From a virus, in the UHGV virus genome UHGV-0026213: 64,000 bases of DNA. One strand, written 5' to 3'. Positions 1 to 64,000 of the stretch are shown here, in pieces. How positions within the stretch are numbered: the first letter of the stretch is position 1; the number at the start of each line of letters is the position of its first letter. The notes beneath the pieces were generated by a model, which was not told where the DNA came from, did no database searches, and was given only the letters and a program-made list of their open reading frames with translations. The translations under genes and the position numbers were made by a program.

Positions 1-1
1 A

Positions 2-3000
2 GAAACAGCGAAGCAACAAACTGACACGTTAGCTTCCACAGTTAGCGAGCAAGCGGGAACCGTTGCCACTAAAACTGCCGAGGTTAGCAAAAAACACGCT
101 GAAGTTTTAGCCGCGAAAACGGCCGTAGATACTGTATTACAATCGGTAAATGAGAAAGCTCAAGCTGTCGCCACAAGCGAACAATCGGTGACGGCTGCAG
201 CGGCTGATGTAACTAAGAAAGCAGAAACGGTTACGCAACAGGCCGGACAAGTTCAACAGACGGCTACCGGTGTCGAGAATACTGCGGCTTCAGTTGAGGC
301 CAGTAAGGGCGCAGTGGAGAAGATTGCTGCACAGGTCGCGAAAGATAAAGAAAGTTCAGAAGGCGCAGCAACACGTTCGGAGTCAGCTGCCTTACGTGCG
401 GAGAAAATCGCTGCGCAGGGCTTAATCGACGCCAGTACGACCGGTAAAGGTATCGTTAAACTTAACGATACACTGACTAGCGAATCCGTGACTGAGGCCG
501 CCACACCGTCCACGGTTAAACAGCTGAATGACGAATTACAGTTAAAAGCCAATAAACATTCGCCGAATTTTACGGGTAAACCGTCATCCCCAACACCCCC
601 GAAGGACTCGAACGACACGAGCATCTCCACAACGGCCTGGGTGCGTGACGCGATTGCGGAACTGGTTGGTTCTTCACCCGAGACGTTAAATACCTTAGCG
701 GAATTAGCTGAGGCGTTAGGTAATGACCCTAACTTCGCAACAACGATTACTGGGGAACTTGCGCAGAAACAACCTCTCAGTCCGTTGCTCACCGCCATTG
801 CCGCAGTCACCACAGCGGCAAATAAACTCATGTATTTCACTGGCAGTAATAAAGTCCGATTAACGGATTTTACAGAAACGGCTAGATCCTTGTTAGCGAA
901 AGGGTCAACTGCGGATATCATCAATTTCTTGGGATTAAGAACCACCGTAGATAAAGCGAATGGTGCGCTACAGAAAAACTCTAACGGCGCTGATATCCCA
1001 GATAAAGAAACTTTTGCTCGAAACATCGGCCTATCTCCTGATACCTATCTGCGTTTCCGTGGCGAAATGCCTGTAGATGCTGATATTAACACATTTGCTC
1101 CAGATGCCAATTACACAGGAACGTGGGCTAAGTCGACATCAACCAATGCGTCGATGGCAAAACACTTCCCAGAAGACGGTGCGGTCGGTTATCTGGAAGT
1201 GTATAAAGCCGGTAATTACAGCGGTGCGCAACGTTTTACCTGTCGTAATGGTAACGTGTACAACCGTATGTTGTCAGGTGCGTGGAATGGTGCCAATGGA
1301 CCCTGGTCGCCGTGGAGAATGGTAACTACTGGTGTACGTCCGTTATCTACCTCTATAGACTTGAACTCTCTGGGTGGCGCTGAGCATATGGGTAACTGGC
1401 GAAACTCAAGCAGTTCGCTGGCTGTGTTTAGCAGACATTACCCTGAAGAAGGTGGTGGTGCGCAAGGCGTACTAGAAGTAATGGAAGGTGGTCTTTTCGG
1501 ACGGTTGCAGCGATACACTACGCGTCGTGGTACAATGTATGTTCGTGGTTTGACTGCAACGTGGGATTCATCAAACCCACAATGGGAAGATTGGATTCAG
1601 GTTGGTTATCAGACTGACGGTGCTTTCTTTAAAGCCAATTTTAACGATCTCGTTAAACCGGGACGTTTCAGTGTCACTGGTGAAGCAACTAATGGCCCAC
1701 TTACCGGTTCTTCTGGTGAAACCATATTAGGTGTTTGTGAAGTTACCTTACGCTTAGACGGTACAGGGGTCGAACAGAATTATACTACATACGGTACGGG
1801 TGTAGAAACTAAAGGTCGTAAATTCCAACGTATCCGTACGGGTAACGCTTGGAGCGATTGGCGTGAGGTTTTCACATCGTATTCGCTTCCGCTGGTATTA
1901 GGTATCGGCGGTGAACGTGCGAATGTTGATCCTTTAGACTGGCAAACCTATGACTTTAAACCAGGTGAGTTAATCTGTACGCCGCTTAACACCATGAAAA
2001 ACATTCCTGCGGGAATGGATTGGGGTGTTATTGACGGTAACTTAGTTAGCATTCTGGTTGGTCCATCAGATGGCGCATCCTCAGCCCGGAGTATGTTGGT
2101 TTGGCGTAGTACGGTGTCTACTGCCAACTATCGATTCTTTGCAGTACGTATCGCTGGTGAGAAAGGTAGTCGTACGATTACGCCACGACAGATGCCTGTA
2201 TTGAATGCAGCACACACCTGGGCAGAAAAACAGACCTTTGCAAAAGGGTTAGCAGGCGAGTTAACAGGCAATGCTTCAACCGCAACGAAATTAAAGACCG
2301 CACGTAGAATTGGTGGAGTCGCTTTCGACGGTAGTGGTGATATTAACCTCCCGGGTGTTAACCAACAAGGTAATCAAAACACCACGGGTAATGCCGGTAC
2401 AGCCACTAAACTTCAAACTGCCAGAAATATTAACGGTGTGAGATTCGATGGTTCTGCTGACATCAATATCAACACCTTGGTGGGTCGTGGTCGGGTTACT
2501 GCACTAACCGGTTCAAACAAAGGTACGCCTGGTATTCAGATGTACGAAGTTTACAATAACGGTTATCCGACCGCTTATGGTAACTTGCTGCATTTGGGCG
2601 GTTCTACTGCGCTAGGTGAAGGTGAACTGTTAATCGGTTGGTCGGGCACGAGTGGTGCGCACGCACCCGTTTATATTCGTAGTCGACGCGATACAGCGGA
2701 TGCGCCGTGGTCAGATTGGGCACAAGTTTATACTGCCCGTGATAGTATTCCTGGTGTAAATACCACCGGTAATCAAGATACTACTGGTAACGCTGCTACC
2801 GCGACGAAACTGAAAACTGCTCGCAGAATCGGGGGCGTTACCTTTGACGGTACTGGGGATATCAATTTACCGGGGGTTAACCAGCAAGGTAACCAGAATA
2901 CGACAGGTAATGCAGCAACCGCCACTAAGTTACAAACACCACGTAAGATCGGTGGTGTTAACTTTGACGGTTCGCAAGACATTAGTCTGCCCGGTGTGAA

Positions 3001-4375
3001 CCAAACCGGTAACCAATCGACTACGGGGAATGCTGCGACTGCGACTAAGCTCCAGACTGCGCGAAATATAGGTGGCGTAGCTTTTGATGGTACCAAAGAC
3101 ATCAACTTACCTGGCGTAAACCAAACGGGTAATCAGTCGACCACCGGAAACGCGGCCACGGCAACGAAGTTGCAAACTGCAAGGACCATCAACGGTGTTC
3201 CGTTTGATGGCACTAAAAACATCGAAATAACGGCTGAAAGTTTAAACCTTGGGCAAACTGTAGAATTGGCCGGTGGGTCATTGCAGAAGAAACAGAACGG
3301 TGCCGATATTCCAGATAAAAGGAAATTCTTACGAAATGTTGGTGCCCCGAACACAACAACCATATCTTTTAATGGTGGTGCCGGATGGTTCAAACTGGCA
3401 ACTGTAACGATGCCACAAGCCAGTTCCGTGGTTTACATAAGCCTGATTGGTGGTGCAGGGTTTAACGTTGGTTCCCCGCATCAAGCAGGTATCTCTGAGC
3501 TGGTTCTGCGTGCAGGAAATGGGAATCCAAAAGGTATTACTGGTGCGTTATGGCGACTGACCTCAGTCGGCTTCACTAATTTTGCATGGGTGAATACATC
3601 TGGTGACACTTACGATATTTATGTTGAAATAGGTAATTACGCCACCGGTGTTAATATTCAGTGGGACTACACTAGTAATGCCAACGTAACGATTCACACA
3701 TCGCCAAGTTATACGGCTAATAAACCCGCAGGACTAACAGACGGTACCGTCTATCTGATTTACAGCACACACAACAAACCTAACGCTGGTGACGTCGGTG
3801 CGTTACCGTCAGGGGGCGGTACTATAGGTGGCGATTTAACCGTTAACGGTAAATTGGTCACTAAGTACCCTGATTTTCGAATCGCTTACGGCAACTACGG
3901 CTTTATGTTACGTAACGATGGTGCCAATACCTATTTCTTAGTAACCGACGCCGGACAAGCTGCAACGGGTTCCTGGAACGGACTACGTCCGTTGTATTTT
4001 AATAACGCTAACGGCCAAGTAACCTTTGGTCATAACGTTACTGGCAGCGGTAACGGTTCGTTTAACGACGTACAGATTCGTTCTGACCGTCGTAACAAAC
4101 GTAATCTGGTGAAACTGGATAAAGCTTTGGATCGGTTAGAGTTACTAACCGGTTATTTGTACGAAATTCAGCATCCGGATGACGGTTGGCAAACCTCTGT
4201 AGGTCTAATTGCTCAAGACGCATTAGAAGCGTTACCTGAACTTGTGTCTGAGGATGATGATGCCATTTCAGGCGAAAAACGTTTACGTCTAAACTACAAT
4301 GGCGTTATTGCGCTGTTAGTAGAGGGTATGAAAGCGTTGCGTCAAGAGGTTAACGAAATTAAAGGAAGATCCTAA
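2..4375 (+). CDS. Long tail fibre protein, 5' partial (frame open from window start); coiled-coil N-terminal part, about seven ~34-aa fibre repeats, C-terminal intramolecular chaperone (peptidase S74-like) domain
   Basis: Frame is open from position 2 with no stop before the first listed start at 188. Repeats of the form GNQxTTGNAATATKLxTARxIGGVxFDGxxDI match the phage tail fibre repeat pattern. C-terminus RSDRRNKRNLVKLDKALDRLELLTGYLYEIQ...EGMKALRQEV matches self-cleaving chaperone domains of endosialidase and L-shaped tail fibres. Conserved NGADIPDK(x)F(x)RN(I/V)G motif occurs twice. Confidence 0.85.
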   Translation, partial: ETAKQQTDTLASTVSEQAGTVATKTAEVSKKHAEVLAAKTAVDTVLQSVNEKAQAVATSEQSVTAAAADVTKKAETVTQQAGQVQQTATGVENTAASVEASKGAVEKIAAQVAKDKESSEGAATRSESAALRAEKIAAQGLIDASTTGKGIVKLNDTLTSESVTEAATPSTVKQLNDELQLKANKHSPNFTGKPSSPTPPKDSNDTSISTTAWVRDAIAELVGSSPETLNTLAELAEALGNDPNFATTITGELAQKQPLSPLLTAIAAVTTAANKLMYFTGSNKVRLTDFTETARSLLAKGSTADIINFLGLRTTVDKANGALQKNSNGADIPDKETFARNIGLSPDTYLRFRGEMPVDADINTFAPDANYTGTWAKSTSTNASMAKHFPEDGAVGYLEVYKAGNYSGAQRFTCRNGNVYNRMLSGAWNGANGPWSPWRMVTTGVRPLSTSIDLNSLGGAEHMGNWRNSSSSLAVFSRHYPEEGGGAQGVLEVMEGGLFGRLQRYTTRRGTMYVRGLTATWDSSNPQWEDWIQVGYQTDGAFFKANFNDLVKPGRFSVTGEATNGPLTGSSGETILGVCEVTLRLDGTGVEQNYTTYGTGVETKGRKFQRIRTGNAWSDWREVFTSYSLPLVLGIGGERANVDPLDWQTYDFKPGELICTPLNTMKNIPAGMDWGVIDGNLVSILVGPSDGASSARSMLVWRSTVSTANYRFFAVRIAGEKGSRTITPRQMPVLNAAHTWAEKQTFAKGLAGELTGNASTATKLKTARRIGGVAFDGSGDINLPGVNQQGNQNTTGNAGTATKLQTARNINGVRFDGSADININTLVGRGRVTALTGSNKGTPGIQMYEVYNNGYPTAYGNLLHLGGSTALGEGELLIGWSGTSGAHAPVYIRSRRDTADAPWSDWAQVYTARDSIPGVNTTGNQDTTGNAATATKLKTARRIGGVTFDGTGDINLPGVNQQGNQNTTGNAATATKLQTPRKIGGVNFDGSQDISLPGVNQTGNQSTTGNAATATKLQTARNIGGVAFDGTKDINLPGVNQTGNQSTTGNAATATKLQTARTINGVPFDGTKNIEITAESLNLGQTVELAGGSLQKKQNGADIPDKRKFLRNVGAPNTTTISFNGGAGWFKLATVTMPQASSVVYISLIGGAGFNVGSPHQAGISELVLRAGNGNPKGITGALWRLTSVGFTNFAWVNTSGDTYDIYVEIGNYATGVNIQWDYTSNANVTIHTSPSYTANKPAGLTDGTVYLIYSTHNKPNAGDVGALPSGGGTIGGDLTVNGKLVTKYPDFRIAYGNYGFMLRNDGANTYFLVTDAGQAATGSWNGLRPLYFNNANGQVTFGHNVTGSGNGSFNDVQIRSDRRNKRNLVKLDKALDRLELLTGYLYEIQHPDDGWQTSVGLIAQDALEALPELVSEDDDAISGEKRLRLNYNGVIALLVEGMKALRQEVNEIKGRS
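2270..3240 (+). repeat. Tandem in-frame ~100-120 nt coding repeats (fibre repeat units) inside the tail fibre gene
   Basis: Repeated protein units ...TGNAATATKL(Q/K)TAR.IGGV.FDG..DINLPGVNQ(Q/T)GNQ.T... in the translation; they create the spurious antisense ORFs 2773..3105 and 3133..3393. Confidence 0.8.
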
Positions 4376-5157
4376 TGGCAGTTGTCGGCGTAGGTGGTTG
4401 GATTGGTTCTTCAGCAAAAGCTGAAGCTGGTAACGAATGGATGTCTGGCGCGATGCGCACACTTGGTGTGCCGGTTCCAGGCTGGATGTCGCAATTGGCG
4501 GGAAAATCAAAAGAGGTCCATTATTCTATTGGTGCTAACCATAGCTATAATAAGGATACTCTTATTAACTATTTACGTTCTTTAGGCTCTACTGCTGTCG
4601 TTGTGACCATTACAGGGGATTTAGTGTCTTATAGTAGCGGGGTTCCTTGTTTAGAATTCCCTAGCAATCTTCCAAATTCGTATATTACACTCATCATCAA
4701 TCCTGGGGTTACAGTATACGGCAGAGGAGGCAACGGCGGTTCTAACTCACCAGGCGGTGCAGGTGGAACCGCAATACAGAACGGAATAGGAAACAGACTG
4801 CGTATAACCAACCGTGGCGCTATTGCCGGAGGCGGTGGCGGCGGTGGCGGCGGTAACAGGGGTAGACTAATATTTGGTGGTGGCGGTGGTCGCCCATTCG
4901 GTGCTGGTGGGTCTTCCTCTCATATGAGTTCCGGTGCGGCTGCTGGTACTATTTCCGCTCCTGGTAAAGGATCTGTTGGTGAGGGGTCTCTTAGTGCATA
5001 TACAGGCGGTTCGGGTGGTAATGTCGGTGCTGCTGGAGGAAGATGTAATACTCATGGTAACGGTACAGAATATAACGGCGGAGCAGCTGGTGCAGCTGTT
5101 ACTGGTAATGCGCCAAGATGGGACGCAGTAGGTGCAATATACGGTTCACGTGTTTAA
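4375..5157 (+). CDS. Glycine-rich tail-fibre tip adhesin-like protein (T2/S16 gp38-like, from recalled similarity)
   Basis: Start overlaps the fibre gene stop (TAATG) with AAAGGAAG RBS. N-terminus MAVVGVGGWIGSSA...WMSQLAGKS followed by Gly-rich motifs (GGNGGSNSPGGAGG, G9 run, GGGGGRPFGAGG). Position immediately 3' of a processed fibre gene fits a receptor-binding adhesin. Confidence 0.6.
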   Translation: MAVVGVGGWIGSSAKAEAGNEWMSGAMRTLGVPVPGWMSQLAGKSKEVHYSIGANHSYNKDTLINYLRSLGSTAVVVTITGDLVSYSSGVPCLEFPSNLPNSYITLIINPGVTVYGRGGNGGSNSPGGAGGTAIQNGIGNRLRITNRGAIAGGGGGGGGGNRGRLIFGGGGGRPFGAGGSSSHMSSGAAAGTISAPGKGSVGEGSLSAYTGGSGGNVGAAGGRCNTHGNGTEYNGGAAGAAVTGNAPRWDAVGAIYGSRV

Positions 5158-5173
5158 TTAAAAAAGAGGGTAG

Positions 5174-5677
5174 ATGGGGGTAGCGTCAGGATGGGTCGGT
5201 TCTTCGGCCAAGAACGAAACGGGCGAACAATGGATGAGCGCTGCGGGTAGTAAATTAGGATTGGGTAGACCTTTTATGATGAGCCAAATGGTGGGACGAT
5301 CTATGGGCTGTAAAATTGCAACTGCTGCATATAGCGATTCTTTAGGTAAGAAATGGGGAGCAGTAGGGCCAAGTTGGCCGTTAAACCAGAAAAATCAGGG
5401 GACCATTCAAAACGCGGGTAACTGCGGGGTGGGAACTTTAGTAGGTATTGAGTTACAGTTAACGACGATAGTTGCCAACGCAAAGCCTACTTTAGCGGTT
5501 TACTTACAAGGAGGCAGAGCCTCTAACATTACCGTAAATTTAGGTGGCAACACCTGCGCGCTGACCTATCAGCAGGTTATTAACGGACAGCATTATTACT
5601 GGACTAATAACATCAGCGCTGCGTTCCAAAACGTGATGAAATCGACAGGCGCACTACGTGATTTGAGAATTAGCTAA
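5174..5677 (+). CDS. Paralogue of the adhesin-like protein: shared N-terminal ~45 aa, different C-terminal domain
   Basis: N-terminus MGVASGWVGSSAKNETGEQWMSAAG...MMSQMVGRS aligns with the 4375 protein N-terminus; C-terminal part lacks poly-Gly runs. Confidence 0.5.
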   Translation: MGVASGWVGSSAKNETGEQWMSAAGSKLGLGRPFMMSQMVGRSMGCKIATAAYSDSLGKKWGAVGPSWPLNQKNQGTIQNAGNCGVGTLVGIELQLTTIVANAKPTLAVYLQGGRASNITVNLGGNTCALTYQQVINGQHYYWTNNISAAFQNVMKSTGALRDLRIS

Positions 5678-5711
5678 TTATTTTCAAGTCATAGTGCTTG
5701 AAAACATAATC

Positions 5712-5721
5712 GGGGGGGGGG
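5712..5721. repeat. Intergenic G10 homopolymer followed by TGA
   Basis: cggggggggggtgaaatg read directly; same GGGGGGGGGTGA string as at 6737. Confidence 0.7.
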
Positions 5722-5760
5722 TGAAATGCTTTAGCCAACATTTTATGACTCCCCTAACCG

Positions 5761-6291
5761 TTGGAGGTAAACTTTATGGGGCAATTCACACCAGATTTAT
5801 CATTAACTTCAACTAACATGGTTATATCGCTGATCAACTACGACCTTCAGCTCGATCTGCAAGAAAACGAGGTTGAGTTCAGCAACGTAAATCCTACTGA
5901 AGAAATGAATCGTGATACCACTGCCGTTGTAAAGATTAAGCGTCCTGGAAACAGAACGTTGCAGATCTATTACAACCGTTTAACCGCAGAGCGGTGGTTA
6001 AACCAGCAACCTATTCTGGTAAAAGTAATCGGGGAAGGGTTTACCACACACGATTTAATCGAAGCGATTAACGCAGCTTGTGGCAGTAACTTACAAGCTG
6101 AAGATCTAACAGATAATTCATTTACTGTAGGAAAAGACGCGGTAACGTTGCAGGTATCGCCTAGTTCACTAGGTTATAAAGGTCAATTCTCTGTTCTGGT
6201 TTTCGGTAACGGTGAAGAAGCCGCAGTAACAAAAGACGACGATTTAATCGTTACCGCAGATAATCGTGTATTAACTTTCGGAGATCATTAA
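5761..6291 (+). CDS. Hypothetical protein
   Basis: 176-aa ORF with GGAGG RBS 8 nt upstream of ATG. Confidence 0.55.
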   Translation: MEVNFMGQFTPDLSLTSTNMVISLINYDLQLDLQENEVEFSNVNPTEEMNRDTTAVVKIKRPGNRTLQIYYNRLTAERWLNQQPILVKVIGEGFTTHDLIEAINAACGSNLQAEDLTDNSFTVGKDAVTLQVSPSSLGYKGQFSVLVFGNGEEAAVTKDDDLIVTADNRVLTFGDH

Positions 6292-6305
6292 TGGCTAAAA
6301 CTTAA

Positions 6306-6575
6306 GTGGCGTTGGTATTTTTTACATCGATAACAATCTATCCGCAAATACTCTACTTATCTGAAAGTAACGAATTACTGGACGTTAAATATTACGTTGC
6401 GGATGCTTCCACAAAAGCATCGGTGGTAATGTTGACTATCTTGGTAACAATGTCTAAAGTCCATGGTGTTACTATTGATATCAACAATCTCGATGAAGTC
6501 CCTATTACGGAAGAACAAACCCCGGTTAAATTTATCGTTGGTACTGCCTTATCACAGAACGGCATGTCGCGCTAA
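6306..6575 (+). CDS. Hypothetical small protein (GTG start, weak)
   Basis: 89-aa ORF filling the gap between flanking genes; no strong RBS. Confidence 0.3.
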   Translation: MALVFFTSITIYPQILYLSESNELLDVKYYVADASTKASVVMLTILVTMSKVHGVTIDINNLDEVPITEEQTPVKFIVGTALSQNGMSR

Positions 6576-6610
6576 CCGGAAGAGCATTGGTTTAAAAATT
6601 GGAGGTTACA

Positions 6611-6748
6611 ATGGTTCAACCAATTGGAAAGAAACGTATCCATGAACTCGACAATTTCTCTGGCGATCTCAAAGGTGCGGTAGTTCTCCTTTCTAAGGAA
6701 GAAAAAGAATATAAAATTGATATTGCAGAACTTCAAGGGGGGGGGTGA
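6611..6748 (+). CDS. 45-codon ORF with strong RBS ending in GGG GGG GGG TGA; candidate N-terminal segment of the downstream esterase via frameshift or homopolymer length change
   Basis: GGAGG RBS 5 nt before ATG at 6611; translation MVQPIGKKRIHELDNFSGDLKGAVVLLSKEEKEYKIDIAELQGGG*. The downstream ORF frame is open from 6721 and is reached by a -1 shift or one extra G. Confidence 0.35.
   Translation: MVQPIGKKRIHELDNFSGDLKGAVVLLSKEEKEYKIDIAELQGGG
6737..6745 (+). repeat. G9 homopolymer at the junction between the 45-codon ORF and the esterase ORF
   Basis: cttcaagggggggggtgacg read directly. Confidence 0.7.
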
Positions 6749-8736
6749 CGGAACCGGATTATTACTTCGTGATCCCTATAGCCGGGCAATCTAATGCGAT
6801 GAGTTATGGTGAAGGATTGCCTCTACCAGCGACGTTGGACGCTCCCGATCCGCGGATTAAACAGATGGCACGCCGTACGAAGGTAACGCCTAATGGAGCT
6901 GATTGTAAGTATAACGACGTCATTCCAGCGGATCACTGTCTGCACGACGTGCAAGATATGTCCGTATTCTCGCATCCCAATGCCAATTTGGACAAAGGTG
7001 AATACGGATGTGTGGGTCAAGGTCTACACATCGCGAAGCGTCTTCTCCCGTATATTCCTAGCAACGCTGGTATCTTACTAGTACCCTGCGCACGCGGTGG
7101 TTCTGCTTTTACAGGTGGTGCAGAAGGTACCTTCGATGACGCCACAGGAGCCTCTGCGGCGTCATCGGTATGGGGGGTGGAAAAACCGCTTTATAAAGAT
7201 TTAGTTAGCCGGACCAAAAAAGCTCTGGAGGTTAATCCTAAAAATAAACTCCTGGCTGTAGTGTGGATGCAGGGAGAGTATGATCTGACTAAAGTAGGTT
7301 ACGCACAACAACCAGCGCTATTTAACGCTATGGTAGAGCGTTTCCGAACTGATCTCTCTGACCATCTCCCTCAGATGCCCGAGTACGACACCGCCGAAGT
7401 ACCATGGATCTGCGGGGACACTACCTACTATTGGAAGGAAAAATATCCTGCTCAATATGAAACCATATACGGTAATTATCGTAACAATGAACAAAAAAAT
7501 ATCTTTTTTGTTCCATTCATGTACGACGATAATGGCCAACGTGTACCGACTAATGATCCCACTGACGATCCTGATATCGCCGCTGCTGCTTACTACGGTG
7601 CTGCCTCCCGTAGTAATAAAAACTGGACGTCTGAAACAAGGAATAGCCATTTCAGTTCTTGGGCTCGACGCGGTATTATCTCAGAGAGAATAGCTGCTGA
7701 GATATTATCAAGAACAGCGATTGGTGCAATGCTCATGACGAAGAACGACACTAAAGAGCTCAAAGACAATATGAATGTGGTAAGAAGCTATACCCCATTA
7801 GTAGAGTCTGTGGGTTATAACGGACGTCGTGGAGATGGTTCCCTGAAAGGGCAAGGTTGGAACAATACCATTGATTGTAACGTAACCGTGCAAAAATCTG
7901 AGGATGGAAATGGACATTTCGTCGAATTAAGAAAGGCTGTAAGTAACAAACCTTGGAATGTAACCAGGTCAATGGCAACAGCTGCAGACATGATACGTTA
8001 CGGTGGACGTCTGACCGTTACTTTTAGACTAAAAGGTGATTTAGCAGCAAATCGTTTCGGGTTAGGACTTTATTGGCGTATCTCCGCGTCCGACCTACCT
8101 TCTGGTACTACACTTGCTGACGCTAGTGTGGCTGATACGAACCCGTACCTAATGTCTTTTTTCTTACAGACCGACGCTACGAATCTTTATCTGATGCATC
8201 ATAAAAAGCAGAATGTGCAATTAGGAACTTTCGGTGCGTACGATAATAACTGGCATACGCTTGAAATCATTTATCCGGGTGACAATAAAATCAAAGTCAC
8301 GCCTGTGCTTGACGGCAAGAATGGCACTCCATTTGATCTGGCGAACAGTACAGCTAAGACCAATTTGAACGAATTGGTTCTGACAGATATTACGAAAGTT
8401 ATTGCCTACGATATCGATATTTCGAAGTTTGAGATCTCGGTCAATCGTGATTCTGGTAGTATAGTGTTATCTGAGGAAGATGTATCGTCTTATGTGTATT
8501 TCCCAGCCACCAACCGTGGCGGCCAACTTACTATTCCTGATCTAGAATATAGCGTGGGTAGAAATATTCAGATCGTGGCAAATAAGGCTGGTTCGATCAC
8601 CGTTAAACCGGAAAATTCAAACGTTCTCATCACTCCAAAGAGTGGGACGGAAGGTCTTGCCAAACCCATTGAGACCAATGAAAGTATTACGCTAATGCAA
8701 GTTGGCTCCGATGGTAAAAGCTGGGTAGTTATTTAA
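6745..8736 (+). CDS. SGNH/SASA-like carbohydrate esterase with C-terminal beta-rich domain; candidate virion-associated polysaccharide deacetylase
   Basis: N-terminal VIPIAGQSNAMSYG resembles the GQSNM motif of sialate O-acetylesterase-like SGNH hydrolases. 663 aa; sits in the tail-fibre neighbourhood. Annotated GTG start is the last base of a G9 run. Confidence 0.55.
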   Translation: MTEPDYYFVIPIAGQSNAMSYGEGLPLPATLDAPDPRIKQMARRTKVTPNGADCKYNDVIPADHCLHDVQDMSVFSHPNANLDKGEYGCVGQGLHIAKRLLPYIPSNAGILLVPCARGGSAFTGGAEGTFDDATGASAASSVWGVEKPLYKDLVSRTKKALEVNPKNKLLAVVWMQGEYDLTKVGYAQQPALFNAMVERFRTDLSDHLPQMPEYDTAEVPWICGDTTYYWKEKYPAQYETIYGNYRNNEQKNIFFVPFMYDDNGQRVPTNDPTDDPDIAAAAYYGAASRSNKNWTSETRNSHFSSWARRGIISERIAAEILSRTAIGAMLMTKNDTKELKDNMNVVRSYTPLVESVGYNGRRGDGSLKGQGWNNTIDCNVTVQKSEDGNGHFVELRKAVSNKPWNVTRSMATAADMIRYGGRLTVTFRLKGDLAANRFGLGLYWRISASDLPSGTTLADASVADTNPYLMSFFLQTDATNLYLMHHKKQNVQLGTFGAYDNNWHTLEIIYPGDNKIKVTPVLDGKNGTPFDLANSTAKTNLNELVLTDITKVIAYDIDISKFEISVNRDSGSIVLSEEDVSSYVYFPATNRGGQLTIPDLEYSVGRNIQIVANKAGSITVKPENSNVLITPKSGTEGLAKPIETNESITLMQVGSDGKSWVVI

Positions 8737-8742
8737 TTTAAA

Positions 8743-8785
8743 CCGTAGGATGGACTAAGTCCATCCTACGGTTTTTATATTTTTT
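8743..8785 (+). terminator. Intrinsic terminator
   Basis: ccgtaggatgg-actaagt-ccatcctacgg hairpin followed by tttttatatttttt. Confidence 0.8.
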
Positions 8786-8787
8786 CT

Positions 8788-8812
8788 CAGATATATATTA
8801 CCTAGGAGAGAG
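8788..8812 (+). promoter_or_regulatory. Conserved promoter-like motif, copy 1 (cagatatatattacCtaggAgagag) with downstream palindrome
   Basis: One of four near-identical 25-bp motifs, each in an intergenic region upstream of a plus-strand gene block; followed by inverted repeat gagtgaa...ttcactc. Confidence 0.6.
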
Positions 8813-8859
8813 TGAAATTTACATTCACTCCATTAGTTATAGCCGAAAAGGAGGATTAG

Positions 8860-9711
8860 ATGTCACACCCGTATTATCTCCCGCACATTCTAGCAAATAG
8901 GGACCCTGGTTATTACTACGAACAAACAAAGGGATTTGTTGAACGACTTTATATTCGTGAATTTAATACCGATGAAATGACTGATGGCCAGTATCTAGAG
9001 TATCTAAAAGACCTTTACGCTTTTTCAAAATCGAATAAAGGTGGGTTTGGACGTTACTCGGTCATTAGAGATGATGAATATCGTCATTTAGCTAAGCCTG
9101 TTACGTACCCTATTGTTACACGCGCTTATACATCGGATAGGCAATATAAAGCTGAGCTAAAATTTCCTTTACGGATAGACGGACCTCAAATTAGCGCTAT
9201 AGAAGTAGAAATTCAACCAATTGCTGAAGACTATATTAGAGACTACTTCAAGAAAGCTAAAGACGTACTCGACGAGGGTTTAAGTTACTCTGAAGAAGGT
9301 ACGATTTGTCTTCTCTCGTTGCTCTCGAAGACTTATGTCACGGCAAATTTCCGTGTCTCTGATTCCAGTAACTACAATACACTTACTCCCTCTAAGACAA
9401 AACCGGTTTATTGGGACGATCGGTTAGTCGACAGACAACGCTGGCTTACTATCTTAGATAAAGTAAAATTCGAACCCCCTAAACACACCGAAGACAACTT
9501 TATTTTATTGGACGACTTCGAACCGATCTATATCCCGACACATTTTGAACAAGCCTTACGTCATCGGTTGAAATATGTGTTGGAATTACGGTACGGAAAG
9601 ATAAACGGACTAACCTGTTCTGGTGAATTGGGAGAAGAAGAACGCGAGAAAATAAAAATCGTGTTTGATGAGTTGGTTGAAGATTACATTAAGAAGGAAG
9701 GGCAATTATGA
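8860..9711 (+). CDS. Hypothetical protein
   Basis: 283-aa ORF, AAAAGGAGG RBS. Confidence 0.6.
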   Translation: MSHPYYLPHILANRDPGYYYEQTKGFVERLYIREFNTDEMTDGQYLEYLKDLYAFSKSNKGGFGRYSVIRDDEYRHLAKPVTYPIVTRAYTSDRQYKAELKFPLRIDGPQISAIEVEIQPIAEDYIRDYFKKAKDVLDEGLSYSEEGTICLLSLLSKTYVTANFRVSDSSNYNTLTPSKTKPVYWDDRLVDRQRWLTILDKVKFEPPKHTEDNFILLDDFEPIYIPTHFEQALRHRLKYVLELRYGKINGLTCSGELGEEEREKIKIVFDELVEDYIKKEGQL

Positions 9712-10151
9712 AACCAAATACTACTAATGGCATTATGTTACTTTGTGATTCTGAAACGTTAGCAAACCGTATTCGTGGTTTGATGCAAGTACGTTGGCAG
9801 CAGAAAGTTCTCGTGGATTACGATGCACCGTTTGTTCACGTTAGTTGGTTGCCAGAATCTAGTGATTTCAAAGAAAGTATAACCACGAGAAGAATTAAAG
9901 AATGGTTATCGGCAATCATTAATAAACAGATTACCGTTATCAATTTCCAGTTGTTCGGTACCGCTGAAGAACATGAAATCTTGAAACAGTGTTTAAAAGC
10001 GTTGGGTCTTGCCTTCTCTGTTCGTGGAAGTTGCTACACGGCTTACTTTATCGGTTCACTTGAACTGTTTAAGAATACGCTAATGCTTCAACTAAAAGAC
10101 GACTACAAACTTTTAGATAAAATCGATTTCGAATTCCCAGGCATGATTTAA
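9708..10151 (+). CDS. Hypothetical protein
   Basis: 147-aa ORF, ATGA start/stop overlap with upstream gene. Confidence 0.6.
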   Translation: MKPNTTNGIMLLCDSETLANRIRGLMQVRWQQKVLVDYDAPFVHVSWLPESSDFKESITTRRIKEWLSAIINKQITVINFQLFGTAEEHEILKQCLKALGLAFSVRGSCYTAYFIGSLELFKNTLMLQLKDDYKLLDKIDFEFPGMI

Positions 10152-10197
10152 AGAATCATCGCTTAATCACCCCACCATTTACCTAAAGGAGCATTAA

Positions 10198-10713
10198 ATG
10201 TCAGTAAATATTAACATGAATCTTTATACTAAACGTGAACGTCAGATTCTGGCGAATCAACCCGGTGTTACGACTATCGACGGTAAACCTATTGACCGTT
10301 TAAAAGTTATCGTTGCGCGAAATTGTCATGAACGCGATTGGGACATTACCTACTTCCGTTGTTGTTCGGTCGCAAATGCGCTTACTCAACTCTCTAACTA
10401 CCACTCAGGACCGCTATTAAAAGACTGGGTTTGGTTAGTGCCTAGAACACCCTCAGCAATTGAGTATCCTTCTGGGTTAGTTTATATTCGTCCTGTCGCT
10501 TACCCAGAGCGTCTGAAAGAGTATCTTGAAGTTATCTGGAACCGTCCTCGTAAAGAGCTGGTGACGATTATTAATTTACTGCAGCAGATCGAAATCCCTG
10601 GTGTTTTGAATTTGAAACTCACGTCTCGCGATATTAACCAGGCTTACTGGGAACTAGAGTGGACTGAACCGAAATTCGAAAACAGTAACCGCATTTTCTT
10701 GCATCGGGGGTAA
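10198..10713 (+). CDS. Hypothetical protein
   Basis: 171-aa ORF preceded by the recurrent tttacctaaaggag RBS context. Confidence 0.6.
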   Translation: MSVNINMNLYTKRERQILANQPGVTTIDGKPIDRLKVIVARNCHERDWDITYFRCCSVANALTQLSNYHSGPLLKDWVWLVPRTPSAIEYPSGLVYIRPVAYPERLKEYLEVIWNRPRKELVTIINLLQQIEIPGVLNLKLTSRDINQAYWELEWTEPKFENSNRIFLHRG

Positions 10714-10715
10714 AA

Positions 10716-10997
10716 ATGTTAGATTGGTTGTTGGGATTAATTAACTCACGTCAACAGGAGCTTTATAAAGAAAACGCACGGTTACGGCAGGAACTTAGTA
10801 ACAATCGTCAAACCAAACGACAATTAATTCGGATGGTAAAACAACAGGCGCGTTGTATACGGGATATCGATTATCAGTATCACCGTCTGAATACCTTAGA
10901 CCCAACAACAAAAGCTTTAGGTAGTACGATTGGACACGCACGTAAAGTCAGTCACGATGCGTTAGTTCGAATCGATACAGTAGAAGAGAAACTGTGA
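10716..10997 (+). CDS. Hypothetical small basic coiled-coil protein
   Basis: 93-aa ORF; N-terminal helical basic region (ELYKENARLRQELSNNRQTKRQLIRMVKQQ). Confidence 0.5.
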   Translation: MLDWLLGLINSRQQELYKENARLRQELSNNRQTKRQLIRMVKQQARCIRDIDYQYHRLNTLDPTTKALGSTIGHARKVSHDALVRIDTVEEKL

Positions 10998-11040
10998 TAT
11001 AGCCCCTCTCAGGAAATCCTGAGAGGGGGGAGAAAGAAAG

Positions 11041-11349
11041 ATGCATGGTATTTTGATTATTCTTAAAGCCAAACTATACAAAATTGCCTTTTCTTTGTTT
11101 TACGGCCGTATTGTAGAGGAGGTTGTATCGGAATCCGAACCCCATGAAGAAACAGTGATTCGTTTTGGAAAGGAATACACAGTCATGGTTCGTGATGTTG
11201 TGATAGACGTTTACTCTACCGGGGGAATCTTAAAAGGAAAACCTAAGCGCAGATTGTACGGTAAAAGACTTCCTTACATGAGAGATCATTTAATTCTGGG
11301 CTCGTTACAAGAATTTTTCGATTTAAGAGATAATGCAAGAAGTAAATGA
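11041..11349 (+). CDS. Hypothetical protein, possible distant member of the 11353/11722 family
   Basis: 102-aa ORF; RBS lies inside an upstream 12-bp palindrome. Confidence 0.5.
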   Translation: MHGILIILKAKLYKIAFSLFYGRIVEEVVSESEPHEETVIRFGKEYTVMVRDVVIDVYSTGGILKGKPKRRLYGKRLPYMRDHLILGSLQEFFDLRDNARSK

Positions 11350-11352
11350 AAT

Positions 11353-11718
11353 ATGCTGAACAAAATTAAATATTGGTTAAACGATTCGTTTAAAACCTGG
11401 GCTTGTGGTAAGAATGCCTTAACGGTAGTTAAATCGGGCGATTGGTATACAGAGATTATTACATTAGCAAACGGAGGATTGCAAAACATACAAGTTCGTA
11501 ACGTTGTTGTTAAAATAGGGCGCGAGGGAGGAGCAATCTTCAACTCTGAATACTATCAAGTTTCTGCCCTGGAGTTGAAAAACGGTCCGATTTTATTTAT
11601 CGGTACAGCACAACACCTTTACGATACAGTAGTTAAGTTTAGTGAAAGAGTAAAACGTTTAAATGAATCGCTTAGTAAGTTTATTAAAGAAACTGAACGA
11701 ACTACAGTGGAGATTTAA
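11353..11718 (+). CDS. Hypothetical protein, tandem paralogue A
   Basis: Shares W(A/L)CGK...VVK.GDWYTE(I/V)(I/V)T..NG.L.N...R.V.VK(I/V)GR.GG with the 11722 gene. Confidence 0.6.
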   Translation: MLNKIKYWLNDSFKTWACGKNALTVVKSGDWYTEIITLANGGLQNIQVRNVVVKIGREGGAIFNSEYYQVSALELKNGPILFIGTAQHLYDTVVKFSERVKRLNESLSKFIKETERTTVEI

Positions 11719-11721
11719 AAG

Positions 11722-12108
11722 ATGCGTTTATTTTACTTAAAAAGGCGTTTGTCATTAAAAGCCCAACTGTTTGTTAACGAGAAAGTTAAAAACTGGCTGT
11801 GTGGTAAAAGGGTACAATATGTCGTTAAAGAAGGCGACTGGTATACGGAGGTTGTGACTTCCCCTAACGGTGAACTTATAAACGTTACTATTCGTGACGT
11901 TATGGTTAAGGTTGGTAGGGGAGGCGGTCTGTTATTTGGATCAGAAACTATAAGGGTCGTTGCTAAACAATTGAAAGATGGTCGAGTTATATTCAATGTT
12001 ACCGCCCAGAAATACTACGACAATTTATTCGAGTGTCAACGAGCAATAGACAGAATGACCCGTGAGATGCGAAGAATGCACATTACGGAGATCACTATAG
12101 GAGTTTAA
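11722..12108 (+). CDS. Hypothetical protein, tandem paralogue B
   Basis: See 11353. Confidence 0.6.
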   Translation: MRLFYLKRRLSLKAQLFVNEKVKNWLCGKRVQYVVKEGDWYTEVVTSPNGELINVTIRDVMVKVGRGGGLLFGSETIRVVAKQLKDGRVIFNVTAQKYYDNLFECQRAIDRMTREMRRMHITEITIGV

Positions 12109-12419
12109 TGATGGAAAGTAAAATCACAAACACATCGGTACCTGAGAACATTGTCAACTATATTCTCCGTGGTGGGTTGTTAGAAGACAATAAAGAAACG
12201 TGCGATAAACTCGTTTCTCAACTACTACCTATTCGTTCAGAATACTGCGAAATCGTTATCTTAGGTTCCGAGTATTGCGTACGTTCTTACTGCCGTCGTT
12301 ACGAAGCCTTACGCGTCCCTCGTACGTTAGGTGGCGTGATCTTGCTGATTTCGTCTTTTCAAGACGCTCATGTGCGTGTGGCGACCTGGATTGCCAAAGG
12401 AGGTAACAGTGGTTTTTAA
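12108..12419 (+). CDS. Hypothetical protein
   Basis: 103-aa ORF, ATGA overlap with upstream gene. Confidence 0.5.
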   Translation: MMESKITNTSVPENIVNYILRGGLLEDNKETCDKLVSQLLPIRSEYCEIVILGSEYCVRSYCRRYEALRVPRTLGGVILLISSFQDAHVRVATWIAKGGNSGF

Positions 12420-12717
12420 ATTGCTAGGTTTCGGAAAATGCAAAGCGTGCGCAAAGCACGAAGAATATATCAAGTTATTAGAAGAAACAGTTGAAACGCA
12501 GCAAGAACTTATCTCTGAATACCGTGCGAAAACCGGTTCGGTAGAATATTTGACTGTTCTCGTTTGTGCTATTGCTGAATTGGGTTGTGAGGGGAAATTG
12601 CCTAAAGAGGAGATATTAAAACTATTAAAAGAAAAAACGTCGTTTTACCGTAAAGATATTGAAGACTGTAAACGTGAGATTATAAGAGCGAATTGGGAGA
12701 TTATCAATGAAGCGTGA
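12409..12717 (+). CDS. Hypothetical protein (start moved to GTG at 12409)
   Basis: AAAGGAGG RBS 5 nt upstream of GTG at about 12409; the longer listed ORF from 12370 has no RBS. Confidence 0.45.
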   Translation: MVFKLLGFGKCKACAKHEEYIKLLEETVETQQELISEYRAKTGSVEYLTVLVCAIAELGCEGKLPKEEILKLLKEKTSFYRKDIEDCKREIIRANWEIINEA

Positions 12718-12988
12718 AACGGTTGTATTTCGTAGTAATGGTGATGTGGTTTTGTATCGTGGTAAGAAACGTATTCGTACGTTAGATTATCGCGAAGCAA
12801 AACGTTTCGTTGAAGAGTGTGCGTGGTTAATGCATTACGAAGGGAACTATCGGGCCATCTTAGAAGCACCGCGTTTAGAACGTGCAGTTGCGCAGATGGC
12901 AATAGGTAATCCTAAGAACTGTTACCTGGCACGCAAACCAAAATACCTGCAACGTGTCTCGCTAGGCAGTTTTATTGCGGGATTTTAA
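12707..12988 (+). CDS. Hypothetical protein
   Basis: 93-aa ORF. Confidence 0.5.
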   Translation: MKRETVVFRSNGDVVLYRGKKRIRTLDYREAKRFVEECAWLMHYEGNYRAILEAPRLERAVAQMAIGNPKNCYLARKPKYLQRVSLGSFIAGF

Positions 12989-13000
12989 TAAAAATAATTT

Positions 13001-13025
13001 CAGATATATATTACTTAGGTGAGAG
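13001..13025 (+). promoter_or_regulatory. Conserved promoter-like motif, copy 2 (cagatatatattacttaggtgagag) with downstream palindrome
   Basis: Identical over about 37 bp (aaaaataatttcagatatatattacttaggtgagagt) to the copy at 49407; followed by gagagtacaaaagctctc. Confidence 0.65.
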
Positions 13026-13068
13026 TACAAAAGCTCTCACTTAACGAACCATTTTAGGAGAATATACC

Positions 13069-13335
13069 ATGAACTTCACTAAAGCTGATTATGCTAAAGA
13101 ATTAGTTTCTAAAGAAGATTACAAGTTTACTGTTGAACTAGACTATGTATTAACCGAAGATGAAAAAGATGCGCTGTATAAAGCGTTCCGCAAACACTTC
13201 GGTGCGTTGTTCTTTATGGGTTTCCGTAAAGACTCTATCGATATTGGCTATACTGTCGCAGTACGTACCGATGAGGAAATGTTCAATATGGTGTGCGAAA
13301 TCGTCAGTACCATTACTGCTAAACGTGCGATTTAA
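13069..13335 (+). CDS. Hypothetical protein
   Basis: 88-aa ORF; RBS context aggagaatataccATG identical to that of the 46178 gene. Confidence 0.6.
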   Translation: MNFTKADYAKELVSKEDYKFTVELDYVLTEDEKDALYKAFRKHFGALFFMGFRKDSIDIGYTVAVRTDEEMFNMVCEIVSTITAKRAI

Positions 13336-13358
13336 CTTCAACGTTTAATTACACTACA

Positions 13359-13388
13359 GGGTAAGGGAATCCCTTACCCTATTATTTC
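13359..13388 (+). terminator. Intrinsic terminator
   Basis: gggtaaggg-aat-cccttaccc hairpin followed by T/A-rich tract. Confidence 0.7.
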
Positions 13389-13416
13389 GATATGTAAAAC
13401 TAAAAGGAAAATAAAA

Positions 13417-14193
13417 ATGAAAACTGTTGAGTTTAAAAATAGCAGTCTTTGGGCATACTCGCACATCATTACGAGTTTCCTGAAAAACGTTACTTCGCAC
13501 CTCGCTTATCAGTTTTGTGGAAATGAGCTCACTATCGGCGGTTTTAACGAGGAAGAATTAAAACGTGCAAAAGAGTTCATTGACGATGTTCTTCATGGCG
13601 ACGCGACGTGTTTAGTTGCGAGTTACGTTGCTAAAGACAAAGGAAGATTAAACATCATGGCAATCTTCCGGGCGCTCTCCGAAAAAGTATACGAAGTTGA
13701 GAAGGCTAGTCATGGCGTTTATATTGTTTACTTTAAACGTTCAGCGGAGAAAAACGCTGATAAACTTCTGGAGTATTTCGACTGTAACCCAGGGGAAGGT
13801 ATGGATGTCTATACGCTCGGTTATGATGGGGTACCTCACCGGAATAACCTTATTCGAGTTGACGAACCTTTTTCAGTCAATGATAACTCCACGCCTATAG
13901 AGTTGGTTCTGGTTCACAAAGATCGTTTCGCGCATTACGATTCTGATACTATTCAACGTGTCCTGAACAACGTTAATATACAGTTTTCACAAACCGAGCA
14001 CCTGGTACGTGCTTGTGTTAGGTCTAATGGCACAACATCATTTTTCCTGGAACGTCAAATCATTTGGCAGACTTATCTGGCTTTGATGGAAGAACTCGAT
14101 AGGATCGAACCAGTTCAGGTTGGTACAAATTGCTTATATTGGATAAAAACAAAGGGGTTCAAGAATGAAAACACTCAATTCAGATTTGCGTGA
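13417..14193 (+). CDS. Hypothetical protein
   Basis: 258-aa ORF. Confidence 0.6.
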   Translation: MKTVEFKNSSLWAYSHIITSFLKNVTSHLAYQFCGNELTIGGFNEEELKRAKEFIDDVLHGDATCLVASYVAKDKGRLNIMAIFRALSEKVYEVEKASHGVYIVYFKRSAEKNADKLLEYFDCNPGEGMDVYTLGYDGVPHRNNLIRVDEPFSVNDNSTPIELVLVHKDRFAHYDSDTIQRVLNNVNIQFSQTEHLVRACVRSNGTTSFFLERQIIWQTYLALMEELDRIEPVQVGTNCLYWIKTKGFKNENTQFRFA

Positions 14194-14593
14194 TTATATC
14201 CGTAAGTACCCGGCCAGTATTCCTGTACTGGCTTCACTTACACTTTCAGGTACTGACGTTAACATCTTAACGGTGGAACAGTTCCACGAGATAATAAAAA
14301 CCGCCTATAACTCCATTACCGCAACGTCAGTACGTAAACGTTGCGATTATCCCGATGGTCCTTTCGGTACAGAGATGTTCACAGACTACGCAGTTGCGTT
14401 TCTGTTAGGGCGACACTGCCTCGATAAGCTTAACACTGCTGTAGAAGGGGAAACAGTGACGGAAATAGTCAATGCTTGGCAGCAACGTATTCTTAATGAC
14501 CCTTACTGTCGCCAAGCGTTAAAACGAATGTCCACAACGGCGATTACAAACGACCAACGTGCTTTAGAGTTCTTTAAGCACAACTACAGCTAA
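14165..14593 (+). CDS. Hypothetical protein, paralogue of the 15807 gene
   Basis: N- and C-terminal similarity to 15807 product (L..(D/E)(L/I)R(D/N)Y(I/V)R..P...VL ... Y....E..G..M..D...). Confidence 0.6.
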   Translation: MKTLNSDLRDYIRKYPASIPVLASLTLSGTDVNILTVEQFHEIIKTAYNSITATSVRKRCDYPDGPFGTEMFTDYAVAFLLGRHCLDKLNTAVEGETVTEIVNAWQQRILNDPYCRQALKRMSTTAITNDQRALEFFKHNYS

Positions 14594-14615
14594 TTTACCA
14601 AAAAGGAAAAATGAT

Positions 14616-15737
14616 ATGTTTAATATCGAAATTACCCCGCTCGTTAAAACTGAAATCCGTCCGGTTCCCGAAGCACAATTACTCGATCAGCTTTATCATG
14701 TATTCCTGGATAAAGGTGTACATTTCCGTGTAGAGCAGGTCAACGATGAAAGCATCGTGTTCTACTGGACTCACTGCAACGATTATCTTTGCGACACTAT
14801 TGCGGTGGAAATCGGTGAGTTACTCAACCCGGTAGCCGAGAACGCCAAGGTAAAAGCGACCGAGACAGAGCAACCGAAAGTCGAAGAGCAGCAGTGGTCT
14901 ATAAACAATGAAGACTCGTCATACGTAAATCAATATGATGTTGAAACGATCGAGAAAATTAAAGAGGCATTAAATATCCTCTATCCCGATGCCTTATACA
15001 TTAGTCAAGAATACGACATGTTAGCTTTCAGGATGAAGGAATTCGATCCTAAGATCATGAAAGCTATTCGCATCGTCGTTGCTCTGATCGTCAAAGACGC
15101 CGTTCGACTTATTTCGGTTCGTGATATCGGAAAAGAAGACGCAGATGAAATCATGCGTGGTGCTGTTCACGAACACAAGGGGAAAATTCGTGGGTCTAAT
15201 TATGTTGACGGCACGCTAACTGTGCTTGTTGATAATGATCCTGTCGTTATTAAATGGTTCGAAGAACCGTATTCCTTTACTTACACTGGTCCAGAAGCCG
15301 TAGCGATTAATGATACCTTGACAGCTTTCTATCCTACCAAAGTAGAGACTAAACTCGAGGGCGAAAAACTCACCATTAAATGGAAATGGTGGGACGCTGC
15401 TCTTGACGAAGAAATTAGCAACCTCATTAATGAGATTGTTGACAATCGTCTACGTCTTCTGACAATCACTACTATTGGGAAAGAAGATGCCGATACGTTT
15501 ATGCGTGATATCGCTCGTTGGTTTCCTGAGAAAGTCCGTCAGTGGACTTACACAGACAATATACTTACCATTCTACTCAACTATGAACCCGGTATTATCG
15601 GAAAGTTAAAAACTCATCTGCGTGACTTGGCGGGAGCTCGTTTTCTTAAGAATAATGAGCACTCGATCGACGCGATCTTTAGAGAAATATCATCTGGCAT
15701 AGGCTGCGATTGCCCTGCTTGTCAAAAATTTCGTTAA
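14616..15737 (+). CDS. Hypothetical protein with internal duplication and C-terminal CDCPAC motif
   Basis: Two internal repeats containing (S/T)(V/I)..IGKEDAD.(I/F)MR; 373 aa. Confidence 0.6.
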   Translation: MFNIEITPLVKTEIRPVPEAQLLDQLYHVFLDKGVHFRVEQVNDESIVFYWTHCNDYLCDTIAVEIGELLNPVAENAKVKATETEQPKVEEQQWSINNEDSSYVNQYDVETIEKIKEALNILYPDALYISQEYDMLAFRMKEFDPKIMKAIRIVVALIVKDAVRLISVRDIGKEDADEIMRGAVHEHKGKIRGSNYVDGTLTVLVDNDPVVIKWFEEPYSFTYTGPEAVAINDTLTAFYPTKVETKLEGEKLTIKWKWWDAALDEEISNLINEIVDNRLRLLTITTIGKEDADTFMRDIARWFPEKVRQWTYTDNILTILLNYEPGIIGKLKTHLRDLAGARFLKNNEHSIDAIFREISSGIGCDCPACQKFR

Positions 15738-15756
15738 TTAACTAAAATCGTACAAG

Positions 15757-15784
15757 GGGTGGTAAACCACCCCTCCATTATTGT
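15757..15784 (+). terminator. Hairpin, possible terminator (weak T-tract)
   Basis: ggggtggt-aaa-ccacccc. Confidence 0.4.
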
Positions 15785-15806
15785 AATTACCTAAAGGAGT
15801 ATTAAA

Positions 15807-16238
15807 ATGTTTTTCGTATTAAATGATGAAATCCGTAACTACGTTCGTAACAACCCTATTGCTCTGAGCGTTTTAGTAGGTTTCTGCCGCCCGAATACTG
15901 GCTTCGATTTACTTAAGTTAGAGGAATACAAAGAGATTGTAAACACGGCCTATATGGAGATTTGCAGCTGGGGTAAACGTCCTCGTGAAGAGTATCCCGC
16001 AGGTGAGTTAGGTGACACCATGCATCGTGACCAGAATCTGATGCACGAATTCGTTGAATACACACTGGAAAATCTTAACTATCCACTGCTGGTCGACACT
16101 GTACCAGAAATGGTTGACGAATGGTTAAAACGTCTTTATAGCGATCCTACCGCCAACAAGTTACTGAGCCAGATGTCACAAACTTCTCGTGACACCGACA
16201 CTCGTTCTCTGATGTACTTAGCACATAACGTTCGCTAA
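15807..16238 (+). CDS. Hypothetical protein, paralogue of the 14165 gene
   Basis: See 14165; preceded by ttacctaaaggagtattaaaATG. Confidence 0.6.
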   Translation: MFFVLNDEIRNYVRNNPIALSVLVGFCRPNTGFDLLKLEEYKEIVNTAYMEICSWGKRPREEYPAGELGDTMHRDQNLMHEFVEYTLENLNYPLLVDTVPEMVDEWLKRLYSDPTANKLLSQMSQTSRDTDTRSLMYLAHNVR

Positions 16239-16245
16239 CCTCTCT

Positions 16246-16300
16246 CCGCTATAGGCTTCGGTCTATAGCGGAATTAATTTTCTTTCCCTTTTCTTTTTTT
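16246..16300 (+). terminator. Intrinsic terminator
   Basis: ccgctatag-gcttcggt-ctatagcgg followed by a long T-rich tract. Confidence 0.7.
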
Positions 16301-16405
16301 GTTATTTTGACACTACTTTGCTTACCCTCTACTCGACTATTCCTATGCTGGCTGAGGGATGTAAAACGACCTCTTAAACCTTTTTACTTATTGTGAGTTA
16401 ACGCG

Positions 16406-17254
16406 ATGTCTCTTACGTCAAAACAGAAACTGCTAAAACTCATCAACACTGAAAACAATATTGTTCCACCATTGACCTTCAGTGATGTTGATATCGGCGA
16501 ACCTACTGGTACTGGGGTTGATACCCAGGTGGTTCTGACTTCTAAACTCAAAGGCGATGAGTCTACTACTTTAACCGTGACTTACCATCGTCGTAATTTG
16601 CCCGAATACCTAACAGGTGAGTTGGTATTCGGTAACGACGGTGTTGTAACCGCCGCAGATTTGCTTAATGCAATCAACGCAAAATACGATTTAAATATCC
16701 TGCCGTCGGATATCGTTGATGCGAAAGTTGAAGGCGAAACCCACCAACTTACCGCTAACGAGAAATCCTACGAGTGGTGCGGCGAGGTGACACTTACGCT
16801 ACGCGATCCTATTGATCTGGCTAAACTATTACCTGTTACTCAATTAGAAAACCTGGTAGAGTATCCGTCCACTAAGAAAGGTAACGCTGCGGTTTATTCT
16901 TATCCAATTGACTTCACCGCAGAAAAAGATTACCTCGATCCGATTACCATTAACGACACTGTCGACCTGGCTGAGTTAGCCACTAAACTGGTCAACGTCG
17001 TTGATGAGAAATGGGTAAGCGTACCTAAAAACGCTGCTAATAACCTCTACGGTGCTAAGGTTATCTACGATGGGCCTACCGCAGGTTATGAAGGTGCAAA
17101 CACAAAGTACACGCGTGTGCTGGTACTCGCACTCAGTGGGCTGTGTGCTAACCTGACCGGTAATCTGTTAATCCACTTTAACGGAACCGATCGTCCGAAG
17201 TCGAAGATTGAATTAGCTAAAACTAATTCGGTCTTACCGGGATTCTTAGATTAA
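16406..17254 (+). CDS. Hypothetical protein, member of a four-gene family (16406, 17268, 20409, 21020)
   Basis: Shared N-terminal pattern (L.N......T..DV.(I/F)G.P........T.V.LT...). Confidence 0.6.
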   Translation: MSLTSKQKLLKLINTENNIVPPLTFSDVDIGEPTGTGVDTQVVLTSKLKGDESTTLTVTYHRRNLPEYLTGELVFGNDGVVTAADLLNAINAKYDLNILPSDIVDAKVEGETHQLTANEKSYEWCGEVTLTLRDPIDLAKLLPVTQLENLVEYPSTKKGNAAVYSYPIDFTAEKDYLDPITINDTVDLAELATKLVNVVDEKWVSVPKNAANNLYGAKVIYDGPTAGYEGANTKYTRVLVLALSGLCANLTGNLLIHFNGTDRPKSKIELAKTNSVLPGFLD

Positions 17255-17267
17255 GAGGATTACAGTA

Positions 17268-17744
17268 ATGACCAGTCAAGAAACTATCTTCGACCTTATT
17301 AAAAAGGCTAACCCAGACGCTGAGCTCGACACCGCCAAAGTTACATTGGGTGAGCCCGTCGTAAGTACCGGTGCGTACAACACCGAAGTTACGGTTGCGT
17401 CAATTAAGAATCTCGGTTATGCTAATAAGCAAACGTTCCAGTATAACCGCATCGATGCAGGTTTGTATTTCCTCAACGTATTGCCGAAACTGTTAGTTGA
17501 ATCAGCTACCACAACTGCGGACTTGCTGCCTGTAATCAATGAGCAGTATGGCTTAACCCTTACTGAAGACGACGTATGGGTAGAGCAGGTTGGTGAGTTA
17601 CCGCTGGACGGCAGTGCAATCGAGCACGGCATTTTCTTCCGTCCTGAATGCCTAACCTGGGTCGGTGGTTTTACAGTGCGCGTTGCACGTAAACCGACTG
17701 TTGAAACACCGCCAGCTAAGCCATCACGCGCTAAGAAGAAATAA
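17268..17744 (+). CDS. Hypothetical protein, family member
   Basis: See 16406. Confidence 0.6.
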   Translation: MTSQETIFDLIKKANPDAELDTAKVTLGEPVVSTGAYNTEVTVASIKNLGYANKQTFQYNRIDAGLYFLNVLPKLLVESATTTADLLPVINEQYGLTLTEDDVWVEQVGELPLDGSAIEHGIFFRPECLTWVGGFTVRVARKPTVETPPAKPSRAKKK

Positions 17745-17748
17745 CGAC

Positions 17749-17783
17749 AGGGTGGGGTAATCCCACCCTCTTTTCTTTTTTTG
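17749..17783 (+). terminator. Intrinsic terminator
   Basis: agggtggg-gtaat-cccaccct followed by cttttctttttttg. Confidence 0.8.
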
Positions 17784-17805
17784 TGTAAAAGAGGAGTTAA
17801 ACAAA

Positions 17806-18396
17806 ATGGCCGAACGTTGGACTAAAGAAGGTATTATTGCTTCGAAAACAGATTTAGAAGGCGGGTACGTAAACGACCCTGACGATAAAGGTGGGGAAAC
17901 CTGTCACGGTGTAACACTAACAACTGCACGCGAATACGGGTATAAAGGAAAAATGAAGGATCTGACCCGTGCGCAGGCGTTTGATATTTACGATCGCGGT
18001 TGGTGGAAGAAACTTAAACTCGATGAGATTTTAGCTATTTCACCCTTACTCGCAGACCGGATGTTTGATTTTGCTATTAACTCTGGCCGCGTTAACTGTG
18101 TGAAATCGTTACAACGTATTCTGAACGTTTTAAATAACGAAGGGAAACTTTACGCAGATATTGACACCGACGGTGGCATGGGGCCTAAAACGCTAGGTGC
18201 CCTGAATGCTTATCTGAATTACCGTAAAGGCGAGGGGTTAGGTATCTTAATCTTTGCGTTAATCTCACACCAGGTAACCTACTACACGGAAATCTCCGAA
18301 AAGCGTAAGAAGAATGAAAAATTCGCTTACGGCTGGTACGCACGCGTGTTCAGAGAAATGCCGGATTATGTGGCGAAGGCAGGGTTAGTAAAATGA
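17806..18396 (+). CDS. Endolysin: GH108-type lysozyme domain plus C-terminal PG_binding_3-like domain
   Basis: EGGYVNDPDDKGGETCHGVT matches the GH108 signature motif; C-terminal GGMGPKTLGALN...YGWYARV resembles the peptidoglycan-binding domain paired with GH108. Confidence 0.8.
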   Translation: MAERWTKEGIIASKTDLEGGYVNDPDDKGGETCHGVTLTTAREYGYKGKMKDLTRAQAFDIYDRGWWKKLKLDEILAISPLLADRMFDFAINSGRVNCVKSLQRILNVLNNEGKLYADIDTDGGMGPKTLGALNAYLNYRKGEGLGILIFALISHQVTYYTEISEKRKKNEKFAYGWYARVFREMPDYVAKAGLVK

Positions 18397-18497
18397 ACTG
18401 GTTTGCTAAACTCTTAGCAGTATTGTGGAAAGCGTTAACGTCTGGACGGAAACGTAAAGACGAAAAACGCGGGTACGAATTTTTCTGGTTTCTATAA
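18393..18497 (+). CDS. Small 34-aa amphipathic peptide overlapping the endolysin stop (ATGA)
   Basis: MNWFAKLLAVLWKALTSGRKRKDEKRGYEFFWFL; below the ORF-track length cutoff, found by reading. Confidence 0.3.
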   Translation: MNWFAKLLAVLWKALTSGRKRKDEKRGYEFFWFL

Positions 18498-18503
18498 GGG
18501 AAG

Positions 18504-19178
18504 GTGTGGGTAATGGAGAAGCTTCAATATAAACGTTTAGACAATAAGTGGTTTGTATTAACGGAGGATTACCATTATCCGTTTACGTTACGCGAGATTT
18601 ATCACGACCACGTACACTTAGACCGTGCGGTTTATTTAACCGGTGTATTGCCTGACACACAACTGTGGTTAACGGCACCGAAAGGGTTCGTTACCGATTT
18701 AGCGTCAATTCCTGAACACCTCCAGGGAATTTTCCATCCTGACGGGCCGTGGGCACCTGCGGCTTGCATTCACGACCTACTCTATCAAAAATGCAACACG
18801 GAGCGCAGCTATCCCATGACACCGGGTGGTAACGTTTCGCGCATTATCGATAAAGAGTTCTCTGACTTAACGTTCCTGCGTATTATGCAGTCGTTGGAAA
18901 TCTCGCCTTATATCTGCCAAACATTTTATAAGGCCGTCGTTGAATTCGGCTGGGATTCCTACGTAGATCCTAATGCAAAGCCATCCTACAACACTAACGC
19001 GTTTCGTACGTTAGATTACAATCGAAACTATTTATTCGTTCGCGAGTTTAAGGAACCTGCAATCCCTGACCACGAACGTATTGATATCACCACAGATCAG
19101 CCCGTTAATGTCAAATACCTGAACATTAAACGTGCTTTTCTGTCTGGGAGGGAAGATGTTTCATCCAAATCCGAGTAA
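18504..19178 (+). CDS. DUF1353-like phage protein
   Basis: GFVTDLASIP...HD.LY motif; alternative ATG start at about 18513. Confidence 0.45.
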   Translation: MWVMEKLQYKRLDNKWFVLTEDYHYPFTLREIYHDHVHLDRAVYLTGVLPDTQLWLTAPKGFVTDLASIPEHLQGIFHPDGPWAPAACIHDLLYQKCNTERSYPMTPGGNVSRIIDKEFSDLTFLRIMQSLEISPYICQTFYKAVVEFGWDSYVDPNAKPSYNTNAFRTLDYNRNYLFVREFKEPAIPDHERIDITTDQPVNVKYLNIKRAFLSGREDVSSKSE

Positions 19179-19671
19179 CTTTAAACTCAAAGAGTTAGTA
19201 CCACAGTCTTATATTGCCAAATACGGCGATTCTGCAATTCGGTTTATGAATCCGTTGTTAATGATTTCGCTACAGCAGATTCGTAACCGTTTCGGTAGAA
19301 TGGTCATTAACTCAACCGCCGCGCAACAACGCGGACTAAGAACCTTAGACTTCTTTATTAATCAAGAAAAGCCTAAGGGTGGTAATTATAAACAACGTGC
19401 GTTACAGCTTTACGCCGATTCAGGAAGTCAACATAAATTCGGTAACGCCATTGATGCAACGTTGTTGGATAGCACCGTAAAACAGGTTCACGACTACATC
19501 GCTGCTAACCCTGATGAGTTTCCGTTCATTCACTTTATTGAATGTGACATCAGTTGGTTACACATCGATGTTCGTAACCAGCCTAACATTACTTTCTGGT
19601 CACCGAATCGGGGTACTGTGAAAGTGGTTAAGCAAAAACCAATCGACTGGAGCGCCTTAGTCGAGATTTAA
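19156..19671 (+). CDS. Peptidase M15-like (LAS zinc metallopeptidase) cell-wall hydrolase
   Basis: GGNYK...SGSQHKFGNAIDA fits the S.H..G.A.D zinc-binding motif of M15 peptidases. Start moved to ATG at 19156 with GGGAGGGAAG RBS; the listed ORF begins at 19132. Confidence 0.5.
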   Translation: MFHPNPSNFKLKELVPQSYIAKYGDSAIRFMNPLLMISLQQIRNRFGRMVINSTAAQQRGLRTLDFFINQEKPKGGNYKQRALQLYADSGSQHKFGNAIDATLLDSTVKQVHDYIAANPDEFPFIHFIECDISWLHIDVRNQPNITFWSPNRGTVKVVKQKPIDWSALVEI

Positions 19672-19756
19672 CTATTTCTAAGGCGTTTATACCTTATTTT
19701 GTATAAAGACGCTTAGAATGCGTTTTACGCACGATTTGGCGGTTAAAATGAATATA

Positions 19757-19793
19757 CCCTACTCCTTATCGGGAGTAGGGTAGTTTTTTATTG
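19757..19793. terminator. Terminator between convergent genes
   Basis: ccctactcc-ttatcg-ggagtaggg followed by tagttttttattg. Confidence 0.75.
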
Positions 19794-20270
19794 TTCCGCA
19801 GGATGGAGCATTGTTCCGGTGTCAGGGGCTACACCTTCTTTACAGTGGAAGAAAGTAATGCCTTTACCATCACCCGTTTTATATTCTAAAGTAGAATACG
19901 CAAATGTTGGCGTTTTTGAAAGTAACCCATTTACACGATAGTAACGTTGTCCAGTGATAGGATCGATATTTCCATTAACTTTACCTAATAGATCTTTATA
20001 AAGTTGTGGCGACTCAATCTTACCATTTGGCCAAGTGGCTACCCAGTTAGCACCAGTATCGATTATAGTTACTGAGCCTAACATTAGGTTAGTCGAACTG
20101 ACGACAGGTTTGTAATTTACAAAATCTTGCTCTACACCCATACAGGTGTAAATAACCATGTCGTGTGGTTCCACCGGCACAGTCGAGAATTGACCGTTAG
20201 CGGTGGGTTGTAAAGCACATCCTGCTAATGAAAAAACACCAACCATAGCGATAAGAAAACGTTTTAGCAT
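19788..20270 (-). CDS. Putative lipoprotein
   Basis: Signal peptide plus lipobox (MLKRFLIAMVGVFSLAGC); AAGGTGA RBS before ATG at 20270. Listed ORF extends to 20330 without RBS. Confidence 0.6.
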   Translation of the reverse strand: MLKRFLIAMVGVFSLAGCALQPTANGQFSTVPVEPHDMVIYTCMGVEQDFVNYKPVVSSTNLMLGSVTIIDTGANWVATWPNGKIESPQLYKDLLGKVNGNIDPITGQRYYRVNGLLSKTPTFAYSTLEYKTGDGKGITFFHCKEGVAPDTGTMLHPAEQ

Positions 20271-20408
20271 GTTTTCACCTTTTATAAAAAAGTTAAAAAT
20301 AATAATTTTACAGACGACCCTTACTGCCATCTGTCATAACTATTAAAACCACTTCTATAATCCGAACAATACTATGCAATCCACCCTGCCACACACGAGG
20401 TAAAAACG

Positions 20409-20954
20409 ATGGCTAAAGCTTTCAATCTGCAGCTCATTGAAGCTGTTAAAGCTAAAAACCCTGAAACTGCTTCTAAACTGACCGTAAATGATGTCGATTT
20501 CGGGGCCGTAGAAGCTTACACCCCGGCCGGTAAAAGCGACACCCGTAACACTAAAGTTGTCCTGACAGCGAAGAGCACGAGTGCTAACTTCACCGGTAAT
20601 AAAGAATTTCATTACATCCGTCTGGCGTCCGCTAACCTGATTGGAGCCAAAGCTTACCAGCAAGAAGGTAGCCTCGACCTGGAAAATGACGCTATCGTAA
20701 CCAAACTCAATCAAGAAATGGTTACTAAAGGTTATGTCGATGACGCGTTCGCTGTAGGTGAACTCACTATTGAGAAAACTAATGGCGAGAGCGGTGCTAA
20801 GGTTTACACTATCAAAGTAAATGCTGGGCACATTAAATTCCTACCAGGTACCATTGCCACCTTCACCTATACCAACCCGGTTCCTCCGAAGGTAGCTCTG
20901 AGCGGCCTGGAAGGTGAACTGGATGGTTTCACCGCACCGTCTCCTAAAGAGTAA
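20409..20954 (+). CDS. Hypothetical protein, family member (see 16406); C-terminal LEGELDGFT motif
   Basis: N-terminal family pattern; C-terminus shared with the 21020 product (NGELDGFTS). Confidence 0.6.
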   Translation: MAKAFNLQLIEAVKAKNPETASKLTVNDVDFGAVEAYTPAGKSDTRNTKVVLTAKSTSANFTGNKEFHYIRLASANLIGAKAYQQEGSLDLENDAIVTKLNQEMVTKGYVDDAFAVGELTIEKTNGESGAKVYTIKVNAGHIKFLPGTIATFTYTNPVPPKVALSGLEGELDGFTAPSPKE

Positions 20955-20960
20955 TTAAAT

Positions 20961-20992
20961 CGGGGAGGGGGTAACCTCCCCGATATTTCTTT
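20961..20992 (+). terminator. Intrinsic terminator
   Basis: cggggagg-gggtaa-cctccccg followed by atatttcttt. Confidence 0.6.
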
Positions 20993-21019
20993 AACTCGTA
21001 CTATTAAGGATTTAAGATA

Positions 21020-21550
21020 ATGGCAGCTACTAACCAGATGATGTTGGTCGCGCTTTATAATGCTGCTAACACTGAGCTACCACATCAGATTACTGATAAA
21101 GAAGTGTCCTTTGGTTTGCCTACTGCGCTGGAAGGCGAAGGTAAGAATACCAAAGTTACCATGACTGCACTACCAGGTTCTGAGAATTTCAAAGGCGCAA
21201 TCGAACTGCATTACGATCGTCTGGAACCGGGTGTTGTAGGGCGTATTGAACTAACTGACGATCTGTCTCGTTGGGAAGATCAAAACGAATTGCGCGCATG
21301 GTTACAATATTACATCAATAAAGTTAAACCGAACGATGCTATTCATCCAGCGGACGTTTCTTATTCTACCGAAGACCAGAAAGACGAACATGAAAACGTC
21401 ACTCTGCGTACGGTAACGTGCACCGTTACTGAAAAGAACCTCCGTTATAAACCAGGTGTAATGGCAACTTTCGTAATTACGCCGAAAGTTGTTGATAATC
21501 GTATTGACCTGGCCACCACCAACGGTGAGCTGGACGGCTTTACGTCCTAA
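21020..21550 (+). CDS. Hypothetical protein, family member (see 16406)
   Basis: See 20409. Confidence 0.6.
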   Translation: MAATNQMMLVALYNAANTELPHQITDKEVSFGLPTALEGEGKNTKVTMTALPGSENFKGAIELHYDRLEPGVVGRIELTDDLSRWEDQNELRAWLQYYINKVKPNDAIHPADVSYSTEDQKDEHENVTLRTVTCTVTEKNLRYKPGVMATFVITPKVVDNRIDLATTNGELDGFTS

Positions 21551-21562
21551 GAAAAAATAAAA

Positions 21563-21608
21563 ATACCTACCTCCTATTACGGGAGGTAGGTATACTATTT
21601 TTTTTCGC
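21563..21608. terminator. Bidirectional terminator between convergent transcription units
   Basis: atacctacctcc-tattacg-ggaggtaggtat flanked by an A-run upstream and T9 downstream. Confidence 0.8.
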
Positions 21609-21614
21609 TGTCGA

Positions 21615-22286
21615 TTACAGCCCTTGCTCTAACGCAAACGCTTTAATTGAATCGTAATCACGTGCTTCAGCCCAAGCCCTGACTTCTCTTTTCTGCTCAG
21701 ACATTGCGTGGTGTAGTCTTTGATCACGCTCAACGATTGCTGCCAGCAACGTCTTGCACTGTTCTAACGTAAACGGTTCGATACGGGTGTTGTTAGCCGT
21801 TAACCAATACGCTGGCGCAGTTTCTGACTGGATATAACGACTCAGTGCTACCTGTGACTTCTCATCTGCCTGGAAAGTGAAATCACCTACCTGAATCTCA
21901 GCATAGCGTGCATCCTGATAACGGAATTCCAAAGCGCTTAGAATTTTCTGAACATCAGTAAAGATATACCGCACCGTGGAACGTAAACCTGTACGAATTT
22001 CTTCCAGGTCAATCCCCAACGTGTCGTTAACAAAGTCTTTCGCTTTCTGTAGCGTAAACCGTGCTTCGATTTCAGACATGTCGTAGTTACGCATTTGTTC
22101 CAATGCTTCGCGATCAGACATCCCATCAATCAGCTTATAGTGCAGTAACGCACAAAACCCTGTACGACCGTGATCTTCGCTACCGATTTTCTCCATGTAG
22201 TTACCATGACGGTCAATCGGTAGATCGTGCGCAAAATAACGGCGACGGATTTCTTCTTTCGTTAAGCCTTCACCAGTAGCAGACAT
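21615..22286 (-). CDS. Hypothetical protein, last gene of the radical-SAM/peptide operon
   Basis: 223-aa ORF overlapping the upstream gene by 25 nt. Confidence 0.55.
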   Translation of the reverse strand: MSATGEGLTKEEIRRRYFAHDLPIDRHGNYMEKIGSEDHGRTGFCALLHYKLIDGMSDREALEQMRNYDMSEIEARFTLQKAKDFVNDTLGIDLEEIRTGLRSTVRYIFTDVQKILSALEFRYQDARYAEIQVGDFTFQADEKSQVALSRYIQSETAPAYWLTANNTRIEPFTLEQCKTLLAAIVERDQRLHHAMSEQKREVRAWAEARDYDSIKAFALEQGL

Positions 22287-22834
22287 TCATCGTCTCCTTT
22301 AATCAACCCTAATTCGATTAACAGTTCAAAATCGATATGACGGAATCTTGTGTCGAAGTCAGATTCCCAATCGATACGGATACCCTGGCATTCTTCTGGC
22401 GTTAGCTCAGGAAAAATCACGCTATTAAATTTCTCCCGCTCATCGTAAAACCCATCAATCGGTGAGTTCGGGTTACGTGTTGCGAAGATAGTAATGCCTG
22501 GGAAGGACAATGCCAACACAGTGATAGATTCTGCGCTGGGTTCGCTTAAAGAGCGGCGTAGAAACGCAATTTTGTGACGTGGGAAATCCAATACCCGCTC
22601 TTCAAACCCTGGATTACGTTTTTCGATTTCCGCGACCGACAGGTCAGTAAGTTCGGTGCAGTACATCGGGATGATCACAGTCACGCCGTGACGAATCAGC
22701 AAGCGTTTTACGTCATCGGTAAAATCTTCACCGTTAATCACCACATAACAACCGAATAGCTTACTGTTTTCCAGAAACTTATCCAGAAGTCGAATTCTAC
22801 GCTTCGTAATATTGTTGATCAGAATTGGTTTCAT
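22262..22834 (-). CDS. Hypothetical protein in the radical-SAM/peptide operon
   Basis: 190-aa ORF overlapping the radical-SAM gene end. Confidence 0.55.
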   Translation of the reverse strand: MKPILINNITKRRIRLLDKFLENSKLFGCYVVINGEDFTDDVKRLLIRHGVTVIIPMYCTELTDLSVAEIEKRNPGFEERVLDFPRHKIAFLRRSLSEPSAESITVLALSFPGITIFATRNPNSPIDGFYDEREKFNSVIFPELTPEECQGIRIDWESDFDTRFRHIDFELLIELGLIKGDDECLLLVKA

Positions 22835-24119
22835 CTTTGGCTTCTCTTAATAATTTTTCCTTTTGGGCGCGTTCACGGACACAGCGTGGACAATAACACA
22901 TACTCGTGTCGTGGAACGCTTTTGCTGACGTCGTACCCATCTTCTGTTTCCAGTATTCCGCCACCATCAGTTTCGCTGTCGTCCAGCCACACTGACGTCG
23001 TTCAGCGTGATACGCTTTACGGTCTTCTAACGTTCCTTCCCCGTTCTCGTAAGAAGCCGCCGCGCAGCTACCACAAGCGTGTTTCATCGGACAACCTAAA
23101 CAGGTCTCTGGGTAGTTGGTATATTGCGTTTGAATCTCTTCTAACAATTTACCGTTGTCCAGACTGACGAATTCCCGACCTACCAACTCAAACACCGCAG
23201 AACGTGACGTTACCGTTGACATAAAGCGGTTACAGCCAAAGATCTTACGGTCAAACCCTAAGCACGTCATGTGCGTTAACGTCCCACAGAACGGACGTAA
23301 ACGTTCTGGGTTCAACCGTACGGTGTCATTATACAGTAACTGGTCACGCCAGTTCGGTTCCCAAATCGTATCGAAATCCAACCCTTCTGGAATGATGTGC
23401 GATAAGATATTACGTGGGTTGGTGTGTAATCCTTTCTCAACCCAATAATCTATCACATCCATCATCTGTAAAGCGATTGACGTCGCCATGCTACGTGGCA
23501 TAACGTCTTCGAAAGTTACGTTTCCAGAAATTGTCCCACCGCCAGTAATGTCAATTAATGACTTCATCCCCGCAGCATAGAACGGCAGCGTTTCTAACGT
23601 AAAGGTTGCTTTTACGCCGAGCTCTGCAATGCCAACCTCTTTTAAGTAGTTATAGCCACGTACTGCGGCTTCGTAAGAACCTTGACGTGTCGTTGTGAAG
23701 ATACGGTATCGATCGTGGGACTCCGGTAAGCCGTCAATCGAAACCCCAACTGAAAGTTTGTCTTTCCAACGTTCTACAATCTCACGGTTCAACGGACGAT
23801 CTAACAGCGTTCCGTTCGTGGAGATACTAAACATAAACGGTCGGTTGTGTTCTTTGCACAACTGCTCAGCGGTTTCAAACGCAGCCAGCAGCAGTTTAGG
23901 CTGCATGAACGGCTCACCACCGATAATGTCGATAATAACTTCAACATTCGGTTCGTTTTTATCACGTTCAAAACAGGCGTGCAAGAAATCAACAATGTCG
24001 GCCGCTTTGTTGTTACGTGGGTACTTACGTTCGTAACAATATTCGCAGTCCAGGTTACACGAAAGGTTGGTTACAATCTGATACGTTAACTGCTTAGGGA
24101 ATTCATTTGCTTGGCTCAT
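22797..24119 (-). CDS. Radical SAM enzyme with SPASM/twitch-like Cys-rich C-terminal domain; candidate peptide maturase
   Basis: CNLDCEYC (CX3CX2C) at residues about 21-28 and IIGGEPFM glycine-rich SAM motif; C-terminal CGTLTHMTC...CLGCPMKHACGSC...CYCPRC cysteine cluster. Confidence 0.8.
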   Translation of the reverse strand: MSQANEFPKQLTYQIVTNLSCNLDCEYCYERKYPRNNKAADIVDFLHACFERDKNEPNVEVIIDIIGGEPFMQPKLLLAAFETAEQLCKEHNRPFMFSISTNGTLLDRPLNREIVERWKDKLSVGVSIDGLPESHDRYRIFTTTRQGSYEAAVRGYNYLKEVGIAELGVKATFTLETLPFYAAGMKSLIDITGGGTISGNVTFEDVMPRSMATSIALQMMDVIDYWVEKGLHTNPRNILSHIIPEGLDFDTIWEPNWRDQLLYNDTVRLNPERLRPFCGTLTHMTCLGFDRKIFGCNRFMSTVTSRSAVFELVGREFVSLDNGKLLEEIQTQYTNYPETCLGCPMKHACGSCAAASYENGEGTLEDRKAYHAERRQCGWTTAKLMVAEYWKQKMGTTSAKAFHDTSMCYCPRCVRERAQKEKLLREAKDETNSDQQYYEA

Positions 24120-25026
24120 TTGCCGCCCCTCTATTACGCCCTGCCATCACCACACGACGAATATATTCGTACGCCTCTACACCGATAGAGAAGGCCAGTT
24201 GGTTACATCCCGATTCCAGAACGTTAGGCGCATTCTGGAGTTGGTGCTCACCGCCGTCTGCATTAATCCAAAGACTTTCGCTGCAAACGTTACACCCTTC
24301 TTCAAACACTTTACTTACCGTAAAGCCGCATTCACGACTATTTACTACATTCAGTCGTTCAATGTTGTCCTGAACCTGATAGTAGCCGTAAATAAAGTTC
24401 ATGACGTGGTCAGGCGATAAAGGTTTTGGCATTTTCGCATCTAAGAGTAACGTCATTGCACGGAAACCGTAATGGTAAATCGCGCTGTGCAGCTGAATAA
24501 TATCTTCGTGCCAGCGTTTGTCCCCTAAACGGTCCCGTGTCAGGACACCCCAAGTCTGGACATTATCCAGCTCGTAGATCGTTTCCAGTGCTTCGTAACA
24601 GCCTTCGTCAATAAAGCGCATAAACGGGCGCTCAGACGACTTAAACCCATCGATGCTAACGTAGACATTGTCAAACTGTTTTAGCAACGGGAGATGCGAT
24701 TTACGCATCTTTAAGCCATTGGTATACAACTGGTGTTTGAGTTCTGGACGAATCACTTTTAATTCGTCAACAAACGCCTCAATTTTACGGGTTGCCAGTA
24801 ATGGCTCACCACCCGTCCACTGAATTTCGGTAATGGTTGGATTAGCTTCCAGCGCTTCCAAAATTCGTTCACGTTGAAACTCTCGCGGAGAATCTTCACG
24901 ATTCATGTAATAGGCTCCACCGCAGAAGCTACAGTCCAGGTTACACTTGGACGTAGCGACTACGGACAATACGGTGGGTTTATCGTATAAACGATTCGAT
25001 AACCTTGGTTCTGCATTGGTTGTCAT
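24103..25026 (-). CDS. Radical SAM enzyme (second, shorter)
   Basis: CNLDCSFCGG CX3CX2C motif and WTGGEPLL; GGAG RBS. Confidence 0.75.
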   Translation of the reverse strand: MTTNAEPRLSNRLYDKPTVLSVVATSKCNLDCSFCGGAYYMNREDSPREFQRERILEALEANPTITEIQWTGGEPLLATRKIEAFVDELKVIRPELKHQLYTNGLKMRKSHLPLLKQFDNVYVSIDGFKSSERPFMRFIDEGCYEALETIYELDNVQTWGVLTRDRLGDKRWHEDIIQLHSAIYHYGFRAMTLLLDAKMPKPLSPDHVMNFIYGYYQVQDNIERLNVVNSRECGFTVSKVFEEGCNVCSESLWINADGGEHQLQNAPNVLESGCNQLAFSIGVEAYEYIRRVVMAGRNRGAANEPSK

Positions 25027-25047
25027 TGCAGGTGACTCCGGTCGTTT

Positions 25048-25947
25048 TTAAATATAATCAATGGCGAACAAAGGATCGTCGTCTACGTTAGCACCAGGGG
25101 TTAACAAGAATGGAGAGTTATACGCTTCCAAAATACGGTTAAGGTCTTTATAACGGACATTTAAACGTTCTAAATCCGCTAACGTTACGTTACGGTCCAA
25201 CACCGCCGACACTGCTGCTTTCTCTTCGTCAGTTAACGTGACTTTCGTCATTAAGAAACTAACGAGTTTTGCCAGATCCGCTTCTGTTGACGGATGCTCG
25301 CCAATACGTGTTTGAATCAAATGCTGCATCCAAGGCTTACGGATGCGTTTTGTGATTTCGTGTTCATCCGTCAGGGCAATCCACACGGAACGTTCACGAT
25401 CCCACACGAACTTATAGCTATACGCCATTAAATCCGCTAAGCAATTAATCCCTAACGCTTCGTACCCTTCAATTTCGATATACGATTCCGTATCGAAATA
25501 GTTCTTCGTTTCTGGTGTTACCAGGGTAAAGAAATACGGGAACGAGCCTAAGTAATCCGGCGACCACCAACGACGGGCAACTGGTTTTGCGCCCATTTCT
25601 TCAAATGGGGTAAAGAACAATTCCATATCTACGGAGTTATTCAAAATCCCGTCACTAAAGAAATATTTACCCGCAACCAGTTTACCACGCAACTCGGAGT
25701 CACCGGTAAAGACCACTACACTTTCTGCCGTCAGATCACGAATCTTAAACGTATTTTCTACACGATAGTTTTTACGATCGGTAAAGAAACGTCCGCGCAC
25801 TTTAGGCCATTCGCCCGGCAACTGAGTCAGCAGACGAACTTCATCTGCTAAGTGTGCACGTACGGAATCAGGGGAAGAAATGTGAAGTGGATGATTGAAA
25901 ATTGTTTTGTACGCTAAATGTAAATCATTCTTCATTGATTGCTCCAT
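25048..25947 (-). CDS. Hypothetical protein between peptide genes and radical-SAM genes
   Basis: 299-aa ORF, no motif recognised; candidate accessory protein by position only. Confidence 0.5.
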   Translation of the reverse strand: MEQSMKNDLHLAYKTIFNHPLHISSPDSVRAHLADEVRLLTQLPGEWPKVRGRFFTDRKNYRVENTFKIRDLTAESVVVFTGDSELRGKLVAGKYFFSDGILNNSVDMELFFTPFEEMGAKPVARRWWSPDYLGSFPYFFTLVTPETKNYFDTESYIEIEGYEALGINCLADLMAYSYKFVWDRERSVWIALTDEHEITKRIRKPWMQHLIQTRIGEHPSTEADLAKLVSFLMTKVTLTDEEKAAVSAVLDRNVTLADLERLNVRYKDLNRILEAYNSPFLLTPGANVDDDPLFAIDYI

Positions 25948-26084
25948 TTATTTCACGGTCAAACGGACATTCAGGGTATAGAACCCACCGCGCCATTGCC
26001 TACCGGTGACTTGAAACTCAGTAGTAAACCCGTACGATTAACTCGGTTATTGCGTAATAGACATACTACCACTGGAGGGCTTAG

Positions 26085-26291
26085 TTACCTTCCCCCCGCA
26101 CCTTTACTACAGCTACCACTGCACGACCAGCTACATCCACCGTTACAGTTATAATGGCTTAAAGGTAAACCGGCAAGGTTGTTGGTTGAAGACACGGTGC
26201 CTTGGTTTGCAATATAGTTGTTTGCGTTAGCGGTCGTAATATACCCTTCCGCTGTTACTAACCGATCACGAAGGTTCTTAAGGCTAATCAC
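26085..26291 (-). CDS. Cys-rich precursor-like peptide C (short core)
   Basis: GGGAGG RBS 4 nt before GTG at about 26291; product (M)ISLKNLRDRLVTAEG...LSHYNCNGGCSWSCSGSCSKGAGGR. Leader and leader-core junction are conserved with peptides A and B. Confidence 0.55.
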   Translation of the reverse strand: MISLKNLRDRLVTAEGYITTANANNYIANQGTVSSTNNLAGLPLSHYNCNGGCSWSCSGSCSKGAGGR

Positions 26292-26293
26292 AA

Positions 26294-26692
26294 TTACCTC
26301 CCAGAACACCCACCAGAACAACTACCTGAGCAGCCTGCAGAACAGTTTCCTACACACGAGTTAGAACAACTCCCCGTACAGCTTCCTGAACAGCCACCAG
26401 AACAGGTATTCGAACATCCACTACAGCCTGCACTACAACCTGATACACAGTTTGCAGAACAGGAAGAACCACAGCCGCCTGATGCGTTCCCCGTACAACC
26501 ACCAGAACAGCTCGAACAGGTCCAGCTACAGCTCCCACCACAGTCATAGTGGTTGCGAGCTTGTCCACCGAATAAGTCTGCGTTGTTCGTCGCTTTCCCA
26601 CGAATATAGTTTTGTACTGCACCCGTATTCTTCAATGCAGTGTTGTCAATGTTATTTAGCCGCGCTTGTAGCGCAGGTAATCCAATTGCCAT
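26294..26692 (-). CDS. Cys-rich precursor-like peptide B (about 50-aa leader plus about 80-aa Cys/Gly/Ser core)
   Basis: Core ...HYDCGGSCSWTCSSCSGGC... with Cys every 3-5 residues (about 24 Cys); leader similar to peptide A. Confidence 0.65.
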   Translation of the reverse strand: MAIGLPALQARLNNIDNTALKNTGAVQNYIRGKATNNADLFGGQARNHYDCGGSCSWTCSSCSGGCTGNASGGCGSSCSANCVSGCSAGCSGCSNTCSGGCSGSCTGSCSNSCVGNCSAGCSGSCSGGCSGR

Positions 26693-26702
26693 TTTTCACC
26701 TC

Positions 26703-27098
26703 TTAGGTTGGGCCAGAACAGCCACCAGAGCAAGCACCAGAACAACCCGTAGAACAACGGCCCGAGCAAGCGCCCCCACAGGTCCCACTGCAACCTGAGC
26801 AGCCACCGGAACACGTTGAACTACATCCAGTACACTGGTTACCGCACGCGGATGAGCAGCTACCTACACACACTGACGTGCAGGTGCCCGAACAACTCGT
26901 ACAGCCATGCGTACAACCGTTTGAGCACGTCCAGCTACAGCTTCCCCCGCAGTCTAACCGACTTGGCGTCCAACCCGAAAAAGTGTCGGCGGCATTATGT
27001 GCTTTCGACGCAACTTGCGGATCAACACGTGGGCCAGTTGCCATTTGGTTCTCTACGTTGGTGATTCGGTCACGTACATTTTTAACACTGATCGCCAT
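26703..27098 (-). CDS. Cys-rich precursor-like peptide A
   Basis: AAGGA RBS then ATG at about 27098; leader MAISVKNVRDRITNVENQ..., core ...RLDCGGSCSWTCSNGCTHGC... with about 25 Cys. Confidence 0.65.
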   Translation of the reverse strand: MAISVKNVRDRITNVENQMATGPRVDPQVASKAHNAADTFSGWTPSRLDCGGSCSWTCSNGCTHGCTSCSGTCTSVCVGSCSSACGNQCTGCSSTCSGGCSGCSGTCGGACSGRCSTGCSGACSGGCSGPT

Positions 27099-27103
27099 CA
27101 CGT

Positions 27104-27156
27104 ATCCTTAAAATAAAAAAGAATGGAGGACTACGCCCATAAGCATAGTTCCTCCT
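27104..27156 (-). terminator. Minus-strand terminator/attenuator between the 401-aa fibre gene and the Cys-rich peptide genes
   Basis: On the minus strand: ggaggaactatg...cgtagtcctcc hairpin followed by attcttttttatttt, about 20 nt before the peptide A start codon. Confidence 0.6.
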
Positions 27157-27165
27157 GTAATAAAG

Positions 27166-28371
27166 TTATTTCGTACCCGCTTCTGCCTGAACGTCATCAC
27201 GGGACGTCAAGTTAGCGTTAACGTGTACTGGAGCCTGAACCACACCACCGTATTTCTTGTGGAGATAGCCTGTGTGTGGGTTATCTGCCGCAATATGGTT
27301 TTGTAGGTTCTGATTCGCCTGACTGATTGCGTTCGTGTTATTCGCAACCTGTTGTTTAAGCGCATCCAGGTTTTGTTGCAGATTATCAATTTTCTGATCG
27401 GACTCATTACCCCGCTGTTCTAACGCAGCAATGCGCTGAATCGCTTGATTGAGTTTGGTGCTCAGATCGTTGATATTTTTCTGTAACTGTAACACTAGCG
27501 AATTTAGGTTCGCCAATGCCAATGCCATTTTCTGGTAGTTTTGGGCAACGATGTTAAGTTGGTCGTTCCACGCTTCCAAAGATTTGACAACAGCATCAAT
27601 ACGTTTTCCTAACGCTTCGTCTGCTTTCTTCAACGCATTAATATCAGTAATGGTTGCATCGATGGCAGACTGCACATCACGGATCAGTGCACGGATCTCC
27701 GTTTCTGTTAACCCGTTAACCTGGTGAATATCCAGATGGTGGACGTTACCCGTGGCGTTAATGTGCGCGTTCAGTGCGTCCAGGAAATCGTTTTTCAGGC
27801 TTTCGAGAATCGCTTTGATGTTCTCAAGCTGTACAGCATCGCCCGCCGTTATCGCATCTTTAATGCCAGCGAGCACTGTAATGATATATTCGAAGCCGTA
27901 AATATCACCGACGTCTTTATACGTCGGTGCCGACGGAAATGTATCAGGAACATTTCGCAAGTCTTTAAAGCCAACAGTTCGATTATCGAGATTCAACTCA
28001 GCAATCGCCTGTTCTATCGCGGGCACGTTTGCCGACTGCGGACCCCCGACTACTTGCGCCGATACCGTGATATCGGTCGGAATCGCGGTGTTCGTTACAA
28101 CAACCGCCATTACTACTTCCCGGTTCTTCGTCAATTTCTCGTAAGCCTGGTGTGCAAAAATCAACTCATAGTCCGTTCCGCGCTCATACGTCGCATCTGG
28201 GCGGTTGGCAACCCGCAAGCGAAACGTATCAGCATAAAACGGTCCATCAGGAAAAGCAAACGCACGGTTAACTTTACCTGTACCTAACGTAACCTGACGC
28301 TCCACGGCGTTAGAGGTTAGGGTTCCCGTTAAATCTAAAGGGTATTGGTATACAATGGAGGCCATGGCCAC
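27166..28371 (-). CDS. Tail fibre-like protein: N-terminal module shared with the three giant fibre genes plus long coiled coil
   Basis: N-terminal FPDGPFY...GTDYEL module; residues about 170-360 are heptad-rich helical sequence. Confidence 0.6.
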   Translation of the reverse strand: MAMASIVYQYPLDLTGTLTSNAVERQVTLGTGKVNRAFAFPDGPFYADTFRLRVANRPDATYERGTDYELIFAHQAYEKLTKNREVVMAVVVTNTAIPTDITVSAQVVGGPQSANVPAIEQAIAELNLDNRTVGFKDLRNVPDTFPSAPTYKDVGDIYGFEYIITVLAGIKDAITAGDAVQLENIKAILESLKNDFLDALNAHINATGNVHHLDIHQVNGLTETEIRALIRDVQSAIDATITDINALKKADEALGKRIDAVVKSLEAWNDQLNIVAQNYQKMALALANLNSLVLQLQKNINDLSTKLNQAIQRIAALEQRGNESDQKIDNLQQNLDALKQQVANNTNAISQANQNLQNHIAADNPHTGYLHKKYGGVVQAPVHVNANLTSRDDVQAEAGTK

Positions 28372-28405
28372 TCTCCTTAATCCGAGACGTCCTTGTCCCG
28401 TGGCG

Positions 28406-31400
28406 TTAAGATGTAAACATAAGATTGAACTGGAGCTTATCGATATCGCGCGTTTGTGCTGGGTTAACCGCGTCGTACGTGGTTGCCACGTAGACCGTTA
28501 ATGTCCCGTCAGCAAACGAAGTTTTCACCGGTGGCGTAGTCCCTGTCTGTCCATCAGTTACAATGACGACAGGTTGAGACGGGAGTTGATGGAACTGACC
28601 CTTAACCGCTTTATACACCAAACCAGATTGCGCTGCTAACTCCGTGTCGGTATAGACGATAAACGGCGTGTCGATATCTGTCTGTTTAATGACAGTGTTC
28701 GTCTCAACGTCAATCAGCTGAACAGCACCGAACTTCGTACGGTAGCTATCGTATTCATTTTTTGGAATGACAAACGTAGCATGTACACGGACTTCTTCGG
28801 CGGGCTTAAATCCGGCGTGTTCTTTTTCCAGATAGCTGTTAGCAGTTAACGTTACTGTCTGTTCAGTCATCGTACCACCAGACTGGTTTAACCCGTAACG
28901 AACTTGGGTTATACCTGTCGGAGCCGCAAGCCTGATTTTTAGTCTACGGTTAGCGGTACCAGGATCGCCTGGCACTCTAACACGCAGACTCATCGCCAGA
29001 TATGCTTTCGCACCGGTAGTCGGTTTCGTATACGCACCCAACCACTTCATATTCGCGGTTGCCGCTTGACTGTTCTCAGAAGCAGTAGCCGCTGCAACGT
29101 TCGCAGCAACCGCTTTCTGCCAGAACTGGTCAGCACAGTTCTCATACGCTACTCTACCGATACTTTTATAACCTGCGTAGGTTTCCTGTATCGGTAGCTT
29201 GGGTCGTGTTGTAACCCCGTTCAACGCATTCCATCTCTGACCATCGACATACCCTGCACCATTGCTCGCAGATGCCGTGGGGGCTTTCAGCGGTTGGTTA
29301 ACCAAGGTTTGGAGTGGACCCGTTTTTCGATCGTACGCCGCTGCAACGTCGTGCTGATCTCTAACGGCAGCGTGTTCTTCTAATTCACGAACCCTGCCTA
29401 GTCGTTTCACTTTATCGATGTTGATAGCAACTATGCGCTTTTTATCGGTTGTGACTGTACCAACAAATAATCGCGAAGTCGTATCAGGCAGCTTTTCCAG
29501 GCCGATCTGATATTGAGCTTTCGAACCTACAAGAGCAGCATGAACATAGAACGTCTGGTTAGCATGGTTTTCTGGGAATTCATTGCTTAAATCCACCGAC
29601 CACGTCGGTAATGTATAGCTATTACTACCGAAATCTAACCTGACCTCTTCCGTCAAGTATAGAATCCAACCTTCCGCGGTTTCCACGCCTGCGATAATAA
29701 CTGCCTGCCCCGCTGTTGAGAATGTGGTATCATTAACGAACTCTTCGACTGTGTATGCGTTACCTGAACAGAAAACGCGGTCAGCTTTAGAGAAAATTCG
29801 TGCCATCTTGTCCCAATTACCCGCACCCATGTAACAACCAGATTCTGGGTTGTGGGCAGGAGCCATCTGACGCAACTGTGACTTACCGGGAACGCGAGTC
29901 CAACCCGACCCTGGGTCGAAGGTGTACTTCGCAGCGTAACCCAAAGCATTTAGGTCCCCGATATTCCGTAATGTCAGCGTATAAGGTAGCCATAGACCGA
30001 AGTTTACACCGTCGGCAGAAGCAAAAATTGGCTGGCCTACACGTCGCGTTTTATTACCCGCTTCTTCCCTCAGAGACTGATTACTTAAGCCGTAATCAAG
30101 GTCTAAGAACCAATCTACCAGCTTAAAGGTTGCAGAGTTAAAACGTAGATAACCGTTTTCTTTAGTCGGACTCACCATGAAATAATAGATGTCGAGAACT
30201 CGACGTCCGTTACTCAAGATTTTCATGCATGAGACTTGTAATAAGTCGAACTCACAAACAGTGTTAATGCCTAGCAACCATAGCGCAAACAACGCGTTGC
30301 CGCTTTGGTGTGCTGCGCTGATGCGCTCGTTCGCGTAACCGTTTGCTTGGCCAGATGGTGCACCATCGACAATCATCCTAATCATTTTCTGGCGATCCGC
30401 TTCCTCTAACGTCAGCCGTTCTGATGACAGGGCAAAGTTACCGTAGATGTTCCGATATGGAAAGGTTTCCGCTTTCGTCAAATACCAACCATTTAACTGA
30501 CCGTGACGCTCCTCTGGAGTCATGCAAGCAGCCATACAGCTTAACTGTTCGTAAAGCGTCGGATCAACTTCTCGACGGTTGTTGTTCGGGCCATAACCGC
30601 CGTATCCCGGAACGTCATAAGGTTTACTTGGGTCAACTTCTACTTCGATCGTATAGCGGTTACGTGGATTGGATAGCCAAACCTTATTCGAACCACCAAT
30701 ACCGACAGGATGAGAAAGACCAATGGTATAGATAGAACCACGACCTTTATCCCAAGCAAATGATCCTTCACCTGAGGTATTGTTCGGGTTATCGTAACGC
30801 AAATAATCAAAAAGCTCTTTGCCTTGCGTCCCTTTAATAGTAACGCTTGGCATCTGGTCCGCATCGTTAATCTGCCAGCAGGAAAGCATCATTCCTGTGC
30901 CGTTGGGTTTAGCATACGTCGCAAAACAACGATTATTTGCTATACCGCCACCCCACTTACGACTGGTTTCTACAGTTGAGCCATCCGCGAACGATAGTCT
31001 GGTAGTATCAACTTTAAGTGGGAATCTCTCGGCACCCTCTAACGTAACTCTGCCCGTTAACGTATCGATTGTGAAACTTGTTGACCATTGACGGAAATTA
31101 ATCGTCGAACCGTCGGCTGCCGCAAACCACACGGTGGGTACATGGTTCACACGAATCACGCTGTCGCGGACCGCACAAGCATGGCTACACTCTGGACCGT
31201 GAACAAAGCTGTGACCGATTGTCCATTTAGCCCGTGCCTCTGGCGGGTAATACGTAAAGAACTGACCAGTCTGCGACTCTTCGGTCTTCTGACCAATTCG
31301 TAAACAGAGGTTATCTCCGAATTGCCCCATTTCTCCGGTTAGGGTTACACGTTCAAATTCTAACTCAGTATTGGTAGTCAAATCGGCTTTACGTAAACGC

Positions 31401-33589
31401 CATGCCGCCACGGCATAAGCAGCGTTATTTACCGTAGAACGAAGAAGATAAACGTGGTCGTCAACTAACACAACATCGTCAGCTTCTGGCCAAGGATTCC
31501 AGGTTTGTTCCACAGTACCGCTGGGGTTGCCATTACGGTATTTAGGCATTGTAACACGACATACCACCGTGTGTTTACTGTGGTCCATTGAACCATTGAA
31601 CAACACCAAATAACGGTTATTGTCAGAACCCAGACAAATAATCGCTTCCTGGCCACCGATCAAAATCGCTTTTAAGGTCACTCCAGGGTATTTACTCATC
31701 CCAACAGGATGGTATTTCACCGAAGTTTGCTGAGGGTTCACAAACGCATTCGACGTATTGATATCAGCATAACCGTAGTAAATCGCCTCTGTACCAGGCA
31801 CACCATTAGAAGCATTACGTAACGAATAAACTTTACCTTGCTGATAACCCACGACACCTTTCTGATAGGACTGGTTCTTTGTAAAGCCTGAATAATTACC
31901 GAGTGCCGGAATGGGTAAGAAGTTTTTGTTACCGAACTTCGCCCCACCGACAGTCCACGCAGGTAAGATGGTATTCAGTTTATCGGAAACCTTCTTGATC
32001 TCTTTTGCGAACAACCACCCTTGACGCGACGTGACAGCTTTGTCGTTCGTGGCATCAATCGCATCCCACAGCTGTAAGATACCATCCACGGTCGCACTAC
32101 CAATCGGGACATTATCCAAATCGGCGGTAGTGTGCGTGTGCTCCTTCACACTTTTATTTTTCAGCACATTCGCTAACGCTTTTGTTACCGGTTTAGCGAT
32201 CGGCATGGTGTTATCCATCTTATCGATACCGAAATCGGTTTTCGTTAAGGTTAACACCATTTTATCGCCCGTCTTAACAAACCCTTTACCGTTAACCGTG
32301 TAGTCATCGTCAACGTACAGGTCCAAGCGGTCTTTTAATTCGGTCACCGCCTTTTGGGAAATAGCAGTGCCTAGTGCTACGGAGGTTGCGATATTCGTAA
32401 TCGAAAACACCCCATAAACCGACTCAGTTGCTGTGGGAATATTCGCGTTCAACGTTAGCGGATTAGACTGCTTCGCTGTACCGTATGGTTTTACGGTGTC
32501 TGATGGTTTGAAATAGGCATTTGCTTCAAGTAACGTTACAGACGTCAGGTACATGTTCACCATTTCTGGTGTAACCAAATACACAGAGTTGTAAACCGGC
32601 GCTAATACATCCTGTTCTGTCCCAGAGTGTACCCAAAGCGTATTCAGTCCCGCACTAAATTCAACCGCCAAACCCGATTCGTTGTTGTCCTGGTCTGCTT
32701 TAATCACCAACGGTTGTGGTGAGGTAATTAACCACTTATCACCACGGATGCTGATAATGTGTCCGCCTGCTGTTTTAAACGTCAGTTCGTTACCGTTCGT
32801 GCTACCCCAACGACCGTAAACGGTACCAAGGGCTTCACCCATTAACTGATCAACGTCTGATTGCTCAATACCCGCCGAACCCATCAGCGTAGCCAATTCG
32901 TCAATCGTCAGTCCAAACGCTTTTGTAGCGTCGACAGCACGTCCCAAAACCGGAAGGGCACCAACATCAGTGGTCGTATACTGGTGTGCGTTAGGATTAA
33001 GGTGGTGTTGGTATAACTCCTCGTCGAAAACCTTTTTACCGTTCTCGTAAATCAGGTTAGTGACTTCGGTAAACGCTGCATCTAACTCTGTTGAACGTTG
33101 AATGATTTTCTTACGGATGTCGTTTAACGCTTTAACAACCTCATCCCTCAGAATAGCTTCTTCTAAGTTAGCAGGAGGATCGATGGGTTGAATAACTGGC
33201 GCATACGCCATTAACTCTGACCAGTCCACGTTACGTGGGTCTTTCAGGTCAGTACGAACTAAGAACTTTCCGATTTCAGATTGTGGTACACGATACTGGC
33301 GTGCTACCCCTAAAATCTCATATTCTATTTCTGTTGCGGTCAGCAACATGAACCCGCCGTAAATCTGATCTTGCTCAGCTTCTGCGAGTTCTTTAAAGTA
33401 ATAGCCTAAATAGTAGTCCAACCCCTCAATCAGAGTACGACGTCCGTTAGGCGCGGTATCGTCGGCTACTGTGAGTTTTAATCCGATACGATAAAAAGGT
33501 CCTTCGGGCGGAATGACCACATTAAATCGGTTAGGGTACGTCGCTGTGCTTAACGTACCGTTAAACTGCGCCGCGTCTTCTCTCGGCAT
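28406..33589 (-). CDS. Giant tail fibre or tailspike-like structural protein (1727 aa)
   Basis: N-terminal PPEGPFY...GLDYYL module shared with neighbours; AGGAG RBS. Confidence 0.65.
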   Translation of the reverse strand: MPREDAAQFNGTLSTATYPNRFNVVIPPEGPFYRIGLKLTVADDTAPNGRRTLIEGLDYYLGYYFKELAEAEQDQIYGGFMLLTATEIEYEILGVARQYRVPQSEIGKFLVRTDLKDPRNVDWSELMAYAPVIQPIDPPANLEEAILRDEVVKALNDIRKKIIQRSTELDAAFTEVTNLIYENGKKVFDEELYQHHLNPNAHQYTTTDVGALPVLGRAVDATKAFGLTIDELATLMGSAGIEQSDVDQLMGEALGTVYGRWGSTNGNELTFKTAGGHIISIRGDKWLITSPQPLVIKADQDNNESGLAVEFSAGLNTLWVHSGTEQDVLAPVYNSVYLVTPEMVNMYLTSVTLLEANAYFKPSDTVKPYGTAKQSNPLTLNANIPTATESVYGVFSITNIATSVALGTAISQKAVTELKDRLDLYVDDDYTVNGKGFVKTGDKMVLTLTKTDFGIDKMDNTMPIAKPVTKALANVLKNKSVKEHTHTTADLDNVPIGSATVDGILQLWDAIDATNDKAVTSRQGWLFAKEIKKVSDKLNTILPAWTVGGAKFGNKNFLPIPALGNYSGFTKNQSYQKGVVGYQQGKVYSLRNASNGVPGTEAIYYGYADINTSNAFVNPQQTSVKYHPVGMSKYPGVTLKAILIGGQEAIICLGSDNNRYLVLFNGSMDHSKHTVVCRVTMPKYRNGNPSGTVEQTWNPWPEADDVVLVDDHVYLLRSTVNNAAYAVAAWRLRKADLTTNTELEFERVTLTGEMGQFGDNLCLRIGQKTEESQTGQFFTYYPPEARAKWTIGHSFVHGPECSHACAVRDSVIRVNHVPTVWFAAADGSTINFRQWSTSFTIDTLTGRVTLEGAERFPLKVDTTRLSFADGSTVETSRKWGGGIANNRCFATYAKPNGTGMMLSCWQINDADQMPSVTIKGTQGKELFDYLRYDNPNNTSGEGSFAWDKGRGSIYTIGLSHPVGIGGSNKVWLSNPRNRYTIEVEVDPSKPYDVPGYGGYGPNNNRREVDPTLYEQLSCMAACMTPEERHGQLNGWYLTKAETFPYRNIYGNFALSSERLTLEEADRQKMIRMIVDGAPSGQANGYANERISAAHQSGNALFALWLLGINTVCEFDLLQVSCMKILSNGRRVLDIYYFMVSPTKENGYLRFNSATFKLVDWFLDLDYGLSNQSLREEAGNKTRRVGQPIFASADGVNFGLWLPYTLTLRNIGDLNALGYAAKYTFDPGSGWTRVPGKSQLRQMAPAHNPESGCYMGAGNWDKMARIFSKADRVFCSGNAYTVEEFVNDTTFSTAGQAVIIAGVETAEGWILYLTEEVRLDFGSNSYTLPTWSVDLSNEFPENHANQTFYVHAALVGSKAQYQIGLEKLPDTTSRLFVGTVTTDKKRIVAINIDKVKRLGRVRELEEHAAVRDQHDVAAAYDRKTGPLQTLVNQPLKAPTASASNGAGYVDGQRWNALNGVTTRPKLPIQETYAGYKSIGRVAYENCADQFWQKAVAANVAAATASENSQAATANMKWLGAYTKPTTGAKAYLAMSLRVRVPGDPGTANRRLKIRLAAPTGITQVRYGLNQSGGTMTEQTVTLTANSYLEKEHAGFKPAEEVRVHATFVIPKNEYDSYRTKFGAVQLIDVETNTVIKQTDIDTPFIVYTDTELAAQSGLVYKAVKGQFHQLPSQPVVIVTDGQTGTTPPVKTSFADGTLTVYVATTYDAVNPAQTRDIDKLQFNLMFTS

Positions 33590-33604
33590 CGTAAAGACTC
33601 CTAC

Positions 33605-33645
33605 TTTTAAATAAAATGGATACCCCTCCCCGTTACAGGGAGGGG
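33605..33645 (-). terminator. Minus-strand terminator between the 1402-aa and 1727-aa genes
   Basis: cccctccc-cgttaca-gggagggg hairpin with T-rich sequence on the minus-strand 3' side; a second hairpin at about 33649-33674. Confidence 0.6.
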
Positions 33646-33683
33646 TTACCTACGGACACACAACTGCCCGTAGGCAGCCTGTC

Positions 33684-36600
33684 CTAAGTACGATCCCCTA
33701 ACTGCTTCCCGTTAAGTTCTCGTTTCAGTACAGCCAAAATCCACTTCCACGCTTTACTCGTGATGTGGTACGGATTGCGTTTCTCCATTAAGAACTGACT
33801 TTCGCCGCTACGGAGTTCGAAGCTCTGCGCATTGAGTTGGTCTTGGCGAACACCGTTCTCGTCAGTGACATCTAACGAACAGGTAAAGTTAAGCTCGTAG
33901 CCTTCAGGATTATTACCCGGTGGTTCTAAGACAATATAAATATCCTGCCCTACACGTAGATCCTTTGGCGTAAGGGTAACTGCTTTACCTGTGTCGGCGC
34001 TGGTCGAAAGCGCAAACGGCACGCTATCAATAGCTGATACATACGCGTCCTTCCCAGCATCGCCGATAATCACCTTACCCGGCCAGTTACACTTCACCGT
34101 TCCTGTCACTTTTGCAATACGGTACTGCTGTTTATCAGTACCTTGTGCAAAGCGTAAAATGAGTTTATGCCGATACCGGTTTGCGGCAGCTTTGGATGTA
34201 CTCCACTCATTGTTCCAGGAGGTATGAAGTTCACCTTTCTTGGCCATCAAAGCACCACGAGACAGCTTACGTGGGAAGAATTGTGCCGGAAGTTGCCCAT
34301 CGTGGGAGATCGCTACACTCCCTTGTCCGGTTGGAAGTGCTATTGTTTCCGTAGGGCAATAATTTAACTCACTCACGTATGATGTAGGATCGATCAATTT
34401 CTGATAGTAATCACCGTCCTTACTGTCCGCTAACCAACCAACGGAAGAGTCCGTATACGATTCAAACAGTGAACGTAAATAGTGATACTTATCGATATCG
34501 ATGTTACCCGTTTTTGGATCGATCAGAGCATGGTTAATAGTGAGGAAACACTTCTCACTCAAACCATTAAACGCCAAACCCACACCGTCACCAGTAAAAT
34601 AGTCTACCAGGTCAAATGGAAGCGTCATTTCTATTTGTCGCAAGTTGATAGTCGTTGAACCAAACTGCGAAAAAGATAGCGCTAAACGAAGTACACGAGT
34701 ATTAACATTATAACGATAACGTATCATCCCACGCGGCGCGTGGTTCGCGGAGATCTTATCACCGTTTGCGCCCCACCCAATTAAATCGAGTATTTCAGCG
34801 TTTGTTACTTCACCGTTAAACAAAACGTCTTTAGTCGTGATTTCAACTGACGTTTCCCTTCCGGCATCCATTAACATCGAACCGTTATTCAACTCGAAGC
34901 TCTTGTGCCAAACTTCTGAAGTCGAGCCAGCACCTACACCCACCTTACAAGTTTTACTAGTAAGGTTAATACGCACATAACGGCGTCCCACTGTACCGCC
35001 CTGCGAGCTTGCACACAAAATAAGATCAGGTGCCGCAGACAGTGCCTTGGTCCCTGCAATGTCATCAACATCGAAAACGAATGAGCCTTCGAACGTTGGT
35101 GCGTTATTTTCCTTCGGGTTAAATGGTGTAAACCAACAATAAGGCATCGCGCCCTCGGTTGAGAAAATCAACTCTAAGTCAGATTTAACATTTAATCCGT
35201 GGGAATAAGAAAAAAGACCGCGACTTAAGGTACAAAGCGTACCACCACTTCCAGCACCTAACAATTTTCGATATATTAAGGCACGGGGTTCTGGGATAGC
35301 ACGGTTTAATAACGGCAACCGTGGGTTATCCGTTAACGTCCAATCTACAGAACTGAGTCCGTGTGCCTTACGAGTGCTAATGTGCTCACTAACCTCGGCA
35401 CTTTTCCCGAAATCAAATGTGGTTTCAAAACTCACGGTTTTATTCGAGTAGGATTCACCACCTGCAACAATATCAACGTAACCGATATAACCGCGCTCAG
35501 GATCGACTGCAATACTCTGAATTGGCTCAGTACGCGAATACAGAGAGCCTGTGAGCATGTTAACGTACAGATAATGACGAATCCCTACGTGTGTTGTAAC
35601 AAACTCTTGGAGAAGCTCTACGTGCGTTTCAGGCCCACTGAAATAAACGGGGTAGTCACCGTCGTAAATTTCGAATTGCACCGCTGCGGATTTAGCCGTG
35701 TCGCTACACTCAGCTTTAACCGCTACGGTGTAGTTTTCAACGTCCGCTGATGTTTCGTACACTGCAACGAGCGGAGACTGGCCTGTGGCTGCCTGGATAC
35801 CGTTAATGTAAACTGTAACCGGGCCACCCCCTGCGGCATAAACCCAAAGCTTCGGCTGGCGTGCCCTTACCCGCGTTTTTGCCAACACAGTAACAACTGA
35901 CTGGTCGCCCATCTGTGAGGCGGTTTTACCTACCGGAACAGATTGGAAACCCATTAGTGGTGGTTCTTCAATACCTGTCCAGTTAATGCCCTTACCAGCG
36001 CTCACTTTCCCCGTAGGCCAGGTCGTCTCAATTTGGTTGTTCGGTGAGAACCAGTTAAACATCGGCGTAGTTTGCAGGTCAATCGAACCTGTAACGGCGC
36101 TATCAGCTTTCGCGCCGTTCAGCAAATAGAAATACTTCAAATCTTGGACGGAGATTGCCGTACCCTGACTATTAAAGCGCCAGTCTGCGCCTTTTACCGC
36201 AGCGAAATCCGTTACCGACCCTTCTTTCGCGTTTGCAATCGCCGCAGCAACCACATCTAAACGCGCCGAAAGTTCTTTTAAGACGTTCGGCACCACTGCA
36301 CGGTTTTCAACCAAACCGTTCTGGTTAGTTGCGTAACGACCGATACCGTAAACGGTTTGCGAGGCTTTATAAATGCCTAGTTCCGACCAATCGTGGTGGT
36401 GACCTGCATCCGCTAAACCACTAAGCGCCGTATTTAACTCGGTAGACAACGGCTTGTCAACGTCTGCGGTGTTATCCGCTTGCCCTAACCCCAGATCAGC
36501 TTTCGTGATTGTCCTGGAGCCGTCATTCATCGGCTTACCGTTAATCATGGTCGTTTTAGCCACATACCCCGATAGGTCAGTTGAGTATGGTGCTAACGAA

Positions 36601-37892
36601 GCCGGTGTTGCAGCAACCCCAGTCGTTTCTGTACCTTTACCTGTTTTAAGTTTAGCGACGCCTTTTTCGGCGGTTGTCGCTTTTGTTGGGTCGATAGTCC
36701 CCACGATAGGGTCGGCGCGAGAACCTTTACCGGTAAAGCTAATCCCATTACGACCTTCAATGTACACCTTCGAGTCATCAGGGTCGCCACCGCCACCAGA
36801 ACCCGCATCTGGATCTTGTTGGTATTCCATCAACGCCGTGGTAGTCAGTAACGGGTTACCGTTCAGGGTGAGTTTGTTCATCCCTAAAGCATCGCCTGTT
36901 GACTCGATGCGTAATGTGTTTTTACCGGCACGCCAGTTGATATAACGTCCTGCACCCGTACCTTCCAGATGCCCTACCGCTAATACCACAGAACCGTTGG
37001 ATTTTAACGTAAAACCATCGTTGGCAAAAATGATTTCGGACTCACCGTTTTTCGAACGGAACTGTGCGCGGTTTCCTGACACCGTACAGTTAAACACGCC
37101 CCGCACTTCCGAAGAAATCCAGTGAGAGATATACGTATCGATAACCGACTGCGGTAAACGAAACGCTTTCAGCTCATCCGTCAGTGCTTTCAACTTTAAC
37201 CCGTACGCCATAAAGGTGTCGGGTGTTTTCAAGTTAACAGGATGCGCGTTAATCTGCGCGGATGTGGTTTCGTGCGGGTTCTTCGCTGCGATATGTGCTG
37301 GGTAATTAAATGCTTCGATTTCTTTACCCAACGCAGTCACTAACGCTTTAACTTCAGCTAATTTGTCTTTAATTAGCTGGTTAGCGTCGTCGGTTTTCAA
37401 TTCAATATCGTGAACTGCCGACGCTAAATATTTTTTGTTCAGCAAATCCGCCCAGGACGTTGCTGCTGGCGTCGCTGGATATAACGATGGTCTACCGTCT
37501 AATAACAGCCAGTCAGCACTGACTGGGTTATTCAAATATTTCACCAGTTCATCGAGAATATCAACAAACGGGTCGTAGAACGTACCGCCGAGCATTTGTC
37601 CTTCAAAGGTTACGATACCCTTGATGGATGGGTTGATAAGGTGTACCCCACAATACACGTTGGCTGCTACCGAGTCATCCAGTTCCGTCAGCTGATATTG
37701 CAGTTCGTAGTCCACCCCACGACTCAGTGGGGTGGTTGAACCTGGTTGTCTGACGACCAAATCTTCAAAGAACGGGCGGTGGTCTAAAATCACCACCCGA
37801 TCGTTGTTGTTCTCTGACCCGATGATACGCTCCTCTAAGAAGTGATTCTCGGCTTTCGTCCCCCGAGGATCGTAAGGATACGCTTTCATCAA
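33684..37892 (-). CDS. Giant tail fibre or tailspike-like structural protein (1402 aa)
   Basis: N-terminal HRPFF...GVDYELQY module. Confidence 0.65.
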   Translation of the reverse strand: MMKAYPYDPRGTKAENHFLEERIIGSENNNDRVVILDHRPFFEDLVVRQPGSTTPLSRGVDYELQYQLTELDDSVAANVYCGVHLINPSIKGIVTFEGQMLGGTFYDPFVDILDELVKYLNNPVSADWLLLDGRPSLYPATPAATSWADLLNKKYLASAVHDIELKTDDANQLIKDKLAEVKALVTALGKEIEAFNYPAHIAAKNPHETTSAQINAHPVNLKTPDTFMAYGLKLKALTDELKAFRLPQSVIDTYISHWISSEVRGVFNCTVSGNRAQFRSKNGESEIIFANDGFTLKSNGSVVLAVGHLEGTGAGRYINWRAGKNTLRIESTGDALGMNKLTLNGNPLLTTTALMEYQQDPDAGSGGGGDPDDSKVYIEGRNGISFTGKGSRADPIVGTIDPTKATTAEKGVAKLKTGKGTETTGVAATPASLAPYSTDLSGYVAKTTMINGKPMNDGSRTITKADLGLGQADNTADVDKPLSTELNTALSGLADAGHHHDWSELGIYKASQTVYGIGRYATNQNGLVENRAVVPNVLKELSARLDVVAAAIANAKEGSVTDFAAVKGADWRFNSQGTAISVQDLKYFYLLNGAKADSAVTGSIDLQTTPMFNWFSPNNQIETTWPTGKVSAGKGINWTGIEEPPLMGFQSVPVGKTASQMGDQSVVTVLAKTRVRARQPKLWVYAAGGGPVTVYINGIQAATGQSPLVAVYETSADVENYTVAVKAECSDTAKSAAVQFEIYDGDYPVYFSGPETHVELLQEFVTTHVGIRHYLYVNMLTGSLYSRTEPIQSIAVDPERGYIGYVDIVAGGESYSNKTVSFETTFDFGKSAEVSEHISTRKAHGLSSVDWTLTDNPRLPLLNRAIPEPRALIYRKLLGAGSGGTLCTLSRGLFSYSHGLNVKSDLELIFSTEGAMPYCWFTPFNPKENNAPTFEGSFVFDVDDIAGTKALSAAPDLILCASSQGGTVGRRYVRINLTSKTCKVGVGAGSTSEVWHKSFELNNGSMLMDAGRETSVEITTKDVLFNGEVTNAEILDLIGWGANGDKISANHAPRGMIRYRYNVNTRVLRLALSFSQFGSTTINLRQIEMTLPFDLVDYFTGDGVGLAFNGLSEKCFLTINHALIDPKTGNIDIDKYHYLRSLFESYTDSSVGWLADSKDGDYYQKLIDPTSYVSELNYCPTETIALPTGQGSVAISHDGQLPAQFFPRKLSRGALMAKKGELHTSWNNEWSTSKAAANRYRHKLILRFAQGTDKQQYRIAKVTGTVKCNWPGKVIIGDAGKDAYVSAIDSVPFALSTSADTGKAVTLTPKDLRVGQDIYIVLEPPGNNPEGYELNFTCSLDVTDENGVRQDQLNAQSFELRSGESQFLMEKRNPYHITSKAWKWILAVLKRELNGKQLGDRT

Positions 37893-37902
37893 AAAATTCT
37901 CC

Positions 37903-40900
37903 TTAATCGCGAATGATTACCGCCTGCACTTTATTGTTGGTGTCGATAAACGACATTACGCGCTCCTTGTTAAGATAAGGAGGTATCGGTAACGCAGCGT
38001 AATCCACCAGGTTGTTATTAAATTCAGTTGCCACTAACGCATTAAGCGTTTCGGGGTCTGAACTGACACCGGTCAATTCCATAACGCGCACACGATTTAA
38101 TGAGGAATAGTTGCTAATATAGTCTAACAACGTACCATAGACTTTATTCGCGGTTGCGCTATCTGCCGTAGAACGGATGTTGGCACGAACTTCATCCTCA
38201 TAAAGTCCCCCTAAACCGTAGTAAATAGGGGTATACGGATCGTTAACGATAGGTTCGATATTGAACCCTGTTAAACGGTCGGTTAATGGGATTTTCTGCG
38301 TAGTTCCCCCTGCCGCCGTACAACTTACATATTTGTCCGTCGCAGATAAATGCACCGCGACAGTATACGTAGTCCCCGCTAAGGTCAGTCTTGCACTAAA
38401 CGTTATTGCGTTGGTTGCACTACGGTTGTGGGTAAACGATACTTCAGGTTGTAATGAACTCCACGGTGCTGGCGTGACACGTTTCGTTGGTGTGAAACCC
38501 ACCACTACCGATTTCCCGCTACCGAAGTTCAAACCGAACCCTGCGTAACAATATTCACCGTTACTGTCGGTTAAACGATACCCGCGAGTGATAAGTAACG
38601 ACAACCGCATAAACTCGCCGTCGGTGTTTTTCCAACAACCTAAAACAGTTTCTAACACCGTGCCGGTTTTTGCGTTGCTTTCTGTTTCCCAACTGACTCG
38701 CATTCCTGCGTTCTTAAAAGCTGGGAACATGTTGTGGATAAACCCGTGTAGGTTATCGCTTACCCCTTTCGCGTCAAAAATCCACTTGGATGCGAGCTGG
38801 TCGTATTTCACCCCGTCTAAAGCTTTATACTGCCCACCGGCAACATAACGCCAATCTGCTTCACCGCGTACTACTGCCTGGAGTCCAGAAGCCCAGCAAG
38901 GCGCACCTACTGTTAAGTTAGCTAACCCAAGCGCTGCACGTGACGCGGAGCGCTGAATGTGTGCGTTGTCATCGGCTTTATGATCTTTCAGTTCACGGAA
39001 ATCGCCCAACCGTGTGACATTACGCATCTCCGTAACGAACACCTCAGAAATGTCGTTAACACCAATCAACCCTACACGCGTCATGGTATCCGTTTCAGCC
39101 TGACTGTAGCTGTCGTGGACAATATACTTCGCTTTGTTGTCAACAATATCAACAAAAATCCCTGCGTAGATTTCTGTATTCAATTTCGGAAAACGTTCAC
39201 TGACGTTAATCGTCATCAACGGAACGTCGTATGTTTCACCACCGATAAAATACGTTGAAGCTGGAAGCGTGACCAGAATTTTGTCTTTGACCGTAAGGTC
39301 TATTAAGTCGTTACCAGACTCACCAAAACGTATAATGTCAAGACGTGCCTCCGAGTCAACACCGCTGACAGCGCGCTCCAATTTTTCAATCTGGGATGTC
39401 TGCGCCATTACCACACTCCCATCGAGTGCTAAAGTCACATCATCCACATCCAGACCAAATTTAATCAGACCACGTTGCGCTGTGGTTGCGTTCCCTGTAC
39501 CAAAAGCGGTAAACGGGTGTTGGTGAACTTTAGGCGAGTATTTATCTAACTCCGCACGCTGTGCTGTAGAAATCGGTAAATCGGCATCGGGCGTATTCGC
39601 AACATTACCTAAACCAAAGGTAATCTTATCGATAGTAACCGAGCTGGTAAGTTGCATGTCGTTAATGTACGATTTAACTGCAACTAACTTACCGGTGAAC
39701 TCCGCATCGAGTTTTTCAATCAGTGCTGGCGTTGCTGCAAGGTTTTCAGCGGTACCGAACTCATCGGTCAACTGCCAAGCTGCCAGAGCTGTTGTATCGG
39801 TCGCGGTAGGAAGAATAAAGGTCGCTACGAACGGCGAGGCTTTTATCCCGCTACCGGTGATCGTAACCGTTGTTGTCGAACTTGCGTAGAATAAACCTGT
39901 GCCACCTGCGGTATTGCCTGGCAGATACGGGGCTACGGTGGTGGGGTCTAAGAGTTTTTTACCACGCCACAACAATCCTCGGTCATCGGGGTATAGCACA
40001 AGCTGGTTAGTACCTGCTTGGAACGTTACGGGGTTGTTACCCACGTTAACATCAGTTGAACCTTGGCCAATAAACTTGATGGATTTCGGATCAACAACAA
40101 ACTGGGCACCTAAACGTGTCTCGTCAACAACATCCGGTGCTTTCTTAATGGTAACCGTGTTACCTTTGTTTTGCGAACTAATGGTAACGGCGTCGGCAAC
40201 ATTATTGATCAGCGATTTAAAGTGGTGCTGATTCTCTAATGCTTCTAACGCAGCGTCCATGTTATCGAAGTTAATCCGACCGCTATACGTTTTACCGTTT
40301 ACGGTAATAACGACGTCAAACACGTTCCCTGTACGCTTCAGTTGAAAACGTAGCGTAAAATCCCCATCCGGTATTGCCGGATTAGGAGCTTGAGAAATAT
40401 AACGTACCGACGGTAACGGACTCCCGTAACCGTTCAATGTCAGACTGATAGTAAGGGTACCACCCCAGATTTGACCAGTAATCTCTACGAACTTACCGGA
40501 GTTACTACCCGGGTTTTCGTAGAAACGTAAACCAACCCTACCGACCGCTTCATTACCAGACGCTGTTTTACGTCCAGTAACAATAAAGTCAATATCTTGC
40601 AGGTTGGCAGGCACTGCATTAAAGTTAGCAATGAAACCGCTTTTCGCTCCTGTATAACGAAGCGCGCCGTGATATCTGTGACCACTACTAACATAGCTTT
40701 CGCTAAAATAAGGACTCACGTATTTCGACATCGAGACCGGATCAACTTCCGTCGTGAACGAAGTAAAACCCGGAAGTGTGGTAATCGTGCCGTTAACGTT
40801 CTTGCTCGGCGATTCACGAAGCAGTTTTTTCTGTGCGGTTAACGTTGCTTGTGTTGGGTACTTAGCATTAACATAATCCGTTAACTGCTGTTTCGTCTTC

Positions 40901-42225
40901 CCGTAAGCTAACGCGGCATCTGTCGCAATACCATTCAGCTCTAACGCACGGATCGGACCCCACGTATCGGTGTGCGGGTTGTCCTTACGTGTAACGTGTT
41001 CGTGTGCAGGCGCGTTACGATACAGCTGCTCAACTAACTGATGGTATTTGACTATTAACTGGTAAACATCGTTATCGATGTCAGGTTCTGGTGCGCCGGG
41101 TAAAGAACGAATTTGAATATAATCGTTTTCGGCCGCATACCAGTTTAAATTAATGTTCGTTTTAAACTTCAACCATTTAGCAACATCCGTTTTCGAATAC
41201 CCTGCCGAGAACTCATCAGGCGGCGTATCGACATTGAATGTGTAATCCATGGTCTGTTTATTTGTTTTTACTACGATGACGTAAACACCGTTTCCGGGTT
41301 GACGGGTTACACTAAAATCGATATCGTTTTTTAACTCATCGTCAGTTAAACCGTTGATTAACGTATAATCGTAGTTTGTTGAACCGCTACCAATAGCGAC
41401 CGTTAAGACCAGTGAGATTTTGCGCTGTTTTAGCTGCAGCCGTAGAATACTTGCACCGCCGTTAGCATAACAGAGCATCCAATCGATCTGTTCGTTTGGA
41501 TTCAATTTCGTCATGTCTGGCAGAATAGCAGGAATTATGTGTTTCACTGACAGGGCGTAGTCGTTAAAGGTTGCAGTTTTATAACTCAAGCTATAACGAT
41601 GACGGGCAGTGTTGTAGGTGAAGCCACCTTTATTGTCGTATACGGCATACTGCTCGGAAGTGATAACCTTGCTATTAGCACGGTATTCTAAATCCAGGGT
41701 ATTGCGTGCGATGGGGTTAAGCCGACTCACGACTTCCCCTAACGAATCGCCTAATCCAGCAATAGCCTGCATTAATTCCAGTTCACCTTTCCAATTCTCC
41801 CAATCGAACTGAATATCGACCGGCGGAAAGTAAACGTCCCCGATGACGGTGTCCCACTGACACGCAGACGGGTATTTATCTTTATTGAGTTCGCGTTCTG
41901 CGCTAATCTGTTGTTGGGTAGCCTGACCACAACCAACGGCGTGGTAATCTACCGTAAAATTCGATTTGTATTTGTCATTAACAATCCAAATCATCCCGTG
42001 AATGAGATAGGCTGTGCGCAACATACCGGTCTCGTACGGGTGTGTAATAACGTAATCGTCGCCTAAGGTCAGTGTTTTGCCGCCGCTCTTGACCACCAGG
42101 GATGTGGTGAAAAAAGGGGCGTGGGCAGGTACCAACATTCGGTATTTCGTACCAATGACGGCGACCGCTTCACCGGTTATTTTATTCCCCGGTTTTTTGA
42201 AGTGTGGGTCTAAGACGACAGCCAT
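37903..42225 (-). CDS. Giant tail fibre or tailspike-like structural protein (1440 aa)
   Basis: N-terminal HAPFF...GDDYVI module; first gene of the minus-strand structural operon. Confidence 0.65.
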   Translation of the reverse strand: MAVVLDPHFKKPGNKITGEAVAVIGTKYRMLVPAHAPFFTTSLVVKSGGKTLTLGDDYVITHPYETGMLRTAYLIHGMIWIVNDKYKSNFTVDYHAVGCGQATQQQISAERELNKDKYPSACQWDTVIGDVYFPPVDIQFDWENWKGELELMQAIAGLGDSLGEVVSRLNPIARNTLDLEYRANSKVITSEQYAVYDNKGGFTYNTARHRYSLSYKTATFNDYALSVKHIIPAILPDMTKLNPNEQIDWMLCYANGGASILRLQLKQRKISLVLTVAIGSGSTNYDYTLINGLTDDELKNDIDFSVTRQPGNGVYVIVVKTNKQTMDYTFNVDTPPDEFSAGYSKTDVAKWLKFKTNINLNWYAAENDYIQIRSLPGAPEPDIDNDVYQLIVKYHQLVEQLYRNAPAHEHVTRKDNPHTDTWGPIRALELNGIATDAALAYGKTKQQLTDYVNAKYPTQATLTAQKKLLRESPSKNVNGTITTLPGFTSFTTEVDPVSMSKYVSPYFSESYVSSGHRYHGALRYTGAKSGFIANFNAVPANLQDIDFIVTGRKTASGNEAVGRVGLRFYENPGSNSGKFVEITGQIWGGTLTISLTLNGYGSPLPSVRYISQAPNPAIPDGDFTLRFQLKRTGNVFDVVITVNGKTYSGRINFDNMDAALEALENQHHFKSLINNVADAVTISSQNKGNTVTIKKAPDVVDETRLGAQFVVDPKSIKFIGQGSTDVNVGNNPVTFQAGTNQLVLYPDDRGLLWRGKKLLDPTTVAPYLPGNTAGGTGLFYASSTTTVTITGSGIKASPFVATFILPTATDTTALAAWQLTDEFGTAENLAATPALIEKLDAEFTGKLVAVKSYINDMQLTSSVTIDKITFGLGNVANTPDADLPISTAQRAELDKYSPKVHQHPFTAFGTGNATTAQRGLIKFGLDVDDVTLALDGSVVMAQTSQIEKLERAVSGVDSEARLDIIRFGESGNDLIDLTVKDKILVTLPASTYFIGGETYDVPLMTINVSERFPKLNTEIYAGIFVDIVDNKAKYIVHDSYSQAETDTMTRVGLIGVNDISEVFVTEMRNVTRLGDFRELKDHKADDNAHIQRSASRAALGLANLTVGAPCWASGLQAVVRGEADWRYVAGGQYKALDGVKYDQLASKWIFDAKGVSDNLHGFIHNMFPAFKNAGMRVSWETESNAKTGTVLETVLGCWKNTDGEFMRLSLLITRGYRLTDSNGEYCYAGFGLNFGSGKSVVVGFTPTKRVTPAPWSSLQPEVSFTHNRSATNAITFSARLTLAGTTYTVAVHLSATDKYVSCTAAGGTTQKIPLTDRLTGFNIEPIVNDPYTPIYYGLGGLYEDEVRANIRSTADSATANKVYGTLLDYISNYSSLNRVRVMELTGVSSDPETLNALVATEFNNNLVDYAALPIPPYLNKERVMSFIDTNNKVQAVIIRD

Positions 42226-42293
42226 TCTCTACTCCTATAGTCCGTGGGCGTCGAAGTTCATACTATGACTTGAATCTATAGAGGAAAAGAGCT

Positions 42294-43556
42294 GTGACTA
42301 CTGCTTATCAAGTGCGGCCCGACAGCGCTTTTGGCTTCTCTCGAGAGTCCCGTACCTGGGGAGCCATCGATGTCACGCAACCCTTAAATACGTTGTGTTC
42401 AGACTACCACACCTTTGAGATCGGTTTAAGTGCACTTGGTAAAGACTATACGTTAGTCAGCCAATACCATCTTGCCGAGCTACAAAACCGAACAGACACT
42501 TTACAAGATTGGTTAAATGAAAAGGCCGGAAACGTCATCCCCACTCTAAAGGCCGGATTGCCGAAACTCGAATTCAGTTGGGCGCATTACCAATCGATTA
42601 ATGCTGACGTGCCCGTTGAAACGTACCTGTGTCCGCCGGGGTACCACCACAGTCAAGATTTCAGCTTAGACGATGCTGACGACGTTGTCATCGTTTGTGA
42701 GGACAAGTGGAAGGACAAATACCGTAATAGCGTTCTGTACAACATTAACGGTCAGTGGGTACCGCATCAGACGGATACCGTAGGTGTCCGATTACCCGGG
42801 GCCGGTAAAATTGTACGAAGGGCCTGTACGCCAGATATCGGCTGTATGGTTTTTGGTCAGTTAGGGAATGTTAAAACTTACCCCATCGCCAACCTTACCC
42901 TAAACAAGCTCGACACTACACGTGACTATTACTCCACGTTAATGATTTCACTGCCCGAATCTATTACGGGGAAAACGGTGGGTTTCGTCATCGGTGGTCT
43001 GTTACGTTGGTTGCCCCCAGGCGGTTATTTCTCCGACCGTGCGATCATGATTTCTTTACCGAATTTTGATCTTGCGCGGACCGTTCTGGAAACCCGTCGC
43101 TATTACGACTGGGACGCCATCGGTGTAGGGGATTTATCAACGCCTACTAATGTCCAACGTATTCGCAACCCCGAAACATTAAAGGCACTTTTACTCCACG
43201 AGTCTTCGTTTATCTTTACGGTAGATAACCCGTATTTAGAAGAAGAGGTTGTGGGTGTATCGCATAACGCAGTTTGGGGACGTTGTTATCTCAAGGACCC
43301 TAGCGATCCTGATTCTGAAAAACCATTAGGGTACTTAAATAATCGTTTCGGAAAGACGGTGGGCTATTGGCCTACATGGGAGGAGGGTGAGTGGGTATTT
43401 AACACCACGGAGTTCGACAGTCAAAACTACGTCTTTCGTGAAGCCCGGTGGTATAATCAGAAGAAGATTAACGACGCGCAAGCAATCGTCGGTCCATTCG
43501 GTCCCTGGGAAAAAGTGTATTTAGAAATGCATCGCTTTAGAGCACGAAAAAAATAA
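42294..43556 (+). CDS. Hypothetical protein (GTG start), divergent from the fibre operon
   Basis: 420-aa ORF. Confidence 0.55.
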   Translation: MTTAYQVRPDSAFGFSRESRTWGAIDVTQPLNTLCSDYHTFEIGLSALGKDYTLVSQYHLAELQNRTDTLQDWLNEKAGNVIPTLKAGLPKLEFSWAHYQSINADVPVETYLCPPGYHHSQDFSLDDADDVVIVCEDKWKDKYRNSVLYNINGQWVPHQTDTVGVRLPGAGKIVRRACTPDIGCMVFGQLGNVKTYPIANLTLNKLDTTRDYYSTLMISLPESITGKTVGFVIGGLLRWLPPGGYFSDRAIMISLPNFDLARTVLETRRYYDWDAIGVGDLSTPTNVQRIRNPETLKALLLHESSFIFTVDNPYLEEEVVGVSHNAVWGRCYLKDPSDPDSEKPLGYLNNRFGKTVGYWPTWEEGEWVFNTTEFDSQNYVFREARWYNQKKINDAQAIVGPFGPWEKVYLEMHRFRARKK

Positions 43557-43562
43557 AGTAAC

Positions 43563-43605
43563 CTCCTACCCTCTAAGAGGGTAGGAGTAGCACGTTTTTT
43601 TTTTC
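43563..43605. terminator. Bidirectional terminator
   Basis: ctcctaccctc-taa-gagggtaggag flanked by A-run and T10. Confidence 0.8.
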
Positions 43606-43607
43606 GC

Positions 43608-43818
43608 TTAGTCTTTTTTGTAGACAATTGCGTTACCGTGCAGTTTGTTGTTGCCGGAAATACCGATAACTTTGAATGCGTCGCCGCCAATTTTTTCAGC
43701 TTCAGCAGCCAGCTTACCCGTTACATGATCAACGGTGTCGCCGAAAGCGCTAACGTTACCGATTTTCTTAAACTCTTCTGGAATATGCTCAGCAGAAGAG
43801 AACTCTTTAATAGACATA
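43608..43818 (-). CDS. DUF1471 (YdgH/BhsA/McbA)-like small protein without signal peptide
   Basis: GGAGAG RBS then ATG at about 43818; product MSIKEF...IGNVSAFGDTVDHVTGKLAAEAEKIGGDAFKVIGISGNNKLHGNAIVYKKD fits the enterobacterial DUF1471 pattern. Confidence 0.5.
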
Positions 43819-44023
43819 ACAGCTCTCCATTTCAAAAGGAAGGTGGTCTAAGACCGACGTGTGTTACAACCGAAGCATAAGATAGCTCCTCCCCGTAGGG
43901 AGGAGTAGAGTGCGCGAAAAAAGTGGCCTGCTTAACTAAACGATGGGTTTAAGAAAAGTGTTGATAAAAAGCTTTACCAACGTCAGGTCACAATATATAA
44001 ACACAACGTAAGAAAAAGGGGAA

Positions 44024-44989
44024 TTATTGCGGAGGTGATGTCGGACCATGTTTACCTTGGTGAATGTGAACGCTAAAGGTAATACCGGAAATAATGGCAT
44101 CTTTAACCGTAAAGACACCCACACCTTCACCCGTACCACCGTATTTGAAGTTCTTAGCAACTTCCAAATTACCGGTGAACATCGCTTCCTTCCCTTCTTG
44201 TTTAAAGTTCGGCGTTTTAAACGTTGTCGAACTGCCCGCTTCTGTTAACCAGGTTTGTGTTTTAAACGTAACGGAACTCGCTGCTTCCGTATTGCGGACT
44301 TCGCATTTTTCATTAATCGTTTTCGTTTCCAGGTTAATAGAACGCTTTGAATAAATGAACGCATCTTCTTTGTTGATGTTCACTTTTGAAAGCATCGCAT
44401 TCTCAAACCCGAGATCATCTTCAACCGAGTTAATGTAATACTTGTTTCCTTTATGGTCAACGCACTGCCACGTACCGTTTGCATTATCAAACTGAAACAA
44501 CCACGCCGCTTTCTCGCCATTCACCATACTCGTTCTTAGCGTGATATGTTTGTCAATCGTCGAAACGTTCAACACATACGCATTGGACAAGTCATCCGCC
44601 ATTTGGTTTTCAGGGTCAGCCGACCACGCATAAACCGCATCTTCTAATCGCTTAACGTTAGCGAAGTTCAGATCAATCCAAAAATAAATATCGGTTTTCC
44701 CCAAACGTAACAAGATAACGTAATCTTCTCGTTTAACGTCAGGGGAATTAATTCGGTTGGAGTTAAACTTCCACCACTTTGCTGTTATCGTGTTACCCGT
44801 CTTAATGGTTAGGTTATCTGTTGCACCAGATGTTTCGTGCGTCTTTTCAGTTGCTGAAGAAACAGATTGCACCACGGTAGGGTTAGCAAAGTTGGTTTCA
44901 ATTGGTATCACTTTTACCCGATCTGTACCACGGGGTTTGTCTTCCGCGACGATACCAATTGAGAAAAAATCAACACTGGATTTCTCCAT
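44024..44989 (-). CDS. Hypothetical protein (possibly structural)
   Basis: 321-aa ORF. Confidence 0.55.
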   Translation of the reverse strand: MEKSSVDFFSIGIVAEDKPRGTDRVKVIPIETNFANPTVVQSVSSATEKTHETSGATDNLTIKTGNTITAKWWKFNSNRINSPDVKREDYVILLRLGKTDIYFWIDLNFANVKRLEDAVYAWSADPENQMADDLSNAYVLNVSTIDKHITLRTSMVNGEKAAWLFQFDNANGTWQCVDHKGNKYYINSVEDDLGFENAMLSKVNINKEDAFIYSKRSINLETKTINEKCEVRNTEAASSVTFKTQTWLTEAGSSTTFKTPNFKQEGKEAMFTGNLEVAKNFKYGGTGEGVGVFTVKDAIISGITFSVHIHQGKHGPTSPPQ

Positions 44990-45018
44990 CGGGACGTTCC
45001 TTAGATCGGAATTGAATT

Positions 45019-45044
45019 CAGATATATATTACTTAAGTGAATAG
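45019..45044 (+). promoter_or_regulatory. Conserved promoter-like motif, copy 3 (cagatatatattacttaAgtgaatag)
   Basis: Lies in the divergent intergenic region upstream of the 45.1-49.3 kb plus-strand block. Confidence 0.6.
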
Positions 45045-45410
45045 GGGCTGAAGTGCCAGTTCAGCCACTACGGACACGTTTCATTCGAAACGGATTGATT
45101 AAACCATTTGGGGAGACAGATCATGTCTACTAAAAAGAAAGAAAGTCTCAATGAGCTGCTCAAACGGCTTAAAGACTACACTCCATTTAGTACCTTCCGA
45201 TAACAGGTACTAAAATTTTACAGTCTGTCCCTTTATTCTGCTACTCGGGATACCGGTAGGGGGTAGGGGGCATTATGTATACGGATATAAATAGCGGAGG
45301 TATACGGAGTATACCGACATACTCTTCCCAGAGGAACGTAGTGACTTCCTTATACCTCTTTTACAATCCATAATAATAGCCTTCCCTTCATTGGGATTAG
45401 CGAGTAAATC

Positions 45411-46148
45411 ATGAGAGAATTATTAGACGATATCTTTACCAACACCAGTTTAGAACTTTCTTCTACGGTGGTTAACGAACTAATAGGGCAAACCCAACCT
45501 GCTAAGTTAATCGATGTTGGAACAATTAAACCTGAAGATTATCCAGACAGTGACGTTATCGACTGTATGATTGACGAATACGTGATAGGAAGTTACGCCA
45601 ACCGCGTCTTCTTTGTTATTAATACCGAAACCAGTGTCATGTTAATCTATAAGTTGATCAGTGATGCCGAACTTGAAGTTGTGGCTGACCACATTCGTCT
45701 TCTTGCGAACACACCTACTAGTATCGCTGATGTGCTTATTGGGAACGGTTGGGCTTTACCACCACTATTCTCTTACTTCCCTCTGTTTAGAAATGGGATA
45801 GGGTTACTCCGAAATGCAGAAAATCTTCCCGATAACGTCGAGTTATCACTGCTTGGACCCGGCATCGATCTTTGTCCATTAGAAGACGAGGGCACGCTAT
45901 ATGGTTTGCGCATCTATGTTTCTGTGTTAAACGGATACCGCGTTATTGAACTAATTGCATCCGACTTAGCAAAACAGATCCCAGATGTGGAAACGATTTC
46001 TAAAGCCACCCACCTGGTTGAGATTAACTCAGATGATCCCTTATTGAAATATCACGAGAAAATTGATCTTCGTAAAATCGCCACGATGAGAGGGTGGGGT
46101 TGTGCTGAGATTACGAAGGACTATCTGCTGTTAATTAAAACCGCGTAA
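45411..46148 (+). CDS. Hypothetical protein, loosely related to the GW...LLF C-terminal family
   Basis: C-terminus RGWGCAEITKDYLLLIKTA. Confidence 0.55.
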   Translation: MRELLDDIFTNTSLELSSTVVNELIGQTQPAKLIDVGTIKPEDYPDSDVIDCMIDEYVIGSYANRVFFVINTETSVMLIYKLISDAELEVVADHIRLLANTPTSIADVLIGNGWALPPLFSYFPLFRNGIGLLRNAENLPDNVELSLLGPGIDLCPLEDEGTLYGLRIYVSVLNGYRVIELIASDLAKQIPDVETISKATHLVEINSDDPLLKYHEKIDLRKIATMRGWGCAEITKDYLLLIKTA

Positions 46149-46177
46149 TTAAGAAAACCGAAAAAGGAGAATATACC

Positions 46178-46732
46178 ATGTTTCAAACTGAACTGAAAAA
46201 TGAAATTATCCAAACCCTTGAAAAGGGCGTAGGCGAACATTTCTTTGTCCGTCCTTATACCGTACTGACCAATACCATTATTCAGCCTGGTGCGATGATA
46301 GTAGGGGTAAGTGTACAAGCTGTAGAGGAAACCCCGCTGCGTCGTAACATCACACGTAAAACCCATATCCCATTTAAAACAGGTTTTACAGATTACCTTC
46401 AGAGCTTACTGGGGGATAGCGCTTGGAAAACAGGCAGCTTCTTCCACGAAGGGAAGACTTCCACGCTGGTTTATAAAGAGAGCACCAAGTATCTGGTTGA
46501 TTTTCTCTTAGCGCGTCAGTATACTTTCTTTCCAACCCCTACTGACTGCACCCCAGACAACCCAGGTAAGTTATTAAACCAAAGCGAAGCCGAGGCACTC
46601 TTTACAAGACTTCGGAATGAACAGTGCGATGTTGACGACTGGGAAACGTTGATCGCGGTCGCTAAAGCCCACGGTTGGTATACCGTACGTAAAATCGGCC
46701 AGCAGCTGTTGTTCTTAGCTTACCCTGCTTAA
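46178..46732 (+). CDS. Hypothetical protein, GW...QLLF C-terminal family
   Basis: C-terminus AHGWYTVRKIGQQLLFLAYPA. Confidence 0.6.
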   Translation: MFQTELKNEIIQTLEKGVGEHFFVRPYTVLTNTIIQPGAMIVGVSVQAVEETPLRRNITRKTHIPFKTGFTDYLQSLLGDSAWKTGSFFHEGKTSTLVYKESTKYLVDFLLARQYTFFPTPTDCTPDNPGKLLNQSEAEALFTRLRNEQCDVDDWETLIAVAKAHGWYTVRKIGQQLLFLAYPA

Positions 46733-46761
46733 GTAACGAAAAAACCTAAAGGAGAGTAAAA

Positions 46762-47913
46762 ATGCGAAATATTATTTCTAAACCAGGACATGCCAAGATC
46801 CTAAAAGAACTGATGGACAGATGCTATAATCGGACTTGGTCACTACCAAGCTTAACCATCGAATCTTCATTACAACGTGAGTTGTTTGGTTATAACTTGG
46901 GCTGCTGTGTACTTACTGAATACAATGAGATTATCGCACCTGTCGATGTCTGTACTTACGATGAAGAAATTGAAGGTTACAAGTTCGCGGTTTACACAAA
47001 TTGTGGACTAAATTACCGTAAACTCGTTGTTAGGGAAAAGAGTAGCAACCGGAAGATTATGTTTAAGGTCTTCCCAAGTGGTAAAGTCAGTAATTTATGT
47101 CTTCAGCTTGAGAAAGTGCCCTTTCACGGTGCAGCCATTTTAACTAAACCAGAACTCCTGTTATTAAGCGGGTTAATTGGCTTTGAAGTAAAAACCATCA
47201 AAGTTGAGCAGGAACTTACACGAAACGATTTCGGCTCAACTTGGTACGAAAGTTTCTTCCGCTACGAAATGTTAAGTGATAAAGCTATCAAACTCACTTA
47301 CCGTTCTACCGACGATATCGTTTACCACATTTTAATTAGCGGCGAACCCCACCAGATTATTGAAGACGAAGGAGAAAAATCAGTGTGCACCTTAAAAGAT
47401 GAATTAACTGATTTTGTTAACAAAATTGATAACGTGGGTATCAGTGAATTATTGTTCCCGATACAGCATCCAGAGTTGCTTGACGAGAAATCTGAAAACG
47501 TGGTTATGGGTGTGCATTTACTTCCTGACCATCTTGCTATCTACCGTACACTTTCTAAAAATCAACTTAAAGTGTGGTGCCTGTTAAAAGACCTTTTAAC
47601 AGAGGCGGGGTGGTCGTGTAGTGTAGATGTTAACTGTGAAGGAGTTGCGTTCTTCATCACAATAGGCAATCGTAGTTTTTCTGTCGATTTACCTACTCGC
47701 AGCTATTACAATTTCTTCCCGACCGCAGAAGGACGTACTGAAAAAGAACCCGCATTACTGCTCAGTGCTGAGGAGTCCAATGCGTTAATGACGAAACTAA
47801 AAGCGAAAGACGAGAAGCTGGATGCTTTACATCTACCTATAATCGGGAAAGACTACGGTTGGGCTGACGTGCAAAAATACGGCAGCCAACTGTTGTTTGT
47901 TGCCAACATTTAA
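46762..47913 (+). CDS. Hypothetical protein, GW...QLLF C-terminal family
   Basis: C-terminus DYGWADVQKYGSQLLFVANI. Confidence 0.6.
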   Translation: MRNIISKPGHAKILKELMDRCYNRTWSLPSLTIESSLQRELFGYNLGCCVLTEYNEIIAPVDVCTYDEEIEGYKFAVYTNCGLNYRKLVVREKSSNRKIMFKVFPSGKVSNLCLQLEKVPFHGAAILTKPELLLLSGLIGFEVKTIKVEQELTRNDFGSTWYESFFRYEMLSDKAIKLTYRSTDDIVYHILISGEPHQIIEDEGEKSVCTLKDELTDFVNKIDNVGISELLFPIQHPELLDEKSENVVMGVHLLPDHLAIYRTLSKNQLKVWCLLKDLLTEAGWSCSVDVNCEGVAFFITIGNRSFSVDLPTRSYYNFFPTAEGRTEKEPALLLSAEESNALMTKLKAKDEKLDALHLPIIGKDYGWADVQKYGSQLLFVANI

Positions 47914-47980
47914 TAAGTGAAACTACACTTTCTCTAACTGCCGCGCTTTAGTCGCGGCTTTTGTTAAGAAGGAAATAGAA

Positions 47981-48754
47981 ATGAAAGTCCATTTAGACGA
48001 TATCTTTAAAACCGAACCGTATATGATCGAAGGCCCGCTATCATCACTACTATTTGCCGATAGATTAGATCGTACGCTGCAATTACAATCGGTCGAATCT
48101 GCACCCGTTGATGATGTAGAGCGTTACGAGCGCATCAACCATACGCGGGGTGAGTATCGTCGCTATAAGCCAAATTCACTAAGCATCAAGCTCTGGCAAG
48201 TGAGCACAGGTAAAGTATTAACTTATCGCGCTGTTGGTAGTTATTACATTCAACAAGCCAAGGAATGGCTAGAGAAAGTTAAAGAACTGAACTTCGATCT
48301 ACTGAGCAAAAAACTGCGCGATCATAACGCCAGTTTGCCGATACGTAATTATTTCTCCACGATTGAAAATAGTCGTTGTTTCGTTTCTCGTGAATCCACG
48401 ATATTACCTGGGGATGATGTTCAGACGACACTAAAAGATGTGGTTGTGAAGAAAATCTTTCATGAATCTGAACACGTTGGGTTCCGTATCTACTTAACAC
48501 ACAAGAGACCATTTACCGTTATTCACGTTGATACCGCACCCGAAGGCTCAGCGGTTATTCGAGAACTTCCTGATGCTCGAGACCGTTGCCCTAATGAGCC
48601 GCTTTATTTAATGTCAGGAACAAAATCAACCGCGTTGATGTCCCGTTACAGCATGTTAGATGTTGTTGACGCTGCTATGAAACTAGGTTGGAAAGAAGTG
48701 CAGCAACATGGTAAACAATTGCTGTTTATTGCCGATGTAAAACTTAATCAATAG
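47981..48754 (+). CDS. Hypothetical protein, GW...QLLF C-terminal family
   Basis: C-terminus KLGWKEVQQHGKQLLFIADVKLNQ. Confidence 0.6.
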   Translation: MKVHLDDIFKTEPYMIEGPLSSLLFADRLDRTLQLQSVESAPVDDVERYERINHTRGEYRRYKPNSLSIKLWQVSTGKVLTYRAVGSYYIQQAKEWLEKVKELNFDLLSKKLRDHNASLPIRNYFSTIENSRCFVSRESTILPGDDVQTTLKDVVVKKIFHESEHVGFRIYLTHKRPFTVIHVDTAPEGSAVIRELPDARDRCPNEPLYLMSGTKSTALMSRYSMLDVVDAAMKLGWKEVQQHGKQLLFIADVKLNQ

Positions 48755-48766
48755 TGAGGTGGTACC

Positions 48767-49345
48767 GTGTACCGATTAATAGAAATGCGAAAAGACGTTT
48801 GGTTGGAAAACCTCGTCGATGGGGAGCTTGAGGGAATAGAGCTTTCCTTACCAGAAAGAGCGGACACGGTATTGGTCTTTCTGATAAAACAGGCAGCGAA
48901 TGAACCGGTAGGAATCTTCAGCGTGGACTATAAAGACCCACGAGGGATTCATTTACGGAACATTTGCAGTGGTTTAGAAAGCTTACCGGCTAATCCGTTC
49001 TTAAACTACGCAAAACGTAAACTCCAGCCTGGACAACATCTCTGGGTAGTTCTAGCGCCTGATACACGCATTATACGTGACGACCTGACTGCGTTTGTCC
49101 AAGCAACGAAAGTCAGTTTGTACAATCCTAATGCGGATCGTACCGATATGCCGTTTACAATCACCTTAGAAGACGATGGAACGCAAGAGGGTATTGAGGC
49201 AATTACGGAATTAGTAAACTCTTATCCGGTAGCGTCTATTGAGTTAGAAAACCCAAACCGATTACCGTTGGGTGATTTACTCGAATGGATTGAGCTGAAT
49301 ACCGAGTTCCTCATTAACTCCCGGCAGTACCGGTTCGATGTATAA
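48767..49345 (+). CDS. Hypothetical protein (GTG start)
   Basis: 192-aa ORF. Confidence 0.55.
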   Translation: MYRLIEMRKDVWLENLVDGELEGIELSLPERADTVLVFLIKQAANEPVGIFSVDYKDPRGIHLRNICSGLESLPANPFLNYAKRKLQPGQHLWVVLAPDTRIIRDDLTAFVQATKVSLYNPNADRTDMPFTITLEDDGTQEGIEAITELVNSYPVASIELENPNRLPLGDLLEWIELNTEFLINSRQYRFDV

Positions 49346-49349
49346 CATC

Positions 49350-49383
49350 GGTGGGGGTTTACCCCCCACCTTTTATTTTTTTG
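49350..49383 (+). terminator. Intrinsic terminator
   Basis: ggtggggg-ttta-ccccccacc followed by ttttatttttttg. Confidence 0.8.
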
Positions 49384-49406
49384 TTCGTTAATATTAAAAA
49401 TAATTT

Positions 49407-49431
49407 CAGATATATATTACTTAGGTGAGAG
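49407..49431 (+). promoter_or_regulatory. Conserved promoter-like motif, copy 4 (cagatatatattacttaggtgagag)
   Basis: Identical to copy 2 including the upstream A/T block; precedes the secreted-protein gene array. Confidence 0.65.
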
Positions 49432-49476
49432 TTACGATTAACTCTTTATACATTAACGCCATGAAGGAGCAAAACA

Positions 49477-49938
49477 ATGAAAATCTTCACTTCCTTTTTA
49501 ATCGCCCTTTTCGTAATCGGTTTCAATACTGCACACGCCGCTATCAATAACTGGGAACAAATACAAAACCCTGGCCAGGCAGTTTACGAAATTGAAGACA
49601 CCGCCGGAAACGGACTGTCTATCAACTGTGACACAGAAACTGCGAATCGCAAATTTTACGGTCGCATGGTTTGGTATTACGGTGAACCCGTAGGTGCAAC
49701 TAACGCGGAAGATAACACGTTGGATATTGTCGTAAACGGCAAGACCTATAACATCCCTACCGTGGACGGTAGTGACAAAGCAGAACACGCTTGGGTTGCT
49801 TTCGTTAATGCTATCGGTAATGCCAAAACTTTCAGTGTGAGTATCAATGGTAACGACACCGCTAACTTTACCGTAGAAGGCGAACGTCTGTCTGAAACTT
49901 TCTTCCAGAACTGTGGACACACCCGTCCTAACAAATAA
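49477..49938 (+). CDS. Small secreted protein 1 (signal peptide)
   Basis: MKIFTSFLIALFVIGFNTAHA signal peptide; AAGGAG RBS. Confidence 0.6.
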   Translation: MKIFTSFLIALFVIGFNTAHAAINNWEQIQNPGQAVYEIEDTAGNGLSINCDTETANRKFYGRMVWYYGEPVGATNAEDNTLDIVVNGKTYNIPTVDGSDKAEHAWVAFVNAIGNAKTFSVSINGNDTANFTVEGERLSETFFQNCGHTRPNK

Positions 49939-49960
49939 CTATTAGTCTTTTTTAGAGTGC

Positions 49961-50353
49961 GTGAAAATGAATATCAGAACTATACTTTATATCATCATTA
50001 TTTTCTGTGCGGTCGGAATTACTGGCACTTATGCTTTCGGTGATTCGGATGTCCGCTATTACGAACCGGCTCCTGACTCACCGATTATCAACCCGGATGA
50101 GACGCCTGCGTTAATGCGCAGTTTCGGTAAACTGCAAGTTTATCGTTTAGTGCGTGGTGAAACCTGTACGGGTTTACTCATTGCTGACACCCGTGCACAA
50201 GTCTACCAACGTCTAACCGATATCGCCTGCGAACAACCAAAAGTCATGTCGGTTAGTATCCATCCGCTATCAGTTGGTAACTATACCGCTGTGGACTTCT
50301 TTCACAACGCCGAATTAATCGGGCGCGTTACCTTAAATCGTCCTGCCGAATAA
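49961..50353 (+). CDS. Small secreted or membrane-anchored protein 2
   Basis: N-terminal hydrophobic segment ILYIIIIFCAVGITGTYA. Confidence 0.55.
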   Translation: MKMNIRTILYIIIIFCAVGITGTYAFGDSDVRYYEPAPDSPIINPDETPALMRSFGKLQVYRLVRGETCTGLLIADTRAQVYQRLTDIACEQPKVMSVSIHPLSVGNYTAVDFFHNAELIGRVTLNRPAE

Positions 50354-50371
50354 TCTAAAGGAGTAGTTATA

Positions 50372-50857
50372 ATGAAACGTTTACACACATTGATGTTCTT
50401 TCTGGTTTTCTTGTTTATCGGTACCACGCCAACTGTAGATGCGGCCTCCGTAGACGAATTGCTTACCTGCGATGGAAACGCTTGGGAAGGTCAGCCAAAT
50501 GCGTGCCCAAACATCAACGACTTGTACGATACCGATAAGTCGTTTAAAGCCGTTGTTGATAAAACATTAGACCCTGTGGGGCTGGATGGTATGTTCGGCT
50601 CTAAAGGTTACATGGATGGTCCTGGCGGTAACATGTATCCGGTAAACATCAACAACAAAATCTGGATTGAAAGTGGCGGTTGTAAAGCTAACGCTTGTGG
50701 TTGGGAATACATCGTAACGCTATACAACCCACACACCAAGAAACTCGTCGGCTATTACTACAACATCGACCCCGGTTATCTGATTTGGTTCGGTGATATC
50801 GGTGTTGCTGAATTCGCTTACCTGGTTAAGAAGTACGTAGAACAATCTAAATACTAA
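50372..50857 (+). CDS. Small secreted protein 3
   Basis: MKRLHTLMFFLVFLFIGTTPTVDA signal peptide. Confidence 0.6.
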   Translation: MKRLHTLMFFLVFLFIGTTPTVDAASVDELLTCDGNAWEGQPNACPNINDLYDTDKSFKAVVDKTLDPVGLDGMFGSKGYMDGPGGNMYPVNINNKIWIESGGCKANACGWEYIVTLYNPHTKKLVGYYYNIDPGYLIWFGDIGVAEFAYLVKKYVEQSKY

Positions 50858-50868
50858 GGACTTTTATC

Positions 50869-51279
50869 ATGAAAACTATCATTAATACTCTTCTCATTGC
50901 AATTGCTGTTCTGTTCTCTGTCAACGCTACAGCAAAGACAATACAGTTGCCAGACAATATTAAGTACGTCAATAGCACCGATGATTTCTATTGTACGGAA
51001 ATTGACGGCTTGTACTGTCAGGCAAAGAGCCTGTTTAAATACAAAGGTAGCAGATACGTATTCATCGTTGAGCAAGGTGGTGCCTGGTGCTACGACAGCC
51101 CAATGTCCGTACTCAACCTCGAAACGTGGAAGGCTCAGCGTCTCGAATACAACGACAAACGTCTGTGCTCTGGTAATAACAAACCATTCTTCAAAGTCGT
51201 AGATGGTGTGCCAATGGTAGGGATATTAGACACTTCGGAAAAACCTATCGTTGTAGCTATGGATAAACTTAAAATTTAA
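50869..51279 (+). CDS. Small secreted protein 4
   Basis: MKTIINTLLIAIAVLFSVNATA signal peptide. Confidence 0.6.
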   Translation: MKTIINTLLIAIAVLFSVNATAKTIQLPDNIKYVNSTDDFYCTEIDGLYCQAKSLFKYKGSRYVFIVEQGGAWCYDSPMSVLNLETWKAQRLEYNDKRLCSGNNKPFFKVVDGVPMVGILDTSEKPIVVAMDKLKI

Positions 51280-51289
51280 GGAGTAACTC

Positions 51290-51679
51290 ATGCGTCTCGT
51301 CTGCGTTTTAGCATTCTTCTTCTCCCTGAGTGTAGCAGCATCTACTCAAGTTAACGATTTACTGCTAACCCCAAACAACAATACCGATTACCAGTACAAT
51401 CCTCCTGGGTTTGAAGTTTGTGAAGTCGGTGAAACAATCTGCCAAGAAGTCGGCGCAGACGGGCGCTATATTCTGGTAAAAGCTGATGGTGGCACAATGT
51501 GTCCCGCAGGTTATTACTTTCTGCTCGATTCCGTCGCAAGAGAGGTTCTTCCTATCACCACAAAAACGTGCGACCCTACTGTTGTCTTAACTCTCGCTAA
51601 AAGCAAATCTCGCGACCGTTATCTGATTGTTATCGAAGAACGGGGCAAGATGGCTGGTGCTATCGAATTAGATCATTGA
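51290..51679 (+). CDS. Small secreted protein 5
   Basis: MRLVCVLAFFFSLSVAAS signal peptide. Confidence 0.6.
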   Translation: MRLVCVLAFFFSLSVAASTQVNDLLLTPNNNTDYQYNPPGFEVCEVGETICQEVGADGRYILVKADGGTMCPAGYYFLLDSVAREVLPITTKTCDPTVVLTLAKSKSRDRYLIVIEERGKMAGAIELDH

Positions 51680-51689
51680 GTGTAGTCTT

Positions 51690-51718
51690 GGCCCCGATAC
51701 GTTCGGGGTCCTTTTTAC
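51690..51718 (+). terminator. Intrinsic terminator
   Basis: ggccccga-tacgt-tcggggtc followed by ctttttacg. Confidence 0.65.
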
Positions 51719-51745
51719 GACATGTTTACCTAAAGGAGTATTAAA

Positions 51746-52222
51746 ATGCAATTATCTAACGTTTACCAAGCTGCGCAATTTCATCATGACCTGTCGGCTA
51801 AACCTGAACAAATTCGCCACAACTTAACGGTGGCCTGGAAACTGCTGCGTATCGCCGAAGCCTCCCGCCTTAACGATCAGTCGACGATTATCGAGACGGT
51901 GCGCACACTACATCCAGTCGACCTGGAAACAATCTGGACCTTTGATTTAACCCGAATTTATCACCGTCGTTTTAATGCGGCAGTTGATGCAATCCGTCCT
52001 TACTTTCATCACCTGCGAACAACACGCGAAAATGACACCGCACTTGAGTGGGTATTGGTACAAAGCGTATGGAGCGACTACATTTATCTCCTTTCTTTAG
52101 AGACGGGTGAATGTATCGTTGCTAACGAAGTTTTTTCAAGTAACGCAGAAATGTATCGTTCCTTCGCGACGATTAAAGGTGAAACACAACCTATTTTATC
52201 ACTCACGCACTTAGGGCTGTAA
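51746..52222 (+). CDS. Hypothetical protein
   Basis: 158-aa ORF preceded by tttacctaaaggagtattaaaATG. Confidence 0.6.
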   Translation: MQLSNVYQAAQFHHDLSAKPEQIRHNLTVAWKLLRIAEASRLNDQSTIIETVRTLHPVDLETIWTFDLTRIYHRRFNAAVDAIRPYFHHLRTTRENDTALEWVLVQSVWSDYIYLLSLETGECIVANEVFSSNAEMYRSFATIKGETQPILSLTHLGL

Positions 52223-52224
52223 TT

Positions 52225-52258
52225 AGCCCGGCCCCGTTTACTCGGGGCTTCTTTTTTT
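52225..52258 (+). terminator. Intrinsic terminator
   Basis: agcccggccccg-ttta-ctcggggct followed by tctttttttg. Confidence 0.7.
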
Positions 52259-52278
52259 GATCTAAAAGGAAAGACCAG

Positions 52279-52887
52279 ATGAACGAAATTACATTAGTTC
52301 GTTTTCTTGAAGCGATGCAAAATGCAGAGCGCTTTTCACATACGCCTTTATTCATTGACTTAATGGAAGAAGAAGTAGAGGGCTTCCTGGCGTACCCTCG
52401 CTTACGGGAATATTTTAAACGCAAAACACCGACTGCTTACGAAAAGTTGGTTTACGCGCTTGAGAACAGTACAACATTGTTAACGTCACCTTTTAAGGCG
52501 TTGGAGGCTTTAGACCCGGCTGGTACCACAAGTATCCCACAACGTGTTGTGTTCTACTATATCGACCACGATCGAATTAAAGCCGATGTTGTTAACTGGA
52601 TCTCTGAAAACGCAGTTCCTGAAACACGCACTTTTAATCTCTGTCCTGTAGAAGAAGGGTGGAAGGTCGGTAGCCACTATTCTTACCCGTACCAATCCAT
52701 TAAATCGCCGTTTTTATATCCGGTTTATCTGGATGATGTTACACCTGGAAATTGTATCCCGGTAACAAATCTGATCTGTACATTGACAATGGAAGTCTTA
52801 GCCACAAAGGCGGGACAGGTTTGGGTAGAAAACACGAAGAACGTCGATTATTGGACTTCAATGGGTTATCACCTGTACACCAAATAA
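52279..52887 (+). CDS. Hypothetical protein
   Basis: 202-aa ORF. Confidence 0.6.
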   Translation: MNEITLVRFLEAMQNAERFSHTPLFIDLMEEEVEGFLAYPRLREYFKRKTPTAYEKLVYALENSTTLLTSPFKALEALDPAGTTSIPQRVVFYYIDHDRIKADVVNWISENAVPETRTFNLCPVEEGWKVGSHYSYPYQSIKSPFLYPVYLDDVTPGNCIPVTNLICTLTMEVLATKAGQVWVENTKNVDYWTSMGYHLYTK

Positions 52888-52892
52888 CGTTT

Positions 52893-52935
52893 GGGAGAAC
52901 CTTCGGGTTCTCCCTTTCTTTATTTTTTTCTTTTT
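52893..52935 (+). terminator. Intrinsic terminator
   Basis: gggagaacc-ttcg-ggttctccc followed by tttctttatttttttcttttt. Confidence 0.8.
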
Positions 52936-52965
52936 ACACCACACTCCGTCTTTATGGAGGTGGGT

Positions 52966-55470
52966 ATGCTAAAAGTTGAACGCATTATACTCAAAGGTTT
53001 TACGGGGATGGGGTTACATGAAATTGAAACCTTCGATTTCACTATCCAGTCTCCGACAACAATTATCCTGGGTGGGAACGGCTGCGGGAAAACCAGTCTA
53101 CTGTCTGTGTTCTTACCCTTAGCACCGGCTAAAACAGAATTTAGGGACGGCGGTTCTTACACAAACTACTGTTTAGTTGGCGATCAACGCTATCGTTTCA
53201 AAGTTGCTCGTAAAGGCAACTCATTGGTTTGCGATATTGAGAACTTGACTACGGGGGCAAAGATCGTCGAGCAAGGTAATGCGAAAGTCTACAACTCCCG
53301 TGTTGAAGAAATCACAGGTATTACGAAAGAGATTAAAGAATTATTAAATGGTGAGGTGTTGTTAACCGATGCGGGAACTGAATTACGCCGCAAATGGTTT
53401 TACCGTTTAAGTACCTCTGACCTCACTTACGCGTTAGGGTTTTATCAACGTTTACGTAAAAACCTTACTGCCTTAAATGGGGGTATTGAAATCACCAGCC
53501 GTAAAATCGCCGAATTGCGGACGCGTGTTATTGAGAACGAGGAAGAACGGCAGCAGTTGGCGACGAGATTAAAAGGTTTGGAATCGGATTTACGTGAACT
53601 GAACCGAGAAATCGAACAGTTGCCAGGATTAAATCGTGCCGTCACCATCGAAACAATCCAAGCGTTATTAAACAGCTTGGGCCCAACCATCGACGCAATA
53701 TTACAACATCGTGGTGGACTGCCTACTGATGAACAGATACTGGCCGCGCGACAAAACGAAGCGACGGCCCGCGAAGCTGTCGTGTCTACTGAAACAGAGG
53801 TATCGATGTTGAATAAAGACTTGTCGTTATTGATGGATGAGTCGACACGACAGGACTACCTGATGCGGAATCACGAAGGTCTCAAGAATACGCTGGCACG
53901 TTTACGTGAGTTACTTACCAAATGGGACACTGAACATCTCTTTCCGGGTCTATTTAACGATAACGTCAATTTAGACCAACTTCGTGCGGCTACCGACGCG
54001 CGTGTTTGGGGACAACGGTTAGGAACAACGCTGGACGCAATTCATTCGACCGAAAAACTCAATGTTTTGGAAGAACGGCTTCTGGTGATGGATCAAAAAA
54101 CCGCCGGGTTGCGGGATAGACTCCAGCGAGTGGAGAACGTTTTACAGAATTTAAATCACGAACGTAACCACTACTTAGAAACAGCGGAAGTGGATTGTCC
54201 GCAGTGTCGGTTTAAGTTTCGACCAGGCGTTACGCGTTCTTTGCCTGAACTTGAGTCTTCGATTCGTGGACAGCAACAGCAGCGCACGGAACTGCAAACG
54301 CAGTTAGAGACCTTATTACGCGATCGTGTTGAATTAGAATCTGATGTAACTTATATGCGGCAGGTTCGTGAGATTGTACTGACGTATTCAAAGGACCCGG
54401 TATTGAGCATGTTCTTTAAGCGTTTGCAAGAACGTAACGTTTTCACAGAATCACGCGAACAGTTCGGGAGTCTATGCGCAGCGTTTGACAGCGAGTTGTA
54501 CTCTGCTATTGAGTACCATGAAACCCGTCAACGGTTAGTGAAGGCGGAAAAAGAATGGCAGGATGCCGTGGCGACCGTTGGTAACGTCGATGGTGCTTTA
54601 CAACAGAAAATCGCCTTCCAACAGTCACGATTAGGTAAAGCCACAGAAATGCTCTCAATGCGTCGTAGAGAGCACGAACTGGCTAACACGACACTTACCT
54701 ATCTGGTGAATGTTAAACGTGCTGTAGATGATTTCAGTGCGTTATTCGAACGGTTAGAGAGTGATGTTAAGGTTACGTTGACAAATACGGTCGTCGAGGA
54801 ACTCTTACGTGCACGAGAAGGGAAGCTGGATGCTTTTACAACCGCACGCGAACGTTATCGTCAGATGGAAAATGAATTGAATCAGCTCAACAGTTTGGAA
54901 CGCGAACTTGCTGACTTACAAGCCCAGCAGTTCAATAACAAACTGATGATTCAAGCCTTCTCTCCAGAAAAGGGTGTACTTAGAAAGTATTTTTACAACG
55001 CTATCGTTAGAATCACAGAGTTAATGACGCGTTATATCGAACAAGTCTGGACGTACCCCATGCGCGTTATGCCTTGTGACCTCACTGACGGTGATTTGGA
55101 TTATACTTTTCCTGTCCAGCTAAAAACGCATCCTGAGCCTGTTCCTGACGTGCGTAAAGGGTCTAAGGCGCAGCGTGCGATATTTAATCTGATGTTCAGG
55201 CTGACTGCGTACAAAGCGCTGATGTTGCATCAGTTTCCATTGCTTTTGGATGAGCCTTCGGAAGGCATGGATGAGGAGCACCGTAACAACCTGGTCGGCT
55301 TTATTAAAACGTTAGCAAACTCGGGAGAATTTTCTCAACTGTTGGTAGTCTCCCACGAAGCCGAGGTTCATTCTAAACTTAATGAAGCATCGTACTGTGT
55401 CATCGAACCGGAAGGGGTGACATTGCCTGCGGTGTATAACGAAGGAGTAAAAATTGTTTATGCAAACTGA
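52966..55470 (+). CDS. Rad50/SbcC-like SMC-family ATPase with central zinc hook (CPQC)
   Basis: Walker A GGNGCGKTS near the N-terminus, long coiled-coil middle, CPQC in the centre, C-terminal LLLDEPSEGMDEEH Walker B/D-loop. Start set to ATG at 52966 (GGAGG RBS) downstream of the terminator; the listed ORF begins at 52891. Confidence 0.65.
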   Translation: MLKVERIILKGFTGMGLHEIETFDFTIQSPTTIILGGNGCGKTSLLSVFLPLAPAKTEFRDGGSYTNYCLVGDQRYRFKVARKGNSLVCDIENLTTGAKIVEQGNAKVYNSRVEEITGITKEIKELLNGEVLLTDAGTELRRKWFYRLSTSDLTYALGFYQRLRKNLTALNGGIEITSRKIAELRTRVIENEEERQQLATRLKGLESDLRELNREIEQLPGLNRAVTIETIQALLNSLGPTIDAILQHRGGLPTDEQILAARQNEATAREAVVSTETEVSMLNKDLSLLMDESTRQDYLMRNHEGLKNTLARLRELLTKWDTEHLFPGLFNDNVNLDQLRAATDARVWGQRLGTTLDAIHSTEKLNVLEERLLVMDQKTAGLRDRLQRVENVLQNLNHERNHYLETAEVDCPQCRFKFRPGVTRSLPELESSIRGQQQQRTELQTQLETLLRDRVELESDVTYMRQVREIVLTYSKDPVLSMFFKRLQERNVFTESREQFGSLCAAFDSELYSAIEYHETRQRLVKAEKEWQDAVATVGNVDGALQQKIAFQQSRLGKATEMLSMRRREHELANTTLTYLVNVKRAVDDFSALFERLESDVKVTLTNTVVEELLRAREGKLDAFTTARERYRQMENELNQLNSLERELADLQAQQFNNKLMIQAFSPEKGVLRKYFYNAIVRITELMTRYIEQVWTYPMRVMPCDLTDGDLDYTFPVQLKTHPEPVPDVRKGSKAQRAIFNLMFRLTAYKALMLHQFPLLLDEPSEGMDEEHRNNLVGFIKTLANSGEFSQLLVVSHEAEVHSKLNEASYCVIEPEGVTLPAVYNEGVKIVYAN

Positions 55471-55639
55471 TTGGTTCCGTCGTATTGTGGATGCGGCAGG
55501 GTTTGGCTTCATGTCCATTCTAGCGGTTCTTTATGTCATGTTTTGTGTGGTGATGATTTTATGGGTAGTTTCATCTTATCTGATTAAACTATCGTGGGGT
55601 TCAATTTGGCGTCAACGCGAATGCGAATGGCGGAATTAG
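55460..55639 (+). CDS. Small membrane protein
   Basis: Hydrophobic segment GFGFMSILAVLYVMFCVVMILWVVSSYLI; GGAG RBS before ATG at about 55460. Confidence 0.5.
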   Translation: MQTDWFRRIVDAAGFGFMSILAVLYVMFCVVMILWVVSSYLIKLSWGSIWRQRECEWRN

Positions 55640-55649
55640 GAGAGGGAAT

Positions 55650-55748
55650 ATGGTTGTAGGGGTTCTGTTAACACTTGGCTCGTTGTGGTTAATTGGTAAA
55701 GGTTTAAACTTGCTGATTAAACGTCACCGTTGGGCGTTTGAAGATTAA
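55650..55748 (+). CDS. Small membrane peptide (32 aa)
   Basis: MVVGVLLTLGSLWLIGKGLNLLIKRHRWAFED; AGGAGAGGG RBS. Found by reading; below the ORF-track length cutoff. Confidence 0.35.
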   Translation: MVVGVLLTLGSLWLIGKGLNLLIKRHRWAFED

Positions 55749-55805
55749 CCACCCAAATAATCCAGAAGATACCCTCCGGTGTGAGGGTATTGACAGGAGC
55801 AGAAA

Positions 55806-55934
55806 ATGACCACGATAAACGCTACGAATGTAGCGATATCCGCACTATACGACGCGGAACTTTCATGGGGTGGATTGATAATCACCACAGCCATATTAGC
55901 CGCTGCGGCTTTCGTCATCGCGCGTTGGTTTTAA
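55806..55934 (+). CDS. Small membrane peptide (42 aa)
   Basis: MTTINATNVAISALYDAELSWGGLIITTAILAAAAFVIARWF; CAGGAG RBS. Found by reading. Confidence 0.35.
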   Translation: MTTINATNVAISALYDAELSWGGLIITTAILAAAAFVIARWF

Positions 55935-55965
55935 TTTTACTTTTTTGCGTCTCTAAGGTTTGCAA

Positions 55966-56439
55966 ATGGAAATTTATTTGTTGAACGCATCTTCTAAAGT
56001 CGGTGAGCGTCAAGCTGCCGATTTACTCAAACTACACTACCGTTACTTAGACCACCAGGCCACGTTACTGAAAATCAAAATGTCGGTGCCGAAGTTAAAT
56101 GCGCGACAGCTGATCGAAGGTAACTGCATAGTTCTGGTGTATCAGGATGATGTCGCGGTAGGATACTGTAGTTATCGGAATCGTAACGGTTCACTTAAGA
56201 TACGTTCGGTATACGTGCTCCCAGACTATCGTCAACGGGGTGTAATGAAAGAGATTTTCAAAGCAATTGCAGCTATGCGAAATGTAAAGAAGCAAAAGAG
56301 TATTTCATCCGACGCGGCTATCAGGCGGTTTACTCACGCGATCGTGAGTGGGTCGATTTTAGCAAAACATTCTAAAAACAATAAAGCTCTCTTGGCGTAC
56401 CTCACTATGAGTGTGAGAAATTTACGTCAGGAGAGCTAA
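55966..56439 (+). CDS. GNAT-family acetyltransferase-like protein
   Basis: VYVLPDYRQRGVMKEIFKAI resembles GNAT motif A (R/Q-x-x-G-x-G/A). Confidence 0.45.
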   Translation: MEIYLLNASSKVGERQAADLLKLHYRYLDHQATLLKIKMSVPKLNARQLIEGNCIVLVYQDDVAVGYCSYRNRNGSLKIRSVYVLPDYRQRGVMKEIFKAIAAMRNVKKQKSISSDAAIRRFTHAIVSGSILAKHSKNNKALLAYLTMSVRNLRQES

Positions 56440-56441
56440 TT

Positions 56442-56687
56442 ATGTTAAAATCGTGCGGAGTGGGTGGTTTGGATACGAGTATTTGTTGGAAGGAATACGA
56501 ACGTGCGAAAGCGTTCTTACAACATCCCAATGTGGGGACAATAGGTAAGGTCTGTTTCGGCAAACCTTCACTGACGGCCTGTATCCAAGGGGCTTTAGGG
56601 ACGTTGCCACCCGAATCACATTTCGAGCCTGAGGAGAATATGAATGTTCACAGAGAACCCATCAATTTACGGCATACCGTTGAATGA
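56442..56687 (+). CDS. Hypothetical protein
   Basis: 81-aa ORF. Confidence 0.45.
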   Translation: MLKSCGVGGLDTSICWKEYERAKAFLQHPNVGTIGKVCFGKPSLTACIQGALGTLPPESHFEPEENMNVHREPINLRHTVE

Positions 56688-57012
56688 AATTGATATTCTG
56701 CAAATTTGTTATCAGTGTGGCGACTTCGGTAAGACGCAGGTAACGCCGTTAGTTAATCTTTTAGGTTACTTGCCTGAAATCGAGCTACCTTTTGTTAAAC
56801 CTAGCTTAGTTCGTCGCGCATCGTGTCGTGAAGCTTATTTGCTCTGGAAACACAATATTTCAGTAGAGAAGGTCTGGGACCGTATGAACGATCATCAGTT
56901 CCGTGAGCAGGTCGTGCACACGCTTAACTTGGCACTGACTATGCAACGCCTGGGCTTACAACACGAGGGTTTAGAAGCGGCGGTCAAGCAATGGATTACG
57001 AAAAATCGATAA
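56644..57012 (+). CDS. Hypothetical protein
   Basis: 122-aa ORF, GAGGAG RBS. Confidence 0.45.
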   Translation: MFTENPSIYGIPLNEIDILQICYQCGDFGKTQVTPLVNLLGYLPEIELPFVKPSLVRRASCREAYLLWKHNISVEKVWDRMNDHQFREQVVHTLNLALTMQRLGLQHEGLEAAVKQWITKNR

Positions 57013-57036
57013 TGGGTAAAACATATATCGCTATAC

Positions 57037-57597
57037 TTGTCGAGCTATCAATCGGCGGTACACGTTTTAATACTACACATCAACTCCGGGCGTTTCGTTA
57101 TGTTAACGGTACGTAAAGAATCTGAAATTGGTAACGATCTTTTTAATGCGCCCGAAGACTATAAAGTCGTTACCATTAACTGCGTAGGAGCGATGGGACG
57201 TGGCATTGCACTCGCGTGTCGTGAACGCTACCCCAACCTTTATCAAGATTACCGTAAGCGGTGTCGTGAAGACGAAATTAAGATTGGAAGCGTTTACGTT
57301 TACTCTGACGAAAAGTGTATCTTGCTCCCCACGAAAACACATTGGCGTTTAAAATCCCAGGTTTCTTATGTTACTGCGGGCATTACCGCACTAGCGGATT
57401 GTGCTGAGGATCTGGATACCAGCGTTGCTATCCCTCCATTGGGAATGGCAAACGGGTGGTTAGATTCCTGGGAAAGACAAGAAATCTTTTTGTGGCTTTA
57501 CAAAAAACTTGAACCGAGGAGGCAACGCTACACGTTATACTTACCTGTTAAGTTGTATCAAGAAGCAGAGTCATTAATTCCAAACTCTTTTAAATAG
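57037..57597 (+). CDS. Macro-domain-like protein (possible ADP-ribose processing enzyme); start uncertain
   Basis: VVTINCVGAMGRGIALACRERYP resembles the N-x-V-N-x-x-G-x-M-G-x-G-I-A signature of TARG1/DarG-type macro domains. Confidence 0.45.
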   Translation: MSSYQSAVHVLILHINSGRFVMLTVRKESEIGNDLFNAPEDYKVVTINCVGAMGRGIALACRERYPNLYQDYRKRCREDEIKIGSVYVYSDEKCILLPTKTHWRLKSQVSYVTAGITALADCAEDLDTSVAIPPLGMANGWLDSWERQEIFLWLYKKLEPRRQRYTLYLPVKLYQEAESLIPNSFK

Positions 57598-57697
57598 ATA
57601 TTATCATTAGGGCACACAACAAAGGAGTATTAGCTGTCCGCGCCGTCATTTCGTCTTACGGAATACGGAAATGTATAAATCCAACTGGAGAAACAAA

Positions 57698-58396
57698 ATG
57701 TTTCGTATCTTCTTTCTTTTACTGGTAACACTTTTCGCGTTTAACGCACAGGCGTCAACGTCAACGCCACATTCTAAGCATCAGCGTGAGTTTGCACAAA
57801 TCCAACATCGGTTCGAAAAAGTCAGCCCGTTAATTGTGGAAATCTCACGAAAGCAGGGCGTTGATCCCAAGCTGATGATTACGCTGATTTATCGTGAATC
57901 GCGTTTTGATCCCAAGGCTTACAACAAAAGCTCACGAGCACATAGCCTGGTACAGATGCTTCCAAGTACCAAGCGTAATCTGCTAAAGCTTTATGGAAAA
58001 GAATTAGGTCTTAGTCAGAACGCTGATTTGTATAATCCGCGTAATGCTGTTTTGCTGGCTACCGCGTATGTTAAACATCTTGAGAAGGGGTTAACCAAAC
58101 GACTCAAACGCAAGCCCACCATGGCTGAAATTGCGTTAGCTTACCACTGGGGTGAAAGTGGCGCTCACACGCGAATCAAAAGCAAATCTCGAGCAGCACA
58201 ACGAGAAATGGCAGGCTTTATGAAAGACGCCGCGTTCTATAGCGCGAAAATCGATGTGCCTGTTGTTGTGGGCTCGGCCCCACGTCAGCTTGCGTTTGCG
58301 AAGAAAACACCACGTCAGATTCAACTGGCGGAAGTTAGTAGAATTTGGGATACGATAAACACGAGTTTTCCAATCAATAGAGGAGTTACCCTTTGA
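57698..58396 (+). CDS. Secreted lytic transglycosylase (SLT-domain) protein
   Basis: Signal peptide MFRIFFLLLVTLFAFNAQA; ESRFDPKA and SLVQM resemble SLT catalytic-region motifs. Start set to ATG at 57698 (GGAG RBS); the listed ORF begins at 57671. Confidence 0.6.
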   Translation: MFRIFFLLLVTLFAFNAQASTSTPHSKHQREFAQIQHRFEKVSPLIVEISRKQGVDPKLMITLIYRESRFDPKAYNKSSRAHSLVQMLPSTKRNLLKLYGKELGLSQNADLYNPRNAVLLATAYVKHLEKGLTKRLKRKPTMAEIALAYHWGESGAHTRIKSKSRAAQREMAGFMKDAAFYSAKIDVPVVVGSAPRQLAFAKKTPRQIQLAEVSRIWDTINTSFPINRGVTL

Positions 58397-58902
58397 GCAT
58401 CGTAGTAACCGATTGGTATAAAGGCATTACAAAAGCCGCACAATTGACCGCGAAAGACGTTTACAGTATCGTCCGAAGCAGTATCGAAGACGAGATTAAG
58501 TCGGATGAAGAATTCGCTGAGAAACACGAATTTTACGATGCTTTACCCACAGCATTCGGTGATGACGAAGAAGAAGGTTTAGAGTTTGACTGGAACGTCA
58601 ACCTTGCCTTGTTGTGGATTTGTGGTTTACGACCAACGGTAAAAGAAACCGAAGAAGGGAAAGTCTTGCTTTGGAATTTTACCGGGCAGTATAACCGTAA
58701 TTTAGTCTTTAAACAGGCGTATATGGACGCTACTGTAGAACTTCAAAATCTACTGCTTGGTGAAAACACATACTGCCAGCGTAGTTTTCTAACGATTCTG
58801 GAAAAACTTGTGTCGACACACAAGGTCTGGCGTAAAGAAGACGCCCCAGAACACATGTTCATTTTAGAGTACGCTGTCATTCCAAATCAGCCGTTCTTCT
58901 AA
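58393..58902 (+). CDS. Hypothetical protein (TTG start)
   Basis: 169-aa ORF, AGGAG RBS. Confidence 0.5.
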   Translation: MSIVVTDWYKGITKAAQLTAKDVYSIVRSSIEDEIKSDEEFAEKHEFYDALPTAFGDDEEEGLEFDWNVNLALLWICGLRPTVKETEEGKVLLWNFTGQYNRNLVFKQAYMDATVELQNLLLGENTYCQRSFLTILEKLVSTHKVWRKEDAPEHMFILEYAVIPNQPFF

Positions 58903-58907
58903 TCCCT

Positions 58908-58947
58908 ACCCCTTACCCTTTGTGGAGTAAGGGGTACTTTTATTTTC
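58908..58947 (+). terminator. Intrinsic terminator
   Basis: accccttac-cctttgtgga-gtaaggggt followed by acttttattttc. Confidence 0.7.
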
Positions 58948-58968
58948 ATTCCCTAAAGGAGCAGAGTT

Positions 58969-59448
58969 ATGATAAAGTTCATTTGGCGTTATCCAACGCG
59001 TTTTTGGTTTGTGGTACTTGAATTGTTTATGGTCCTTGTGGCGATTACTTTTGTCGAAGCGCCCGCCTCGCAGTTGGCTATTTTCTGCCTTTTCGTGACT
59101 GTCCCTGTATGGGTGATTGCGAAGGCTATTAAGTTCGTCATGGTGTGTTGGGCGAATTATACCTGTCCGTATAAACCTAAACAAATCATGAACTGGCTGA
59201 TGTATATTGAAGAACGTTTACCGGCGCAGCATAAATTACTGGGCTGGTCGTCAATGTTGGATATTGCGCTAGAAACCAATGCAAAGTTTCCCGGTGCGAA
59301 AAACCCTTATTTGTTGATGGCAGTAATTGTTGCACAACAAAAACTGGTAGGTGACCGTTGGTTGCCAGAAGAAGCGAAAGCGTATATCCGTAAACATCCA
59401 AAAGCTTTTTACTCGGTAGGACAATGGCGTAACTTGCCATTATTTTAA
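58969..59448 (+). CDS. Integral membrane protein
   Basis: Two or three hydrophobic helices in the N-terminal 70 aa. Confidence 0.55.
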   Translation: MIKFIWRYPTRFWFVVLELFMVLVAITFVEAPASQLAIFCLFVTVPVWVIAKAIKFVMVCWANYTCPYKPKQIMNWLMYIEERLPAQHKLLGWSSMLDIALETNAKFPGAKNPYLLMAVIVAQQKLVGDRWLPEEAKAYIRKHPKAFYSVGQWRNLPLF

Positions 59449-59501
59449 CTTTTTACATAACCCTTAGTTGATTTGAACAAACCTAAAAGAGGACTATTAA
59501 A

Positions 59502-60434
59502 ATGACTTTTCCATCAGAAGTAATTTACGAACTGGCTAACACACTGCGTCGTCGTTATAACCACCATATACTGCAAACCAGCGTAGACCAAACCGCTGCT
59601 TTTCTGCGTAATCACTTCCTAGGCAGTAATCAGCCTTCAATTACGCAGAAAGAGATTTTCTCTATTGATCGTACCACCAAAATTCTTCCGATTGACGGTG
59701 CAATTGCGGTTCTAAATGGGGATACGTTCAACTTCTCCATGGGAATGCGCCATACATCCGTTACTGTTGACCCAGGCGTAGGGAACGAACTTTCTTTCAT
59801 GCGCAACCCGTATCCTCTCCCGGATAACTGGTTCGTTGTTGTAGAACAAGGGGTGAATCAGTACGAAGTTGTTGCGGCACGCGACGAGTCTTTCTTTGAC
59901 TTGGGGCAGATTTCACGCCGCCTGGAAATTGCTCTCGAACTTCGCCAGGGCAATATCGGATTAAATGGGGGTGTTGTCTACTTCATCCTGAGCAATTGGT
60001 CGCATGTGAGCTACGTCCTGAGAAAAGCTGACGCAACATTCCACGCAACAGAAGTAAGTTACCTCTCCGCTGAGAATGAAGATCAAGACGAAGAAGAAAC
60101 GGTACCTGGCACAGAAGTCGCCGTTTGTGAAAACTACGATGATCTGAAATCTGTGCTCGTTAAGCGTGATGTTTTCGAATCGTTAAACCTGGATTTCCCT
60201 GGTGACGAAAATGAAATATCCGTAGCTGACCTGGTAGAAGCATTGTGTCAGAAAGACCAAGCTAATGAAATCAGTGACGAAGAAGCAGAACTCTTCCAAG
60301 TTCAACAACTCGTCAGCAAGGTTATCGGTGGGCAGGGAATCGTTGACACCCTTATGGCTTTACCGCCGAAGAAACGTACTCAGAAGTACATTCGTGAACT
60401 GGTTCTTGAAAACCTGGGTCAAACCAAAAAGTAA
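59502..60434 (+). CDS. Hypothetical protein, paralogue of the 60496 gene
   Basis: Shared blocks (NWFVVVEQG/GWKILFDCG; GGVVYFILSNW/GDTVYFIFRTW). Confidence 0.6.
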   Translation: MTFPSEVIYELANTLRRRYNHHILQTSVDQTAAFLRNHFLGSNQPSITQKEIFSIDRTTKILPIDGAIAVLNGDTFNFSMGMRHTSVTVDPGVGNELSFMRNPYPLPDNWFVVVEQGVNQYEVVAARDESFFDLGQISRRLEIALELRQGNIGLNGGVVYFILSNWSHVSYVLRKADATFHATEVSYLSAENEDQDEEETVPGTEVAVCENYDDLKSVLVKRDVFESLNLDFPGDENEISVADLVEALCQKDQANEISDEEAELFQVQQLVSKVIGGQGIVDTLMALPPKKRTQKYIRELVLENLGQTKK

Positions 60435-60442
60435 TTTAAATC

Positions 60443-60478
60443 CCCTACTCCTCCGGGAGTAGGGTTAATTCTTTTTCC
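60443..60478 (+). terminator. Intrinsic terminator
   Basis: ccctactcc-tccg-ggagtaggg followed by ttaattctttttcc. Confidence 0.8.
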
Positions 60479-60495
60479 ATCTTAGGAGTATTAAA

Positions 60496-61047
60496 ATGTT
60501 TCCATCGTCTGAATATTTAACTCATCTGGCTTACGGTATTCGTCGTGGTTCTGTTTTCCGCACACGTTTAAAGGATATAAATTTCCTGGCTAATTTCTTA
60601 TTTGATCGTTTGTGGGATGGCGATAGTGTTTACAAAAAGATCACCGTAACGCAACTTTATTCCCTTATAGCAGCATCTGAAATTGTGCCTACAGATATTC
60701 ATCGATTCAAACGACAACATAACGGGGAGGTTACAATCAGCTTTCTTGATCGTTCTCCTATTACCGTTGAAATCGACGATCGTATTGACGCTAATAGTGA
60801 AATGTCTGGTTGGAAGATTCTTTTTGATTGTGGCAATCGTTATGCGGTACTTGGTTCCTCTGATGAGCGCGACTTCCCTTTCGACAAACCCTACTACTAC
60901 CTCAGCGAAGACGATTTCCCGGATAAAGAATCTAACATCTTTTTAAACGGAGACACAGTTTACTTCATTTTTCGTACCTGGAACGATGTTGCTGCTATGA
61001 TTGCTCAAGGCGTCATCGATTACCGTAAACTAGAAGTCGACATTTAA
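60496..61047 (+). CDS. Hypothetical protein, paralogue of the 59502 gene
   Basis: See 59502; preceded by aggagtattaaaATG. Confidence 0.6.
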   Translation: MFPSSEYLTHLAYGIRRGSVFRTRLKDINFLANFLFDRLWDGDSVYKKITVTQLYSLIAASEIVPTDIHRFKRQHNGEVTISFLDRSPITVEIDDRIDANSEMSGWKILFDCGNRYAVLGSSDERDFPFDKPYYYLSEDDFPDKESNIFLNGDTVYFIFRTWNDVAAMIAQGVIDYRKLEVDI

Positions 61048-61056
61048 AATAAAAGC

Positions 61057-61092
61057 TACCCTACTCCCGAAGGAGTAGGGTAATCTTTTTAG
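61057..61092. terminator. Terminator between convergent genes
   Basis: taccctactcc-cgaa-ggagtagggta followed by atctttttag. Confidence 0.75.
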
Positions 61093-61712
61093 TTAACTAA
61101 CCCGTTAGCTTTAAGAATCTCTAACATTTGGTTGTTTAACTCTTTTAATTTTTTGTTTTCTTCTGTCAACGCAGCAACTTTCTCACCTAATGGAATAGAT
61201 TCACGAATTTTATTTTTTCGTGCCGCTTCCATCTGCAAGTGTTGTTCCTCCGTTACCTTCCCCTCATACTCGAGCGTTGTAATTTCAACTTTCGGCTCAA
61301 TCCCCAGTGTATGCGTGAGAATATCTGAAACGTCTTTTGTTATAGACGACACTTTCACGTAATCCGGTACCAGTGCCAAATCTACCACTAACACATTTCG
61401 TTGATACGTGATCCCGGATAAACCTGGGTATGATTCCAGGTAGGTGTCAGGTATATATACAACTTGACCGTCCCGAGATTTAAATGTCAGAATCGACGCA
61501 CTAACATTCGCATCTGCTAAATATTCTTCACGTCCTAGCCCTACTGGCTGGTAATACGAGTTATAAACGTCAATATTCTGACGTACTAAATCTGGGAAGG
61601 TACGTGACGCTTCTACCGTATAAATGACGGTCTCGGCTAAAGTAAATGGTGTTTTTACTTTAAACAGTCCCGTGGTGTTGACCGGTACCTGGAGTGGTAA
61701 ACGCGTAGCCAT
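61089..61712 (-). CDS. Hypothetical protein
   Basis: 207-aa ORF; helical C-terminal tail (EENKKLKELNNQMLEILK). Confidence 0.55.
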   Translation of the reverse strand: MATRLPLQVPVNTTGLFKVKTPFTLAETVIYTVEASRTFPDLVRQNIDVYNSYYQPVGLGREEYLADANVSASILTFKSRDGQVVYIPDTYLESYPGLSGITYQRNVLVVDLALVPDYVKVSSITKDVSDILTHTLGIEPKVEITTLEYEGKVTEEQHLQMEAARKNKIRESIPLGEKVAALTEENKKLKELNNQMLEILKANGLVN

Positions 61713-61715
61713 TCA

Positions 61716-63089
61716 TTACTCCTCGTCTAACTCGGTGTACCATTTCGCTTTCCGAGACAGGATACGATATTCTACGTTGTCGTATTCAAACACCCAGAAG
61801 TAGTTATCAGGGTCGGCCTCATCGACCAGTTTTACAACATCTAAGCTGGTTTGATACGGGTGGTATTCTTCCGCAGCAATAAGTGCCTGGAAGAATAACG
61901 CCAACCATTCGGTCGTTGTTTTCGACATACGCGCAATATCAGGGTTAGTCGTCGCAATTAACGCATAATCCGGGATAGTTTCGTGTAAGGTCGCTTTCCG
62001 TGTATCGTTTTCCGGCCCACTGATTACAACGCAGTTTAATGATTTATAAACTGTTGGTAAGTCAGTTACGTCTGTTGTAGGTTTACTGATCGTTTTAGTA
62101 TTTCTTTCTGCTACCGTCTGGTCTGCCCATTCTCCAAACCGACTGATAGCTTTGACCCAGAAATCATATGGAAGGATGGGGGAATAAAGCGCCGCCACAT
62201 CTTCCTCATTGGGTATCCCACGAATTTTCCATCCAGGGACAATTGTAAATTTCGTGGTAGTGAAAATTTCGGGAAATACTTTTACCCCGATAGGGACAGT
62301 AAAGCTAGAATTAGCGAGAATATGTTCTCGCAACGCTTGCTTTATTTTCGTTGGGTTTTTTCCCGCACGTCCGTAGATAATAACCGACATTGGGACAACT
62401 AGGGTAGACTCGTAGTTTTCTTGATCGTGCCAAGTATAGTAGTTGGTTTGGATAGCGGTATAAGGAAACCCTGCCATTAACTCATTGATTTTCTTATGGT
62501 GTTCGGTAAGGTTAAACCCTTCCATCGCCTTTTCAACGACTGACTTGGTCGACAAAAATGTGTCGATTGGCGAAATCGGCATCTGTACTTCGATTTCGAA
62601 CCCTGTGTAATCTTGATCGAAGTCTTCATCCGAGAACCAAACAATGATCTGATTATCTACATCAGTGTCATCTTGTACTTGATCTGCCGTTACTTCATAT
62701 TTCCAGCTCACCCAACGTGGGAACCAGTTACTGTTCGTCTGTATCATCGCACCAGACTGAACACCAGAAATGGTTGATTGGAATTGGCCTAATAACAGGC
62801 GCTGGAATTCGAGTTCGTCATTTCTCAGATTCCCCAAGATGGCTTGCTGGTAAATCCATTGAGAAACGGTTAGAATATGATCAGAAAATTCGGCTGGTAC
62901 AACAACCGTCTGTTTTTCTCGTTTAGACGTAAAAGTCACCAATTGAACTTGCAGATTGGTTTTAGTAAACGTCTGTTTACTCTTCGCGTACGAGAGTGTC
63001 AAATCCGACAGCTCGCCCACCGGAGCGGTGACGCCGTCCTGATTGTCAAACAGTGCCGGTATCTGAATAAAACCTTGTAAGTCTAACAT
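61716..63089 (-). CDS. Hypothetical protein
   Basis: 457-aa ORF. Confidence 0.55.
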   Translation of the reverse strand: MLDLQGFIQIPALFDNQDGVTAPVGELSDLTLSYAKSKQTFTKTNLQVQLVTFTSKREKQTVVVPAEFSDHILTVSQWIYQQAILGNLRNDELEFQRLLLGQFQSTISGVQSGAMIQTNSNWFPRWVSWKYEVTADQVQDDTDVDNQIIVWFSDEDFDQDYTGFEIEVQMPISPIDTFLSTKSVVEKAMEGFNLTEHHKKINELMAGFPYTAIQTNYYTWHDQENYESTLVVPMSVIIYGRAGKNPTKIKQALREHILANSSFTVPIGVKVFPEIFTTTKFTIVPGWKIRGIPNEEDVAALYSPILPYDFWVKAISRFGEWADQTVAERNTKTISKPTTDVTDLPTVYKSLNCVVISGPENDTRKATLHETIPDYALIATTNPDIARMSKTTTEWLALFFQALIAAEEYHPYQTSLDVVKLVDEADPDNYFWVFEYDNVEYRILSRKAKWYTELDEE

Positions 63090-63114
63090 AATTAAAAATA
63101 CTCCGAGGTGAGCA

Positions 63115-63618
63115 ATGGGTTCATTTTTTAAAGTGCTTCCGTTCTTCCTTCAGATGTTAATGGAAGCATTTAAACCAGGAGAAGGAGAAAACGTATCAAG
63201 AGCAAGCAAGATAATGACTTTAATCATCACGATCTTGTTGTCGTATTCTGGCTTCGTCTCCTACGCCTATGTACAACAGTTTCACGCGCTCGTTGCAGTG
63301 CAGTCTCATGACACGTATATGTCGCAGTCTTACCAAGAGATGAAACAAGATCGAGATAAACTAAAAGAAGATAATGGGAAGTTATACGACAGGCTCTTCG
63401 TTTGCCTCGGCCAGAAACCGCCATATGAAAGCACGTTTAATTCATCGAAAGCGAGCGGTACGGCGAAGGATCTGTCTTCGACAAAACCAGAAACTCCTGT
63501 TAATCCAGCTTCAACACCAGAACAACGTAAAGAGGCTTCGGCGAGACCTGTTGGCAATTTAAATGCGAACAGCTTTCGACAGGAGATCATAAAGACGCTA
63601 ACGTCTTCTAAGGAGTGA
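63115..63618 (+). CDS. Membrane-anchored protein with charged helical region (spanin-like topology, speculative)
   Basis: N-terminal transmembrane segment (IMTLIITILLSYSGFVSYAYV) then QSYQEMKQDRDKLKEDNGKLYDRL. Confidence 0.45.
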   Translation: MGSFFKVLPFFLQMLMEAFKPGEGENVSRASKIMTLIITILLSYSGFVSYAYVQQFHALVAVQSHDTYMSQSYQEMKQDRDKLKEDNGKLYDRLFVCLGQKPPYESTFNSSKASGTAKDLSSTKPETPVNPASTPEQRKEASARPVGNLNANSFRQEIIKTLTSSKE

Positions 63619-63621
63619 TTG

Positions 63622-64000
63622 ATGAAAATGCTGTTATTCATCATGATGGTGTTCGTGGGGTTGGTGAGTAATAGCTACGGCGACGAAGTTAAACGTCCAG
63701 CTTATAGGCCACTGGAACTTCCTCCTACACCGCCAATAATGGTGAATTGGAAAATTGACAATAATGCAATGCGTGAGTATGTTGCGGATGTCAACACCTA
63801 TGCTTACTACGTTTATGTCTACACCCGAAATTTAAACCAACAAGCCGTTAAACGTGGCTGGAGCCCACCAATGCTGGCTCCACTTTGTGAACGTTATGAG
63901 TTACCGAAGTTACATGTTGTACCTGAACGCTTATCTCTTGATGAAAGTTCTTTAACGCCCCAAGAGATTAGCCGTGATTTATCGCGTAAACTCAATAATT
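63622..64000 (+). CDS. Secreted protein, 3' partial (runs off window end)
   Basis: AGGAG RBS, ATG at about 63622, signal peptide MKMLLFIMMVFVGLVSNSYG, proline-rich LELPPTPP segment; no stop before window end. Confidence 0.45.
   Translation, partial: MKMLLFIMMVFVGLVSNSYGDEVKRPAYRPLELPPTPPIMVNWKIDNNAMREYVADVNTYAYYVYVYTRNLNQQAVKRGWSPPMLAPLCERYELPKLHVVPERLSLDESSLTPQEISRDLSRKLNN

Follow-up and report, generated by a model that had tools for sequence, protein, structure and literature searches.

What five small genes lying side by side in a jumbo-phage genome, all of them apparently encoding exported proteins, contribute to infection is the question raised by this locus, which is carried on a stretch of 64,000 nucleotides of the virus genome UHGV-0026213 (the window). 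The early envelope biology of nucleus-forming and related jumbo phages is little known, research having centred on the cytoplasm (the early vesicle and the phage nucleus). The region was best explained as a self-contained operon, expressed early, in an E. coli jumbo phage belonging to the SPN3US/Seoulvirus-Erskinevirus group, an explanation in which, with its parts taken jointly, we place about even confidence. The genes (designated p1 to p5) and the elements that flank them are listed in Table 1.

Table 1. Position and predicted nature of the features of the p1-p5 operon in the window.
Feature	Position	Strand	Description
Upstream terminator	49350-49379	+	GGTGGGGG-TTTAC-CCCCCACC hairpin (49350-49370), then T-run
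Early-promoter motif and short hairpin	49393-49446	+	Core AATTTCAGATATATATTACTTAGG at 49402-49425
p1	49477-49938	+	ORF, 153 aa; predicted exported, YfjT family
p2	49967-50353	+	ORF, 128 aa (ATG); predicted exported, SPN3US gp180 orthologue
p3	50372-50857	+	ORF, 161 aa; predicted exported, divergent Ivy-family member
p4	50869-51279	+	ORF, 136 aa; predicted exported, SPN3US gp182 orthologue
p5	51290-51679	+	ORF, 129 aa; predicted exported, SPN3US gp183 orthologue
Operon terminator	51690-51716	+	GGCCCCGA-TACGT-TCGGGGTC hairpin (51690-51710), then CTTTTT

The original prediction of five consecutive genes, each beginning with a signal peptide, was borne out on the + strand by the open reading frame map and by a sequence heuristic for signal peptides. 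Each gene is preceded by a Shine-Dalgarno sequence and the intergenic gaps are 10-28 nt; for p2, the ATG used by the orthologues was taken as the start, while a GTG at 49961 would give a protein of 130 aa. When p1-p5 were compared with sibling phages, substitutions fell mainly at the third codon position and were mainly synonymous in the + frame, which argues that p1-p5 are the real genes and not the overlapping - strand ORFs; judged by this pattern, the + frame is under purifying selection. Scans of p1-p5 against Pfam, NCBIfam, PADLOC and PDB sequences returned nothing significant, with the exception of a weak Ivy signal for p3 (with PADLOC profiles there was no match at E <= 1), and no structured RNA was found in the region with Rfam at E <= 0.1. 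GC and GC3 content of p1 and p3 were ordinary, with no compositional sign of recent transfer.

All five N-termini have a basic start, a hydrophobic core (best 10-residue Kyte-Doolittle mean of 2.8-3.3) and an AXA-type cleavage site, predicted at AHA/A in p1, TYA/F in p2, VDA/A in p3, ATA/K in p4 and AAS/T in p5 (the slash marks the cut). Only 6 ORFs of the 72 in a crude map of the window passed the heuristic, and five of these are p1-p5, in consecutive order; a run of this kind would arise by chance with a probability of about 3e-5. The sixth encodes an SLT lytic transglycosylase (57671-58396). A signal peptide was present in every orthologue examined, the mature parts hold even numbers of cysteines (two each in p1 and p2, four each in p3, p4 and p5) and p3 falls in a periplasmic family; these three observations support the prediction of export. 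No transmembrane segment was found after the signal peptide in mature p1-p5, and no conserved lipobox in p1-p5 or their orthologues. A lipoprotein or spanin reading of p2 was considered and rejected, as the cysteine in its signal peptide falls in a lipobox (LAAC) in SPN3US but in none of the other orthologues.

The promoter motif upstream of p1 occurs in four copies in the window, compared to none expected by chance for the 24-mer, and its ATATATATTACTTA core is found on the + strand at 8791, 13004, 45022 and 49410, the operon having the fourth. The promoter core is followed by a conserved short hairpin (GAGAGTT-N6-AACTCT). The p1 start codon follows the 24-mer at a distance of 51 nt, which shortens to 46 nt if a conserved GTGAG is counted in, so that the spacing of 46 nt claimed in the original prediction holds for the longer motif. 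The motif fits the TTTCARR...TATATTAC...GTG consensus of the early promoters of phiKZ, 201phi2-1 and OBP (PMC7058600 Table 2), and early promoters of the phiKZ type are read by the virion RNA polymerase (PMC7598289). From this match to a published consensus, early expression can be inferred and the operon is probably switched on right after infection. Matches to the sigma-70 promoter consensus in the region were fewer than in shuffled sequence, with none on the + strand.

Predicted terminators stand at both ends of the locus. The upstream hairpin (-17.5 kcal/mol, z = -3.1; none of 200 shuffles folded as well) is, on folding energy and the T-run that follows it, a terminator that closes the preceding unit and shields the operon from upstream transcription. 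The second hairpin (-17.9 kcal/mol, z = -2.75) lies directly 3' of p5 and is followed by CTTTTT, in agreement with the earlier claim that the array ends at a terminator, and its GGCCC...GGGTCCTTTTT form is kept in 10 of 10 relatives. A homologous unit headed by the same promoter motif was likewise found in all 10 relatives examined, which represent four genera. The order terminator, promoter, five genes, terminator supports the view that p1-p5 form one transcription unit of small, predicted exported proteins, as had been proposed.

The promoter stretch was the sole part of the region to give megablast matches in SPN3US-like and Erwinia jumbo phages (89-98% identity). The matches in SPN3US, phiEaH2 and Asesino were considered as homologous loci and rejected, since they proved to be further promoter-motif copies only, lacking related genes alongside; the true syntenic locus in the relatives was located by tblastn. 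There, orthologues of p2, p4 and p5 (30-51% identical) were found in the same order in SPN3US (gp180-gp183) and in Erwinia, Salmonella and Proteus phages, and the SPN3US-type loci occupy the same genomic position as the operon, upstream of homologues of gp184, gp185 and the SbcC-like gp186. The p2 protein is 48% identical to SPN3US gp180 and matches phrog_9424 at 4.9e-40, with homologues in 53 phage records; no relative of known structure was found for this family. The p4 protein is 30% identical to gp182 (phrog_8968 at 3.5e-33; 40 phage records matched), and p5 is 47% identical to gp183 (phrog_5248 at 5.3e-31; 55 phage records matched) and contains a C-P-A-G-Y motif that is invariant in its family. 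Alignment of the p5 and p4 family profiles using hhalign gave a probability of 97% (E = 1.1e-10, 121 columns), and by this measure p4 and p5 are paralogues.

In SPN3US, SPAsTU, Asesino, Huxley, Caitlin, pEa_SNUABM_8 and Wellington the cassette consists of one p2-type gene followed by two or three p4/p5-type paralogues, and together with the same promoter motif and terminator it is conserved in four jumbo-phage genera. Compared to SPN3US, the gp181-type paralogue is replaced in the present operon by the non-homologous, Ivy-like p3, and the YfjT-like p1 is added in front. By conservation across these loci p2, p4 and p5 are the core of the cassette, while p1 and p3 occupy variable slots. The p1 gene is missing in some sibling phages, and one sibling (L012) has an unrelated 123-aa gene in its place. 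Mosaic alleles were also observed among sibling phages. SPN3US gp180-gp183 and their orthologues are all annotated as hypothetical and no published function was found for them. A conserved promoter-to-terminator operon of exported proteins, with expression inferred to be early, is thus defined throughout a group of enterobacterial jumbo phages.

The original prediction that the five proteins show no recognisable motif other than a signal peptide proved wrong, given the paralogy of p4 and p5, the Ivy-family membership of p3 and the relationship of p1 to YfjT. BLASTP of p1 against E. coli K-12 YfjT gave 27% identity over 135 aa (E = 2e-13), a precomputed match to PF27224 (YfjT) was present on 11 of 12 p1 homologues from the protein search and on the gene of a sibling phage (L015), and phrog_3429 matched p1 at 2e-7. 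PF27224 was not reported in a local Pfam scan of p1 itself, no match was found by tblastn of p1 against 50,697 phage records, and the predicted structure was poor (pLDDT 49, pTM 0.37). On the alignment with the K-12 protein, p1 is a YfjT homologue. A more distant link to the same bacterium was found for p5, as hhalign of the p5-family alignment (A3) against the K-12 lipoprotein YfjS gave a probability of 88% (E = 3e-6, 97 columns), in a pair chosen post hoc for which hmmsearch with the p5 family scored just 16 bits; p5 is a probable remote relative of YfjS, from which it differs in not being a lipoprotein. Both yfjT and, probably, yfjS, which are uncharacterised in K-12, are in this way linked to phage biology.

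The p3 protein itself gave no Pfam match to the curated Ivy profile PF08816, its score against NCBIfam NF007443 (18.6 bits, E = 1.3e-3) was below the family cut-off of 180, and a p3-clade profile matched PDB Ivy 1GPQ at an E-value of only 1.2. An exhaustive hmmsearch with the same clade profile recovered 56 relatives at E <= 1e-3; 28 of these were aligned with p3 and three close homologues, and 26 of the 32 members of this extended alignment match Pfam Ivy (best 7.6e-12). A profile built from the relatives without the p3 clade scored p3 at 92.8 bits (E = 1.9e-29, residues 28-154). Linkage through these intermediate sequences shows p3, by profile comparison, to be a divergent member of the Ivy family, which provides the first functional lead for one member of the operon. 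The p3 model, of moderate quality (pLDDT 65), matched the Ivy fold with Foldseek E-values of 0.1-0.3, and no significant match to it was found in the BFVD viral structure library. The signal-peptide heuristic accepts the N-terminus of p3 (MKRLHTLMFFLVFLFIGTTPTVDA/A), and signal peptides are kept throughout the p3 family. The possibility that the whole array consists of Ivy-like paralogues was rejected at the level of sequence; comparison of the p5 and Ivy-like families using hhalign gave a probability of 0.2%, and none of p1, p2, p4, p5 and gp181-183 scored significantly with the Ivy-like profile.

Ivy is a periplasmic inhibitor of C-type lysozyme which in vitro also inhibits MltB and, weakly, MltA, the E. 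coli protein being a weak inhibitor of lytic transglycosylases in vitro (PMC10139938), and a protruding C-x4-C loop, CKPHDC, has been described as an Ivy motif (bioRxiv 10.1101/2024.04.20.590424). A disulfide loop of p3 (C104-K-A-N-A-C109) aligns with this motif in 1GPQ, and both of its cysteines are invariant in the p3 clade and nearly invariant in the extended family. The strict conservation of loop spacing and position suggests that the Ivy binding mode has been kept. The histidine of the loop, which in Ivy plugs the lysozyme active site, is lacking in p3, where asparagine takes its place (CKANAC versus CKPHDC), and p3 may thus have another target or no inhibitory activity. Among the loop variants, a sibling phage has CKSNAC, some E. 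coli island alleles have CKAHAC and the extended-family consensus is CExHNC. Compared to known Ivy proteins (PF08816; PDB 1GPQ, 1XS0, 1UUZ and 4PS6), p3 also has an extra N-terminal disulfide (C33-C45) and comes from an early-type operon in the genome of a lytic jumbo phage; no report of the Ivy family in a phage was found in the literature searched. SPN3US and the Erwinia phages have no Ivy-like gene, so that this family cannot explain the core cassette.

Relatives of the operon were also found in bacterial chromosomes. Chromosomal p3-like genes were counted in about 1650 of 5426 complete E. coli genomes and p4-like ones in 2366 of the 5426. Pieces of the operon, comprising p3 and p4 with a remnant of p2 and 23 nt of p5, lie in CP4-type islands in 30-44% of complete E. 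coli genomes. Their cargo position is between dynamin-like/patatin genes and DUF932/antirestriction/RadC/CbeA-CbtA genes. The widespread p3-like and p4-like pair of the islands (for example WP_000846713.1) shares its order and spacing with the phage, and K-12 yfjS-yfjT belong to the CP4-57 island; unlike the phage operon, the island copies are bacterial, chromosomal and not under the phage promoter. One contiguous p3-p4 block of the islands is 88-89% identical in nucleotide sequence to sibling phages, with up to 95% for the p3 gene alone, and p4 shows 64-76% amino acid identity to the island copy of E. coli VE-T9. At one edge of the fragment, upstream of the p3-like gene, p2 survives as a frameshifted remnant, and at the other edge the match stops 23 nt into p5; these boundaries argue that the block derives from the phage operon. 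At the level of sequence, these data show that genes have recently passed between E. coli chromosomal islands and a jumbo phage that is strictly lytic. Island copies are often fragmentary, with p2 frameshifted, p5 cut and IS1 insertions. The islands that bear p3 and p4 also carry anti-phage genes, and gut and urinary E. coli harbour both these islands and the phage clade.

A phenotype has been reported for a possible bacterial relative of p3. CRISPRi knockdown of Hypo_04657, an Ivy-like protein of E. coli O121 with a CKANTC loop, significantly raised T7 plating (bioRxiv 10.1101/2024.04.20.590424). The CKANTC loop is that of island alleles P0011, P0012 and P0015, and Hypo_04657 was placed with the p3 family by its loop motif and fold description. 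The islands presumably use the captured pieces of the operon as bacterial defence.

Taken together, the observations point to an early periplasmic module which would protect the wall of the infected cell and exclude superinfecting phages, a role for which we consider the chances to be evenly balanced. Within minutes of infection the injected virion RNA polymerase would read the TATATTAC-type promoter, as suggested by its consensus. The five products would then be exported by the host Sec system, lose their signal peptides and form small, disulfide-bonded periplasmic folds, in which state they would work on the envelope of a cell that the phage has already infected. The most likely activity of p3 would be to block a peptidoglycan glycosidase (a lysozyme or lytic transglycosylase) via its disulfide loop, and the wall would be shielded from external wall-degrading enzymes, chiefly those with which superinfecting phages gain entry. 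The alleles in the variable slots (p1 and p3) may be exchanged with the CP4-type islands that captured pieces of the operon. A functional model for such a small, early periplasmic inhibitor is Spackle (gp61.3) of T4, which shuts out superinfecting phage by inhibiting the gp5 tail lysozyme (PMC7677548). The present operon differs in comprising five predicted exported proteins, with a different fold proposed, and Spackle was not among the matches in Pfam, PHROG and PDB-sequence scans, which gave no named family except Ivy.

Of the envelope functions suggested in the original prediction, exclusion and envelope protection thus gain indirect support from the Ivy membership of p3, the capture by islands and the T7 result in the preprint, while the anti-defence function does not, given that PADLOC returned no matches and that the proteins are predicted to be periplasmic and not cytoplasmic. 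Were exclusion true, the operon would add periplasmic phage-resistance factors of relevance to host range in phage therapy, and would enlarge the short list of natural inhibitors known for phage wall-degrading enzymes.

A broader version of this proposal is possible, although we regard it as doubtful. Lytic jumbo phages and E. coli CP4-type islands may share a pool of periplasmic anti-phage genes, which would serve the phage as an early exclusion system of several components; each family (YfjT/p1, p2, Ivy-like p3, p4 and p5/YfjS) would neutralise a different envelope-crossing enzyme or step of competing phages, with E. coli repeatedly capturing fragments as defence (in 30-44% of strains) and alleles being swapped with the resident island by homologous recombination. 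If so, a function would be assigned to yfjS and yfjT of K-12 and a new class of periplasmic phage-defence proteins would be defined.

The target of p3 might instead lie within the phage itself, as the exported SLT transglycosylase (57671-58396) is an alternative candidate. It is conserved in SPN3US-like phages, where it is annotated as a 'putative endolysin', and p3 especially would then restrain it until lysis, in the manner of an anti-endolysin or antiholin. An endolysin exported before lysis needs restraint, an early inhibitor ahead of a late enzyme would fit, and Ivy proteins are reported to inhibit lytic transglycosylases (PMC10139938). However, the exported SLT enzyme is also conserved in SPN3US and the Erwinia phages, which lack an Ivy-like gene, so that p3 is not its obligate partner; p3-p4 persists in the E. 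coli islands, where the phage enzyme is missing; and mature p1-p5, having no transmembrane segment, show no holin or antiholin features. Control of lysis timing was on these grounds judged unlikely.

Superinfection exclusion through the wall, as preferred here, also has to be weighed against remodelling of the envelope that does not involve hydrolases, with the Ivy fold serving just as a binding scaffold. The proteins would in that case mask a receptor, outer membrane protein, transporter or injection machinery, as Llp of T5 does, or take part in a periplasmic takeover of the host. Four of the five (p1, p2, p4 and p5) have no detectable relation to hydrolase inhibitors, the key Ivy histidine is missing from p3, and variable slots and mosaic alleles among siblings would fit fast-evolving binders of variable targets. 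The receptor-masking proteins Llp and Cor are, however, lipoproteins, whereas none of p1-p5 is a lipoprotein or membrane-anchored (the cysteine in the p2 signal peptide lying outside a conserved lipobox), and the conserved loop of p3 again speaks for the Ivy binding mode. We consider this remodelling quite unlikely.

At least as improbable, in our estimation, is a shield against attack on the wall from sources other than phages over a long latent period, with p1-p5 serving as a set of periplasmic immunity proteins; the attackers would be animal lysozyme, bacteriocins, or effectors of type VI secretion with muramidase or amidase activity. An array of small exported proteins encoded in tandem on mobile islands does resemble orphan immunity-gene arrays, and the gut and urinary occurrence of the phage clade and islands would be in keeping with such exposure; canonical Ivy inhibits vertebrate C-type lysozyme (PMC10139938). 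Nevertheless, p3 is without the histidine used against C-type lysozyme, no similarity to known immunity families was found in Pfam, NCBIfam and PDB sequence searches, and the sole phenotype tied to the p3 family concerns phage T7.

Finally, it is highly improbable that p1-p5 serve in the virion or its assembly, or make up a spanin-type lysis cassette, for although small jumbo-phage proteins are often structural and the flanks in relatives include virion genes (nothing specific to p1-p5), the promoter is of the early type, the signal peptides are predicted to be cleavable, the lipoboxes or transmembrane anchors that spanins need are absent, the unit adjoins neither the SLT enzyme nor the GH108 muramidase of the window, and two SPN3US virion-proteome papers make no mention of gp180-gp183 in their main texts. 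The GH108 muramidase lies at 17806-18396.

The original prediction had placed a tandem array of five small secreted proteins behind a promoter motif, and the five open reading frames (designated p1-p5) were found at exactly the positions it gave. Each is preceded by a ribosome-binding site, with intergenic gaps of 10-28 nt, and a search of the p1-p5 region against Rfam returned no RNA family. Judged by comparison with sibling phages, p1-p5 are genuine genes under purifying selection, because the differences fall mainly at third codon positions and are mostly synonymous in the + frame. Signal peptides were called with a simple heuristic (basic N-terminus, hydrophobic core and AXA-type cleavage site), and of 72 ORFs crudely mapped in the window 6 passed it, five of these being the consecutive p1-p5 (P about 3e-5 for such a run by chance). 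A signal peptide was likewise predicted in every orthologue from ten other phages, and neither a conserved lipobox nor a second hydrophobic segment was found in p1-p5 or the orthologues examined. The mature proteins each contain 2 or 4 cysteines, an even number that would be expected of disulfide-bonded periplasmic proteins.

Features of the exported-protein operon and candidate wall-active genes in the window
Feature	Coordinates	Strand	Remarks
Terminator of preceding unit	49350-49370	+	strong; upstream bound of the p1-p5 unit
AATTTCAGATATATATTACTTAGG (24-mer)	49402-49425	+	between upstream terminator and p1
Inverted repeat GAGAGTT-N5/6-AACTCT	49426-49446		right after promoter core
p1	49477-49938	+	153 aa
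p2	49967-50353	+	128 aa, counted from the ATG used by orthologues
p3	50372-50857	+	161 aa
p4	50869-51279	+	136 aa
p5	51290-51679	+	129 aa
Downstream terminator	51690-51710, then CTTTTT	+	closes the p1-p5 unit
SLT-domain lytic transglycosylase	57671-58396	+	Pfam SLT 8.8e-15; sixth ORF with a signal-peptide-like N-terminus
GH108 muramidase with PG_binding_3 domain	17806-18396	+	second candidate endolysin
ORF with internal start giving MLKRFLIAMVGVFSLAGC	19788-20330	-	classical lipobox; about 1.4 kb from the GH108 muramidase

The window's + strand carries four copies of the 24-mer, the one in front of p1 being the fourth, against none expected by chance. The motif agrees with the early-promoter consensus published for phiKZ-group phages (phiKZ, TATATTAC; 201phi2-1, TTTRARR...TATATTAC...GTG; OBP and N1M2, TTTCARR...; PMC7058600 Table 2), in which motifs of this kind define early promoters from which the injected virion RNA polymerase transcribes (PMC7598289). 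In 10 of 10 relatives examined the homologous unit is headed by the same motif with a short conserved hairpin, and in all ten it is ended by a GGCCC...GGGTCCTTTTT terminator. Because the motif both fits the early consensus and heads the unit throughout these relatives, early expression of the p1-p5 operon can be inferred on good grounds. The inverted repeat following the promoter core, also present in related-phage loci L004-L006, L012, L015 and L017-L020, is conserved across genera while the surrounding DNA is not, and would fold into a hairpin at, or close to, the 5' end of the early RNA. Upstream of the operon, the ORFs at 45411-49345 (+), headed by copy 3 of the promoter motif (45014-45037), look like a paralogous family, several members ending in G(K/S)QLLF(I/V)A(D/N).

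The jumbo phage to which the window belongs has Salmonella phage SPN3US and Erwinia phages phiEaH2 and Asesino among its relatives and has diverged from them so strongly that megablast of 49300-51750 recovers only an intergenic motif of about 55 nt. The same five-gene array is present in NZ_CP173450.1, a complete, circular sibling jumbo-phage genome of 221,873 bp recorded as a "plasmid" of an E. coli isolate of clinical urinary origin; the host of the window phage is therefore very likely E. coli. Such a record points to a carrier state or pseudolysogeny, or else to phage DNA co-purified with the isolate. The phage also carries tail-fibre genes of T-even type (188-4375, 4375-5157 and 5174-5677, +), with a T4 gp34 trimerisation domain and an endosialidase-chaperone domain, then a full gp38 adhesin (Pfam GP38, 2.5e-70); a gp38-like N-terminus is found in a further ORF. 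On the - strand, in a block adjoining very large tail-fibre-like genes, the adjacent ORFs 22797-24119 (CNLDCEYC) and 24103-25026 (CNLDCSFC) contain CxxxCxxC motifs typical of radical-SAM proteins.

The syntenic locus in SPN3US is gp180-gp183, which lies directly upstream of gp184, gp185 and the SbcC-like gp186, an arrangement also seen in the window. The counterparts of gp180, gp182 and gp183 are p2 (48% identity), p4 (30%) and p5 (47%), respectively; p4 and p5 are full-length paralogues (hhalign 97%, E = 1e-10), and gp181 also clusters with their families. Seoulvirus, Erskinevirus, Machinavirus and Wellingtonvirus share a plan of one p2-type gene followed by two to three p4/p5-type genes, all predicted to be exported. 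In the window lineage an unrelated gene, p3, occupies the gp181 slot and p1 is added in front; tblastn with p1 and p3 gave no match in 50,697 phage records. In one sibling phage the p1 slot holds an unrelated, non-exported 123-aa gene, in another the p3 allele is only 65% identical to that of the window, and the level of identity to sibling phages differs from one gene of the operon to the next, indicating recombination. In several relatives the early promoter is separated from the exported-protein genes by genes for non-exported products (L012:4243-4677 in a sibling phage; L005:5155-6754 and L006:6826-7290 in related phages), comprising a 123-aa gene with its own terminator and a family of 150-520 aa. 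In Asesino, a 313-nt 'intergenic' gap before gp201 contains an unannotated ORF of about 80 aa from a conserved small family.

Membership of p3 in the superfamily of Ivy (inhibitor of vertebrate lysozyme) is well supported. Direct scans were only suggestive: NCBIfam Ivy matched p3 at E = 1.3e-3, far below the family cut-off, Pfam Ivy was sub-threshold in 8 of 12 close relatives, and a p3-clade profile matched PDB Ivy 1GPQ at E = 1.2; all aligned the same region (GGCKANACGW in p3, SACKPHDCGS in Ivy). When 1.84 billion representative sequences were searched exhaustively with a profile, 56 relatives emerged; 28 of them were aligned together with p3 and three close homologues, and Pfam Ivy matched 26 of these 32 sequences (best 7.6e-12), and a profile of the extended relatives built without the p3 clade recovered p3 at 92.8 bits (E = 1.9e-29). 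The AlphaFold model of p3, of moderate confidence (pLDDT 65, pTM 0.63), supports the same membership, the best five of 350,542 chains in a Foldseek search all being Ivy, with weak E-values. The loop histidine of Ivy plugs the lysozyme active site; p3 has asparagine at this position, and its target may for that reason differ from that of Ivy. The loop reads CKAHAC or CKANTC in E. coli alleles and CExHNC in the wider family. Profile comparisons detected no relation to Ivy for p1, p2, p4 or p5.

Homologues of p3 with about 65% identity are present in E. coli chromosomes, and among 5426 complete E. coli genomes DNA matches were found to p2-p3 in 1650 and to p4 in 2366. The chromosomal p3- and p4-like copies, exemplified by WP_000846713.1 and the gene beside it, form part of the cargo carried by CP4-type integrative islands, flanked on one side by dynamin-like GTPase, RdcB/YjcZ and patatin genes and on the other by DUF932, antirestriction, RadC, DUF987 and CbeA/CbtA genes. 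One sibling-phage p3 allele has 95% nucleotide identity to chromosomal copies, with match edges exactly at the gene. In strain VE-T9, p3 and p4 form an unbroken 949-bp block that has 88-89% identity to sibling phages, keeps their 15-nt spacing and ends 23 nt into p5, and other islands retain a frameshifted p2 remnant directly upstream of p3. The simplest reading is that islands captured pieces of the phage operon, since p2, p4 and p5 are core to the jumbo-phage group as a whole and the resemblance of the island copies is confined to the E. coli phage clade; p3-slot alleles would still move between island and phage. The island of E. coli strain 400625 has its own tandem exported-protein set in phage-like order (L022:5820-7859), consisting of a YfjT-like protein (155 aa), a 209-aa exported protein, a p2 pseudogene and a 150-aa protein with a p3-like signal peptide and a weakly gp181-family-like mature part (E = 0.009). 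YfjT, encoded on island CP4-57 of K-12, is a homologue of p1 (27% identity across 135 aa, E = 2e-13). The adjoining gene encodes the lipoprotein YfjS, whose relationship to the p5 family (hhalign probability 88%; just 16 bits by hmmsearch, for a pair picked post hoc) is suggestive only.

The best-supported explanation, held with middling confidence, is that the operon is expressed early and its products, exported through Sec, work in the infected cell's periplasm, where p3 would be an Ivy-type blocker of some peptidoglycan glycosidase and the overall role would be to shield the wall from incoming muralytic enzymes, that is, superinfection exclusion. Bacteria retain operon fragments beside anti-phage genes, which argues that proteins of these families function independently of other phage genes. 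In the periplasm, Ivy proteins inhibit C-type lysozymes, and they are reported to act on lytic transglycosylases in vitro as well, E. coli Ivy only weakly (PMC10139938). T4 Spackle, an early periplasmic inhibitor of the tail lysozyme that can exclude superinfecting phage (PMC7677548), provides the precedent by analogy with which this role is proposed. CRISPRi knockdown of Hypo_04657 in E. coli O121 significantly increased T7 plating; the protein is Ivy-like with a CKANTC loop, and the authors of this 2024 preprint propose inhibition of a phage lysozyme (bioRxiv 10.1101/2024.04.20.590424). The same loop occurs exactly in island alleles P0011, P0012 and P0015 of the p3-like gene, and from the loop motif and fold description we infer that Hypo_04657 is a p3-family member. 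Exclusion by a periplasmic inhibitor and the Ivy family were already known, and the Ivy-likeness of the E. coli homologue had been noted in the same preprint. Four points appear to be new within the literature and collections searched: the presence in a phage of an Ivy-family gene; an early operon of exported proteins, conserved in SPN3US-like jumbo phages; the mosaic exchange of this operon with CP4-type islands that at least a third of E. coli genomes carry; and the link to yfjT, and probably yfjS.

The main rival, to which a low probability is given, is that p1-p5 control the phage's own exported SLT transglycosylase. This enzyme, annotated 'putative endolysin' in SPN3US-like phages, is conserved there even in relatives that have no Ivy-like gene and therefore does not have p3 as an obligate partner. 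Conservation of an SLT ORF with a signal-peptide-like N-terminus indicates that the group sends a wall-degrading enzyme out of the cytoplasm, apparently via Sec. Receptor or envelope remodelling by p1-p5 and protection from non-phage muramidases are both somewhat less probable, and a structural or spanin role is unlikely. Elsewhere in the window, the lipobox-bearing product encoded near the GH108 muramidase is a possible outer-membrane lipoprotein or spanin component.

Follow-up and report, generated by a model that had tools for sequence, protein, structure and literature searches.

In a 64,000-nucleotide stretch of viral DNA (UHGV virus genome UHGV-0026213, hereafter the window), a run of mostly small genes includes a macro-domain gene, a GNAT acetyltransferase gene and several short hydrophobic ORFs, raising the question of whether these genes form a counter-defence islet, as proposed in the initial annotation, or travel together independently. 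All the ORFs listed in that annotation were found, all on the + strand and conserved. The source phage is an SPN3US/Asesino-like jumbo phage, presumably nucleus-forming given its kinship to Asesino and SPN3US; neither chimallin nor PicA was seen in the 64-kb window. The lineage is ~225-kb, its nearest relatives came from Salmonella assemblies and metagenomes, and the phage collection gave no DNA match to the window at megablast level. The order SMC-like ATPase, small ORFs, GNAT, unknowns, macro protein and transglycosylase was syntenic across the SPN3US/Asesino clade. We consider it likely that the region holds a conserved set of mostly small, co-directional genes, in which the macro protein is an orthologue of the anti-DarT factor AdfM and the other genes are independent passengers.

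The upstream boundary of the block is an SMC/SbcC-like ATPase gene (52891–55470, + strand), which provides context and stands outside the AdfM function. Its product matched Pfam SMC_N (E = 3.7e-8; 33.5 bits, under the gathering threshold of 40) as well as NCBIfam Rad50/SMC-related and PADLOC LmuB-like models; its identity was 69.6% with Asesino gp207 and 57% with the SMC protein of SPN3US. The downstream boundary is a lytic transglycosylase (SLT) gene (57698–58396, + strand, start according to the L011 gene call; Pfam SLT, E = 8.8e-15). Its product, which has a signal-peptide-like N-terminus (MFRIFFLLLVTLFAFNAQA) and homologues annotated as endolysin or transglycosylase in related phages, is probably an endolysin.

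The macro gene (57100–57597, + strand) is the sole component of the block with an assignable function. The quoted VVTINCVGAMGRGIALACRERYP segment was present in its ORF, and the macro domain recognized in the initial annotation passed the Pfam profile search (PF01661, 26.5 bits versus a threshold of 22). The start previously placed at TTG 57037 is most likely ATG 57100, giving a stand-alone DarG2-type macrodomain of 165 aa, since homologues are 158–174 aa long and the closest ones (88–95% identical) all have 165 aa and start with MLT. Phmmer searches of the PDB matched the DarG macrodomain of M. tuberculosis (5M3I, E = 2.6e-25) and DarG of T. aquaticus (5M31/5M3E, E = 2.6e-20). The PADLOC profile for DarG (E = 1.4e-36) and the NCBIfam profile antitoxin_DarG (E = 1.5e-35) were matched, with only the macrodomain half covered and, for NCBIfam, a score of 123 bits, below the equivalog cut-off of 250. 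Structure prediction agreed: the AF2 model (pLDDT 93.2, pTM 0.89) had 5m3i, 5m3e and 5m31 as its best Foldseek matches (TM 0.76–0.84), and the first four matches were all DarG/DarTG (rmsd 2.0–3.0 Å), with SCO6735 and TARG1 next. In an alignment of phage homologues with DarG and TARG1, residues M32, G33, G35, A37, T78 and K79 were invariant and N27 nearly so; N27 and K79 align with the catalytic Asn/Lys pairs of PhiKZ (N23/K78) and T. aquaticus (N22/K80). Where DarG has the motif PPLGxGNGG, the window's protein has PPLGMANGW, with G to A and G to W changes, a variant kept throughout the SPN3US-like clade. Assignment of the macro protein as a DarG-type macrodomain is thus strongly supported by sequence, profile and predicted fold, and we infer from its homologues that it is a DNA ADP-ribosyl glycohydrolase.

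By sequence, this protein is an AdfM orthologue, an orphan version of the DarG2 antitoxin's enzymatic half. AdfM (anti-DarT factor macro) comprises PhiKZ gp104, PhiPA3 gp108, Goslar gp83 and Asesino gp217 (Morgan et al., Cell Rep 2026, PMC13309987). The window's protein was 61.6% identical to Asesino gp217, encoded at the same genomic position, with small unknown genes on one side and the SLT endolysin on the other, and 40% identical (E = 4e-30) to PhiKZ gp104, the biochemically tested reference enzyme. Like the AdfM proteins encoded by chimallivirus-group phages, it is a stand-alone ~160-aa DarG2-like macrodomain that keeps the catalytic Asn and Lys. PhiKZ AdfM takes the DarT2 ADP-ribose off an oligonucleotide, rescues DarT2 toxicity, protects against DarTG2 and is required when PhiKZ replicates on DarTG2 hosts, and the Asesino, PhiKZ and PhiPA3 proteins are located in the phage nucleus (PMC13309987). 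By analogy, nuclear localization and DarTG2 protection may be expected for the window's protein.

With DarG of the DarTG2 systems of T. aquaticus and M. tuberculosis (5M31, 5M3E, 5M3I; Jankevicius et al. 2016, PMC5179494) the macro protein shares subclass, fold and active-site residues, and is predicted to catalyse the same reaction, in which thymidine in ssDNA is freed of its ADP-ribose. In contrast to DarG, it has 165 aa against a profile of ~330 aa and lacks the C-terminal DarT-binding domain, and it is encoded by a phage, with no adjoining darT gene, rather than by a bacterial toxin-antitoxin locus. Without this binding domain, it is expected to act enzymatically on the product only and not by binding the toxin. 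According to the mechanism drawn from homologues, host DarT2 would ADP-ribosylate thymidines in TNTC motifs of single-stranded phage DNA, blocking replication and packaging, and AdfM, concentrated in the phage nucleus, would hydrolyse the ADP-ribose-thymidine bond through its conserved Asn and Lys, restoring the DNA. DarT is also countered by AdfA (T-even gp61.2), AdfB (ICP1 Gp145) and AdfN (T4 gp30.3, NADAR). AdfA and AdfB, unlike AdfM, bind the toxin and do not reverse the modification, whereas AdfN is, like AdfM, an orphan antitoxin-like glycohydrolase, but one with a NADAR fold and a specificity for guanine-linked ADP-ribose (DarTG1), showing no activity against DarTG2. Of the initial interpretation, the suggestion that a phage macro domain reverses DarT ADP-ribosylation is therefore strongly supported by orthology with the tested AdfM, and was right yet already published; modification of targets by the GNAT of this phage and a co-functional islet were not borne out.

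The GNAT gene (55966–56439, + strand; ORF 55960/55966–56439) had been suggested to modify host or phage targets. The domain itself passed the Pfam profile search (PF00583, 32.7 bits versus a gathering threshold of 20.7), with PF00583, PF13508 and PF13673 matching residues ~50–112 only. DNA alignment with the related genomes L005 and L006 revealed a 34-nt gap in the window's gene (junction 56273|56274), so that the allele is frameshifted: the first ~104 aa are native and the last ~53 aa out of frame, as compared with an intact protein of 147 aa in close relatives. Protein alignment placed the missing segment at DEVFGEIVTGM, and three-frame translation recovered an out-of-frame remnant of the native C-terminus, YAKCKEAKEYFIRRGYQAVYSRDREWVDFSKTF followed by a stop (56274–56375, + strand), identical to the C-terminus of the intact relative P0049. 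In the model of an intact relative's protein, strand β5 spans residues 109–115 and is followed by α4, β6 and β7; the deletion removes β5 and scrambles α4–β7, destroying the C-terminal third of the fold. The window's GNAT is thus probably inactive, and a recent frameshifting deletion would have inactivated it in this lineage, leaving the proposed modifying activity unsupported for this phage. The gap could stem from an assembly error that re-assemblies of one read set have in common, and the truncated protein might retain some non-catalytic role. The window's gene resembles the SPN3US-clade GNAT genes (SEGD1 gp196, AMR59843.1; SPN3US, YP_009153485.1) in its orthologous residues 1–103 (~40% identity) and in its place between the small ORFs and an EF-Tu-like gene, and differs from them by the deletion, the frameshift and the loss of β5–β7. 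The fold of this clade-specific GNAT is generic; AMR59843.1 has been considered related to ribosomal-protein acetyltransferases (Iyer et al. 2021).

Directly 3' of the GNAT gene, in all six related phages whose annotation was inspected, lies the gene of the 81-aa EF-Tu-like protein (56442–56687, + strand; pN/pS 0.19). A segment of this protein resembles EF-Tu residues ~4–37, covering the N-terminal tail, strand β1, a degenerate P-loop and the start of helix A. NCBIfam EF-Tu models were matched at E = 3e-4 to 1.5e-3, BLASTP gave 18/37 identities with E. coli EF-Tu, and EF-Tu accounted for 59 of the 60 listed PDB matches of the family profile (best E = 3.8e-7), which points specifically to EF-Tu. 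The family shares with the EF-Tu N-terminal region (elf18 epitope, β1, P-loop, start of helix A) the pattern HxNVGTIGxV and that of the next helix, and HVNVGTIGHVDH, present in its Erwinia phage members, is identical to EF-Tu. The likeness extends over only ~35 residues. The 81-aa protein has lost the P-loop Lys-Ser/Thr, has no G domain and, in contrast to EF-Tu, has a leader of 16 residues and a tail with the conserved pattern CIxxALGTLP. Overlapping the end of this gene is the start of that of a conserved 122-aa protein (56644–57012, + strand; PHROG 11720, E = 1.2e-30), 42–45% identical to its SPN3US, Asesino and SPAsTU homologues and without a match in Pfam, NCBIfam, PADLOC or the PDB.

Could the whole block nevertheless be a co-functional islet, its genes cooperating or each disarming a different host defence? 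AdfM is a bona fide counter-defence gene, and gene content between the SMC and macro genes varies among related phages, as is typical of accessory regions: three to five small ORFs are found there, and ChrisDB, Huxley and SPN3US carry different genes between the EF-Tu-like and macro genes. Because Lit, type IV Thoeris and Avs7 are known to have EF-Tu as a target or cofactor, the EF-Tu-like protein could serve as a decoy. GNAT anti-defence proteins also exist, AcrVA5 being an example. Against this, the neighbours of the macro gene matched neither PADLOC nor any anti-defence-related family, nothing links the membrane peptides to defence, and the GNAT was dispensable enough to be lost in this phage. 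Moreover, PhiKZ AdfM lies amid unrelated genes, with no other protein of the cluster found within 40 kb, and outside the SPN3US/Asesino clade the macro gene is the only block gene shared. AdfM-like proteins occurred in 292 phage records, compared with 49 for the GNAT and 48 for the 81-aa protein, so that the association is explained by the shared ancestry of one clade. A co-functional islet is therefore unlikely and the gene order is ordinary conserved clade synteny, of which the GNAT, the 81-aa and 122-aa proteins and the micro-proteins would be independent passengers.

The three short hydrophobic ORFs described initially are real; each has a hydrophobic stretch and is conserved and under purifying selection. 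The first, p61 (55454–55639, + strand; 61 aa from TTG, 59 aa from ATG 55460), overlaps the stop codon of the SMC gene, contains a single long hydrophobic segment, matched PHROG 16515 (E = 9.4e-5) and is conserved in L005 and L006, including the motif WGSIW.QRECEWR. The second, p32 (55650–55748, + strand; 32 aa), combines an N-terminal hydrophobic helix with a basic C-terminus, follows a GGAG Shine-Dalgarno sequence, and matched PHROG 13448 (E = 2.5e-11) and Asesino (tblastn, 55% identity, E = 7e-8). The third, p42 (55806–55934, + strand; 42 aa), has a C-terminal hydrophobic helix and an upstream AGGAG Shine-Dalgarno sequence, shows 64% amino-acid identity at 64% nucleotide identity in L006, and weakly resembles small ORFs that SPN3US and SPAsTU have at this position. 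Kyte-Doolittle 17-residue maxima were 2.95, 1.79 and 2.45 for p61, p32 and p42, and dN/dS against the diverged relative L006 was 0.35, 0.30 and 0.12 in the annotated frames versus ~0.6–3 in the others (1.0–1.3 for p61). A fourth hydrophobic ORF, absent from the initial annotation, is p34 (57012–57116, + strand; 34 aa), whose start codon shares TAATG with the stop of the 122-aa gene and whose end runs into the start of AdfM; gene calling in L005 and L011 includes it, and it is conserved in L006 (MSKTYIAILVELAIGGTRF), with a pN/pS of 0.22 (other frames 0.93 and 3.0). The four micro-proteins are genuine genes under purifying selection and probably insert in the inner membrane.

As single-pass membrane proteins encoded on the same strand as, and upstream of, a probable endolysin whose signal-peptide-like N-terminus would call for membrane regulators, the small hydrophobic proteins might be the lysis machinery (holin, antiholin, spanin-like) of the transglycosylase 2 kb downstream. 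This reading is very unlikely: six other genes stand between them and the endolysin, a better-placed multi-TM candidate (58969–59448) lies just downstream of it, the small ORFs had no lipobox and no holin or spanin family match in Pfam or PHROG, and a literature search gave no support for a lysis role.

The macrodomain might instead have a substrate other than DarT2-modified DNA, such as ADP-ribose-1''-phosphate, O-acetyl-ADP-ribose, proteins or RNA bearing ADP-ribose, or soluble immune signals derived from ADP-ribose. Two database labels point that way (PHROG 335, 'phosphatase'; 'Appr-1-p processing protein', used in records of Erwinia phages), as does a proposal that soluble ADP-ribose derivatives are degraded by the Macro domains of jumbo phages (Iyer et al. 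2021); in addition TARG1, the structural class ranking next after DarG in Foldseek, acts on proteins and on O-acetyl-ADP-ribose. This reading is highly improbable, as DarG macrodomains are the nearest folds, ADP-ribose-1''-phosphate phosphatase structures matched only marginally (E = 0.018–0.048 versus 1e-25 for DarG), and the tested orthologue, PhiKZ AdfM, has thymidine-linked ADP-ribose in DNA as its substrate, its requirement being specific to DarTG2 hosts.

Finally, the gap between p32 and p42 contains a conserved hairpin (55769–55790, + strand; 9-bp stem, −16.7 kcal/mol, z −2.8), possibly a terminator or RNA-stability element; L006 has another sequence at this site, which also forms a hairpin and is followed by UGUUUU.

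We searched the ORFs of the initial annotation against profile databases; all of them were found on the plus strand in their proposed places, and both of the domains it had named were recovered, a macro domain in the ORF at 57037/57100-57597 (Pfam Macro, 26.5 bits against a curated threshold of 22) and a GNAT domain in the ORF at 55960/55966-56439 (Acetyltransf_1, PF00583, 32.7 bits against a threshold of 20.7). Since the aligned homologues of the macro protein (N = 33) were 158-174 aa long and the closest of them (88-95% identical) were all of 165 aa and began with MLT, its start was placed at the ATG at 57100, giving 165 aa, and the TTG at 57037 was dropped. The best solved relatives of this protein were macrodomains of DarG, the antitoxin of DarTG2: that of M. 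tuberculosis came first (5M3I, E 2.6e-25), ahead of the T. aquaticus one (5M31/5M3E, E 2.6e-20), and a Thermosipho DarTG fusion was also among them, whereas ADP-ribose-1''-phosphate phosphatases matched the protein only at E ~0.02-0.05. Consistently, an AlphaFold2 model built with 33 homologues as input (pLDDT 93.2, pTM 0.89) had the DarG macrodomains 5m3i, 5m3e and 5m31 as its best Foldseek matches in the PDB (TM 0.76-0.84, rmsd 2.0-2.4 Å), with SCO6735 and TARG1 ranked behind them. When the protein was aligned with DarG, TARG1 and PhiKZ gp104, the MGxGxA motif, T78-K79 and PPLG proved invariant, and N27/K79 lined up with the active-site pairs of PhiKZ gp104 (N23/K78) and T. aquaticus DarG (N22/K80) (residue identities from PMC13309987); across the alignments, K79 was invariant and N27 nearly so.

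The chimallivirus macrodomain protein has been named AdfM (anti-DarT factor macro) by Morgan et al. (Cell Rep 2026, PMC13309987), who reported that PhiKZ gp104 strips DarT2-installed ADP-ribose off a TNTC oligonucleotide, neutralises DarT2 toxicity and is needed for PhiKZ replication on DarTG2-bearing P. aeruginosa, and that the AdfM proteins of PhiKZ, PhiPA3 and Erwinia phage Asesino (gp217) accumulate in the phage nucleus. Because the macro protein shares 40% identity with PhiKZ gp104 (E 4e-30) and, over 159 aa, 61.6% with Asesino gp217, whose gene lies at the syntenic position, it is an AdfM orthologue; like AdfM, it is a stand-alone macrodomain (~160 aa) that lacks a DarT-binding domain. 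By analogy with the homologues, the only proteins for which these properties have been shown, it is predicted to be imported into the phage nucleus, to remove DarT2-installed ADP-ribose from ssDNA and to protect against DarTG2. The earlier proposal that this protein could reverse DarT-type ADP-ribosylation was thus correct, for an activity already demonstrated in the AdfM family (PMC13309987), and the labels 'phosphatase' and 'Appr-1-p processing protein' should become AdfM.

Unlike DarG, the protein has no C-terminal DarT-binding domain: the PADLOC DarG profile (E 1.4e-36) matched it over positions 7-152 of 329 alone, and NCBIfam antitoxin_DarG over positions 7-155 of 338 alone, with 123.1 bits against an equivalog cut-off of 250. 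Since both profiles cover the macrodomain half only and the NCBIfam score lies below the cut-off, the protein is, as judged from its sequence, an orphan enzymatic domain and not a full antitoxin. A further difference is that no darT stands beside the gene, which is flanked by a 122-aa protein, a 34-aa ORF and an SLT transglycosylase. PADLOC detected no DarT among the neighbours scanned, namely the first small hydrophobic ORF, the 81- and 122-aa proteins, the SMC-like ATPase and the products of 169 and 159 aa. AdfM-like genes were present in 292 phage records (tblastn), which shows orphan macrodomains of the DarG type to be widespread among phages; the hosts of many carriers are Bacillus, Streptomyces and Rhodococcus, suggesting phages outside this jumbo-phage group.

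None of 50,697 phage records matched the region by megablast, and low-stringency blastn gave a DNA similarity of ~65-68% at most. At the protein level and in low-stringency DNA comparison, the region was collinear with SPN3US-like Salmonella phages and with Asesino-/Machina-like Erwinia jumbo phages, in the common order SMC-like ATPase, three to five small ORFs, acetyltransferase, small unknowns, macro-domain protein and transglycosylase. The nearest relatives of the macro protein (88-95% identity) lie on contigs of 160-226 kb from Salmonella assemblies and metagenomes, and an identical GNAT allele was found on an ENA contig of 224,967 bp. Given this collinearity and these contigs, the window is part of an uncharacterised member, of ~225 kb, of the SPN3US/Asesino supergroup. 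No chimallin or PicA was identified within the 64-kb window, whose block is collinear with that of SPN3US and with that of Asesino, a nucleus-forming phage according to a reference of the AdfM paper. The assignment extends AdfM counter-defence to a Salmonella-associated jumbo-phage lineage and bears on the choice of jumbo phages for therapy against DarTG2-carrying enterobacteria.

The GNAT had been proposed to modify host or phage targets, a role that lost its support because the gene is broken by a frameshifting deletion. GNAT homologues 86-99% identical over the first two-thirds were 147 aa long with another C-terminal end, and DNA alignment with two related contigs, one nearly identical (L005, from a 99%-identical lineage whose GNAT is intact) and one ~80% identical (L006), revealed a clean 34-nt deletion in the window at 56273|56274. 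The native C-terminus (YAKCKEAKEYFIRRGYQAVYSRDREWVDFSKTF, then stop) persists in another frame at 56274-56375, and since it is still readable and identical in amino acids to that of an intact relative (P0049), the deletion is recent. The Pfam PF00583 match covers GNAT residues 53-106 and profile positions 31-88 of 116 only. Modelled with AF2 (pLDDT 91.3), the intact relative shows the full canonical topology of a GNAT, in which β5 spans residues 109-115 and α4, β6 and β7 come after it; the Foldseek matches of this model (E 1e-7 to 1e-9, 10-18% identity) were generic GNATs, including N-terminal acetyltransferases, PaiA and ArsN, and NCBIfam returned for the GNAT a sub-threshold ArsN2 match only. 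The deletion takes out β5 and frameshifts α4-β7, leaving the window copy without a complete β1-β7 fold; with β5 lost and the rest scrambled, the acetyl-CoA cleft between β4 and β5 should, on this model, be unable to form, and the enzyme is therefore very probably inactive. The deleted allele was present on at least four contigs (NCBI, Logan, ENA), which may be re-assemblies of overlapping data.

The intact GNAT family is confined to 49 records of SPN3US/Erwinia-type jumbo phages. Its motif A (Q/R-x-x-G-x-G/A) appears degenerate across the family, since it reads RQRGVM in the window and its close relatives and RRRKTM or RRRKVM in SPN3US-type members. Iyer et al. (2021) related the GNAT of phage SEGD1 (AMR59843.1) to GNATs of ribosomal proteins, possibly directed at the translation apparatus. 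Spermidine acetylation was tested with another GNAT gene of SPN3US (YP_009153389, PMC9992855). The frameshift is a natural knock-out of this clade-specific GNAT and offers a cheap lead on how these phages interact with the translation machinery of the host.

The gene immediately downstream of the GNAT (56442-56687, plus strand; the same position in six of six related phages whose annotation was inspected) encodes an 81-aa protein that resembles EF-Tu. NCBIfam EF-Tu models matched its residues 17-54, BLASTP against E. coli EF-Tu gave 18/37 identities, and a profile built from five family members found EF-Tu in 59 of the 60 PDB matches listed (E 3.8e-7 to ~2e-4), the remaining one being an eIF2 subunit (E 0.047). 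The similarity is limited to the EF-Tu N-terminus (residues ~4-37); Erwinia phage members carry HVNVGTIGHVDH, which is exactly EF-Tu residues 11-22, and the gene is labelled 'putative elongation factor Tu' in several records. The P-loop GxxxxGK[ST] is degenerate (GKVCFGKP in the window, GHVDHSRS/T in Erwinia phage members) and the family members, of 66-109 aa, have no complete G domain; having lost the P-loop Lys-Ser/Thr and being this short, the protein is therefore not a GTPase. The protein (pN/pS 0.19) would be a conserved mimic of the EF-Tu N-terminus or else a fragment of it that has been exapted. The family occurs in ~48 phage records, exclusively of SPN3US/Erwinia-type jumbo phages, and HMMER against 1.84 billion representatives found five true homologues only and no informative domain fusion; a sixth match (P0077) was rejected as a tandem-repeat artefact. 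We found no phage EF-Tu mimic in the literature. Lit and the caspase-like protease of type IV Thoeris cleave EF-Tu, and Avs7 co-opts it, so that a decoy or adaptor function of the 81-aa protein is conceivable; together with the adjoining GNAT, it is a cheap lead on the interplay between phage and host translation. The next gene (56644-57012, plus strand) encodes the 122-aa protein, conserved in the clade as an unnamed family (PHROG 11720), whose profile matched nothing in the PDB.

The suggestion that these genes together form a counter-defence islet found no support, their association being explained by common ancestry in one clade. Apart from a match of the SMC-like ATPase to LmuB, no defence or anti-defence model was matched among the PADLOC-scanned neighbours. 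Since the gene content between the SMC and macro genes differs among relatives, the region is somewhat plastic, yet plasticity alone makes no functional unit. A more elaborate reading, which we consider improbable, is that the GNAT and the 81-aa protein form a module directed at translation, in a block that with AdfM and the membrane micro-proteins would be a multi-target counter-defence region. The two genes stood side by side in the phages inspected, and neither occurs outside the same ~49 jumbo-phage records; by imitating EF-Tu's N-terminal strand and helix, the 81-aa protein could draw away host defences aimed at EF-Tu (proteases of the Lit-like or caspase-like kind, or sensors that depend on EF-Tu, for instance Avs7), or else it could guide the acetyltransferase to EF-Tu or to ribosomes. 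Were this true, the lineage with the natural GNAT knock-out would be a ready-made genetic contrast. A conserved macro-GNAT operon was ruled out, because in the 40-kb region round PhiKZ gp104 the macro gene is the only gene of the cluster that is shared.

The upstream 859-aa protein (52891-55470) was SMC/Rad50/SbcC-like in Pfam, PADLOC and NCBIfam. Its match to PADLOC Lamassu LmuB is full-length (E 2.3e-18) and probably reflects shared SMC/Rad50 ancestry, not a role in defence; the SbcC-like gene of PhiKZ, gp165, a putative counterpart, belongs to the core genome (PMC12571901).

Between this gene and the GNAT lie three small ORFs on the plus strand (55454/55460-55639, 61 or 59 aa; 55650-55748, 32 aa; 55806-55934, 42 aa), each with a stretch hydrophobic enough to pass the usual threshold for membrane segments. 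They keep their frames in the diverged contig L006, with dN/dS of 0.35, 0.30 and 0.12 against ~0.6-3 in other frames, and are real genes; two have good Shine-Dalgarno sequences, two of the three fall in PHROGs of unknown function, and weak positional homologues occur in SPN3US, SPAsTU and Asesino. Pfam returned nothing for the three, nor did NCBIfam and PADLOC for the first, the sole one scanned there. A hairpin with a 9-bp stem (55769-55790), between the 32- and 42-aa ORFs, may serve as a terminator or affect mRNA stability; L006 has another sequence at this spot that likewise folds and is followed by a U-run. A fourth hydrophobic ORF (57012-57116, 34 aa, MGKTYIAILVELSIGG...) is conserved (pN/pS 0.22 against L006) and bridges the stop of the 122-aa gene (TAATG) and the AdfM start, overlapping both genes. 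This arrangement suggests that it is translationally coupled into AdfM, with which the lack of an obvious Shine-Dalgarno sequence before AdfM is compatible.

The small hydrophobic ORFs might possibly act in lysis; we found no literature on the lysis genes of SPN3US. The gene downstream of AdfM encodes an SLT lytic transglycosylase (57698-58396, Pfam), whose N-terminus is signal-peptide- or SAR-like (MFRIFFLLLVTLFAFNAQA), which suggests an endolysin exported via Sec or signal-anchor release. Just past this endolysin and a 169-aa gene, however, lies a 159-aa protein (58969-59448) with two to three N-terminal hydrophobic segments, a holin candidate better placed than the upstream micro-proteins.

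Elsewhere in the window, a 663-aa ORF (6745-8736) was ruled out as a chimallin, being instead strongly similar to 9-O-acetyl-sialic acid esterases of the NanS/NanS-p type (3PT5, E 1e-120), with a second domain that matches 6YP6; since a 1395-aa tail-fibre gene (188-4375) lies nearby, it may be a receptor-modifying enzyme. On the minus strand, three successive giant genes (28406-42225; 1727, 1402 and 1440 aa) match one another's PHROGs (7449, 8078 and 7557, 'virion structural protein') and are paralogues of one family, encoding virion proteins of very large size. Also on this strand, the gene at 22797-24119 encodes a protein of 440 aa with a radical SAM domain (PHROG 1802, E 1e-114).
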